Notes under the pieces: generated by a model
The model's input: the letters and a program-made list of their open reading frames with translations, nothing else
Database searches by the model: none
Told to the model about the DNA's origin: nothing
Sequence record: NZ_CP067423.1
DNA: 64,000 nt
Reading direction: 5' to 3' (one strand)
DNA from: a plasmid
Shown: piece by piece, positions 1 to 64,000 of the stretch
Numbering within the stretch: position 1 is the stretch's first letter
How the letters are laid out: each line of letters opens with the position of its first letter
Program-made: the position numbers and the translations under genes

Positions 1-1596
1 ATGGATAATGCCCGACACGACAGCAATCCAACCAACACGAATGGGATGGATGATCCGCTCCAGCGGATCGCGGCGCTGGAACGTCGGGTCGTGGTGCTGA
101 CGCGCGAGAACGAACGGCTGGAGACGTTCCTGGCGGTTCTGCGCCACAGGATCTTCGGCCGGTCCTCTGAGAAGATGAGCCCGGACCAGCTCAGCCTGCT
201 CGATACGCCAGCACCTGCGCCGACCGATCCGGGCGAGGCGGCCCCTTCAGGCGAGGACACGATCGGACGGCGCCGGCGAGGTCGCGGGGGTCGGCGTCCT
301 CTGCCCGACACTCTGCCGCGGGTGATCCGGGAGATCCCGCCCGCCAGCACGCAGTGCCCGTGCTGCAGCCGGGAGATGGCCCGGATCGGCCAGGATGAGA
401 GCAGGCAGCTCCACCTCGTGCCGGCCCATGCCGAGGTTCACGTCACGCTCCGGCCCAAGTTTGCCTGCAGGGCGTGCGGCGAGCTGGCCCAGGCGCCGGC
501 GCCCGACGATCGACCGATCGAGCGTGGCCTGCCCACCGCCGGTACGATCGCCCAGGTCGTCATCGCCAAGTACCTCAACCACATGCCGCTGCACCGGCAG
601 GCGGCGCACTACGCCCGGCTCGGCGTGCTGCTCGCCACCACCACGCTGTACGGCTGGGTTGAGGCGGCCGCGCGCGATCTGGCGCCGGTTGCCGACCGCC
701 TGCTCGAGCTGCTGCTCCGGCGGACCAAGATCCATGCAGACGACACGCCGGTGACCGTGCTCAATCCGGGCCGGTCCGGCACTCACGACGGCCGCTTCTG
801 GGTCTATGCCGACGACACCCGGCCGCGCGGTGGCAGCGAGCCCTCGATCGCGGTGTTCCGCTTCTCCGCCGGACGGGCCGGCAAGCATCCGGCTCAGCAC
901 CTGGCCGGCTTCAAGGGCACGCTGCAGGCCGACGCCTTCTCCGGCTTCGATCACCTGTACCGGGGCGGCGCTATGGTCGAGGCCGGCTGCCTCGGCCACG
1001 CCCGGCGCAAGCTGGTCGATCTGGTGCGCGCCAAGGGCTCGCCGGTTGCTGCCGAGGGCGTGAAGCAGATTGCCGCGTTGTACCGCATCGAACGGCGGAT
1101 CTACGGGTTGCCGCCTGCGGAACGCCTGGCGGTGCGCCAAAGCGAGGCGGTGCCGCTGCTCGATGCTCTGCGGGCCTGGCTGACCGAGCGGCTGAGCCAG
1201 GTGGCGCCGCGCAGCGAACTGGCCAAGGCGCTCGGCTACATGAATGCCCAGTGGGATGCCCTGGTCCGCTACGCCACCGACGGCACGCTGGAGATCGACA
1301 ACCTGACGGCCGAGCGGGCACTGCGCGGGATAGCCGTCGGCAGGAAAAATTGGAACGTGATCGGCTCGGATGCTGCCGGCAAAGTCGCCGCCGTGATCTA
1401 CAGCCTGGTGGAAACCTGCCGCTTGAACGGGATCAACCCGGAAGCCTACCTGACCGACGTCATCGGCCGGGTCGGACGGACCAGGATCCAGGCGCTCGAT
1501 ACCTTGCTGCCGTTCAACTGGCGGCCGCCCGACGCCGGCAGTTCCGCCGATCCGGGACGCATGAACATCGCCCCTCACGCCGCTGCCGCCGCCTGA
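1..1596 (+). CDS. tnpC: IS66 family transposase TnpC (531-aa ORF; true start may be the internal Met at nt 46)
   Basis: N-terminal leucine-zipper-like region (LQRIAALERRVVVLTRENERLETF ... FGRSSEK), CxxC...CxxC zinc finger (CPCCSREM...CRACG) and a DDE-type core with the C-terminal RLNGINPEAYL motif typical of IS66 TnpC. A second, degenerate copy of the same C-terminus sits at 24840-25255. Confidence 0.85.
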   Translation: MDNARHDSNPTNTNGMDDPLQRIAALERRVVVLTRENERLETFLAVLRHRIFGRSSEKMSPDQLSLLDTPAPAPTDPGEAAPSGEDTIGRRRRGRGGRRPLPDTLPRVIREIPPASTQCPCCSREMARIGQDESRQLHLVPAHAEVHVTLRPKFACRACGELAQAPAPDDRPIERGLPTAGTIAQVVIAKYLNHMPLHRQAAHYARLGVLLATTTLYGWVEAAARDLAPVADRLLELLLRRTKIHADDTPVTVLNPGRSGTHDGRFWVYADDTRPRGGSEPSIAVFRFSAGRAGKHPAQHLAGFKGTLQADAFSGFDHLYRGGAMVEAGCLGHARRKLVDLVRAKGSPVAAEGVKQIAALYRIERRIYGLPPAERLAVRQSEAVPLLDALRAWLTERLSQVAPRSELAKALGYMNAQWDALVRYATDGTLEIDNLTAERALRGIAVGRKNWNVIGSDAAGKVAAVIYSLVETCRLNGINPEAYLTDVIGRVGRTRIQALDTLLPFNWRPPDAGSSADPGRMNIAPHAAAAA

Positions 1597-1685
1597 TCCG
1601 CTCGCGCCGGGGTCTATACCCATCGGCAAACCTCCCGCTGCCAATTACCAGGAATCTACCCGCGTGGGGGCGCTTGAATAGGTGC
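1..1685 (+). mobile_element. IS66-family element, right-hand part only (tnpA and tnpB would lie upstream of the window)
   Basis: tnpC ends at 1596. At ~1665-1683 the sequence GGGGGCGCTTGA resembles the terminal GTAAGCGCCCC-type inverted repeat of IS66 elements. The end position is approximate. Confidence 0.4.
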
Positions 1686-2319
1686 CTTCGTCGCTGGTTT
1701 ACTCAACTACTCTGCGGTGAAAGGCAGGAAGGGGTGACAGTGGTATGGCGCTGCCGCCGTTGTCCGTCGTGATACCAGGGCAAGGGGCTCCATCAGCCTC
1801 GGAAAGCGTACAACCGCGATCGCTTCTCCATCAACCTGCCAACGCCCGTTGGGTTATGAGCAGCAAGAGGGGCAGGGTGCCGTCAGGTAGGTAAGTTTGG
1901 GGGCTATTGCCATTTACTCCTGACTACCATCGGGTTCGAGTTCGGGTGATTTCCTCCGCTGCGTCCTCGGGCGGGTAGGGGGCGGGTGTTTCAGTATCAT
2001 CCCGGCGCCGGGACCGCGGTTTGGGCGTGTTCCTGCTCTCAGCGTCGACATCGCTGCTGACCCGCGTGGTCGATTACCACAGCGAATAGGCGTTCTCGCG
2101 CCGCGCCTGGCTTTCCGGCAGCAGGGCAGGGGACACCCGGCAGTCCCGCGCCCTGCGGGATTCTCATTTAGCCCGCTATCGAGGCGGTCTCAGCCATGGG
2201 GTCCACCTCAGAATGGCCGGCCCAATTGGGGAGGCGCGAAATCACTGGGGTTTCACTGGGATTTGCCTCTGCCGCCGGTGGCGATCTGAGCAGCGGTCCG
2301 TAGCGAGCAAGCCGCCGGC

Positions 2320-4644
2320 TCAAGCTTCCAGCCGCGCCACGGTTTCCAGATCTCGCTGACGCTGTCTGACCCGCCGCTCATAGCTCGCCTGGTTCTTGGT
2401 ACAAACAAGGGTGTAGGGGCGACCCGTGCGGTCGGTGGCGACATCCAGATCACAGCCCGCCTGACGAATCACTGCCTCGACATGTCCGCGCCGCGCCTCA
2501 GCCGCTTTCAGGGTCCACGTTTTTTGTGCGGGATCGTCGAGGAACTGGGCAAGGTCGCGGCAGTCGGGGCACGAACAGGGAAGCTGGCTGTTCCGCCGCC
2601 AGTCCTTCGGCGCCTCAAGCGGTTCAGCAATACGGGCACGCAGGTGGTCCAACGCGGCGGCGCGCAGTTGCTCCACAGCCGGCAGGCTCATGGGCGGCAG
2701 GCTTTTTGCGGATCTCGTGCCGACGAGATTCACGAGAGCGGGAATGAGCACACCGTCCTGATCGTATGACTTTGACCAAGCCAGCATGTGGTCGACCGCA
2801 CGCATCGCCAGTGACTCGTCGACCCCTCCCAGCGCGATCACGACATCGGCCACGAGGCCGGCCGACGGGGGCCGAGGCCGGTTCCACCAGGGATGTTGTG
2901 ACTCCATTTGGGTCGGATCGCCTGGAAGGGCTGCGAGCAGAGCCTCGGCCGCTCCCGCAAGGCTGGTACGGCCGCTGAGCGGCCAGGTCGCGGCGCGGGC
3001 CAGCAGTGCCGCGCACGCTTCCAGCGATGACGACGCCTTTGCGCGGATGATCCGCTCGATCAGCGTGGCGGCCTGTTCAGGCGCCAGAAGGCCAGCCGCC
3101 TCGACCATGGCGCCGGTGTCGCCCTTGGCAAACCCACCGTCTTCGGCTAGACGATCCAGGAATGCCGCGATGCTTTCCGTGTCAGCAAACCGCGTCAGCG
3201 CAGTCAGCAAACGAGTGGCAGGGCCGGGGGGGTCATCATGGCCGCCTTGCCGCTCCGCCCAGTTCCCAATGATGTGACCGGCCAGTTCGTGCCCCTGTTC
3301 CCACAGCGGAGACGATTGCACACCGTCAGCGTCCTCCCAGCGCCTTGTCAGATCTTCCAGATACGGCAGGGTAACCGACAGACCCGCCTGATTCAGAACC
3401 GCCAAGAAATGTGCGTTCGGCCACAGCACCAGCGCTGCCCGACGGTAGGTGCGCTCGAAGGATGCCCCTTCGTTGCCGGTGGCCTCGTGGAAATGCTCCT
3501 CGTCCGGCTCCAGCCCGTCGAAGGCATCGGGTGGCAACAACTCGTCATCGCCGAAGGGGATGTCCGCCAGCGAAGCGGTGCCCCCATTCGGCCGACGCCA
3601 TTCGGTGAGAACCGCACGGCGGTCGTTGACCTCCAGCGCCTCCAGTTCCGGCTCTGACCAGCGGGAGCGGTACGATCCGCCGTCTCCGGTGTATTCGGCG
3701 ATCCCGCTCTCCTTAATGGACACCAGCGCCAGATGCAGGGCGAAGTCAGCCCGCCGCGCAGCGGCGGCGAGCACCCCGGCCACTGCGGCATCGGCGCCCT
3801 TCAGCGCCCCGAATCCCAATTCGGCGGGAGTATAGGCATGTTCCAGCGGGTAGATGAGCTTCTCGGGCCTATCGTCCACTAGACTGTCTTCGTCCAGTAT
3901 GTCGTCCTCGAGTTCGCCGGCGGCCTCCGCCCAGTCCTTGAGAAGGATCGCCGTACGAGCGGTTTCACGGTTGTAGTCGGGTGGTTCGGGTAATGGTACC
4001 GGGCCTGGGCGCGTGAGATTGTAGACCAGCGTCAGTCGGTGACCTTGGGTAACTGGGGTCAACTCGTGGACGCAGTCGGCGTAGAAGGCGGCGTAGCGCA
4101 CCTCCGACGGCTCCTCCGAGCGCAGATCAAGCCGCACCTCCCGTCCCTTGTGGCGTACGATCAGTTCACCGCCGGTCGAAGCCGGGACCGAGGGCAGGAC
4201 GATCACCAGCGTGGCGAACATGCTCGGAGCCTTCTCGGTGTCGCGATGACGGACGAAGAAATCGCCTTCGGCATAGATCAGCAGCTTGTAAAGCTCCGCC
4301 TCGACCGGCCCGTCCACTCCCAGCCCCTCGGCCGCGCTTGAGACGATCCGCTCCAGCGTTCGCGGCCAATGCCTGCCGCCGATATGGACCCGCCCGGCAT
4401 CGATCTGCCAAGTCCGCCGCACCGCCGGGTCGACCAAGGTTTCCTCGCCGCGCCCATAGGGCGCACGCTCGGCCACGGCGATGAGCTGTTCAGCCTGGAC
4501 CGGCAGCAGCGGCAGGGCGATCGGACCGACGCCCACCACCTCCATCATGGGCGCCAGCAGCTCAGCTGTGCCCGAGGCGAAAAAGTCGCCGGGCCGGCGA
4601 ATGGTTCCCAGGACTGCGGCAAGCTCAAGGACAAGGGAGGACAT
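2320..4644 (-). CDS. 774-aa hypothetical protein: N-terminal prolyl-4-hydroxylase-like 2OG-Fe(II) oxygenase domain fused to a ~500-aa Ala/Leu-rich helical C-terminal region ending in a CSCPDC motif
   Basis: The ORF-track ORF 2320..4803 carries a GGAGG Shine-Dalgarno 7 nt before the internal ATG at 4644 (MSSLVLELAAV...), so I start it there. Motif ELYKLLIYAEGDFFVRHRD ... TLVIVLPS ... GGELIVRH matches the HxD...H iron triad and P4H-type fold (E.LQ..Y..G..F..H.D). The rest has no family I recognise. Confidence 0.6.
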   Translation of the reverse strand: MSSLVLELAAVLGTIRRPGDFFASGTAELLAPMMEVVGVGPIALPLLPVQAEQLIAVAERAPYGRGEETLVDPAVRRTWQIDAGRVHIGGRHWPRTLERIVSSAAEGLGVDGPVEAELYKLLIYAEGDFFVRHRDTEKAPSMFATLVIVLPSVPASTGGELIVRHKGREVRLDLRSEEPSEVRYAAFYADCVHELTPVTQGHRLTLVYNLTRPGPVPLPEPPDYNRETARTAILLKDWAEAAGELEDDILDEDSLVDDRPEKLIYPLEHAYTPAELGFGALKGADAAVAGVLAAAARRADFALHLALVSIKESGIAEYTGDGGSYRSRWSEPELEALEVNDRRAVLTEWRRPNGGTASLADIPFGDDELLPPDAFDGLEPDEEHFHEATGNEGASFERTYRRAALVLWPNAHFLAVLNQAGLSVTLPYLEDLTRRWEDADGVQSSPLWEQGHELAGHIIGNWAERQGGHDDPPGPATRLLTALTRFADTESIAAFLDRLAEDGGFAKGDTGAMVEAAGLLAPEQAATLIERIIRAKASSSLEACAALLARAATWPLSGRTSLAGAAEALLAALPGDPTQMESQHPWWNRPRPPSAGLVADVVIALGGVDESLAMRAVDHMLAWSKSYDQDGVLIPALVNLVGTRSAKSLPPMSLPAVEQLRAAALDHLRARIAEPLEAPKDWRRNSQLPCSCPDCRDLAQFLDDPAQKTWTLKAAEARRGHVEAVIRQAGCDLDVATDRTGRPYTLVCTKNQASYERRVRQRQRDLETVARLEA

Positions 4645-4925
4645 GGAACCTCCGAGGTGGCGACTCGGACGGCATTCTGGATCAATGGCCGGAGCAAGTC
4701 GAGAGGTCGGGACGATGAATGACTGGTTTGGTCTCATCCGGTGCGAGCACGGCTTTGGCTTGGGAACAGCCGTGGCTCCCTCATCATCCGTGAACCCGAT
4801 CAAGGTTTGGCGCTCGACACCATTCCTCGGTACACGATCAACCGGGGCAAATGCCGCCCTGCCGACGAGGAACGTCTGATGTTATCGGCACCTCCGAGAC
4901 GTTTAGCCCGGATCCGAACTCCACT

Positions 4926-5183
4926 CTATTGAAACGGGTTTGCCACCTCATCCGGCATATCAGGTGGCGCAATCTTATCCGGCAGGTTCCTCTCAGTTTC
5001 GAGGGCTTGAACCACCTTATCGAGCACTGCCTTCAGGATCCGGGCATGCTCCAGTCCACCCTTATCGCGGGTGAGATCGATGCTCCCGTAGATCGAAACT
5101 CGGTCCGTCCTGTTATCGATTGTCAGGTCACCGATTCCAAGGGACTCGCTTTCGTTTGCGAAGGGCAAGATGGTCTTGTTCAT
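4926..5183 (-). CDS. small hypothetical protein (85 aa), candidate inhibitor or immunity partner of the upstream nuclease
   Basis: It starts 11 nt after the nuclease stop codon on the same strand and has a GAGGA Shine-Dalgarno 7 nt upstream of its ATG. It is acidic with no signal peptide. No recognisable domain. Confidence 0.45.
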   Translation of the reverse strand: MNKTILPFANESESLGIGDLTIDNRTDRVSIYGSIDLTRDKGGLEHARILKAVLDKVVQALETERNLPDKIAPPDMPDEVANPFQ

Positions 5184-5193
5184 GATGGTATCC

Positions 5194-6005
5194 TCAACGC
5201 ATAAACTGCATCAGTCTGTCCAGGATCGTGTCCACGCTCCAGGGGCTCTCGGTGTGCTTTGGGCGCCTGCCCGGCAGCTTCGGGTCCGGCAGAGCCATCG
5301 CGTGATCCTTGATCGACCGTGCGAGCCCTGGGAACGGATCGATCCCGGTGATCTGCTGAAGTTCGGCGATCGACACGCTCCGCCACTGATCGCTATCGCC
5401 ATTCTCCACGAGATAAGCGGCCGCCTGGTTGCGTTTGGGGTGGTAGACGGCCTTGAAGATGTGGGTCGGCACCAGCACCCGCCCGCGCAGGCGCTGCAGG
5501 GTCGCGCCCTGGAAGACCGGGCCGCTGACGACATACAGTTCTCCCGATCGGCGGGCGAGACCACGCATGGCAGACTCGATGCCCGACCACAGGCCCCGGT
5601 TACTCTGCGGATCCTGCGGGATCATGTTGGCCAAGGAAAAGCTCTCGTGCTGTGCCTGTTCATCAGGCATATCGGCCGCTGGCGCAAGGTGACCGCGGTC
5701 GAAGCCCGAGCGCGCGTAATCATCGAGGTTGGCGCGCTCGTCGGGCGGCAGCCGGGACTCCTCGTGGAAGGTGTCCCGGCGCTCGGTAGCCACAGCCGCG
5801 TCGAGCCCGTTCGGCGTCAGGTGCTCGGCCGCCCAGAGCGGGGTGCGCGTGATGCCGGAGTGCAGCACGGCGAAGGCCGCGTAGCAGATCGCCCGGGTCT
5901 TGGGCAGGAGCTTTGGGTTGACTAGATCCGGTGCGTTGCCGTGCGGGAAGAACTGCCGGCATTCGGTCGAGGCCGCGAGCGAAACGGTCCTGACGCCGAC
6001 AGTCG
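5194..6005 (-). CDS. DNA/RNA non-specific endonuclease (NucA / Serratia nuclease / EndoG beta-beta-alpha-Me family), codons 16-284; codons 1-15 are displaced to 8751-8793 by the IS21 insertion
   Basis: Catalytic motif SGFDRGHLAPAAD (the DRGH His-Me finger) and overall similarity to secreted NucA-type nucleases. The long ORF-track ORF 5194..6765 is read-through into the IS21 left end. Confidence 0.8.
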
Positions 6006-6206
6006 TGATGAATCCGATTGAAGTCGGCCATGGATTCCGACGCGAAGTCGGCCACTGTTCCGGAATGAAGCCGGCCATCATTCCGAGATGAAGTCGGCCA
6101 CTTCGGCGACGGTAATCAACCTTCCGGAGGAGGCCGGGCAAGACCGCTGACAGGTCAGTACTCAACCTGCATCTACTCTCACCAGTTGTGAACCTGGGGG
6201 TGGTCG

Positions 6207-7748
6207 ATGCCAGCGAAGAAGAGGCTGACGATGCGACAATTGAGAGCTCTGCTGCGCCTGAAGCACGGCGGCGCCCGACTGAGCGACCGCACGCTCGCGT
6301 GCCGGATCGGCGTTGCCCGCAGCACGATCCAGGATTACCTGGCGCGGGTCGAGGCTGCCGGACTGTCCTGGCCACTGCCCGACGACGTAACCGACGAAGT
6401 ACTGGAGCAGCTGCTGTTTCCCCGGTCGGGCTGCCGGCCAGGCTTCCGGCGCCGGGTCGAGCCGGACTGGGCGATGGTTGCGCGCGAACTGAAGCGGCCC
6501 GGCGTGACGCTGATGACGCTGTGGGAGGAATACCGCGAGGGCGAGCCCGGTGGATACGGCTACAGCCGGTTCTGCGACCTGTTCCGCGAGTTCGAGCGCC
6601 GATTGTCGCCGACCATGCGCCAACACCATGTCGCGGGCGACAAGGTCTTCGTGGATTTCTCGGGCAAGCGGCTGGAGGTGATCGACCCGGCCTCGGGAAC
6701 CGTACGGCCGGCGGAGATCTTCGTCGGCGTTCTGGGAGCGTCGAGCTACACCTATGCCGAGGCAACCTGGACCCAGACGCTGCCGGATTGGATTGGCGCC
6801 CACACCCGCATGTTCGGTTTCTTCGGCGGGGTGCCGCGGCTGGTCATTCCGGACAATCTGAAGTCCGGTGTTCATCGGGCGAACTTCTTTGATCCGGAAC
6901 TGAACCGGAGCTATGGCCGGATGTCGGAGCATTACGGAACCGGCATTCTGCCGGCACGGCCGCTGAAGCCGAAGGACAAAGCCAAGGTCGAAGCCGGCGT
7001 CCGCGTCGTTCAGCTGTGGCTGCTGGGCCGGCTGCGGCGACAGACTTTCTTCTCACTGGAGGAGTGCAACCGGGCGATTGCTGCTGCCTTGGAGCAGCTC
7101 AATGCCAAGCCGTTGCGACGGCTGGGCGTAAGCCGCCGCGAGCTGTTCGAGCAGCTCGACCGGCCGGCTCTGAACCCGCTCCCCGAGGTGCCTTACGAGT
7201 ATGCCGAATGGCTGCGGGTTCGGGTTGGGCTGGACTATCACGTCGAAGTCGCGGGTGCCGCCTACTCGGTGCCGTACGCGCTGATCCGTCAGGAGGTCGA
7301 GGTGCGGCTGGGTGCACGCACGGTCGAAGTGTTCCGGGCAGGTCGGCGGGTTGCGGCTCATCCGCGCGCTGCATCGGGCACGGCCACGCTGAGCGATCAC
7401 ATGCCGGCGGACCACCGCCATTATGCCGAGTGGAGTGCCGAGCACTTCCTCAGCCGGGCACGGCAGTTCGGTCCCTCGACCGAGGCTCTGATCGCCGCGA
7501 TCCTGGCGGACCGGCGTCATCCCGAGCAGGGCTACCGGAGCTGCCAGGGCGTGCTTAAGCTGTTCCGGGGCGCCAACGGGGAGCGGGCCGAGGCGGTCAG
7601 CGCGCGGGCGCTGGCGATCGGGGCGCTGGGCGGCCGGAGCATCGCTTCGATCCTGGAGAACAACCTGGACCGCCAGCCGGCGGCCCCGACGGCCGAGGCG
7701 GCGCCCCTGGTGCACGCCAACATCCGCGGCTCACGCTACTTCCATTGA
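6207..7748 (+). CDS. istA: IS21 family transposase IstA
   Basis: N-terminal HTH (RLSDRTLACRIGVARSTIQDYL) and DDE integrase core. It is followed by istB 11 nt downstream. Confidence 0.9.
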   Translation: MPAKKRLTMRQLRALLRLKHGGARLSDRTLACRIGVARSTIQDYLARVEAAGLSWPLPDDVTDEVLEQLLFPRSGCRPGFRRRVEPDWAMVARELKRPGVTLMTLWEEYREGEPGGYGYSRFCDLFREFERRLSPTMRQHHVAGDKVFVDFSGKRLEVIDPASGTVRPAEIFVGVLGASSYTYAEATWTQTLPDWIGAHTRMFGFFGGVPRLVIPDNLKSGVHRANFFDPELNRSYGRMSEHYGTGILPARPLKPKDKAKVEAGVRVVQLWLLGRLRRQTFFSLEECNRAIAAALEQLNAKPLRRLGVSRRELFEQLDRPALNPLPEVPYEYAEWLRVRVGLDYHVEVAGAAYSVPYALIRQEVEVRLGARTVEVFRAGRRVAAHPRAASGTATLSDHMPADHRHYAEWSAEHFLSRARQFGPSTEALIAAILADRRHPEQGYRSCQGVLKLFRGANGERAEAVSARALAIGALGGRSIASILENNLDRQPAAPTAEAAPLVHANIRGSRYFH

Positions 7749-7758
7749 GGTCCTGATC

Positions 7759-8502
7759 ATGTTGACACACCCGACCCTGGACCTGCTGCACGACCTCGGA
7801 CTGGAAGGCTGTGCCAGAGGCTTCAGGGAACTGGCGGCCAATCCCGCGGCGGCCACGCTGGATCATGCCGAATGGCTCGGCGTCCTGCTCGAGCACGAGG
7901 TGACGAGGCGCAATCAGAAGCTCTACGAGAACCGGGCCCGGCGCGCCCGGTTGCGTCATCAGGCGGTGATCGAGGATGTCGATTACCGGGCGGCGCGCGG
8001 CCTGGACAAGGCTCTGTTCCTGAAGCTGGGAGCCTGCGGATGGGTTCGCGAGCACCGCAACCTGATCCTCACCGGGCCCTGCGGAGTGGGCAAAACCTGG
8101 CTGGCCTGCGCGCTCGGCAACCAGGCCTGCCGGGAGAACCTGTCGGTGCTCTACGTGCGGGCCTCGCGGCTGTTCGCCGACCTGGCGCTGGGACGTGGTG
8201 ACGGTCGCTACACCCGGCTGCTGCGCAGCTATGGCAAGGCTGATCTGATGATCCTTGACGATTGGGGACCGGAGCCTTTGGGAGCGGACCAGCGCCGTGA
8301 CCTGCTGGAGATCGTCGAAGAGCGCTACGGCAGGAAGTCGTTGCTGATCACCAGTCAAGTTCCCGCGTCCAACTGGCACGCGATCATTGGAAATCCCACC
8401 CTGGGCGATGCGATCCTGGATCGCATCGTTCACAATGCCTACAGGATCGAACTGAGCGGGGATTCCCTGCGCAAACACAAAGCCGAAGTCGAGCAAAAGT
8501 GA
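7759..8502 (+). CDS. istB: IS21 family helper ATPase IstB
   Basis: Walker A GPCGVGKT, Walker B LMILDDWG, and the DnaA/IstB AAA+ fold. Confidence 0.9.
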   Translation: MLTHPTLDLLHDLGLEGCARGFRELAANPAAATLDHAEWLGVLLEHEVTRRNQKLYENRARRARLRHQAVIEDVDYRAARGLDKALFLKLGACGWVREHRNLILTGPCGVGKTWLACALGNQACRENLSVLYVRASRLFADLALGRGDGRYTRLLRSYGKADLMILDDWGPEPLGADQRRDLLEIVEERYGRKSLLITSQVPASNWHAIIGNPTLGDAILDRIVHNAYRIELSGDSLRKHKAEVEQK

Positions 8503-8750
8503 CCGCCACCGTCTGCCCGGCCCCCCGCGGGGGGCCGGGCAGACGGTGCAACCCAGGCTCGACAAAAACTTGACCGAACCTGTGTCCCGTGAGATGAGCA
8601 CAATCGACCTGTCAGCATCCAGACCTGGCCGACATCAGATCGGTAAGGTGGCCGGCTTCGGATCGGAACGATGGCCGACATCGCGTCGGAACAAGGGCCG
8701 GCTTCCGGTTGGAATTAGTGGCCGACTTCATCGGAATACACAGACAGTCG

Positions 8751-8793
8751 GGCACAACGCGAGAACGGCGACGATGACGAGGCGCTTCAGCAT
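8751..8793 (-). other. displaced 5' segment of the nuclease gene: start codon plus signal-peptide codons 1-14 (MLKRLVIVAVLALC)
   Basis: Deleting IS21 copy 1 and one copy of the 8-bp duplication joins this segment in frame to 5194-6005. The joined product reads MLKRLVIVAVLALCPTVGVRTVSLAASTECRQFFPHGN..., a Sec-type signal peptide with an AxA-like cleavage site (LAA-S). Confidence 0.55.
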
Positions 8794-27758: not shown

Positions 27759-28273
27759 GGTTCGTCAGAACCTGCTATAGGGCACATGATCCGCGTTGGG
27801 CCTTCAAGCCGACTTCCGGTGAGGGAGCCGCGATCAGGGGTGCGCGCTTCAATCCCAAAGGTGTGCCAGCGCTATATCTGGGGCTCACCATCATGACGGC
27901 GGTCAAAGAAGCCAATCAAGGCTTTGCGCATCGGATCGACCCCTGTGTGCTGTGCTCCTATGAGGTCGATTGCGAGGGCATCGCAGACCTGACGACCGAG
28001 CAGGGGAGGGGAGAATTTTCCGTCGCGCTCGAGGACATGGCCTGCGCTTGGGCAACGGTCCTCAGCGACGGCGAGCGCCCTGCATCCTGGTCCATCTATG
28101 ACCAACTGCGGCTTCAAGGCATTGCCGGTATTCTGGTTCCGAGTTTTGCTCCGGGTGCCGAGACAGAAGATCGCAACCTAGTGCTTTGGGACTGGGGTCC
28201 GGATCTTCCGCACAAGGTGACTGTATTCGACCCGAGCGGCCGGCTGCCGAAGGACCAGTTGTCCTGGCGATGA
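27755..28273 (+). CDS. RES-domain toxin (MbcT/ParT-like NAD+-targeting toxin family)
   Basis: GTG start overlapping the antitoxin stop (GTGA). RES-domain hallmarks RFVRTCYRAHDPRWAFKP...GARFNPKGVPALYLG...EANQGF...GILVPSFA...NLVLW. Confidence 0.8.
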   Translation: MRFVRTCYRAHDPRWAFKPTSGEGAAIRGARFNPKGVPALYLGLTIMTAVKEANQGFAHRIDPCVLCSYEVDCEGIADLTTEQGRGEFSVALEDMACAWATVLSDGERPASWSIYDQLRLQGIAGILVPSFAPGAETEDRNLVLWDWGPDLPHKVTVFDPSGRLPKDQLSWR

Positions 28274-28314
28274 AGCAATTGCGGAAGGACAGAGGGAGCT
28301 TTCGGACGGAGGCG

Positions 28315-29334
28315 TCAGCGCCAACCCAAGGCCGGGGCGACGTGGGTCAGGATCGCCTCGATGACATGCGCATTGTAGTCGACACCGAGCTGGTTGGGGA
28401 CGGTGAGCAGCAGCGTGTCAGCCTCGGCGATGGCCTCGTCGCCCTTCAACTGCTCGATAAGGACGTCCGGCTCGGCGGCATAGGAGCGGCCGAACACGGC
28501 GAGCTTTTCAGGCTCGATGTAACCGAAATGATCTTCGCTCTCGTTGCCGCCGAAATACGCCCGGTCGCGATCGTCCACCAACGCGAAGATGCTGCGGCTG
28601 ACGGAGACCCGCGGCTCGCGCGTGTGACCGGCCGCCTTCCACGCCTCGCGGAAGGCGCGAATCTGATCGGCCTGCTGGAGATGAAAGGGTTTTCCGCTCT
28701 CGTCGAACTTGAGTGTGGAGCTCTGCAGGTTCATTCCCAGTTTTGCTGCCCATTCCGCAGTTGCGTTGGTGGCGGCGCCCCACCAGATGCGATCACGCAA
28801 GCCCTCCGAATGTGGTTCGACACGCAGCAGGCCAGGCGGGTTCGGAAACATCGGGCGCGGGTTGGGTTGTGCAAAGCCTTTGCCGCGCAGCACGTCGAGG
28901 AACACGTCGGTGTGCTGCCGGGCCATGTCGGCATCGCTCTCGCCCTCTTGCGGAACGTGGCCGAAGTAGCGCCAGCCATCGATCACCTGCTCTGGCGAGC
29001 CGCGGCTGATGCCCAGTTGCAAACGCCCTCCGGCGATCAGGTCGGCGGCGCCGGCGTCTTCGGCCATGTAGAGCGGGTTCTCGTAGCGCATGTCGATGAC
29101 CGCCGTGCCGATCTCGATGCGGCTGGTCTTGGCGCCAATCGCCGCCAGCAGCGGGAACGGCGAGCCAAGCTGGCGGGCGAAGTGATGCACGCGGAAATAT
29201 GCCCCATCCGCGCCCAGCTCTTCGGTAGCAACGGCCAGATCGATGGACTGCAGGAGTGCATCGGATGCAGACCGTGTCTGCGACTGGGGCGAGGGCGTCC
29301 AGTGTCCGAACGACAGAAAACCGATCTTTTTCAT
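28315..29334 (-). CDS. LLM-class flavin-dependent oxidoreductase (luciferase-like monooxygenase)
   Basis: MKKIGFLSFGHW...GADGAYFRVHHF...GTAVIDMRYENPLYMAED...LGISRGSPEQ is the bacterial-luciferase fold. Confidence 0.85.
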   Translation of the reverse strand: MKKIGFLSFGHWTPSPQSQTRSASDALLQSIDLAVATEELGADGAYFRVHHFARQLGSPFPLLAAIGAKTSRIEIGTAVIDMRYENPLYMAEDAGAADLIAGGRLQLGISRGSPEQVIDGWRYFGHVPQEGESDADMARQHTDVFLDVLRGKGFAQPNPRPMFPNPPGLLRVEPHSEGLRDRIWWGAATNATAEWAAKLGMNLQSSTLKFDESGKPFHLQQADQIRAFREAWKAAGHTREPRVSVSRSIFALVDDRDRAYFGGNESEDHFGYIEPEKLAVFGRSYAAEPDVLIEQLKGDEAIAEADTLLLTVPNQLGVDYNAHVIEAILTHVAPALGWR

Positions 29335-29452
29335 GAGAATGCCACGTCAGAGTGAAAGGCGCTCGCGTTATCTAGTTATTGAACCGCTGGCGCGCCACGC
29401 CGAATTCGCCCACCAGATGTGCGAGAAGGGCAGGGGAGGGGGTTTTTTGTCC

Positions 29453-30325
29453 CTACAGCCCGCTTGCCTTGGTGAGATTGACTCGAAACCGATCGCGGCG
29501 CCGCTGATATCTACGGGTCATCTCGGCGGAGGCGTGGCCGAGCTGCTTTTGCACGTAGCGCTCGTCGACCTCGGCCGACGAGGCAAGCCCGGCGCGCAGC
29601 GAATGCCCCGCGAACTTTTGTTCTCGTTCGCCCTCGGAAAGATCGCCGCGTACGCCGGCCGCCAGCGCTGCCCGCTTGACCAGGCGTGCCACCTCCTGGT
29701 CGTTGAGCCGCTCGCTGCCCACCTTTTTGCCTTGCCCCGTCACCCTTCGGAACAGCGGCCCGTGGGCAATGCGCGCGAGCTTGAGCCAGGTCTCCAGCGC
29801 CACGACCGGGCAGGTCGTGTCGGACGAGCCCCGGCCGATCTCGACCTCCCGCCAGCCGGTCTTGCCGCGCAACGTGACGAGCAGGCCTTTTTCGAAGACC
29901 TCGATCCAGCCGCGGCCGTCCTCGGTTTGGTCGCGGCCGACGTCCAGGCCGACGATTTCGGAACGACGCAGCCCGCCGGCAAAGCCGAGAAGCAGCATGG
30001 CACGGTCGCGCAAGCCGCGCAGGGTACCCCGATCGAGGGTTTCCAGCATGGCCATGAGATTCTCGGGCAGGATGGCTTCCTTCTGTACTGGCGGTTTTGC
30101 GTGGCTGTTGCGAATGCCGGCCATGACGGTGGCGATGTGCCGGTCTTTCCTGTCCAGCGGCTGGCCACGCTGTGCATAGTTCCACGTCAGCGAGGAGAGG
30201 CGCCGCTCGATCGTGGATACGGAGTTCGGCTTCTTGTCGCCGGTCGCCTTTCCTGAGGCGCAGGCGGTGATGTAGAGGCCGACCAACTGCGGATCGGGCG
30301 GGAACACGTCCAGACCTTGGCGGCG
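29453..30325 (-). pseudogene. tyrosine integrase, C-terminal 291 codons (catalytic domain), separated from its N-terminal part by IS21 copy 2
   Basis: Catalytic-domain motifs (RDRAMLLLGFAGGLRRSEIVGL ... HSLRAGLASSAEVDERYVQKQLGHASAEMTRRY). The ORF-track ORF 29453..30403 extends into the IS21 terminal repeat. Confidence 0.8.
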
Positions 30326-30475
30326 TGCGTATTCCGGCGAAAGCGCCCTGGCGTTTCGGTTCAAACCGCCCACCGTTTCGGTGATTTCGCCCACCCGCCC
30401 CATGGGACGGGTGGGTGGGCGGCATCGTGATCCATCGTTTTCATCTTATGCTGGTATCGTCGCTCGTGCCAGGGG

Positions 30476-31237
30476 TCACGATGGCGTTGCAGATCTGGCT
30501 GTTTTCTGGTCTGCCGCCCGTACCCGGCGCATGGACTCGCCCGTGAGCTCGATGCGCAATGCCCGGTGAACGACGCGGTCGAGGATCGCGTCGGCGTAAG
30601 TGGCATCGCCGATCGACCGGTGCCAGTTCGCCACGGGGATCTGGGTTGCCAGCACCGTGGCGGCACGGTCATGCCGGTCGTCGATCACTTCCATCAGGTC
30701 GAGCCGCTGAGCCGCAGTGAGCTCGGTCATGGCCCAGTCGTCGATGATCAGCACCTCCAGGCGGGCCAGGCGGCGCAGGACGCGGGCGAGCGAGCCGTCG
30801 AGCCGGGCGGTCGCCAGATCGTCGAGCAGGCGCGTCAGCCGGGTGTAGAAGACGCCGTAGCCTTCCCGGGCCGCCTGGTTGCCCAGCGCACAGGCCAGGA
30901 ACGTCTTGCCGATGCCGGTCGGGCCGGTCACCAGCAGCGGCTGGTGCTCGCGAACCCAGCGACAACTCGCCAGATCGCGGATCAGCGTGCGATCGAGGCC
31001 GCGCGGCGTGCGCCAGTCGAGATCCTCCAGGCAGGCGGTCTGGCGCAGCCGGGCCCGCTTCAGCCGGCTGGCCAGGGCGGTGTTGGCGCGCTCCGCCGTC
31101 TCGCGCTCGACCAGCAGGGCAAGCTGGTCGTCGAAGCTGAGCTGGTTGCGCTCGGGCTGGCGCTCGAGGTCTTCCAGGCCGCGCGCCATGCCGTACAGCC
31201 GCAGCCGGCGCAGAGCCTCGTGGGTCGGATGCTTCAT
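30476..31237 (-). CDS. istB: IS21 family helper ATPase IstB
   Basis: Walker A GPTGIGKT and Walker B VLIIDDWA. Confidence 0.9.
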   Translation of the reverse strand: MKHPTHEALRRLRLYGMARGLEDLERQPERNQLSFDDQLALLVERETAERANTALASRLKRARLRQTACLEDLDWRTPRGLDRTLIRDLASCRWVREHQPLLVTGPTGIGKTFLACALGNQAAREGYGVFYTRLTRLLDDLATARLDGSLARVLRRLARLEVLIIDDWAMTELTAAQRLDLMEVIDDRHDRAATVLATQIPVANWHRSIGDATYADAILDRVVHRALRIELTGESMRRVRAADQKTARSATPS

Positions 31238-31255
31238 GCTCTCGGGTCTCCTTGT

Positions 31256-32791
31256 TCAGTTCCGGTAGTAAGAGGGGCCGCGCAGGTTGGCGTGCTCGCC
31301 CAAGCCGTCGGATGAGGCTGGCGGCGGACCGCCGCTGGTGAGCCAGCGCTGGACGTAGCGCCAGGATCGGACATTGGCTTCCAGGGCGGCCTGACAGGCT
31401 TGTTCCAGCCGGTCGGCGCCGTGGGCGCCGCCGAGCCGGAGCAGGCCGAGACCGGCACGCACCGCCTGCTCGCGATGTTCCGCCGCCGCCAGGATGCGCT
31501 CGAACAGCAGGGTCGCCGCCGAGCCGACCGCGGCGAACTCGGCCTGAAGGTGTTCCGGCGTGTAGCGGGCCACCGCGCGGTGGGAGGCCGGCTGGTGAGC
31601 TTCCAGCGTCGTCCGGCTGCCGGCCGAAGCCCGGGGATGGCAGGCGACGCGCCGCCCGCGCAGGAAGATGCTGATCAGGGCGGCGGTCGCGTGGACATCG
31701 ACCGTCTTGCCGATCGCGGTGTAGGGCACCGAGTAGGCGGCGCCGTCGATCACGACATGGTAATCGGGCGCCAGCTTGTAGCGGCTCCAGGTTCCCGGAA
31801 CGAAGCGGTCCGCCGGCAGCGGCCGCAGATGGGCACGCTCCCGCTCGGCCAGGATCCGCGCCCGGCAGCTGTCCTTGTCGCCGCTCAGCGGTGCTGCGTT
31901 CAGCATGGCCAGGTGCTCCCGGATCGCGGCGTTGGCGGCGTCGAGGCTGACGAAGACGGTGTCGCGGATCGGCGCCAGCACGCGCCGTTCGACCTGCAGC
32001 ACCGCATTCTCGACCGCTGCCTTGTCCCTCGGCTGACGCACCCGCGTCGGGACGACGGCGATCCGGTAGTGCTGGGCAAGGTCGTGGTAGCCGGGGTTGA
32101 GGGTGGGATCGTAGAACGAGGCGTGGCTGACGCCGACCTTGAGGTTGTCGGGCACCAGGCGGGCCGGAGCACCGCCCAGGTGCTCCAGCAGCCGGACGTG
32201 GGAGGCCAGCCAGTCCTCCGACCGCTGCGTCCAGGTCGCTTCGGCGTAGATGTAGCCGGAGTACGGCAGGCAGGCGACGAAGATCTGCGCCGGGCGGGCA
32301 TCGGCGCCGACCCCGATCATCAGGGTCATGCCGGCGTAATCGACTTCCAGCGCGTCGCCCGGCAGATGGTCGCGCCGCATCCGGGGAACTGCCCGGGCGG
32401 CCTGCCAGTCCCGGAAGCGCTGGACGAACTGGGTGTAGCGGTAGCCGTCGGGATGGCAAACCAGATACTCCTGCCAGAGCAGTTGGAGCGTCACGCCCCG
32501 CCGGCCCAGGTCCCGCTCCACCGCTGCCCAGTCCGGCAGGGGACGTGGCTGCGCCGGCGGTGGCGGGAACAGACGCCGCTCCAGCTCCTCGTCGCTCCAC
32601 TCCTTCACGTCGCCAAAGCGCAGGTCCGCGCTCTCGAGGCGGCGCAGGTAATCGCGCACCGTCGTGCGCGGCATCCGGCATGCCGCCGCGATCCGGCGCA
32701 CGCTCGCCCCGAACTCATCGCGCAGCCGCAAGACTTCCCTGATGCGTCGCATGTCCGATCTCCCTCGCGGCATCCCACCCTCCCTGCCCAT
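31256..32791 (-). CDS. istA: IS21 family transposase IstA
   Basis: HTH N-terminus (SVRRIAAACRMPRTTVRDYL) and DDE core. It lies 18 nt upstream of istB. The start may be the Met at ~32752. Confidence 0.9.
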   Translation of the reverse strand: MGREGGMPRGRSDMRRIREVLRLRDEFGASVRRIAAACRMPRTTVRDYLRRLESADLRFGDVKEWSDEELERRLFPPPPAQPRPLPDWAAVERDLGRRGVTLQLLWQEYLVCHPDGYRYTQFVQRFRDWQAARAVPRMRRDHLPGDALEVDYAGMTLMIGVGADARPAQIFVACLPYSGYIYAEATWTQRSEDWLASHVRLLEHLGGAPARLVPDNLKVGVSHASFYDPTLNPGYHDLAQHYRIAVVPTRVRQPRDKAAVENAVLQVERRVLAPIRDTVFVSLDAANAAIREHLAMLNAAPLSGDKDSCRARILAERERAHLRPLPADRFVPGTWSRYKLAPDYHVVIDGAAYSVPYTAIGKTVDVHATAALISIFLRGRRVACHPRASAGSRTTLEAHQPASHRAVARYTPEHLQAEFAAVGSAATLLFERILAAAEHREQAVRAGLGLLRLGGAHGADRLEQACQAALEANVRSWRYVQRWLTSGGPPPASSDGLGEHANLRGPSYYRN

Positions 32792-32950
32792 TGTCGCAAG
32801 GACCCCAGTGTAGATGCCGATACAGGATCAGACGCCGCCCATCTCTACTCCCACGTGTGGGCGAAATCGCCGAAACGGCAGGGCGGTTTGAACCGAAACA
32901 GGGGGGCGCTTTCCCCCGAAATCAGAGGGCGGATTCAGCCGAAATATGCA

Positions 32951-33370
32951 GCGGCGCGCCCAGGCGCAAAAATGCTTCCAGTCCGCAGCGTAGGCGCGGC
33001 GGGTGTTGGCCGAGCTCGCCGCCTCGACATAATCGCGCGCGCGATCGGCCAACGCGTCGAGATGCGCCGGCAGGCGCGGATTGGCGACGGCCGGAAGAGG
33101 GGAGGGGGCTTCGGCTGACAGTTCTTCCGGGGCGCGACCCATCTCCATGACGACATCGATGATGTCGGGCAAATCGTCCGCAGCTTTCGCCTCCAGCCCG
33201 GCCGACGACCGCAGACCTAAAGCATCGTCCTGCGCCCCCGTGCTGTGGGGCGGTGCGGAGGGTCGCGCGAGGCGATTTTCGGGCTTCTGCTCGACGATTC
33301 GGGCTGTCGCTCGCGTTTGGTCAACGGACGGCAAGTTACTGATCTGGCGCGAATCATCTTCGGAGTTCAT
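32951..33370 (-). pseudogene. tyrosine integrase, N-terminal 140 codons (Pro/Ala-rich extension plus SAM-like arm-binding domain); likely true start at an internal Met (~33148)
   Basis: ...LPAHLDALADRARDYVEAASSANTRRAYAADWKHFCAWARR is the N-terminal domain of phage-type integrases. Excising IS21 copy 2 and one GCGGCG copy joins it in frame to 29453-30325, giving ...KHFCAWARRQGLDVFPPDPQLVGLYI... Confidence 0.7.
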
Positions 33371-35094
33371 TGGCGGATTCTAGCCGAATCAGCGGATTTT
33401 TCGTAACATTCGAGCGGACGAACTTTACAGCGAGGGTGGCTGTGGTTCATGGGCCCGACAAGGAGACGGTTGATGATGCCGCCTGGAATGAGGCGGTTGC
33501 AAGGGAGGCCGTGATCCGCAGACTGGTCTCGCTCGACTGCCCCGGCCGGTCCGATTTCTTCCGGGCTTGCCGTGAACTCGGCCTCAAGCGAACCCGGCTT
33601 TACGAACTGATCAGGGCTTATCGGGAGCATCCGGTCACGAGTTCGCTGCTGCCGCGCCCGGGCGGCACGAGACAGGGCAGCCGCCGGTTGCCGGATGAGA
33701 CCGAAGCGGTAATCGCCGAAGCGCTCCGGGACTTTTACAAGACACGCCAGAAGCCGAGCATCAATCGACTGCACAAGGAGATCCGCGGGCTCTGCCGCTC
33801 GCGTGGCGTGCGCGTACCGTCCTGGCATGCGCTGAAGGCGCGGATCGAGGTCATAGACCCCGCCGAACTGACCAAGGCACGGGAAGGCTCGAAGGCAGCG
33901 CGTGATCGCTTCCACCCAGTTCCGGGAGAATATGCCGCCGAGTGCGCGTTCAACGTAGTCCAGATCGACCACACGCTGGTCGATGTCATTGTCGTCGATC
34001 GCCGATGTCGGCGGCCCCTGCAGCGGCCGTTGCTGACGCTCGCCATCGACATCGCAAGCCGCATGGTCGCGGGCTTCTACCTGACGCTCGAGGCGCCGTC
34101 GACGGTTTCGGTCGCACTCGTAATCCAGCATGTCGTGCAGCCGAAAGAGGTGTGGCTTGCCGGACTGGGCATCGATGCGAAGTGGCCGGCCTGCGGGTTC
34201 CCTGATGCCATCCACCTCGATAACGCCAAGGAATTCCGGTCGCGCGCCCTGCAGCGGGGCGCTGAGGAATATGGCATCGAGCTCATCCATCGTCCGATCG
34301 CCACTCCCCACTATGGCGGCCATATCGAGCGGCTGATCGGCACCATGATGGGCGCCGTCCATCTTCTGCCGGGCACGACGTTCAGCGACATCGACGAGCG
34401 TGGCAGCTATGATTCCGCCGCCCATGCGACGATGACTCTGGATGAACTGGAGCGGTGGATGGCGCTCGAAATCACGCGCTACCACGCCGATCGCCATGGA
34501 ACGCTGGGGATTCCGCCGCTTGCGGCATGGCACGAGGCTGCGGCCCGCCGCGTTCGGCCTGTGCGTCAGCCCCACGATCTCGCCGGCTTCACGATCGATT
34601 TCCTGCCCAGCGCCGACCGGCTGGTGCGGCGTGACGGCATTCACCTGTTCGGTCTCCGCTACTGGGATGACGTGCTGAGCATATGGGCCGGTCGGCTCGA
34701 TCGTGCGTTGCGCGTTTCCTACGATCCACGCGATCTTTCGAGGGTTTTCGTGCGCGCTCCGGATGGTACGCGCTGGCCGATCCGCTTTGCCGATCTGCGG
34801 CGCGCGCCGATCACACTTGGCGAACATCGCCGCGCTCGGACCGCCCTGCGGGAACGCGGTCTTTCGCTGGTCGACGAGCAGCTGATCTTCGAGACCATTG
34901 AGTCCCAGCGCGCACTAGTCGAGGACGCGACCAGGCGCACCAAGGCAGCGCGTCAGCTGGCGGAGAGGCGCGACCGAGCGCTGGAGGCTGCCGCGTCAAA
35001 CGCGCTGGTTGCGGCCGAGCCGGCGCAAATCGAGGATGAGCGGCCGATCGACTGGAGCAAGGTCCCCGTCTTTCCCGTCGAGGAATGGTCGTGA
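33370..35094 (+). CDS. tniA: TniA / TnsB-like DDE transposase (Mu/Tn7 retroviral-integrase superfamily); true start probably the GTG at ~33436
   Basis: Collinear with Tn5053/Tn402 TniA: DDE core (VVQIDHTLVDVIVVD ... LTLAIDIASRMVAGFYLTLEAPS ... IHLDNAKEFRS ... PHYGGHIERLIG) and C-terminal ...FPVEEW like the TniA ...FDQIEEW. The predicted 5' 60 nt overlap candidate terminal repeats. Confidence 0.85.
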   Translation: MADSSRISGFFVTFERTNFTARVAVVHGPDKETVDDAAWNEAVAREAVIRRLVSLDCPGRSDFFRACRELGLKRTRLYELIRAYREHPVTSSLLPRPGGTRQGSRRLPDETEAVIAEALRDFYKTRQKPSINRLHKEIRGLCRSRGVRVPSWHALKARIEVIDPAELTKAREGSKAARDRFHPVPGEYAAECAFNVVQIDHTLVDVIVVDRRCRRPLQRPLLTLAIDIASRMVAGFYLTLEAPSTVSVALVIQHVVQPKEVWLAGLGIDAKWPACGFPDAIHLDNAKEFRSRALQRGAEEYGIELIHRPIATPHYGGHIERLIGTMMGAVHLLPGTTFSDIDERGSYDSAAHATMTLDELERWMALEITRYHADRHGTLGIPPLAAWHEAAARRVRPVRQPHDLAGFTIDFLPSADRLVRRDGIHLFGLRYWDDVLSIWAGRLDRALRVSYDPRDLSRVFVRAPDGTRWPIRFADLRRAPITLGEHRRARTALRERGLSLVDEQLIFETIESQRALVEDATRRTKAARQLAERRDRALEAAASNALVAAEPAQIEDERPIDWSKVPVFPVEEWS

Positions 35095-36014
35095 GAGGGG
35101 AGGGGACTTTCGAGCACCTCGACGACCGCTACCGCCGCTATGCCGCTTTGCCCGACGAAGAGCGCATTGCCTGGATCAAGGCCGACCGCTGGATCGGCTT
35201 CGACCAGGCGCAAGCCGCACTTGTCCGCCTGAACGCGTTGCTTGCCTATCCCCCACGTGACCGTATGCCCTGCCTGCTGATCTATGGCGACACCGGCATG
35301 GGCAAGACCAAGATCGTCCGCAAATTCGAGCGGGCGCATCCGCCCACATTGTGTCAGTCGACGGGCGTGACCAACAGGCCGGTCGTCGTGGCCCAAGTAC
35401 CCTCGGAGCCGGTCGAGCGCGACCTCTATCGGGAACTGCTGGCCAGCCTGCAGGCTCCAGCGCTCGTCGGCGGCGCGCTTGCCCGGGAGAAAGACATCTG
35501 CCGCTCGCTGCTGCGCACCGTCGGCGCCAGAATGATCGTGCTCGACGAGGTCAACGGCATGCTGGCGGGGACCTATCGGCAGCAACGGATTTTCCTGAAT
35601 GCGCTGCGGTTTCTCGCAAACGACCTCAGAGTGCCGCTTGTCTGCGCCGGTACCGACCTGGCGCGCCAGGCCTTGCTCACCGACGCGCAGCTTGCCGAGC
35701 GCTTCGAGGCGTTTCATCTCAAGCTCTGGAAGAACGATCACGCCTTTGCGCGGCTCTTGAAAAGCCTCGCTGGCATCCTGCCGCTGCGCGCTCCGTCCGA
35801 TCTCGAAACGGACGCGGTTCGTGAAAGGATCCACACGCTCACCAGCGGCGTCACGTTCAGGATTTTCCAGCTGATCGAGACGGCAGCCGAGGAGGCGATC
35901 CGGTCGGGGAAGGAACGGCTCGACCTGATGAGCTTCGGCGATGATCTTGTCCTTCCGCTTGTGTCGATGACGCAATCGGCACGCCGGCGGATGCCGCAGC
36001 CGGCGGCCGGGTGA
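35085..36014 (+). CDS. tniB: TniB / TnsC-like AAA+ ATPase
   Basis: Walker A GDTGMGKT, Walker B MIVLDEVN. Collinear with Tn5053 TniB. It overlaps the tniA stop. Confidence 0.85.
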   Translation: MVVRGEGTFEHLDDRYRRYAALPDEERIAWIKADRWIGFDQAQAALVRLNALLAYPPRDRMPCLLIYGDTGMGKTKIVRKFERAHPPTLCQSTGVTNRPVVVAQVPSEPVERDLYRELLASLQAPALVGGALAREKDICRSLLRTVGARMIVLDEVNGMLAGTYRQQRIFLNALRFLANDLRVPLVCAGTDLARQALLTDAQLAERFEAFHLKLWKNDHAFARLLKSLAGILPLRAPSDLETDAVRERIHTLTSGVTFRIFQLIETAAEEAIRSGKERLDLMSFGDDLVLPLVSMTQSARRRMPQPAAG

Positions 36015-37185
36015 TGGAGCCGGATCGTCTGCCCGTGGCGCCGCGGCCCTTTCGCGACGAATTGCTGTCCTCCTGGATGGCGCGGGTGGCATGCCGCTAC
36101 GGCCTTACGGCGCAGCAACTAGCCGGCTATTTCAGTGGCCTGTCGTCACCCCTGCCGATAGACGACGGGGCTCCGGCGGCCGGGCAGACGAGGGTTTGGG
36201 CACAGATCTGCAGTGTCGACCCCGATCGGTTGCATCGCCTGTCCCTGAGCTGGCGCTACCCGCGACGCGCTCGAGCCTGGTACGTAAGCAGGGGACCGGA
36301 ATGGACGCCGTCGGCGATGTCCGGGTCTATCCCAGTCTGTCTCGCTTGCTTCGCTGCCGATCGCGCTGCGGGCCACGACGCGCATCTTCGAGCCGGCTGG
36401 ATGCTCGCCGAACGCTGTATCTGCCCAACTCATGGCGAGTTGCTGCACGATCACTGCGTATCGTGCCACTGGCGTCTTTCCGTGGCTTTCCACCTGCACG
36501 ACGGAAGCGCGCGGCCTGTCTGCAGCCATTGCGCGCGGCTTCTCACCGATAGGGGAGGGAGGGCGGTCAGCCACAGGATCCCGCCCTCCTGGCGACGGCG
36601 CTGGCCACCCAGCAGCGGATCACGGCAAGCGTCAACGGTGAAAATCCCGAGGGCGACAGGCTCGAGAAGGCGCTCTCAGTGCTCTGGGCGCCGCTCGACC
36701 ATCCGGCAGCAGCGCGGCCGGTGCTGGCGCTGTGGTTCAACGAAGCCGGCTGGCGCTGTCCCTATGAAGCCAGGCATGCCGTCGGCGCCAAAACTCCGCT
36801 CGGCCAGTTGCCGGTGCGCTGGCGCTTCCTGACGCTGCTGGCTCTGGACGACGTTTTCGGTACCGATCCGCGCGTGGACGGTGCAATGCCGCCTGTCGCC
36901 GCTCATCTCGCCCGGCGGGCCGCGCCACGACCGATCCGCCTCTCAAGGCCAAGCCGACGGCCGCACGTCCAGCTGCTGAAGCGCTCGGCGGCCGAGTACG
37001 AGCGCCTGGCACGTCAAATTCTGGCTGATCCGAACTGGACCGCAGCGGAAGAGCTGCCCCCGCGAAAGCGAGAGCGTGTCCGGGCTCGGCTGATCGATGC
37101 TGCGCTTGCCGGGAATCCGGCGTCACCCGGGGCATGGTTGTCGCCCAAACTATCGAGCGACGAGCAGGCGATTCAGAAATGCTGA
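36011..37185 (+). pseudogene. tniQ: TniQ-family target-selection protein, frameshifted (about 391 codons over two frames; shift near 36560-36600)
   Basis: N-terminal TniQ domain PRPFRDELLSSWMARVACRYGLTAQQLAGYF and a zinc-finger-like cluster CLACF...CPTHGELLHDHCVSCHW...CSHC. Frame 1 then degenerates into Arg-rich nonsense while the -1 frame continues with plausible sequence (LWAPLDHPAAARPVLALWFNEAGWRCPY...) to 37185. Confidence 0.65.
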
Positions 37186-37453
37186 GACTGCGTGCTGCGG
37201 GGCGTAGTCTCACGAATTTCGATTCATCCGGCCGTACAAGGATGCACGAGATTTCGTCCGCAAGCCCGATTGACGTCGATATCGGCATTCTGCTCGACGA
37301 GAGAGGCTGCCCGCTGCCGCTGTCCGGGGATTAAGCGCAAACCCGGTCCGCTCAATGAACGCGAATTCTCGTCGATCTGACGCCTAAAGGAGACTGTCCG
37401 CCGGTGAAAAGCGAGCCACAAGGCCATTTTTTAAGGGGTCTCACAAAACGAGC

Positions 37454-37517
37454 GATAATGCAAGATTATCATTCATTATTGTTTGCCGACAGGCAGGGCG
37501 CTTTAGGCATATTATCG
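37454..37517 (+). promoter_or_regulatory. AT-rich putative promoter/operator upstream of the DUF1403 gene; the palindrome GATAAT-GCAAG-ATTATC at 37454-37470 resembles a Fur/Mur-type box
   Basis: Read directly: CGATAATGCAAGATTATCATTCATTATTGTTTGCC...GGCATATTATCG in an otherwise GC-rich context. The hexamers GATAAT/ATTATC are the Fur-box building blocks. A TATTAT -10-like element follows ~40 nt downstream. Confidence 0.3.
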
Positions 37518-37554
37518 TTGTCAAAAGCGCCGCCGTGATTCATCCTGCTTTTCG

Positions 37555-38595
37555 ATGATTCTGCGGCCCAAACTCCTCTCGCGCCACCCCGGCAAGCTTC
37601 TTGACGCGGTGGCCGTCGCTCCGTGGGCCCTGGTCCCGGCCTGGCTGCGCCGGGCAATCCCGGATGCGCAAAGCGTTGCGGGAAAGGAAGTTGAGGAGGT
37701 CGCGCTTGCTGCCGGTGCTGCTATCGGCGCCCTCGATGCGGTAGTCCGCCGGCAGGAACGGTGGGCCGGGGTCTGGCGGCAGCGCCTGGCGCTTGTCGCG
37801 GCCGCGGTGACGGCACGACAGGCCGGCCGCGTCGAGGATTCTTTGGCATTGCGCGACGCCGTGCTGCTGACACGCCCCGGCGATTTTTTGTCCGTTGGCC
37901 CGGCCGGGCTTTTGCTGCTCGCCTGGCGCCGGTTGGTCGACACGCCTGCCGAGAAACTGCTGACCGAGCGGAGCATCGGCGCGGTGTTGGAAGAACTCGG
38001 CTACGCCCCGGATGAAGAGGTGGTCAGCGCTCTGGTGGGGGAACTCGGTCAGATCGGCGGCGGGGCAGAGACGGTCGGGATGCTGACCGGTGCTTTTGTG
38101 GCCGCCGAACGCTATGGTTTTGGGCCGGCTTTCGGCGCCTGGCTCGCCGACGGTCTGCTGGCGCAGCGGCTGGCGTGGCCGCATGCAATACCGCTGCTGG
38201 GCACCGAAGCTGCTTTTTTTGGCATGCGTGCCGGGCATTCACGTCGGGCGGCGACCGGTATGGCGGCAGCGGGCCCTGAGACAGAGCCGGAGCGTGCCAA
38301 AAAACTGCTGGCGGCACAGGCGCGGGCGGCGCTGCGCGCCATCGATCTTTTTGCTGAGCTCGGCCGCCGTGCCGAAAAACTGCTGGCCGTCGCGCCGAAA
38401 CTCAGGGCCAAGGGAGCGGACGCGATCGTCGACCGGTTGTTGAACGAAGACGCGCTCATGGCCTCGCGCGGGGACAAAAAAATGGACAAAAAGATGAGTG
38501 ACCGGGGGCTACGCCGCCTGTTCGACCGGCTTCTTGTCCTGGGTGCCGTGCGTGAGCTGTCCGGTCGCCCGACCTTCCGCACCTACGGACTGTGA
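37555..38595 (+). CDS. DUF1403 family protein (346 aa)
   Basis: Alpha-helical, Ala/Leu-rich protein of the family that, in alphaproteobacterial replicons, is typically encoded immediately upstream of a ScpB-like gene, as here. Its stop overlaps the next start (GTGA). Confidence 0.65.
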   Translation: MILRPKLLSRHPGKLLDAVAVAPWALVPAWLRRAIPDAQSVAGKEVEEVALAAGAAIGALDAVVRRQERWAGVWRQRLALVAAAVTARQAGRVEDSLALRDAVLLTRPGDFLSVGPAGLLLLAWRRLVDTPAEKLLTERSIGAVLEELGYAPDEEVVSALVGELGQIGGGAETVGMLTGAFVAAERYGFGPAFGAWLADGLLAQRLAWPHAIPLLGTEAAFFGMRAGHSRRAATGMAAAGPETEPERAKKLLAAQARAALRAIDLFAELGRRAEKLLAVAPKLRAKGADAIVDRLLNEDALMASRGDKKMDKKMSDRGLRRLFDRLLVLGAVRELSGRPTFRTYGL

Positions 38596-39320
38596 CGATG
38601 GCGGCTCGTTCGACCAAAACTCGGCGAGACAATGGGGATGGGCAACGACCGTTGCTTGACCGGGAGCTGGATCACCTGCCGCCGGAGGCGCGCTGGCGCG
38701 AATGGATGCAGCGCGTTGAGGCAACCATTTTTGCCGCCAGCGAGCCGGTGACACGTAGTGTCCTCGCGCGGGTGGTTGGCGCGGATTGCAACCTCGATCT
38801 CTTGATCGACGACATTCGCGAGGAGCTGCGCGGGCGGCCTTACGACCTGGTCGCCGTCGCCGGCGGCTGGAAACATTTGACCCGGCCGACCTATGCCGAC
38901 GCCATCCGCGCCGCTATGGGCGGCAGTGAGAAGGCGATGGATCTCACGCAATCCGAGGTGCTGGTGCTGATGTGCGTGGCGTATTTCCAGCCGATCACCC
39001 GCGCCGAGTTGTCGTCTTTCTTCGGCAAGGAGATCAGTCGTGATTTTATTGGTCATCTGCGCGGCGCGAAGCTGATTGCGTCCGGCCCGCGCAGCCCGAC
39101 GCCCGGCGCGCCCTACACCTACGTGACGACCAAAGAATTCCTGTTGGAGTTCGGCCTCGACACGCTGCGCGACCTGCCGGATTTCGAGGCGCTCGAAGAC
39201 GCCGGGTTGCTGTCGAAGGAGAAGCTGCTGGCAGGGGATATTCCGATGGGGATTGCGGGCGGTGAAGATGATGGCGAGGACGAGCAGCCGAGCGTCGGTC
39301 TCGTCGACGACGCGATGTGA
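38592..39320 (+). CDS. scpB: ScpB-like protein (SMC-Scp complex subunit B family, tandem winged-helix)
   Basis: ScpB signature region VEATIFAASEPVTRSVLARVVG...DLLIDDIREELRGRPYDLVAVAGGWKHLTRP, a second winged-helix (QSEVLVLMCVAYFQPITRAELSSFFGK), and an acidic C-terminal tail. Confidence 0.75.
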   Translation: MTMAARSTKTRRDNGDGQRPLLDRELDHLPPEARWREWMQRVEATIFAASEPVTRSVLARVVGADCNLDLLIDDIREELRGRPYDLVAVAGGWKHLTRPTYADAIRAAMGGSEKAMDLTQSEVLVLMCVAYFQPITRAELSSFFGKEISRDFIGHLRGAKLIASGPRSPTPGAPYTYVTTKEFLLEFGLDTLRDLPDFEALEDAGLLSKEKLLAGDIPMGIAGGEDDGEDEQPSVGLVDDAM

Positions 39321-40162
39321 TGAACGGATCATCCTGGTTTTCCTGCGCCCGCCGATGAGAACTCATGACCATGACGACTGATCGTGCGACAGGCGATGAC
39401 CGGTGAACCTACATGGCGTTGCCGTCAAGCAGGCTGGCCGGAAATAGCACCAACTTGGTGCCGCCGGCATAGCGTCGCGGCGAGAACAGGATGTCACGAA
39501 ACCCTGCTGCTTGACCTGGTCGGCGGGCTTCCAGGAAGATTCTGATGCTGTCCCGTGTCTTCCTGACGACCAGCACGAAAGCGAATTTGCTCGTGCGAAC
39601 AAGGCCGGTCTATGCCGATGCGTCGTCTGGCGGGGCAGTTCGCTTTGGAGCGGTTTGGTGATCGCTGAGGGTCTGGGAGAGACTGTGCAGCGCCCTCAGC
39701 AATTCTCCCATCGCCATACTGTGGGACAGCCCGTCTTTTTCGACGACCTTGATCAGCGCCTCGATATGGGCGCTGTCGGTATCCCACGGATTCGAAGAAG
39801 TTTTCATAAAGCATCGATTCAGGGGCAACGCGCGGGCGGCCAGGAGCGGGATGCCGCCCGCCGTGTTGCCTGATTTGCGTACTCGTTACCTGGCGCGAAT
39901 CCCAATCTCGCTGATTATGGTTAAAATAGCATTACAGACTGCGTTTGAATCAGCACCGAAGCATGCCGCTTTGTCGGGCGGATGCAGCGGCACGAGGGCA
40001 ATGCCCGTGTCGAACGGACACGACAGGATGGCCTGCTCGATTGTCAGAAACTGAAAGCGAACAGTAGATGTCGGTGTGATCGCCAGGACTGCTGAGCGAC
40101 CTTACGGAATTCGAGGATTTCGGCTGCCCGCTTTGGCATCGAATGCTCGGTCGTGGTGATTG

Positions 40163-40356
40163 AGTGTGAAATCGCACCGAACAGTAACCCCGCGTCGAGC
40201 AGGATTTATCGACCTGATTTCATTGCGAAAATTAGAATTGTCCAAGGATCTAAGAAGGCGCAAATCGCAACCCTTCGAAAATCTGGGAAAGAGCAGCTGA
40301 ATCAGACACTTGAGCATGCTGGTGCTTGGGGTTACTGTTCGGCGCGATTTCACAAC
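40163..40356. repeat. MITE/RIME-like repetitive element, copy 1 (~194 bp) with 27-bp terminal inverted repeats TGTGAAATCGCACCGAACAGTAACCCC / GGGGTTACTGTTCGGCGCGATTTCACA
   Basis: Read directly. ~75% identical to copy 2 over the internal segment. The ORF-track ORFs 40153-40401 (+) and 40102-40404 (-) lie inside it and are discounted. Confidence 0.7.
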
Positions 40357-40614
40357 GTGTATGCGAAACTGATAAAGGTGAAGGCCGCGCCACCTCGATG
40401 ACAACCTTGTCCGCTACAATGTCGCTTGCACCTATTCGCTGCTGGGCGAGACTGATGGTGCCATCAAATTGCCGGAAATTTGCCTGAAGCAGTTTGGGAC
40501 CGACATGAAGCAATGGATCAAAAACGACTCTCGATCTCATCCGGGATCATCCGGCAATCAGACGCTTTTAGCGCCGTATTGATGTCCGTCAGCAATGCTA
40601 TGTTAGGAAGTCAA

Positions 40615-41403
40615 ATGGCTGAGCCGCCCTATCGCGTCCAGGCGTTCAACAGCGCCACGCACTCCGAAAACAGGATGCACGATGATGCGGTGGCGCAAAA
40701 ATATGGCTTCAGCGGCGGCCTGGTGCCAGGCGTCGATGTCTTTGCGTATATGGTCCACGTTCCGGTGGCGAAGTGGGGACGAGCCTTCCTCGAGCGCGGC
40801 CTGATGGAGGTGCGCTTCGCGAAGCCGGTTTACGATGGCGAAACCGTGGTGGTTACGTCCGAGCCTTCAGACGAAGGCCTAGCGATTGCGCTCAACGGCA
40901 GCGACGTTCGAGCTGCCGGCAGTGCCTCGCTGCCGGACGCGCCACCCCCGATCTCCGTTGGCGATTATCCCGAGACTGCGCCGGTTGCGGTGCGGGGGCC
41001 GGTCGATCTCAGGTCTTACCAGGTCGGCAAATGGCTCGGAACGGCGCCGCGCTCCTGGCCGGGCCAATCTGGAGCGGACTATCGGGCGGAAGTACGCGAA
41101 ACCGATCCAATCTATGCTCGCGAAGGGTTGGTGCATCCCGGTATGGTGCAGCGGGTTATGAACCGGGTCTTGATGGAGAACGCTTTACTGGGGCCGTGGA
41201 TTCATCTCGGCAGCCGCATGCAGATGCTGTCCACAGCTGCTTGCGATGAAGAGTTGGTCGCGCGGGCACGCGTTACCGCGAACTACGAAAAGAAGGGCAA
41301 CCGTTTCGTGGAAGTAGATGCCGTTGTTGTTGCGAACGGCCGGAAGTTGATCGCCCACTGCCAGCACATCGCGATCTATCAACTTCGCGAACGAGCAGCG
41401 TGA
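40615..41403 (+). CDS. MaoC-like / hot-dog fold dehydratase family protein
   Basis: Hot-dog-fold-like segments (HDDAVAQKYGFSGGLVPGVDVFAYMVH ... GNRFVEVDAVVVANGRKLIAHCQHIAIY). The start may be upstream (the ORF begins at 40480). Moderate confidence in the family. Confidence 0.5.
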   Translation: MAEPPYRVQAFNSATHSENRMHDDAVAQKYGFSGGLVPGVDVFAYMVHVPVAKWGRAFLERGLMEVRFAKPVYDGETVVVTSEPSDEGLAIALNGSDVRAAGSASLPDAPPPISVGDYPETAPVAVRGPVDLRSYQVGKWLGTAPRSWPGQSGADYRAEVRETDPIYAREGLVHPGMVQRVMNRVLMENALLGPWIHLGSRMQMLSTAACDEELVARARVTANYEKKGNRFVEVDAVVVANGRKLIAHCQHIAIYQLRERAA

Positions 41404-41606
41404 GGCACAAGGCTGTCGAGCAGCATCGTCACCGGCGCACCCGGTTCTGCAGGCCGTCAAAACAGATAAGGGAACGCAAGACACGCACGTGACAATCGCT
41501 CCACCAGACGCGGACGGGGATTCTAGTCGCCTTTCAAGTTTGTCCCCCAGGACAGCCCGTGTCTGCTTCGGCGGCGCGGGCATCCTTACAACGAAAGCAA
41601 TCAAAG

Positions 41607-42256
41607 ATGCCCAATGCGGCGCTGGTATATCCCGATACGAAGCTCTTTATTGATGGCGAATGGCGTGAGGGTCGCGAATGCCGGACTATTCCGGTTATTG
41701 ATCCGGCGACCGAGGAGACGATCGGCTCGGTTGCACATACCGCGCGCCGGATCTCGACGCCGCGCTGGCCGCCGCCGATCGCGGCTTCAAACTCTGAAGC
41801 TCAACCTCGGCGTTTGATCGGTCTAAGCTGATGTGCAAGGCCGCCGGCTTGCTGCGAGAGCGCGGAGATCGCATCGCCTGGCTCCTGACGCGCGAGCAAG
41901 GCAAACCTTTGGCAGAGGCCAAGGGCGAAGTGATGGCGGCGCCGACATCATCGATTGGTTCGCTGAGGAGGCGCGCCGCACTTGCGGCCAGGTGATTCCG
42001 GCGCGCGCGCGAAGAGCCATGCAGATGACGCTCAAAGCTGCCGGTCGGTCCGGTGGCCGCGTTCACGCCCTGGAACTTCCCGTCAATCAAACAGTGCGCA
42101 AGCTCTCCGCGGCGCTCGCCGCCGGCTGCTCGATCATCGAAGGCGCCGGCACCGCCGCCGGCGGCGCCTGCCGAGCTCCTTGGCGCCTTCGTCGATGCCG
42201 GCGTGACCGCCGGGGGTCGTCACTCTGGTCTCTGGCGCGCCGGGGGAGATCTCCGA
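41607..42256 (+). pseudogene. aldehyde dehydrogenase family gene, 5' ~215 codons with at least three frameshifts, terminated by insertion of MITE copy 2
   Basis: ALDH N-terminal segments appear in three different frames: MPNAALVYPDTKLFIDGEWREGRECRTIPVIDPATEETIGSVAHTA, then KLMCKAAGLLRERGDRIAWLLTREQGKPLAEAKGEV, then ADIIDWFAEEARRTCGQVIPARA, then [10 protein letters not shown], then ...[10 protein letters not shown]. The repeat begins immediately after ...GEISE. Confidence 0.65.
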
Positions 42257-42446
42257 GTGTGAAAATGCGCCGGCCAGTGACCCCGCGTCGAGCAGGATTT
42301 GTCGTGCTGATTTCATTGCGAAGATGAGTGTTGTCCTAGGGATCTCAGAAGGCACGATTGTGACCCTGCGAATCTCACAAAGAGCAGCTGTATCAAACTC
42401 TTGAATGTTCCAGTACCTAGGGTCACTGGCCGGCGCATTTTCGCAG
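42257..42446. repeat. MITE/RIME-like repetitive element, copy 2 (~190 bp) with terminal inverted repeats TGTGAAAATGCGCCGGCCAGTGACCCC / GGGTCACTGGCCGGCGCATTTTCGCAG
   Basis: Read directly. The terminal repeats differ from copy 1 at ~8 positions, but both arms of each copy carry the same variant (compensatory covariation). Confidence 0.7.
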
Positions 42447-42560
42447 CCGATCGCCTAATCAGATTCACGCGCTCGAAGGCGCACTGAGTCAGTCGGTCTG
42501 GTCGGCATCGAGGTATCGTCCCTCGGTTCATTACGCTTCGGCACCTTGGGGTCGATTGCA

Positions 42561-43289
42561 CTATTTGGTAGTTTGTTCCGGCGCCGCGTGGAGAGTCTGC
42601 CATGTGGCCAGGGCTCGGGACAAGTGTCGGTCCATCATTCCCACTGCCAAATCGGTTCGACGAGCCTCAATGGCTTCAAGTATCTCACAATGATCGTCGT
42701 AAGCTTGCGTGCCCCGTGAGTAATCTGAAAAGTATATTATGCGACGCTGTTTTGAGAATTCATAAAATAATTTCACCGTGCGAAGCAGTACTCTATTCTG
42801 TGTTGAAGCGACGATTCCAAGATGGAACGCTTCATCCTCAGCCTCAATTGTCTTTTTGCTATCAATTGCAAGCTTCGTTTTGTAGAGGATTTCCCTCAGC
42901 CGATCTACGTCCTGATCCCGCCTTCTATCGCAGGAAATCCGTACGCCCTGCAGCTCCAGAATACTTCGCACTTCAAACACGTCCTTAGTCTCTTCAGGCT
43001 GAAACGGCAGGCCAGAAGACGCACGAAGAACGAGGGCCTCGATGCTACTTTCCTCAGAATTTCTAAGATAGATCCCAGAGTTAGGCCTTCGCTCAATCAC
43101 ACGCATCGACTCGAGAGCGGCCAAAGCCTCGCGAACCGCCCCGCGACTGACATTGAACCTGTCGGCAAAGTCACGTTCCGACGGCAATCGTTCGTTCGGC
43201 TCATAGCGACGCTCATCAATGAATGAGAGTATTTTCCCTACAACGTTCGGGACACCGGCAATCCTATCGCTTTCCGTCTTCTCAAGCAT
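42561..43289 (-). CDS. GntR family transcriptional regulator (FadR/FCD C-terminal domain)
   Basis: GntR HTH ERLPSERDFADRFNVSRGAVREALAALESMRVIERRPNSGIYL and a helical FCD-type C-terminus. The gene lies in a lower-GC segment than its neighbours. Confidence 0.8.
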   Translation of the reverse strand: MLEKTESDRIAGVPNVVGKILSFIDERRYEPNERLPSERDFADRFNVSRGAVREALAALESMRVIERRPNSGIYLRNSEESSIEALVLRASSGLPFQPEETKDVFEVRSILELQGVRISCDRRRDQDVDRLREILYKTKLAIDSKKTIEAEDEAFHLGIVASTQNRVLLRTVKLFYEFSKQRRIIYFSDYSRGTQAYDDHCEILEAIEARRTDLAVGMMDRHLSRALATWQTLHAAPEQTTK

Positions 43290-43624
43290 TTTTCGGTCTT
43301 TTTTCCAGCCGTCAGTCCATCCCAACCAGGTCCATCCCGATACGGAAGGGTCATAAATCATACGCGTTGCTTGGCAACTCGAACCCAAAGTACCAGTGAA
43401 ACCCTAGCCGGTCTACCAAATTGGTTAATCCGGCTCCGCGCTGAAGCTGCCATATGCCCGATGGTTAAGCCACCCGTTCATTAAACTCCCCACGGCATGC
43501 CTTGCGCGTAGAGATGGCCAAGCGCGGCGCCCGGCCAACACCAAGCCGATGGCCTAGCCGTAAACGCCGTCCGCCGTTCAGGGCCTTCCTCTATCGCCAC
43601 CGCACCCTCGAGACGCAGGTCGAA

Positions 43625-43678
43625 ACTACCTTGCTCTCGTCAAACTCATTTCAGCTAAAATCTAGATGCAATTCATGG
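43625..43678 (+). repeat. direct repeat unit 1 (~54 bp) upstream of the EthD gene; contains TTGCTC...TAAAAT promoter-like hexamers
   Basis: ACTACCTTGCTCTCGTCAAACTCATTTCAGCTAAAATCTAGATGCAATTCATGG is ~78% identical to the unit at 44172-44226. Confidence 0.55.
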
Positions 43679-43738
43679 GTCGGTGACCTATAAATGCCCC
43701 CGGAACGCTCGGAGAGGCGTTCAGGTAGGAGCCCGACC

Positions 43739-44053
43739 ATGATCAAGATGAGCGTCTACTATCCGGCCCATGGCGGCTCGAAGTTCGACCACGATTACTA
43801 CTGTGCCAGCCACCTGCCACTGATCAGAGAACGAATGGGCGATGCCTGCCTGCGCTACGAGATCGAGAAGGGCCTAACGGGCCGCGAACCTGGAAGCGCG
43901 CCGGAGTTCGTCGCAGCGTGCCACATCTACTCACCGAGCCTGGGGACATTCCGGGAGGCGTTCGGCCCACACCGCGCGGAGATCGTCGCGGACGTCGCCA
44001 ACTATACGGACATCGCACCCATCGTGCAGATCAGCGAAATCGTTGGAGCGTAA
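43739..44053 (+). CDS. EthD-family protein (Dabb/YciI-like alpha+beta barrel, 104 aa)
   Basis: MIKMSVYYPAHGGSKFDHDYYCASHLPLIRERMG...FREAFGPHRAEIVADVANYTDIAPIVQISEIV is the typical EthD fold. AGGAG Shine-Dalgarno 8 nt before the ATG. Confidence 0.65.
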   Translation: MIKMSVYYPAHGGSKFDHDYYCASHLPLIRERMGDACLRYEIEKGLTGREPGSAPEFVAACHIYSPSLGTFREAFGPHRAEIVADVANYTDIAPIVQISEIVGA

Positions 44054-44171
44054 GGGCTTCGGTGCGTCAGGCTTGGCCGTTGTCCGGGATCGGCGTCGTG
44101 CTCGCCATGACCAGCTAACCGGTGCCGAACAGGTCCACGATCAGGAACGTGTCATTGCCATTCATGCGACA

Positions 44172-44226
44172 ACTACTTTGCTCTCGTCAAGCGCGCTTCA
44201 GCCAAAATCTGGATGCGCTCTATGAA
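44172..44226 (+). repeat. direct repeat unit 2 (~55 bp) downstream of the EthD gene
   Basis: ACTACTTTGCTCTCGTCAAGCGCGCTTCAGCCAAAATCTGGATGCGCTCTATGA is the partner of 43625-43678. Confidence 0.55.
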
Positions 44227-44587
44227 CCGGTGAAGTAGACCGGCGCTGGCGAACGGTTCCAGAAAGCACCCGAAGCCTGCATCATTAACTCCATCTATCT
44301 TCGAAGTAGGGGTCAAAGTTCGGTCGTGCGGATACCCGCCGGGACCAGCGCCGCGTCGATCATTGCCATGACCATGTTCTGCGGGGCCTTGCCGATGTCG
44401 ATGACATGTCGGCGGTGTCTATAGTGAGGGTGAACATGCGTCTCTCTCCTCACCTGCGAAGAGTAGAGCGAAGGTGCAGCCCGCTCACCGACTTGAGGCC
44501 AGCCTGCCGCAAAGTTCATCGGCAAAACCCGCTTCCAAGCACATTCCGCACGCAAAAGCCGTTTCACGCTTTTGCTTGGAAATGGGG

Positions 44588-45019
44588 TTAGCCCTTGTCC
44601 GCGGCCAGGCCTACCTGTTCGACAGCGTGCGCCGCGCAGATTTCGTCGTTGTCCGATGTATCGCCGGAGATTCCGACAGCACCGAGGGTTTCGCCCGCTT
44701 CCCCGCGTATCAGGACACCACCGGGAACCGGCACGATCTTCCCGCCGGAAACGCCGGACAGGGCTTGGACAAAATGAACACGCTCGGCGGCGGCCGCGTT
44801 CAGCCAGCGGGAGCCCGAGCCGACCGCCAGCGCGCCATAGGCTTTGCCAAAGGCGATCTCGAAGCGGAGCATGGAAGAACCATCCTGCTTCTGGAATGCG
44901 ATGAGGTGGCCGCCTGCATCGAGCACCGCGACCGAGAGCGGCTTCAGGTTGAGCTCCCGCCCCCGATCCAGCGCGGATTCGATGATGCGATTGGCGACAT
45001 TCAACGTGATGGTATTCAT
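44588..45019 (-). CDS. glcG: GlcG/HbpS-like heme-binding protein (DUF336)
   Basis: LNLKPLSVAVLDAGGHLIAFQKQDGSS...GGKIVPVPGGVLIRGEAGETLGAVGISGDTSDNDEICA is the DUF336/GlcG signature. It lies 4 nt downstream of glcB. Confidence 0.7.
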   Translation of the reverse strand: MNTITLNVANRIIESALDRGRELNLKPLSVAVLDAGGHLIAFQKQDGSSMLRFEIAFGKAYGALAVGSGSRWLNAAAAERVHFVQALSGVSGGKIVPVPGGVLIRGEAGETLGAVGISGDTSDNDEICAAHAVEQVGLAADKG

Positions 45020-45023
45020 TGTT

Positions 45024-47216
45024 TTATCCCGTTCCGAGAACGTTCTCGCCTGCCCCACTGGCCTTCAGCTCCAACCGGCGGGCGTGCAGAACCGGCTCGG
45101 TATAGCCGTTCGGCTGGGCGCGGCCCTGCAGCACCAGATCACACGCGGCCTGGAAGGCGATCGAATTCTCGAAATCCGGGGCCATCGGCCGATAAAGCGG
45201 GTCGCCCTCGTTCTGCCGGTCGACGACCGCCGCCATGCGCTTCATCGTCTCCATCACCTGATCGCGCGTACAAACGCCATGATGCAGCCAATTGGCGATG
45301 TGCTGCGAGGAGATGCGCAGCGTGGCGCGATCCTCCATCAGGCCGACATCGTTGATGTCCGGCACTTTCGAGCAGCCGACACCCTGGTCGATCCAGCGCA
45401 CGACATAACCCAGGATGCCCTGGGCGTTGTTGTCGAGTTCCTTCTGGATCTCTTCGGGCGTCCAGTTCGGCCGCAGGGCGACGGGGATCGACAGGATGTC
45501 GTCGAGCTTGGCCTTCGGGCGGTTTTTGAAACCTTCCTGCACGGCGTGCACATCGACCTTGTGGTAGTGCGTCGCATGCAGCGTCGCGGCTGTCGGCGAC
45601 GGCACCCAGGCGGTGTTGGCGCCGGCCTTCGGGTGAGCGATCTTCTCAACCAGCATCGCCGCCATCAGGTCGGGCATCGCCCACATGCCCTTGCCGATCT
45701 GGGCATGACCGGCAAGCCCGCACTCCAGGCCGGTGTCGACATTCCACGCTTCATAGGCGGAAATCCACGCCGCCTGCTTCATGTCGCCCTTGCGGATCAT
45801 CGGGCCGGCTTCCATCGAGGTGTGGATCTCGTCGCCGGTGCGGTCGAGGAAGCCGGTGTTGATGAAGACGACGCGTTCGCGGGCTGCACGGATGCATTCC
45901 TTGAGGTTGACCGTGGTGCGGCGTTCCTCATCCATGATGCCCATCTTCAGCGTGTTGGGCTGCATGCCGAGCGCCTGTTCGACGCGGCCGAAAAGCTCGA
46001 CAGCGAACGACACCTCCTCCGGCCCGTGCATCTTCGGCTTGACGATATAGACCGAGCCTGTCCGCGAATTGGCGCGGCGGCCATTAGGGCCGACATCGTG
46101 CAGCGCGATCAGGCTGGTGATCATCGCGTCCATGATGCCTTCCGGAACCTCATTGCCGTCGCGGTCGAGGATCGCCGGGTTGGTCATCAGGTGGCCGACA
46201 TTGCGCACCAGCATCAGCGAGCGGCCGGGCAGAGTCAGTTTGCTTCCGTCGGGTGCCGTATAGTCGCGGTCAGGATTGAGCTTGCGCGTGAACGTCTTGC
46301 CGCTCTTCGAGACCTCTTCCTCTAAATCGCCCTTCATCAGGCCGAGCCAGTTGCGGTAGACGGCGACCTTATCCTCGGCGTCGACCGCGGCGACCGAGTC
46401 CTCGCAGTCCTGGATGGTGGTAATGGCCGATTCCAGAATAACGTCTGAAATTCCAGCCTCGTCTTGGCTTCCGATGACGTGTTGATCATCAAGGATGATT
46501 TCGATGTGAAGGCCGTTTCTCGATAAGAGCAACGAAGACGGATTGTCGACGTCACCTAGGTACCCCGCGAATTGTGAGGGATCGCGCAACCCACCCTCCG
46601 AGGAGCCCGTCATCAGTCGAAACTGACCATCTTTAATTTGAGAACTGGTCATGTTTGACCAGCTGTCTGTCTTCAACGGCACGCTGTCATCTAAGAATGC
46701 TCGCGCCCACGCGATGACTTTCTCGCCGCGCTTGGGATTGTAGCCATTGCCCTTTTCGGCGCCGTCGGTCTCGGGAATGGCATCGGTGCCGTAGAGTGCA
46801 TCATAGAGCGAACCCCAGCGCGCGTTGGCGGCATTCAGCGCATAACGGGCATTCATCACCGGCACGACGAGTTGCGGACCGGCGACGGTGGCGATCTCCG
46901 GATCGACGTTTTCGGTGGTGACCTTGAAATCCGGACCTTCGTCCAGCAGGTAGCCGATCTCCTTGAGGAAAGCCTTGTAGGCCGCCATGTCGGACGGCGC
47001 GCCATTTTCGCGATGCCAGGCGTCGATCTTCTCCTGAATCTCGTCGCGCTTTTCGAGCAGCGCCCGGTTCTTCGGAGCGAGGTCGCGAACGATCTTGGCG
47101 AAGCCGGCCCAGAACTCTGCGAGCTTGATGCCGGTGCCCGGCATCGCGCGCTTGTTGACGAAATCGTAGAGCCCGCGATCGACCTGCAACCCGCCGACTT
47201 CGATTCGATTTGCCAT
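45024..47216 (-). CDS. glcB: malate synthase G (730 aa)
   Basis: Collinear with MSG from [22 protein letters not shown] through the catalytic core to the C-terminus. It has its own GGAG Shine-Dalgarno 9 nt before the ATG at 47216. The ORF-track ORF continues 114 codons further upstream in frame (see next feature). Confidence 0.9.
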
Positions 47217-47688
47217 GTCCAAAGCTCCGTTATGGCGCCCCCACAGGCGCGTATCGTTTCGCGGGTTCGGTGCATAGAAAAACCCTTCCACTTCCAGCTC
47301 TGCGCTGACGGAAAGGTTCGTGACGCCGGTCTGAACCCTGATGAATCGGTTTGCGGTATCAATCTCGCGAACATCCCGCACCACGCTATCGGCCGTCGGA
47401 AGTGCGCCGCCTGCCAACGATGTCTCCGCACCGCGCGGGATAACCGGAACCCGCAGATTGTGGCAAATTCTCATCGCCGCCGCTACCTCCTCGGTGGTGC
47501 GAGGCAGAACCACGGCGAGCAGCGGACATCGGTACGCCGTCAAACGCGTCGCATTCATATGCCTGGGTTTCCTCCGGGTCCGAGACGATCGCGTCCGCGG
47601 GCAGGACGGTACTCAACGCGGCGACGATCTCGGGCTTATGGGCGATGATCGCGGCGTCGGGAACGGGCATGGCGATGCTGGACATTGG
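47217..47688 (-). pseudogene. glcD: 5' fragment (~170 codons, one frameshift) of a GlcD-like FAD-linked oxidase, joined in frame to the glcB start
   Basis: [48 protein letters not shown] in one frame, then [48 protein letters not shown]...EGFFYAPNP (the FAD-binding domain) in the glcB frame, ending abruptly at the glcB ATG. Confidence 0.6.
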
Positions 47689-47935
47689 CTCAATTCCGTC
47701 TGACCGAAAGCAGTGAATAACCGGACGCTCCTTCGCGCTCGCCTTCATCGAAGGCACACGAGATGCGCAGGCTCGCGACAAGCAGACTCACGAGCATCAC
47801 AGCTATTTCCCGCGCGCCGCGCGAGAATCCGGAGCGAAGGGGAAGCGCGATATTCGCTGCGGCGGCTCGCCCGCGATGACCTTGGCGCGTCGAACGGCTG
47901 AGACCGAATCCGGAGCGCACGCAGCCGGCCCTGAA

Positions 47936-49153
47936 TCATCCGCAATAGATAATCTTGTCCTTCTCAAGTCGCGATATTTCATCGTCGCCGATGTTGAGGA
48001 TTGAATTGAGGATGTGCTTCGTATGCTCCCCAAGCATGGGGGGGCTGATGGTGTACTCAATTTCTGTCTGAGAGAATTTGATCGGATTGGCCACGAGCGG
48101 CACGGTCTTGCCCGTGGTGTGGGGAAGATTGATCTGCAATTCGCGATGGACGACCTGCGGATGCACGAATGCCTGGTCGAGTCGGTTGATCGATGCGCAT
48201 GGTACGCCGATGGGTTCGAGAAGCGCGATCCAGTGCTCGGTTGGTTCCTGGGCAAGGCGTTCGGCCACGATCGGGATCAGAGCGTCGCGGTTTTCCAAGC
48301 GATCCGTGTTTGTGGTGAAACGGGGGTCGTCGCAGAGCACTTGCAGCCGGGACGCCGTGCAGAACTTCCTGAACTGCTGGTCGTTCCCCACCGCAAGCAC
48401 GAATGATCCGTTGCTCGATTTGAACACCTGATAGGGCACGATGTTCGGATGGGCGTTTCCATATCGGCGCGGCGGCTTCCCCGTGGTCAGATAGTTCAAG
48501 TTCTGGTTGGCCAGAGCGGCAAGCTGGACATCAAGAAGCGCCATGTCGATATGCTGGCCCTCGCCCGTCCGCTCGCGATGCAACAACGCCGACAGCACAC
48601 CTGTTGCGCTATACATTCCAGTGAGGAGATCGGAAATCGGGACGCCGACCTTCTGAGGGCCGCCGCCGGGCTTGTCGTCCGCCTCGCCCGTGATGCTCAT
48701 CAGCCCGGATATGGCTTGGATGGCCATGTCGTATCCGGCTACGTTTTTCATCGGGCCGGTCTGGCCGTATCCCGTAATGGAGCAGTACACGATGTCCGGC
48801 TTTATGAGCCGGAGCGCTTCATAGTCTAGCCCATACCGTTTCATGTCGCCGACTTTATAGTTCTCTATGAGAACGTCGGTCTTCCTGACCAGAGATCGAA
48901 CGATGTCCGCGCCTGCTTGCGTGGCGATGTCCACGCAAATCGAGTGCTTGCCGCGATTGGCGCTCAGGAAGTAGGCACTCTCGGTTGTTCCATCAAGATG
49001 CGGTGGCCCCCAGTGGCGAGTGTCGTCGCCGGTGAACGGGCGTTCGATTTTCCAAACCGTCGCCCCTAGATCGGCCAAGAGCTGCCCGAGCCAAGGGCCC
49101 GCAAGAATCCTCGATAAATCGAGAATTTGGTATCCGCTTAACGGTCCTGCCAT
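47936..49153 (-). CDS. CoA-transferase family III protein (CaiB/BaiF / formyl-CoA transferase-like)
   Basis: MAGPLSGYQILDLSRILAGPWLGQLLADLGATV...VLIENYKVG...GYDMAIQAISGLMSITG is the family III CoA-transferase fold. The alternative start is 49168. Confidence 0.85.
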   Translation of the reverse strand: MAGPLSGYQILDLSRILAGPWLGQLLADLGATVWKIERPFTGDDTRHWGPPHLDGTTESAYFLSANRGKHSICVDIATQAGADIVRSLVRKTDVLIENYKVGDMKRYGLDYEALRLIKPDIVYCSITGYGQTGPMKNVAGYDMAIQAISGLMSITGEADDKPGGGPQKVGVPISDLLTGMYSATGVLSALLHRERTGEGQHIDMALLDVQLAALANQNLNYLTTGKPPRRYGNAHPNIVPYQVFKSSNGSFVLAVGNDQQFRKFCTASRLQVLCDDPRFTTNTDRLENRDALIPIVAERLAQEPTEHWIALLEPIGVPCASINRLDQAFVHPQVVHRELQINLPHTTGKTVPLVANPIKFSQTEIEYTISPPMLGEHTKHILNSILNIGDDEISRLEKDKIIYCG

Positions 49154-49395
49154 ATCAACAACCCACATTCGAGATTAATAGCTTCTTTACAGAAGCTGTG
49201 GGTAATGCGTAACTGGAGTTACCAGATTGGTCAATCCAATTTTGGCGCCCACCCATCCGGGGCAATATCAAATCCACGTCGCAGACATTGACGAAACTGC
49301 GAATCTGGTCTATCCAAATTGGTCTACAACAAGGCCGCCGGGAGGGCGGCCTGCGATGCCCGCACTGGGGATCACGTTTAGGGAGGTTTTGCTGC

Positions 49396-50514
49396 ATGGC
49401 GCGAATATCGCTCCAAAATGTCTCCAAGTCGTTTGGTGGCGACCAGGGCCCTTGGGCCGTTAATAAATTCTCCCTAGAGGTAGAAGACGGCGAGCTCGTT
49501 GTTTTTGTCGGTCCTTCGGGATGCGGAAAATCGACGACACTGCGGATGATCGCTGGCCTCGACGACACCACGTCGGGCACCATCACGATCGGCGGGCGGG
49601 ATGTCACCGGTCTGCCACCGAAAGATCGCAATGTTGCGATGGTCTTTCAGAACTATGCGCTGTATCCGCAGAAGTCGGTCTACGACAACATGGCGTTCGG
49701 CCTACGGGTGCGCGGTGAAGCGAAGCAGGAGATCGACCGGCGCGTGAGGGCTGCAGCGGCCAGCCTAGACCTCGAATCCCTGCTCCACCGCAAACCGCGA
49801 CAGCTGTCGGGCGGGCAGATGCAGCGTGTGGCACTCGGGCGTGCGCTCGTGCGGGACCCCGATGTTTTCCTTCTGGACGAGCCGCTTTCCAATCTGGATG
49901 CGAAGCTGCGCGTCAAGATGCGGGAAGAAATCGCGACGCTCCATGCCCGTCTCGGGGCAACGATGATCTTCGTGACACATGACCAGGTCGAAGCAATGAC
50001 GCTTGGAGACCGTATCGTGATCATGCGCGATGGCCTGATCCAACAGGCTGGGAAGCCTCTCGAACTCTACGATCGGCCTGCAAACACGTTCGTAGCCGGG
50101 TTTATCGGTTCGCCCGAAATGAACCTGATCGACGGGCAGTTGTCCGACGCAAGCGGGCGGCTCGAGGTGCGATCGGGAGACCTTTCGGTAGGCATACCAG
50201 AAAAGACCTTCGCCAGGAGCGGACAGAACGTGACGCTTGGAATCCGGCCCGAGCACCTCGTCATCTCTAACGGCTCGCCGCTTGAGATGACCGTGAACTT
50301 GGTCGAGCAGATCGGAGCGCAGACTTATCTCATGGGCACGCTGGCCGGCCATAAGATGCGTGCCGTCCTCCAGCGTCGTGATGAAATCCGCGCCGGTGAC
50401 AAACTCCCTATCGCCTTCCCGAGTGAGCGGCTTCACCTGTTCGACTCCATTAGCGGTGCGTCGCTGCGGATGGCGCAAACGGGCGGCAAAATCGGCGTAA
50501 TGGAAAATGCGTAA
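49396..50514 (+). CDS. ABC transporter ATP-binding protein (sugar-type, MalK/UgpC-like, with C-terminal TOBE domain)
   Basis: Walker A GPSGCGKST, signature LSGGQMQRVALGRAL, Walker B VFLLDEP. GGGAGG Shine-Dalgarno before the ATG at 49396. Confidence 0.9.
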   Translation: MARISLQNVSKSFGGDQGPWAVNKFSLEVEDGELVVFVGPSGCGKSTTLRMIAGLDDTTSGTITIGGRDVTGLPPKDRNVAMVFQNYALYPQKSVYDNMAFGLRVRGEAKQEIDRRVRAAAASLDLESLLHRKPRQLSGGQMQRVALGRALVRDPDVFLLDEPLSNLDAKLRVKMREEIATLHARLGATMIFVTHDQVEAMTLGDRIVIMRDGLIQQAGKPLELYDRPANTFVAGFIGSPEMNLIDGQLSDASGRLEVRSGDLSVGIPEKTFARSGQNVTLGIRPEHLVISNGSPLEMTVNLVEQIGAQTYLMGTLAGHKMRAVLQRRDEIRAGDKLPIAFPSERLHLFDSISGASLRMAQTGGKIGVMENA

Positions 50515-50723
50515 TGGCCCCCTGCGAGAGCGGCGGGTCAGGCTGATACTGCGCCCCTGGACCGTGGAGGGCGTCACCGGACTTCAGTAGGAGCTCTGTG
50601 TCGCGTCCTAACGATAGCACCTCTGGAGCGTCATAAAGGAGGGTCAACGCTATACTCGATACCGGCGACGTTAATTCTTGGCATTTGGCTTGAACTGACA
50701 AGTTAACAAGGGAGGAGCAGGAA

Positions 50724-52073
50724 ATGAGCATTTACATTCCAGGTAGAGTGAGAATGGCGGTAGGCTTGTCCGGCATGACCCGCCGCAACTTTCTTAAATC
50801 CGCTGCCGCCGTCGGAGCAGCAAGCCTCGCGGCGCCTGCGGTGGTGCGGGCCCAGTCCGGCGTCACGCTTCGGTTTCTCAACAACGAAACTTCGGTCGCT
50901 AGTCAGGCAGCCCTGAAAAAAGCGTGCGACGACTACGAAAGCAAATTCGGCGTCAAGATAATCGTCGATTCGAGCCCCATTAGCGGCACGATGCAAAAAG
51001 TGATGGCGGCGGTCGCTGCCGGCCAGCCCTATGACATCATGACTTCCGGGTTCATCGCTGGAATCTTGGAGTATATTCACGCCGGCGCCATCGTCCCGGT
51101 GACCGACCTGGTCAAAAAGTATGACTGGGGCAAGAAGGCCGCATGGGAGTATCAAGGTGAGAACTGGTACTATCCGTTCGATTACAACCTCGTCGTAAAT
51201 TATTACCGGAAAGACCTCTATGCCCAGAAAGGTCTGAAGATACCGGAGACGTGGGACGACTTCTTGAAGAACTGCCAAGCGCTTACAGTCGTTAATGGTG
51301 GAAATGTTGACGTCGGCGGCTGTGTCATACCTCTTGCAAGCGACAGCTCGACCAACTGGGCGAGCTTCGGCAATATGTTCGCCGAAGGCGCGGAGCTCTT
51401 TGACAAAGACTGGAATGTCGTTTTCGACCAGGGCGAGAACGCTGATCGTGCCACGCGCTTCTTGGATTTCTACGGCGAGTTGTACAAGACGATGCCGCCC
51501 GGCATGAACGCCGTGAGTTATGCTCAACTAATGAGTCTCTTCGCCACCGGAAAGGCGGCACACAGTGTCTATTCTGGTCGGTTGGTCGAAGCGCTTGAAG
51601 CGACTAACCCAGAACTCGCCGATAAGTACGGAATATTCCCCTCGCCTGGTAGTACCGGTCAAAAGGCACTTTCATATGCTTTTGACGGCTTCTGCGTAGG
51701 GAAGTCGAACCAAAGCGAGGAGGCGATTAAGTTCCTTCAGTGGTTTGCAGAAGAGCATTACGTCGATTGGCTGCTTTCAGCATGGATGAACAACCATCCG
51801 GCGCGCCTGGACATCTATGAGAACGAGCGTTGGAAGAGCCATCCCATGATCAAGAAGCATTGGAATACGATGATGACGATGAAGTCCTACATTGAAGGCG
51901 ACAACATCAAGATCATGGCAATCGACACCATCGGTCCTTCGATCGACATGCGTGCTTGTAACGTATTCATCGCGAATGTCATGCCGGAAATGCTCCAGCA
52001 GAAAGTCCTCGGCAACGCCTCGTCGGCTGATTGCGTCGCCGCGACTGCGCAACGCATTCGCTCCGTCATCTAA
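50724..52073 (+). CDS. ABC transporter periplasmic substrate-binding protein (family 1, carbohydrate type) with Tat-type signal peptide
   Basis: RRNFLKSAAAVGAASLAAPAVVRA twin-arginine signal. GGGAGGAG Shine-Dalgarno before the ATG. Confidence 0.85.
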   Translation: MSIYIPGRVRMAVGLSGMTRRNFLKSAAAVGAASLAAPAVVRAQSGVTLRFLNNETSVASQAALKKACDDYESKFGVKIIVDSSPISGTMQKVMAAVAAGQPYDIMTSGFIAGILEYIHAGAIVPVTDLVKKYDWGKKAAWEYQGENWYYPFDYNLVVNYYRKDLYAQKGLKIPETWDDFLKNCQALTVVNGGNVDVGGCVIPLASDSSTNWASFGNMFAEGAELFDKDWNVVFDQGENADRATRFLDFYGELYKTMPPGMNAVSYAQLMSLFATGKAAHSVYSGRLVEALEATNPELADKYGIFPSPGSTGQKALSYAFDGFCVGKSNQSEEAIKFLQWFAEEHYVDWLLSAWMNNHPARLDIYENERWKSHPMIKKHWNTMMTMKSYIEGDNIKIMAIDTIGPSIDMRACNVFIANVMPEMLQQKVLGNASSADCVAATAQRIRSVI

Positions 52074-52078
52074 CTGCA

Positions 52079-52109
52079 GATCGGGGCGGCCTCCGCTGCC
52101 GCCCCGATC
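52079..52109 (+). terminator. GC-rich stem-loop (GATCGGGGCGGC-ctccgct-GCCGCCCCGATC) immediately after the binding-protein gene, a probable intra-operon attenuator or partial terminator
   Basis: Read directly: perfect 12-bp stem with a 7-nt loop, followed by GTTCGTTC. Such hairpins are common between SBP and permease genes in ABC operons. Confidence 0.45.
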
Positions 52110-52122
52110 GTTCGTTCAAGGG

Positions 52123-53004
52123 ATGATTCTTATGGTTCAGGACCGGCGAATTGTTGCATTGTTTATTGGCAGTATCTCCTTGCTCGCATTTATTATTGGC
52201 GGCCCGTTGATTTACGCGGTTATGCTATCATTCTATTCGGCCCGTTCGTTTATGAGCGAACCCGAGTGGGTCGGCCTGAGCAACTACATCAAGGTATTGC
52301 AAGATCCTCTTTTCTGGAATTCGTTGACGAACGGCCTCACAATCGCGCTTTCGTCGATTGTCCTGCAGGTAGTTCTGGGCGTTGGAATAGCGATGGTGCT
52401 TAACAAGCGCTTTGTTGGCCAGACCATTGCACGTTCGATCGCTATTCTTCCCTACTTCCTGCCGACAGTTGTCGCCTGCCTAGTGGCCCAATGGATTCTC
52501 GAGCCAAACTACGGATTGGTAAAGACCGCTCTGGCATCCATCGGTGTTGGAATGCTCGATTGGAGTTCTCATGCCTTCACGGCCAAAGGCACAATCATAC
52601 TCGTCAGTGTGTGGTTGTGGACACCTTTTGTCGTAACCTGCGTTCTAGCTGGTTTGCAGACGATCCCAACGCAACTTTACGAAGCTGCTCGCGTCGATGG
52701 CGCCGGTGCTTGGACGCAATTCTGGCACATCACGATACCAGGCTTACGCTCGGTTCTGATCGTGGTCATCCTTCTGCGTGGCATCTGGATGTTCAACAAG
52801 TTCGATCTGATATGGCTTTTGACAAAAGGCGGGCCGCTCAACCAGACAGAGACCTTGCCTACCTTAGCCTATCGGAAGTCGTTTATTGAGTACAACCTGG
52901 GCGGGGGCGCCGCTGTGGCAACGATCTCCTTCCTCCTGCTCTCAGGCGTCATTCTCATCTATCTGCGCCTGTTCCCCATCGATGATGCAAAGCAAGGGCG
53001 ATAA
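52123..53004 (+). CDS. ABC transporter permease (MalF/UgpA-like)
   Basis: Six predicted TM segments with the EAA-type motif region (AARVDGAGAWTQFWHITIPGL). Confidence 0.85.
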   Translation: MILMVQDRRIVALFIGSISLLAFIIGGPLIYAVMLSFYSARSFMSEPEWVGLSNYIKVLQDPLFWNSLTNGLTIALSSIVLQVVLGVGIAMVLNKRFVGQTIARSIAILPYFLPTVVACLVAQWILEPNYGLVKTALASIGVGMLDWSSHAFTAKGTIILVSVWLWTPFVVTCVLAGLQTIPTQLYEAARVDGAGAWTQFWHITIPGLRSVLIVVILLRGIWMFNKFDLIWLLTKGGPLNQTETLPTLAYRKSFIEYNLGGGAAVATISFLLLSGVILIYLRLFPIDDAKQGR

Positions 53005-53007
53005 GAA

Positions 53008-53958
53008 ATGAAGAGCCATGTAGAGCGATTGCCCGTTGATTCCAGTCGCCAGATACCTGAGCGCGAACCGATTCGTCCGAGATCGTCGCTGCAACACGGG
53101 AGCAAGGTTCAGGAAAGCACTTTCTGGAAACCATTCAAAAAGCTATCGGCAAAAATTGCCCTTTATGCAACCGTACTCGTTATCTGTCTTTATTCACTCT
53201 TTCCGATATACTGGATGATCATTTCGAGCCTAAGGCCCGCGGAACGCCTTTTTCTCGATACATCTCTCGTTTTCTGGCCGCCGGACCTGACGTCTTACGT
53301 CTCCCTCTTCCGGCAGACGAATTATATCGTCAATTTTCTGAACAGCGCTCTGATGGCGGTTGCGACGATTACCGTCTCCCTCGTGCTGTCGGCATTTGTC
53401 GCTTACGGCGCCACCCGGCTGCGCTTTCGGGGCAAGACTATGCTCGTTGCATCGATGCTTTTTGCCTACATGTTCCCACCCCTCATGCTGGCCATCCCAA
53501 TGGCGGCAGCTTTCCGAACGATCGGCCTCACCGACACACTGTGGGGGCTGTTGATCGCCCATCTCGCAATTTCGCTGCCGCTGGCGGTGTGGTTGCTCTG
53601 GGGTTTCTTCAAGTCAATGCCGTTTGACCTTGAGGAGGCTGCGATGGTTGACGGCTGTTCTCAGTTCGAAGCGTTCATCAAGGTCGTCTTGCCATTGTCC
53701 GCTCCCGGGCTCATCACTGTCGCCATCTTCTCGTTCCTTCTCTCTTGGGCCGACTATGTGTTCGCGCTGATACTTATTATGAGCGACCAAAGAAAGACGC
53801 TCCCCGTTGCTCTGCAGTCGTTGCTCGGCGCGCATGATTTGCGTTGGGGTGAAGTCTTGGCCGGCGCTTCGCTGATAGCTCTGCCTTTGTTTGTAATATT
53901 TATCTTTTGCTATCGGTACTTCGTCGCCGGGCTGTCAGCGGGTGCGGAGAAGGGATGA
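53008..53958 (+). CDS. ABC transporter permease (MalG/UgpE-like)
   Basis: TM-rich protein with EAA motif (EEAAMVDGCSQFEAFIKVVLPLSAPGL). Confidence 0.85.
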   Translation: MKSHVERLPVDSSRQIPEREPIRPRSSLQHGSKVQESTFWKPFKKLSAKIALYATVLVICLYSLFPIYWMIISSLRPAERLFLDTSLVFWPPDLTSYVSLFRQTNYIVNFLNSALMAVATITVSLVLSAFVAYGATRLRFRGKTMLVASMLFAYMFPPLMLAIPMAAAFRTIGLTDTLWGLLIAHLAISLPLAVWLLWGFFKSMPFDLEEAAMVDGCSQFEAFIKVVLPLSAPGLITVAIFSFLLSWADYVFALILIMSDQRKTLPVALQSLLGAHDLRWGEVLAGASLIALPLFVIFIFCYRYFVAGLSAGAEKG

Positions 53959-54033
53959 TCCCGTCAAAAAGCGGCGGAAGATCGGTCGCGTTTTGATCTG
54001 GATTCCAAAAGCATCACCATCGGGAGAAGGTTT

Positions 54034-55683
54034 ATGGCGAGCTACGACTATATTATCGTTGGTGCAGGTTCGGCCGGATGTGTTCTGGCAACTCGCCTGA
54101 GTGAAGACGCTAATGTGAGCGTATTGCTGATTGAGGCGGGCGGGGGGAAGTCGATGTTTGTCGATATGCCCGCCGGAATCAAGGTTCTCTATACGAGCGG
54201 TCGATACAACTGGCGGTTTTGGACTGAGCCGCAGCAACATCTAGACAATCGCCGGATCTATATCCCCAGAGGGAAGGTCATAGGAGGGTCGTCATCGATC
54301 AATTCCATGATCGCTATGCGCTGCAACCCGTGGGACTACGATTCGTGGGCGTCTCGGGGCATGCCTCAGTGGAGCTTTGCCGCGATGCTCCCCTATTTGC
54401 GCAGGATTGAGGATGCGAGCCTGGTCGCTGAACCTGATAATGGAACGCGTGGGCACACCGGGCCCATTAAGCTTTCCTACGGGCCACGGCGCCCGACCGC
54501 CCAGGCGTTTGTCGACAGCCTCCTCGCCGCCGGTTTACCAGAGAACCATGGATTCAATGGACCCTCGCAGATAGGCGCAGGTTTCTACGAACTTACGATA
54601 GCAAATGGAAAGCGGTCCGGCTCATTCAAGTACCTGGAACGCGCCAAGGGACGCCCGAACCTCACCATCCTCTCCAATAGTCATGTTCGTCGCATTAACG
54701 TTGAAAGAGGTGGTGCCCGTGGCATCGTCCTGGTCCAGAACGGCCGCGAGAAGACGATCAACTGCGATCGAGAGGTTCTGCTGACGGCAGGCGCGATCGG
54801 ATCGCCGCAGCTTTTGATGCTGTCTGGTATTGGGCCTGCTGATCATATGAAGTCTTTCGGCATCAAACCCGTTCACGATCTTCCGGGCGTGGGCGAGAAT
54901 CTTCAGGACCACCTGGACCTCGCGGTTCGCTTCGAGTCATCGCAACCGACGACGTTGACCCCCTATATGGGCCTCCTGAGGGGCGGCATGGCCGGCGCTC
55001 GGTATATTCTCAAAGGCGATGGTCCGGCCGCTTCGCAGGCCGTGGAGGCGGGAGCGTTTTGGGGCCCTGACCGATCATCTCCGTTGCCGGAGTGGCAGGC
55101 ACACTTTGCCAACGTCCTCCGCAATCCGCCGGCCGGCGAGCGTATCGCTCACGGTTTCGCTGTTCGCGTATGTCAGCTCAGGCCACAAAGTCGCGGTACG
55201 GTAAGATTGCGAAGCGGAGACCCCGCCGTTCCACCGGCGATCGACCCGCGTCTTGCTTCCGAACGTGCAGACCTCGAGAGCCTGAGAGATGGCACGCGCG
55301 ATATGTGCGATATGATGATGCGCGGACCACTCAAGAACTTCATAAAACGTCCGTTGGATGCGGAAGTGTTCGGCAATCTCTCCGAGCAGGAGGCTTTCCT
55401 GCGAGCGCGGGCCGAGACGGTGTATCACCCCGTAGGGACCTGTCGCATGGGCGCTGACGATGCATCGGTCGTGGACCCGAGCATGAAAGTCCGCGGTGTT
55501 GATGGTGTACGGGTGATCGACGGTTCGGTGATGCCAACGCTTCTAAGCGGCAATACGAACCTGCCGATTATGGCGATCGCCGAAAAAATCGCTGACGAAC
55601 TCATCCACGGCGAAAGCGTTTCGCGTGATCACCCGATCGCTGGGGAGATGCTTGCGCACGGGCGCCACGCGCCCTCCTCCTGA
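54034..55683 (+). CDS. GMC-family FAD oxidoreductase (choline/alcohol dehydrogenase-like)
   Basis: YDYIIVGAGSAGCVLATRLSE Rossmann motif, the GGSSSINSM signature and a C-terminal GMC_oxred_C domain. Confidence 0.85.
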   Translation: MASYDYIIVGAGSAGCVLATRLSEDANVSVLLIEAGGGKSMFVDMPAGIKVLYTSGRYNWRFWTEPQQHLDNRRIYIPRGKVIGGSSSINSMIAMRCNPWDYDSWASRGMPQWSFAAMLPYLRRIEDASLVAEPDNGTRGHTGPIKLSYGPRRPTAQAFVDSLLAAGLPENHGFNGPSQIGAGFYELTIANGKRSGSFKYLERAKGRPNLTILSNSHVRRINVERGGARGIVLVQNGREKTINCDREVLLTAGAIGSPQLLMLSGIGPADHMKSFGIKPVHDLPGVGENLQDHLDLAVRFESSQPTTLTPYMGLLRGGMAGARYILKGDGPAASQAVEAGAFWGPDRSSPLPEWQAHFANVLRNPPAGERIAHGFAVRVCQLRPQSRGTVRLRSGDPAVPPAIDPRLASERADLESLRDGTRDMCDMMMRGPLKNFIKRPLDAEVFGNLSEQEAFLRARAETVYHPVGTCRMGADDASVVDPSMKVRGVDGVRVIDGSVMPTLLSGNTNLPIMAIAEKIADELIHGESVSRDHPIAGEMLAHGRHAPSS

Positions 55684-55771
55684 AAGCCTCCGTTTATCGT
55701 CCGAGGAACGCTGTAGCGGTGCGAAAAGCGCCCAGGCTGTTTTCGCAAATTTTTTGAACTCGCAGGGTACG

Positions 55772-57154
55772 ATGGCCGATTTTGATGTTGACTTGGCAGT
55801 AATTGGTGGTGGTTCAGGCGGGGTCCGCGCCGCACGGGTCGCTGCTAGCTATGGAGCCAAGGTCATCGTTGCTGAAGGAGATCGGGTCGGCGGCACCTGC
55901 GTTATCCGTGGCTGCGTACCAAAAAAGCTTATGGTCTACGCTTCAGATCTCCAGAAAGAGATCGGGAACGCGGCTGGCTTCGGATGGTCGGTCCCCCCAG
56001 CAAAATTCGATTGGGGAGTATTGACGGCAAACAGAAACAGGGAAGTCGCCCGTCTCGAGATGGCATATACGTCGACGATCGAACGTTCGGGAGCGCGCCT
56101 AGTGAAAGAGCGCGCAACGTTCCAAGACGCACGCACCTTGCGTCTTGCCAATGGGGAGACGGTGCGCGCTCGAAATATACTTATTGCCACTGGCAGCACG
56201 CCGAACCACGGGGAGGCAATACCTGGCATCGAGCATGTCATCTCGTCCGACAAGGTCTTTGAGCTTCGTGAACTGCCGCAGCGGATCCTAATTCAAGGAG
56301 GGGGCTACATTGCGGTTGAGTTCGCATGCATATTCGCCGGTCTCGGTTCGAAAGTGACCTTGGTTTGTCGCAGCGACAACATCCTGCGCGGTTTTGATGA
56401 AGACGTAAGGGCACATGTTCGTCGTGCTCTGGAGGAGCAGGGAATTCTGGTCGTCACCTCCTGCTGGATCAACAGGGTTGACAGGATTGACGAAAGCAGC
56501 GGGCTATTGAAAGCTAGTCTTTCAAACGCTGAACAGCTCGTCGCAGACCAAGTCATGTTTGCGATTGGACGAAAGCCCAACACGCAGGACCTAAATCTCC
56601 AGAATTCTGGCGTTGCGCTAAGCCCTGACAGCGGCGGCGTCGCGGTCAACGAGAACTCGCAGACCAATGTGCCCCATATCTACGCGGTCGGCGACGTGAC
56701 AAACCGCGTAAACCTTACCCCTGTAGCGGTGCGCGAGGGCCAGGCCTTTGCAGATTCGGTATTTGGCGAGCGTCCCACGCAGGTCGACTATGCGGATATC
56801 CCGACTGCGGTTTTCTCGCGTCCGGAAGTCGGATCCGTTGGGCTATCAGAGGCACAAGCCTGTGCCCTGTTTGAAAGGGTGGACATCTACAAAACGGATT
56901 TTCGGCCCATGAAGGTCGCCCTCTCCCACAGCTCCGAACGAATGATGATGAAGCTCGTCGTAGATGCAGATTCCGGGAGGGTTGTCGGCTGCCATATTGT
57001 CGGATCAGGCGCGGCGGAGATCATCCAGGCAGTTGCGATTGCGATAAGAATGAAAGCCGTAAAGGAGGACTTTGATGCAACAATGGCTCTTCATCCAACA
57101 GCGGCGGAAGAACTTGTCACGATGCGGACACCGACCAAGCGCTGCGTTCGATAA
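55772..57154 (+). CDS. gor: glutathione-disulfide reductase
   Basis: Redox-active GGTCVIRGCVPKK, a second NAD(P)-binding GGGYIAVEF, and the C-terminal HPTAAEE signature. Confidence 0.85.
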   Translation: MADFDVDLAVIGGGSGGVRAARVAASYGAKVIVAEGDRVGGTCVIRGCVPKKLMVYASDLQKEIGNAAGFGWSVPPAKFDWGVLTANRNREVARLEMAYTSTIERSGARLVKERATFQDARTLRLANGETVRARNILIATGSTPNHGEAIPGIEHVISSDKVFELRELPQRILIQGGGYIAVEFACIFAGLGSKVTLVCRSDNILRGFDEDVRAHVRRALEEQGILVVTSCWINRVDRIDESSGLLKASLSNAEQLVADQVMFAIGRKPNTQDLNLQNSGVALSPDSGGVAVNENSQTNVPHIYAVGDVTNRVNLTPVAVREGQAFADSVFGERPTQVDYADIPTAVFSRPEVGSVGLSEAQACALFERVDIYKTDFRPMKVALSHSSERMMMKLVVDADSGRVVGCHIVGSGAAEIIQAVAIAIRMKAVKEDFDATMALHPTAAEELVTMRTPTKRCVR

Positions 57155-58178
57155 TGCATTTGTGTAGTCAGTCGGACTCTTCTTGCTTCACCTCAATGCG
57201 CTGGGAAGACCATGCTGAGGCGGTCGAACTTCGGTCTTAGGGGTGCTCGCAGCTCTCATCTTTGCTACCATGAAAGCTAATAACGGCTAATCACATGAAC
57301 AGCCCCTCTAACCGCGTGTGGATAATAGTCAACGATGGATTCGAAGGCGTTGCGATAAGCTATTTGGACGTCTCAGCTGCTGGCAACTTCCAGCAGCCTT
57401 CAACTCATCCATTTTCACTCGTGAGAACAATTCGTCGATTTATCAGCAATTTATGTCGATCAGCATTCACGAGGACATATTAGCACATGCCTCTGTCGAG
57501 CCACGCATTTCCTAATCGAAGTGCTCTGAGTCAACCGCAGCACTCTGAATAGCCACAGGATCTCGGAGGCTCCATGTGCGGATGTATATGGACCCCGCCC
57601 AATTGCAACAGTCGGCTGGATCAGGATCGATGGTCACAACTGCTGATGTATATCCGGCTGCGTGATGCGGCTGGACAACGTCTTCGCCGCGAGCCTCGAT
57701 GGGTTGATGGGTTTTCGCCGCTTCCACCTCAAAGCCCCGATGACATTGGTTAACGCCATGCCGGTCCACACATCAGGTTCTGGAAGCGACGGGGTGACCG
57801 TTTCGCCATCTCCTGCCATTGGCTGCAATTGGCGGGGTGGGACCTCCTTTAGTTATTGGCCGCTTCTATTCAGGCCGCCTTCACCGACAGCGCGGCCCCT
57901 TTGCGGAAGTCGACCGGCGTGCTCGCAACATAAACCGTCACGCCCGAAGGGATGCTTGAGTACGTTCAGCTGGCGTATCTGGTCTGGTCGGTGCAGGTGC
58001 GCCAGCGGACGCAGCTGATCGACGCTTTGCGCGTGTAAGTGCCGGGTGAATACTCCTCAGATCGGGCGGATGAACTTTCCCCAGGCTGACGCAACGGCAC
58101 GGCTCCGGAGCAGGCGCCTCGGAACCGTGTAGCCGCCCTTGGCCCATAATCCCCTCAGTCGATTGAGGGAGGGCGTGG

Positions 58179-59453
58179 GTGGTCACACTTGGGGAACTCG
58201 TCATGATTCTCGATCTCGCCCGCCAGGGGCTGAGCGTGTCGGCAATCGCGCGCCGGACCGGCCTGGACCGCAAGACCATCCGAAAGTACATCGCCAAGGG
58301 GCTGGAGCCGCCCGCCTACACGCCGCGGCCCCCGCGACAGACCCTTGTCGGCCCCTTTGAACCCTATCTGCGGGAGCGCCTCCAGGCCTTCCCGGAACTC
58401 AGCGGCCGACGTCTGCTCCGGGACATCCGCGCGCTCGGCTACCAGGGCGGCTATACCGTGCTGAAGGATTTCCTGCGTACCGTCCGGCCCAGGCCCGAGA
58501 CACAGTTCGAGCGCCGGTTCGAGACACCGCCCGGCAAGCAGGCCCAGGTCGATTTCGCCTTCTTCAAGACCGTGTTCACCGACCAGCCCGACGTCGAGCG
58601 GATCGTCTGGCTGTTCTCGATCGTGCTCGGCCACAGCCGCATGATGTGGGCCCGCTTCGTCGCCCGCCAGGATCTGCCGACCGTGCTCCGGTGCCACATC
58701 GCCGCCTTCGAGGCGTTCGGCGGCGTGCCCGAGCAGATCCTTTATGACCGCATGAAGACCGCCGTGCTCGGTGACGTCGAGGACCCCGACCAGCCGGCCA
58801 AGGGGATCGCCTACAATGCCAAGCTCCTCGATCTGGCCGCCTGCTACGGTTTCCTGCCGAAGGCCTGCAGGCCCTACCGGGCACAGACCAAGGGCAAGGT
58901 GGAGCGGCCCTTCCGCTATGTCCGGGAGGACTTCTTCCTCGCCCGCACCTTCCGCAATCTGGACGACCTGAACGCCCAGTTCGTCCAGTGGCTGGACCAG
59001 GTCGCCAACGTTCGCCTGCACGCCACCACCCAGCGTGTCGTCGTCGAGCATTTCGCCGAGGAGCGCGATCACCTCAAGGCCCTCCCGGCCGGTCCCTTCA
59101 ACACCGTGCTGGCACTCGAGCGCCGCATCACCCGCGACGGCATGGTCTCCGTCGCCGGCAATCTCTACTCCGTGCCCGACAGCACCCGCCGGCGGACCGT
59201 CGAGGTGCAGATTACCGCCGGCGCGGTCAACATCCTGGAGGACGGCATCCTCATCGCCTCCCATCCGGCACAGGAAGGCCGCGGCCAGCGCCGGATCGCT
59301 CCCGGTCACCGCACCCAGCCGCCGCCGGCCAACAGCAGGACGGCCCGGGAGGAGGCCAGGCCCGAGCCTCGGGGCAGCACGGTGACACCCCGTTCGCTGG
59401 CCATCTACGACGCGATCGGCCGCCGTCTCGCCAGCCAGCAGGGTGTCCCATGA
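58179..59453 (+). CDS. istA: IS21 family transposase IstA
   Basis: HTH (LSVSAIARRTGLDRKTIRKYI) and DDE core (QVDFAFFKT...). Confidence 0.9.
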   Translation: MVTLGELVMILDLARQGLSVSAIARRTGLDRKTIRKYIAKGLEPPAYTPRPPRQTLVGPFEPYLRERLQAFPELSGRRLLRDIRALGYQGGYTVLKDFLRTVRPRPETQFERRFETPPGKQAQVDFAFFKTVFTDQPDVERIVWLFSIVLGHSRMMWARFVARQDLPTVLRCHIAAFEAFGGVPEQILYDRMKTAVLGDVEDPDQPAKGIAYNAKLLDLAACYGFLPKACRPYRAQTKGKVERPFRYVREDFFLARTFRNLDDLNAQFVQWLDQVANVRLHATTQRVVVEHFAEERDHLKALPAGPFNTVLALERRITRDGMVSVAGNLYSVPDSTRRRTVEVQITAGAVNILEDGILIASHPAQEGRGQRRIAPGHRTQPPPANSRTAREEARPEPRGSTVTPRSLAIYDAIGRRLASQQGVP

Positions 59454-60328
59454 CCGCAACCACCCTCGATCCGGCGGCCAGCCCCGCCACGCTCGACCGC
59501 ATCCGCGCTCACCTGGTCGGTCTCAACATGCCGCGCGCGCTCGAAGTGCTGGAGCATATCCTGCGGCGGATCGAACGCGGCGAGATCTCGGCCCTGGAGG
59601 CCATCGACACCCTGCTCGGCGAGGAACTGACCCTGCGGGAGGGGCGACGCGTCAGGTCCGCGCTGAAGATGGGCCGGCTGATCAACATCAAGACCCTGGG
59701 CGGGTTCGACTTCTCCTTCCAGCCCTCGCTTGACCGCGACCGCATCATGGCGCTGGCCCAGCTCGACTTCGTCGATCGCCACGAGGCGGTCCATTTCCTC
59801 GGTCAACCCGGCTGCGGCAAAACCCATCTGGCGCTGGCCCTCGGTGTCGAGGCGGTCAAGTCCGGTCGTTCGGTCTACTTCGCCACCCTGGCCGACATCG
59901 TCAGTTCGCTCGCCAAGGCGGAGCGGGAAGGCACCCTGCGCGAACGCCTGCGTTTTCTGTGCCGGCCCCAGTTGCTGATCGTCGATGAGATCGGCTATCT
60001 GCCCGTCATCCCGGGGGGCGGCAACCTATTCTTCCAGCTGGTAAATGCCCGTTACGAACGCGGCGCGATGATCCTGACCTCGAACCGCGGCTTTGCCGAA
60101 TGGGGCGATGTCTTCGGCGGCACCGTCGTCGCCACCGCGCTGCTGGACCGCCTGCTACACCATGCCGTTGTCGTTCAGATCGAGGGAGCCAGCTACCGGC
60201 TCCGCCGCCACGCCGACCTGATCCCGGACAACACTCGAACCCGATCCATCACTACCCCTCAACCTCAACCACGCCGCCGGGGACGACCACCGAAAATGAC
60301 CTCTACCCAGCCAGACACCGACCTATAA
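59450..60328 (+). CDS. istB: IS21 family helper ATPase IstB
   Basis: Walker A GQPGCGKTHLA and Walker B LLIVDEIG. The start overlaps the istA stop. Confidence 0.9.
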   Translation: MTATTLDPAASPATLDRIRAHLVGLNMPRALEVLEHILRRIERGEISALEAIDTLLGEELTLREGRRVRSALKMGRLINIKTLGGFDFSFQPSLDRDRIMALAQLDFVDRHEAVHFLGQPGCGKTHLALALGVEAVKSGRSVYFATLADIVSSLAKAEREGTLRERLRFLCRPQLLIVDEIGYLPVIPGGGNLFFQLVNARYERGAMILTSNRGFAEWGDVFGGTVVATALLDRLLHHAVVVQIEGASYRLRRHADLIPDNTRTRSITTPQPQPRRRGRPPKMTSTQPDTDL

Positions 60329-60819
60329 CCTGACAAACCGACTGGGGATTATTCACCCGCCCGATCTGGGGAAGCTTCATCCGCCCTTTACAGCGCGGGC
60401 ATCTTGCCGAACGCGGCATCATCGCACCACAAGGTCCGGCTCACCTGAAAACCTTAGCTGCCGCGATTGATGCCGCCGAACCAGCGATGCCCCAACTGGT
60501 CCTCGACCTTGGTCGCGTACCTCGAGCAGGTCGACCGGTTGAGCCGCGAAGATTGGAGAGCTGGAGAAATCCTTCGCCGTGAAGCCCCACGCGGGGAGGA
60601 TACACCCACCTTCGGACCACGCCGGGAATTGGCCCGATCACGGCCATGGCGGTGGAAGCGTGTGCGCCCCCAATGGCGACCTTAAGCGAGGTCGCGACTA
60701 TAGCGGTGGCGCAGTTCGGAGCGTGATCTGCTCCGAGAGCCATTGACTGAGAAAACTGGATATGCCAAATTGGTCAAACCAGATCGCGATGTTTTCCCAA
60801 ACGATGCGCACCTGGATGG

Positions 60820-62505
60820 TTGGACGTCGAAAATCTCGAAGGAGGAAGCGCCGTGGCGAAGGAAAAGAGCGGCTACTATGGCACGCGAAGGAAATTCTGG
60901 TCGTGGGGATATGAAGGTGAAGATAACTCCCAGGACGAAATCCGTACCATGCGAGACCGCGTGGAGCAGCGGCTTGGGATTAAGGATATCGAAGTTCTCT
61001 CGGACCCGACCCTTGATGAGATTGAACTTTATCCGTCGCGCATAAAGATCCCGCGAACGCTGGAAGATTTCTGCACCACGGAAAAGTGGGACAGAGTTGT
61101 CCATACCTACGGTAAGGGTTTTAAGGACATGACCCTTATCTACCGGCGCGATTTCAAGAAGGCTCCGGACGTCGTGGCCTATCCGCGCGACGAAGAAGAT
61201 ATTGCCGCCATCTTCGACTGGTGTGGCGAAAACGGCTATGCATGCATACCGTATGGCGGTGGATCGAGCGTCACAGGAGGCTTCTGGGGTCCCGAGCGCG
61301 ACGCCTTTCCCGGCGTGGTCGTTATTGACCTGGGCAACCTCAACCAGATTCTCGAAATCGACCCTGTGTCACGCTGCGCGCGGATCCAGGCAGGCATTCT
61401 CGGGCCGGCTCTGGAAGAACAACTGAAGCCGCACGGCCTCACCCTGCGCCATATTCCGCAATCGTGGGAATTCTCATCGCTGGGCGGCTGGATCGCAACC
61501 CGGTCGTCCGGTCACTATGCGACCCATCTCACGCATATCGACGACATGGTGGAAAGCCTGCGCGTCGTCACGCCAGCGGGGACGATCCAGAATCGCCGGC
61601 TGCCTGCCTCAGGTGCGGGACCAAATCCGGATCGCATGTTCATCGGGTCTGAAGGCACGATGGGCATCATCACTGATGCATGGATGCGTCTGCAGGGGCG
61701 TGTGAAATTCCGTGCGAATGCATCGATCTCCTTCAAGTCGTTCTATGAGGGTGCCAAGGCCGTCCGTCAAATCACCCAAGCGGGACTGTTCCCGGCGAAC
61801 GCTCGCTATCTCGACGAGCAGGACGCCAAATTCTACGGCGCTGGAGACGGCACCGATTCCGTCTTGCTGCTGGGCTTCGAATCCGCCGACCATCCGGTGG
61901 ACGCATGGCTGGAGCGTGGTCTCGAAATCTGCAAGGACTTCGGTGGCGTCGTGAAGCAGCGCGCGGGAACAGCAGACAACGCGCTGGAAACCAGCCGCAG
62001 CGGGCCGCAGGGTAACTGGCGGCACCAGTTCAGGTATCTGCCCCGGCTGATGCATACGCGCGCTGCGATGGGAATCGTGAGCTTCACGTTCGAAACCGCC
62101 TATACTTGGGATCGGTTCGAAGAAGTCGATACCGAGATCATGCGTCGCGTGCGAACGGCCCAGAAGGAACATCTTGGCGGTGGCATCGTCTGCCGCAGGT
62201 TCTCCTTCCTGTATCCGGACGGTCCGGCTCCATACTACTCGATCATGGCTCCTTCGACACATGCCAACAGCCTCGAAGCCTATTCGATGCTCCACGACGT
62301 GGCGTCGGACGCCCTAATAGAGCTCGGCGCCACCATCACGCACCATCATGCTGTCGGCAAATCGTTCCGTCCTTGGTACGACAAAGAAGTCGATCCGTTG
62401 TTCCGCCGTGTGCTGGCAGCCGCCAAGACCGAGCTGGACCCGAAGTGGATGTTGAATCCTGGGCTGATCGTCGACAAGCCCACAGGGCTCAAGATCGTCG
62501 GATAG
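60820..62505 (+). CDS. FAD-linked oxidase (FAD_binding_4 plus C-terminal domain; alkyl-DHAP synthase / D-lactate dehydrogenase-like)
   Basis: RKFWSWGYE N-terminal motif, FAD-binding PCMH domain (ACIPYGGGSSVTGG), and the C-terminal oxidase domain. Confidence 0.8.
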   Translation: MDVENLEGGSAVAKEKSGYYGTRRKFWSWGYEGEDNSQDEIRTMRDRVEQRLGIKDIEVLSDPTLDEIELYPSRIKIPRTLEDFCTTEKWDRVVHTYGKGFKDMTLIYRRDFKKAPDVVAYPRDEEDIAAIFDWCGENGYACIPYGGGSSVTGGFWGPERDAFPGVVVIDLGNLNQILEIDPVSRCARIQAGILGPALEEQLKPHGLTLRHIPQSWEFSSLGGWIATRSSGHYATHLTHIDDMVESLRVVTPAGTIQNRRLPASGAGPNPDRMFIGSEGTMGIITDAWMRLQGRVKFRANASISFKSFYEGAKAVRQITQAGLFPANARYLDEQDAKFYGAGDGTDSVLLLGFESADHPVDAWLERGLEICKDFGGVVKQRAGTADNALETSRSGPQGNWRHQFRYLPRLMHTRAAMGIVSFTFETAYTWDRFEEVDTEIMRRVRTAQKEHLGGGIVCRRFSFLYPDGPAPYYSIMAPSTHANSLEAYSMLHDVASDALIELGATITHHHAVGKSFRPWYDKEVDPLFRRVLAAAKTELDPKWMLNPGLIVDKPTGLKIVG

Positions 62506-62518
62506 GGGTTCTTCAGCG

Positions 62519-63208
62519 ATGATTGATCTATACTTCTGGCCAACCCCCAACGGGTATAAAGCCGCTATAATGCTTGCAGAGCTGGACTTGGAGTACCGTG
62601 TTATTCCGGTTGATATAACCGCAGGAAAGCAATTTGAGCCGGAATTCCTGAAGATCAATCCAAACAACAAAGTGCCGGCCATCGTTGACCACGATGGCCC
62701 GCACAACAAGCCTTACGCTGTTTTTGAATCGGCGGTTGTTCTACTCTATCTTGCGGAAAAGTCCGGAAAGTTCCTTTCTCAGGACCCGGAAAAACGATAC
62801 GATACGCTAAAGTGGCTTGTGTTTCAGAATACCACGATGGGCCCAATGCTGGGCCAAGCACATCATTTCATGGTGTATGCGACTGAGAAGATCGATTACG
62901 CCATCGAACGTTACGACCGGGAAGTTGGTCGAATATACAACATTCTCGAGAAGCGCCTTGCCGAATATGAATATCTCGCCGGCGAGTATTCTATCGCTGA
63001 CATCAGCACATTCCCTTGGGTTCGCACGCGGAAATTGCATCGACGCGACCTGTCGGAGTACCCGAACATTGATCGTTGGTACCAGGCGATCAAAGACCGT
63101 CCGGGGGTTCGTGCGGGCATAGACACATTGTCCGACAGCAAGCAGTGGGAAGCGAAGCCGGGCACCGACGCTTGGAAGAATATGTTCGGAAAGAACGGCA
63201 GTTCGTAA
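62519..63208 (+). CDS. glutathione S-transferase (Nu/YfcG-like class)
   Basis: N-terminal thioredoxin-like domain (MIDLYFWPTPNGYKAAIMLAELDLEY...KVPAIVDHD) and alpha-helical C-terminal domain. Confidence 0.85.
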   Translation: MIDLYFWPTPNGYKAAIMLAELDLEYRVIPVDITAGKQFEPEFLKINPNNKVPAIVDHDGPHNKPYAVFESAVVLLYLAEKSGKFLSQDPEKRYDTLKWLVFQNTTMGPMLGQAHHFMVYATEKIDYAIERYDREVGRIYNILEKRLAEYEYLAGEYSIADISTFPWVRTRKLHRRDLSEYPNIDRWYQAIKDRPGVRAGIDTLSDSKQWEAKPGTDAWKNMFGKNGSS

Positions 63209-63477
63209 CAATCACACAAAATCCTCCCAGGCCTCAGGCGCGGCGGTCTATTCGTCGCGCCTGAGGCCGCGTAGGGGCAGTTGATGCAGGGCGGTCCCTA
63301 TGGGGCTGGCGCAGGATCTTGGAAATTTTGCGCGGCCGAAATGCCGTTTGAAATCGCCCAATACGTGACCACGAACTCGGCTGATGGATCCACTATCTAC
63401 TTGACAGCCAGTAAATTGGATGACCAAATTGGATATACCAATTGCCGCGCAGGCTATCAGGATTTGGGGAAATTGAG

Positions 63478-64000
63478 ATGGATTTTTTGGCCGAGCTGCC
63501 TCGTCGCATTCATATGATCTTGGAGGAAGGGGCAACGTTCGGCGACTCCCGTATCGCCTTTACAGATGAAAACGGGATTGATTGGTCCTTCCGCCGGCTG
63601 ATCGACACGGTCGCAGCTGTCTCTGATGAAATGCGACAACTCGGGGTTCGGCAGGGTGATCGGGTGATGATCATCTGCGAAAACTCGATCAGGGCTGTGG
63701 TTCTAATGTATGCAGCAAGCCGGTTGGATGCATGGGCGGTGCTAGCGAATGCCCGGCTCAGCAAGCATGAACTTGCCCTTATTGAAGAGGATTGCCAGCC
63801 GCGGCGTATATTTCGCACCGATTCCAACTTGTCTGCACAAAATGCGGACGACGGCAATGCTGATGTTCGGCTCTTTACTGATATCGGCGCCGTAACGGTT
63901 GGTCCGTTAAATGAGAACAGCCAGCCGGAAGAAGTTCACGAAGGATCCGCAGAGCAAGTCGCCGTTCTGATCTATACTACCGGGACCACGGGGCGCCCTA
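63478..64000 (+). CDS. AMP-dependent synthetase/ligase (acyl-CoA synthetase), N-terminal part; runs off the window
   Basis: AMP-binding motif IYTTGTTGRP at the window edge. Confidence 0.8.
   Translation, partial: MDFLAELPRRIHMILEEGATFGDSRIAFTDENGIDWSFRRLIDTVAAVSDEMRQLGVRQGDRVMIICENSIRAVVLMYAASRLDAWAVLANARLSKHELALIEEDCQPRRIFRTDSNLSAQNADDGNADVRLFTDIGAVTVGPLNENSQPEEVHEGSAEQVAVLIYTTGTTGRP

Follow-up and report, generated by a model that had tools for sequence, protein, structure and literature searches.

A decayed minimal tniABQ transposon from a family that probably targets the att sites of plasmid tyrosine recombinases

In the window, by which we mean the whole 64,000-nucleotide stretch of plasmid DNA analysed (NZ_CP067423.1), positions 33305–37420 are best read as the decayed copy of a minimal, resolvase-less transposon of the Tn5053/Tn402 lineage, from a family that targets tyrosine-recombinase att sites; we put the probability of this reading at roughly 0.78. 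The family is site- and orientation-specific, resides in alphaproteobacterial plasmids, mostly of the repABC type, and appears to seek tyrosine-recombinase sites much as Tn5053 seeks serine-resolvase sites. Element ends, unoccupied sites, an offset that stays fixed across many independent insertions, 5-bp duplications, tandem arrays and the match of a neighbouring palindrome to the proven IntA att site were all directly observed. Overall, the interpretation offered in the first-pass annotation is supported, and in the literature we found no earlier description of a tniABQ family targeting tyrosine-recombinase sites. The element comprises the following features.

33305..37420, plus strand: tniABQ transposon, 4,116 bp, contents tniA, tniB and tniQ only; ends set by comparison with related plasmids
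33300..33304, no strand: left target duplication copy CGGGC, 5 bp, degenerate relative to the right copy
33305..33441, plus strand: tniA-proximal end, four CGGA(C/T) repeats in register (33325, 33374, 33393, 33415)
33442..35094, plus strand: tniA, DDE transposase of the Mu/TnsB type (Pfam Mu-transpos_C, rve, HTH_Tnp_Mu_2; ORF 33370–35094)
35085..36014, plus strand: tniB, AAA+ regulator (Pfam PF05621, E 1.5e-67)
36014..37185, plus strand: tniQ pseudogene, target selector (PF06527; ORF 36011–36832; frameshift near 36553–36559)
37186..37420, plus strand: tniQ-proximal end, five CGGA(C/T) repeats (37400, 37350, 37326, 37260, 37230), inverted relative to the left end
37421..37427, no strand: right target duplication copy AGGCC (37421–37425), overlapping the original start codon of the recombinase gene

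To define the transposon boundaries, loci whose flanks are unrelated were compared and the points taken at which their homology starts and stops: TGTCG(C/T)TCGCGTTT, 137 nt upstream of tniA, on the left and ...GCGAGC(G/C)ACA on the right. Empty sites of the kind that the first-pass annotation had proposed for comparison do exist, for example in pMET3 and pTi15955. The terminal inverted repeats of the window copy are imperfect (TGTCGCTCGCGTTT... and ...AAAAGCGAGCCACA, with TGT...ACA ends), and family members measure 3.76–4.2 kb. The larger unit first drawn, 33148–39320, did not survive: the mobile element is 33305–37420 only and, as judged from sequence, the recombinase gene and the DUF1403-ScpB pair form a backbone module of the target plasmid and are not parts of the transposon. 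The Tn5053-type ends enclose tniABQ alone; neither tniR nor res lies inside 33305–37420, and TnsA is also absent from the transposon. The reported lack of a serine resolvase and res site holds within the element but not around it, a serine recombinase gene being present in the backbone at 26211–27206. Perfect 5-bp duplications flank at least eight copies (L005b, L011, L012, L020, L025, L026, L035 and, with TACCA, L006), the sister copies L002 and L003 retain four of five matches, and about a third to a half of copies have mismatched flanks.

The window copy is a decayed fossil. GTG 33442 is the most likely tniA start, given the conserved N-terminus and a Shine-Dalgarno-like GAGGGTGG; the GenBank annotation starts the gene at 33511. 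The frameshift in tniQ, and the decay read from it at first sight, were borne out: with the intact L002 homologue as query, tblastn aligned TniQ in two reading frames breaking near 36553–36559, and an intact tniQ is annotated in none of three plasmid assemblies that were made independently and are about 100% identical in this interval, which makes a single-assembly error unlikely. On this sequence evidence the frameshift is judged real. Other copies are frameshifted in tniA (L002) or in tniB and tniQ (L003); the pCB3171_4 copy is intact. Since tniQ is frameshifted, the target duplication degenerate and the recombinase gene split by an IS21 element, the window system is dead.

The resemblance to the 'res-site hunters' of the Tn5053/Tn402 family (tniABQ-res-tniR) extends to the tniA-tniB-tniQ order running inward from one end, TGT-type terminal repeats, repeats near the ends, 5-bp duplications and the absence of TnsA, transposition presumably being replicative. 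Unlike these elements, the window family has no tniR, res or cargo, and its TniQ is unrelated at the BLASTP level: TniA and TniB are 42% and 41.5% identical to those of Tn402, while Tn402 TniQ gave no BLASTP match to the family TniQ, a pattern that would fit a changed target. Tn5053/Tn402 elements prefer plasmid-borne recombination sites in one orientation (PMC7765201), and the window family is alike in this. However, Tn5053 inserts inside serine-resolvase res sites, whereas the window family lies beside a tyrosine-recombinase att site, with a fixed distance of 32 nt between insertion point and core site. The orientation is also reversed, since the tniA-distal end (IRo) of Tn5053 lies nearest the resolvase gene (PMC7765201), whereas in the window family the tniA-proximal end faces the recombinase gene.

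Pfam searches confirmed the arrangement originally described, with tniA-tniB-tniQ beside a divergent, IS21-split tyrosine recombinase gene and followed by a DUF1403/ScpB-like pair. The surroundings of the element are as follows.

26211..27206, minus strand: serine recombinase gene (NCBIfam serine-recombinase matches); plasmid backbone, not tniR, 6 kb upstream and outside the element
29453..30325, minus strand: C-terminal part of the IntA-like tyrosine recombinase, with the catalytic domain (29453–30403; Pfam Phage_integrase, E 3e-16), collinear with the intact pMDW3 gene
30326..32950, minus strand: IS21-family element (istA 31256–32791 and istB 30476–31237, both minus), with a 6-bp target duplication
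32951..33304, minus strand: N-terminal part of the tyrosine recombinase, native ORF from codon 3 up to the transposon junction, collinear with pMDW3
37447..37477, plus strand: att-like palindrome, arms AGCGATAA (37451–37458) and TTATCATT (37466–37473), centre TGCAAGA (37459–37465)
37486..37515, plus strand: promoter-like site for DUF1403-ScpB (CCGACA, 18-nt spacer, TATTAT), from a consensus scan only
37555..38595, plus strand: DUF1403 gene, plasmid backbone (Pfam E 2e-61)
38592..39320, plus strand: ScpB-like winged-helix gene, plasmid backbone (PF04079, E 1.8e-31)

Modules of this kind are most commonly found without tni genes: pMET3, Mesorhizobium INR15, pTi15955 and Ketogulonicigenium p3 carry a minus-strand recombinase gene, optional toxin-antitoxin genes, the palindrome and DUF1403-ScpB. 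In PLSDB, DUF1403 occurs on 611 plasmids and the window TniQ family on 72 (~12% of DUF1403 plasmids). The ScpB-like protein scores under the NCBIfam ScpB equivalog cutoff (65.8 versus 89.2 bits). DUF1403 is predicted to adopt a Fic/FIDO fold with a C-terminal winged helix, not a kleisin fold, and has no conserved catalytic His.

If nothing separates the recombinase gene from the site, which is the case in the window, insertion falls after codon 2 of that gene. The window flank A-R-I-V-E-Q-K-P matches M-A-Q-N-V-E-Q-K-P of the unoccupied pMET3 recombinase, and joining the two flanks in silico yields ATG-GCC-CGA-ATC-GTC-GAG-CAG-AAG, homologous to the pMET3 gene. The insertion severed the original start codon (complement of 37425–37427), and the annotated window ORF now begins at an in-frame ATG within the tniA-proximal end (complement of 33368–33370). 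At most occupied sites, in three sub-lineages, the recombinase ORF likewise continues without a stop into the transposon end, where an in-frame ATG is present, and this supply of a start codon suggests selection for keeping the recombinase.

These junctions bear on whether the tyrosine recombinase is instead the transposon's own cointegrate resolvase in place of TniR, with recombinase plus tniABQ as the mobile unit and DUF1403-ScpB possibly as cargo. The recombinase gene does adjoin tniA in almost every locus, and a survey reports that serine or tyrosine resolvases are frequent in Tn7-like clades that lack tnsA, that of Tn5053 among them (PMC8649781). Nevertheless, we consider this very improbable and contradicted by the data: terminal repeats and duplications bracket tniABQ alone, the start codon and first two codons of the recombinase are found across the element from the rest of the gene, the majority of modules are tni-free, toxin-antitoxin genes part the recombinase from the element in L006 and L004, and each tandem element array has a single recombinase.

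The geometry of insertion is shared widely. The linkage that the first-pass annotation asked about is found in nearly every locus with a TniQ at least 41% identical: the order is recombinase (minus), tniA-tniB-tniQ (plus), DUF1403-ScpB (plus), in Hyphomicrobiales and Rhodobacterales, usually beside repC. In a pooled census of all sites gathered, the tniQ-side end (...ACA) lies exactly 32 nt before CGATAA in 42 of 57 occupied sites (39 different 24-nt flanks), with offsets of plus or minus 1, 47–48 or 56 nt in the remaining ~15; in the window, CGATAA begins at 37453, 32 nt past the transposon end. A second tni lineage (TniA about 46–52% identical) occupies the same site at an offset of 47–48 nt. 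L005 and L039 carry tandem insertions, with one recombinase gene for both elements, and pMLa retains a solo transposon end. In L006 the element adjoins vapB and not the recombinase gene (compare L007), so that it must be the palindrome, and not the recombinase ORF, that determines the spacing. A scan of metagenome contigs with the palindrome as its only seed mostly returned a recombinase gene to the left and DUF1403-ScpB to the right; in 80 stretches inspected by hand, ~8 of ~55 true sites were occupied. That chance and local IS activity brought the genes together, or that tniABQ is a domesticated, immobile piece of backbone, would agree with the IS-rich window and the many frameshifted copies. 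Comparative data contradict it and leave it with hardly any probability: one geometry is common to the 57 occupied sites in many genera, presence is patchy, and perfect duplications with unrelated flanks, tandem copies and the pMLa remnant point to repeated transposition.

The palindrome sits in the AT-rich stretch before DUF1403 and is conserved in all related loci. The AT-rich promoter first assigned to this stretch stands insofar as it holds a promoter-like site, directly right of the palindrome and with a CGACAGG motif conserved across loci; what the assignment missed is the palindrome itself. The R. etli IntA attA site TCCGATAAGCATTACTTATCGGA (TCCGATAA-GCATTAC-TTATCGGA), an experimentally proven recombination site, is a 23-bp palindrome with a divergent centre (PMC4928290), and the window palindrome has the same 8-7-8 layout. 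Sites on Rhizobium, Agrobacterium and Rhodobacterales plasmids, (G)TCCGATAA-TGCAA(A/G)(C/A)-TTAT(C/T)GGA(C), have arms identical to those of attA; the window arms are a variant, unlike attA and unlike each other. The likeness to the IntA/attA-attD systems of p42a and p42d includes 8-bp inverted arms around a 7-bp asymmetric centre (PMC4928290), residence on alphaproteobacterial plasmids and a position immediately upstream of a tyrosine recombinase gene, att lying 108 bp upstream of intA in p42a. The differences are a centre of TGCAA(N)(N) versus GCA(T/G)TAC, arms of (A)ACGATAA in the Aminobacter/Mesorhizobium lineage, and a recombinase (only 31% identical to p42a IntA in the window lineage) that is paired with DUF1403-ScpB. 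Given its similarity and position, the palindrome is a putative site of the module's recombinase.

Alternatively, insertion could be just as site-specific with TniQ reading an operator bound by DUF1403/ScpB, promoter architecture or bare intergenic DNA, the recombinase having no part in transposition or resolution. Because the spacing from the palindrome to the DUF1403 start (about 100 nt) and to the conserved CGACAGG...AAAGCGCC motif is constant, and because at least one plasmid (L089) has the palindrome and DUF1403-ScpB with no recombinase gene within 4 kb, a DUF1403/ScpB-bound site or bare DNA could be the signal; both proteins contain winged-helix domains, and TnsD of prototypic Tn7 reads DNA sequence directly. 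We regard this as unlikely, since in its arms, the length of its spacer and its position close to the gene the palindrome matches the proven IntA att, which exists in p42a without DUF1403-ScpB. Moreover, palindromes occur without DUF1403 to their right (L105, with a recombinase gene; L129 and L130), a distant Sphingomonad tni clade also abuts tyrosine recombinase genes lacking DUF1403-ScpB, and the transposon-end start codon that keeps the recombinase ORF open suggests selection for that gene.

Under the preferred reading, in which att sites are targeted, the target module consists of the IntA-like recombinase gene, the att-like palindrome and the divergent DUF1403-ScpB operon. TniQ would read the att site, naked or recombinase-occupied, in the manner proposed for Tn5053 TniQ and occupied res sites. 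Insertion places the tniQ-side end 32 nt from CGATAA and the tniA-side end toward the recombinase gene, which, if it adjoins the site, is then read from the in-frame ATG in the transposon end. Because TnsA is absent, transposition is probably replicative. As att lies 32 nt beyond the end of each copy, cointegrates could be resolved by the plasmid recombinase at att x att or by host homologous recombination, and a transposon-borne resolvase would then be unnecessary. Resolution at att predicts mismatched duplications, as seen in about a third to a half of copies, although recombination between copies would yield the same pattern; since other duplications are perfect, simple insertion or resolution within the element must take place as well. 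Of the original proposal that the element homes next to, or co-opts, a tyrosine recombinase, homing at the fixed distance stands; a role for the recombinase as target marker or cointegrate resolver is what we infer.

With TnsD, Tn7 enters attTn7 in a single orientation, a set few tens of bp to one side of the sequence that is recognised, and this sequence is left intact. The window family likewise inserts at a fixed distance, on one side and in one orientation and spares the recognised sequence, but it lacks TnsA and TnsE, its target is a plasmid recombination site and not a conserved chromosomal gene, and it turns toward the recognised site the end that is distal to the transposase gene. Tn6022 selects its target through TnsF, an inactivated tyrosine-recombinase-like protein that works together with a short TniQ; for the ancestral state, Faure et al. 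2023 (PMC10293859) proposed that a DNA-bending recombinase acted in trans. TniQ-type machinery is thus coupled in Tn6022 to a DNA-binding protein of the tyrosine-recombinase type for target choice. In the window family such a recombinase-TniQ link is putative; with it, the family would be a present-day case of the 'in trans' arrangement in that model (PMC10293859). Unlike TnsF, its recombinase is encoded by the target replicon, keeps its catalytic domain (Pfam) and is neither fused nor transposon-carried. CRISPR-associated TnsA-less systems without a dedicated resolvase form cointegrates whose fate in the native host is unknown (PMC11406308); the window family also has neither TnsA nor a dedicated resolvase, but it differs in having no CRISPR or Cas and in always lying beside a host-plasmid recombination site, a possible site of resolution.

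The window is rich in insertion sequences, with two IS21-like elements and IS66, IS4/5 and ISL3 transposases. The recombinase gene, split by IS21 in the window, is whole in pMDW3, which lacks the IS21, and the 6-bp duplication (L001 19804–19809) is found at both IS21 flanks in the window. The 3′ end of the serine recombinase gene has been replaced by an IS-rich region in the window replicon, with IS transposase ORFs to the left and pMDW3 homology beginning at 26360 within the gene; in pMET3 the same gene adjoins the unoccupied site.

The first-pass annotation had read this part of the plasmid as a tniA-tniB-tniQ module next to a tyrosine recombinase gene split by an IS21 and followed by a DUF1403-ScpB-like pair, and Pfam searches together with comparison to plasmid pMDW3 bear this out. 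The genes are as follows.

26211-27206: serine recombinase gene, 6 kb upstream
29453-30403, minus strand: tyrosine recombinase catalytic domain (Pfam)
30476-31237, minus strand: istB of IS21 (Pfam)
31256-32791, minus strand: istA of IS21 (Pfam)
33370-35094, plus strand: TniA ORF, a DDE transposase of the Mu/TnsB type (Pfam Mu-transpos_C, rve, HTH_Tnp_Mu_2)
35085-36014, plus strand: TniB, an AAA+ protein (PF05621, E 1.5e-67)
36011-36832, plus strand: TniQ (PF06527 domain)
37555-38595, plus strand: DUF1403 (Pfam)
38592-39320, plus strand: ScpB-like protein (PF04079, E 1.8e-31)

The IS21 (30326-32950, with a 6-bp duplication) is a later insertion, since the recombinase gene is unbroken in pMDW3. 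Alignment of tniQ to an intact homologue places a change of frame near 36553-36559. Plasmids of three Aminobacter strains match the interval at ~100% identity, and an intact tniQ is annotated at this place in none of their records, making a one-off sequencing error unlikely. The suspicion that this copy may be decaying was justified: it is a fossil, with a frameshifted tniQ, a degenerate target duplication and a recombinase gene split by IS21. A candidate array of three tandem tyrosine recombinases further upstream was rejected, as Pfam identifies these genes as an LLM oxidoreductase, a RES/MbcA toxin-antitoxin pair and the serine recombinase.

To define the ends of the element, we took loci that differ in their neighbours and aligned their sequences on the upstream side of tniA and the downstream side of tniQ. 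Homology begins at TGTCG(C/T)TCGCGTTT... on the left (tniA-proximal) side and stops at ...GCGAGC(G/C)ACA on the right (tniQ-proximal) side, so that the element in the window spans 33305-37420 (4,116 bp) and encloses tniABQ only. Its terminal inverted repeats are imperfect (TGTCGCTCGCGTTT / TGTGGCTCGCTTTT) and start with TGT. CGGA(C/T) repeats occur in register, four at the left end and five at the right, a layout as expected for putative TniA/TnsB binding sites. Related elements are 3.76-4.2 kb long, and eight of them are flanked by perfect 5-bp target duplications, seven identified from the end calls and the eighth, TACCA at locus L006, read directly from alignments; the duplication in the window is degenerate (CGGGC versus AGGCC). 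Within 33305-37420 there is no tniR or res site and no gene other than tniA, tniB and tniQ, and with no further ORF between the ends there is no TnsA endonuclease. The nearest serine recombinase (26211-27206) belongs to the plasmid backbone and also adjoins unoccupied sites. Just outside the left end, a 28-nt stretch of the recombinase 5′ region (33279-33306) is 79% identical to 37282-37309 inside the right end, and the latter stretch is conserved in sister copies.

Joining the flanks of the element restores the reading ATG-GCC-CGA-ATC-GTC-GAG-CAG-AAG, which is homologous to the recombinase start at the unoccupied site of plasmid pMET3 (M-A-Q-N-V-E-Q-K); this places the element behind the second codon of the recombinase gene. 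The annotated N-terminus of the recombinase (33305-33370, minus strand) is read out of the transposon end. At most occupied sites, and in three sub-lineages (left ends of the window copy and of L010-L056), the displaced recombinase ORF is open into the left end of the transposon and meets an in-frame ATG at +65, +9 or +16 nt, depending on the sub-lineage; in the Rhodobacterales lineage the CAT of this start codon also belongs to the terminal repeat. The open frame with its ATG hints at selection to keep the recombinase expressed. On two chromosome-sized Mesorhizobium contigs (L014 and L015, 7.9 Mb), the copies have no recombinase on the left while the right flank retains the recombinase start codon (ATGGCCAT or ACGGCCAT), and the left and right flanks must therefore derive from different sites.

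The same arrangement, repABC, sometimes toxin-antitoxin genes, recombinase (minus strand), tniA-tniB-tniQ (plus strand) and DUF1403-ScpB (plus strand), recurs on plasmids of Chelativorans, Mesorhizobium, Nitrobacter, Xanthobacter and Rhizobium, with two tni modules in tandem in Xanthobacter. A genome-wide search seeded with TniQ yielded 79 loci, and at a TniQ identity of 41% or more practically all loci, from Hyphomicrobiales and Rhodobacterales, have this order; the linkage of tniABQ to a tyrosine recombinase and DUF1403-ScpB is thus a recurrent feature of these homologues. On many plasmids the site is unoccupied: the recombinase, in some cases accompanied by toxin-antitoxin genes, faces DUF1403-ScpB directly and no tni genes lie between them, as in Mesorhizobium INR15, Aminobacter pMET3, the octopine Ti plasmid pTi15955 and a Ketogulonicigenium plasmid. 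Among PLSDB plasmids, DUF1403 is present on 611 and the TniQ family of the element on 72.

All occupied and unoccupied sites share a palindrome ~100 nt upstream of DUF1403 (37447-37477 in the window), with the core CGATAA-(T/G)GCAA(NN)-TTAT(C/T)G and outer arms that vary by clade. In 42 of the 57 occupied sites the tniQ-side transposon end lies exactly 32 nt before CGATAA, with 39 different intervening sequences. This spacing is kept at L006, where the element adjoins vapB rather than a recombinase, and it is therefore the palindrome side that sets the position of insertion. The proposal that such an element homes next to a tyrosine recombinase is accordingly supported at the level of the family, both by the fixed 32-nt offset (42/57) and by the existence of unoccupied modules. 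An apparently unoccupied site on plasmid pMLa of Mesorhizobium japonicum MAFF303099 (locus L008, ~7990-8020) has an enlarged intergenic gap of 780 bp containing a solo right-end remnant, gcgagcgaca, 31 nt from CGATAA, which we take as evidence of a past insertion that was deleted later.

What the palindrome might be is suggested by the plasmid p42a of Rhizobium etli. A 2016 study of the R. etli IntA recombinase gives the recombined site, attA, as the 23-bp TCCGATAAGCATTACTTATCGGA, made of two palindrome arms and a divergent centre, and uses it for chromosomal integration (PMC4928290). The sites of Rhizobium, Agrobacterium and Rhodobacterales, (G)TCCGATAA-TGCAA(A/G)(C/A)-TTAT(C/T)GGA(C), have the same 8-bp arms (TCCGATAA) and the same 7-bp spacer length as attA; the arms in the window are a variant, AGCGATAA / TTATCATT. 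The att of p42a lies 108 bp upstream of intA, the same relative position as in the module. The window-lineage recombinase is distantly related to p42a IntA (31% identity, E 2e-11). It has the catalytic PF00589 domain (E 6e-16) and the N-terminal SAM-like PF02899 domain, and its matches to Xer-like NCBIfam models are far under the equivalog cutoffs. Because both the site and its position resemble attA, we read the palindrome as the putative att site of the IntA-like recombinase.

For a view unbiased as to genes, metagenome contigs were scanned with the palindrome alone. At most of the sites found in this way a recombinase lies to the left and DUF1403-ScpB to the right. In the pooled census a recombinase accompanies 48 of the 50 unoccupied sites whose left flank was long enough, and DUF1403 accompanies 83 of the 92 sites whose right flank was long enough. 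The signal for TniQ may, alternatively, be the DNA itself, or a site to which DUF1403 or the ScpB-like protein binds, rather than a recombinase-bound site: the palindrome stands at a fixed distance from the promoter-like region of DUF1403, and one plasmid carries the palindrome and DUF1403-ScpB with no recombinase nearby. Conversely, there are palindromes with a recombinase but without DUF1403, and the att of p42a lacks DUF1403-ScpB. In the Pseudosulfitobacter plasmid P4 (L092, ~3650-3700) the palindrome upstream of DUF1403 is reduced to its right half (TTATCAGACAT) and a recombinase is not found close by, the pattern expected if recombination at the centre of the site had joined unrelated DNA.

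The recombinase-att-DUF1403-ScpB module is found on Ti, Ri, symbiosis and roseobacter plasmids, and its recombinase/att gap is also used by a second tni lineage (TniA ~46-52% identical; L047, L057, L098, L104, L106, L117, L154 and L210), sometimes in tandem with the first; in L047 and L057 the end of the second lineage (...ATCCGACA) is 47-48 nt from CGATAA. In a more distant Sphingomonadales tniABQ clade (L063-L075, TniQ ~33% identical; element of 4,052 bp, e.g. L070 7258-11309), the left end is clear and the tniA end adjoins tyrosine recombinase genes in at least two contexts, without DUF1403-ScpB; neither an att-like palindrome nor a clean right terminus was found in this clade.

The classic transposons that find their way to plasmids by sensing a recombination site are those of the Tn5053 type, and the only targets of this strategy known to us are the res sites of serine resolvases. 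The element described here resembles Tn5053/Tn402 in its TGT-starting terminal repeats (~25 bp in Tn5053/Tn402) and 5-bp duplication. Its TniA is 42% identical to that of Tn402 over 508 aa and its TniB 41.5% identical, whereas TniQ, frameshifted in the window copy, has no BLASTP similarity to Tn402 TniQ; with TniA and TniB ~42% identical and TniQ without a match, these protein comparisons fit a machine of the Tn5053 lineage with a re-targeted selector. The terminal repeat of Tn402 was absent from the Delftia loci L080 and L081, and plasmid R751 served as the Tn402 reference (IRt TGTCATTTTCAG...). Unlike Tn5053/Tn402, the element has no TniR and res site of its own, and it differs from cut-and-paste Tn7-like transposons in the narrow sense in lacking TnsA. 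Tn5053 prefers serine-resolvase res sites as targets and inserts there with IRo closest to the resolvase gene (PMC7765201), while here the element is 32 nt from an IntA-type att palindrome and it is the tniA-proximal end that is turned towards the recombinase gene. Further tniABQ elements are found between a backbone serine recombinase and an MbcA/RES pair (Chelativorans plasmid L002, 1-6500; Aminobacter SR38, NZ_CP062114, 51078-59458), one of them with a serine recombinase right after tniQ; these resemble typical res-site hunters, located within a few kb of the att-site elements.

Transposition in the Tn5053 family is replicative, requires the resolvase of the target and occurs in one orientation at res, with resolution by the element's own res-TniR (PMC7765201). 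With an att site 32 nt from every copy of the present element, two att sites in direct repeat would be expected in a cointegrate, each following one copy of the element; att × att recombination could then separate donor and target, leaving each with one copy. Resolution of this kind would exchange the 32-nt flanks and leave mismatched duplications. Mismatched duplications are seen in many copies; they agree with resolution at att but do not prove it, as recombination between copies accounts for them just as well. We class the element as a site hunter of the Tn5053 lineage that has switched its aim to the att site of a tyrosine recombinase and has no resolvase of its own. The fuller reading, which we hold tentatively and give a probability of roughly 0.4, is that such elements are widespread, minimal, resolvase-less, Tn5053-like ‘att-site hunters’: the plasmid's IntA-like recombinase, bound at att, would be the target marker of TniQ, resolution of the replicative cointegrate would fall to the same recombinase together with the att site 32 nt beyond the element, and the transposon end would supply the start codon that keeps the displaced recombinase expressed.

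The family thus points to a Tn5053-type strategy aimed, with base-pair-precise spacing, at the att site of a tyrosine recombinase. If true, the res-hunter principle would extend from serine to tyrosine recombinases, and the family would be a case from nature in which a recombinase serves in trans as the partner of TniQ. In a survey of Tn7-like elements, clades without tnsA were found often to ‘possess’ serine or tyrosine resolvases (PMC8649781); the tyrosine ‘resolvases’ scored beside such elements may in some cases be the target's gene. TnsF is an inactivated recombinase-like selector, for which an ancestral state with a recombinase in trans has been sketched (Faure et al., PMC10293859). Our literature searches found no description of tniABQ elements at IntA-type att sites and no mention of DUF1403. 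The IntA att system is already an engineering tool, and an att-directed transposition machine could be developed alongside it.

The partner genes of the module were examined by structure prediction and profile searches. An AlphaFold2 model of DUF1403 built on a three-clade alignment (pLDDT 83) is clearly Fic-like; a model from a shallow alignment (pLDDT 50) was unusable. The idea that DUF1403 is a ScpA-like kleisin partner of the ScpB-like protein was rejected on the basis of this model, by which DUF1403 is a predicted Fic-fold protein and not a kleisin. Sequence searches of the PDB gave no match to DUF1403 and Pfam no Fic domain; in the conserved columns of two DUF1403 alignments neither the invariant His nor the GNGR of the Fic motif HxFx(D/E)GNGRxxR is present, and the protein probably lacks the canonical catalytic motif. 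The ScpB-like protein, assigned by PF04079, scores 65.8 bits, below the 89.2-bit cutoff of the NCBIfam ScpB equivalog, and the neighbour of its gene is the predicted Fic-like DUF1403, not a ScpA kleisin.

Outside this locus, the match to pMDW3 is lost to the left of 26360, at a breakpoint within the 3′-terminal part of the serine recombinase gene. Transposase ORFs of the IS66, IS4/5 and ISL3 types and an amidase gene lie in the IS-rich region beyond it (1-26359). Another IS21-like insertion that sets the window apart from pMDW3 is present at 58034-60392, with an istA-like ORF at 58179-59453, and 5 bp (L001 44882-44886) are common to both of the alignment blocks that flank it.
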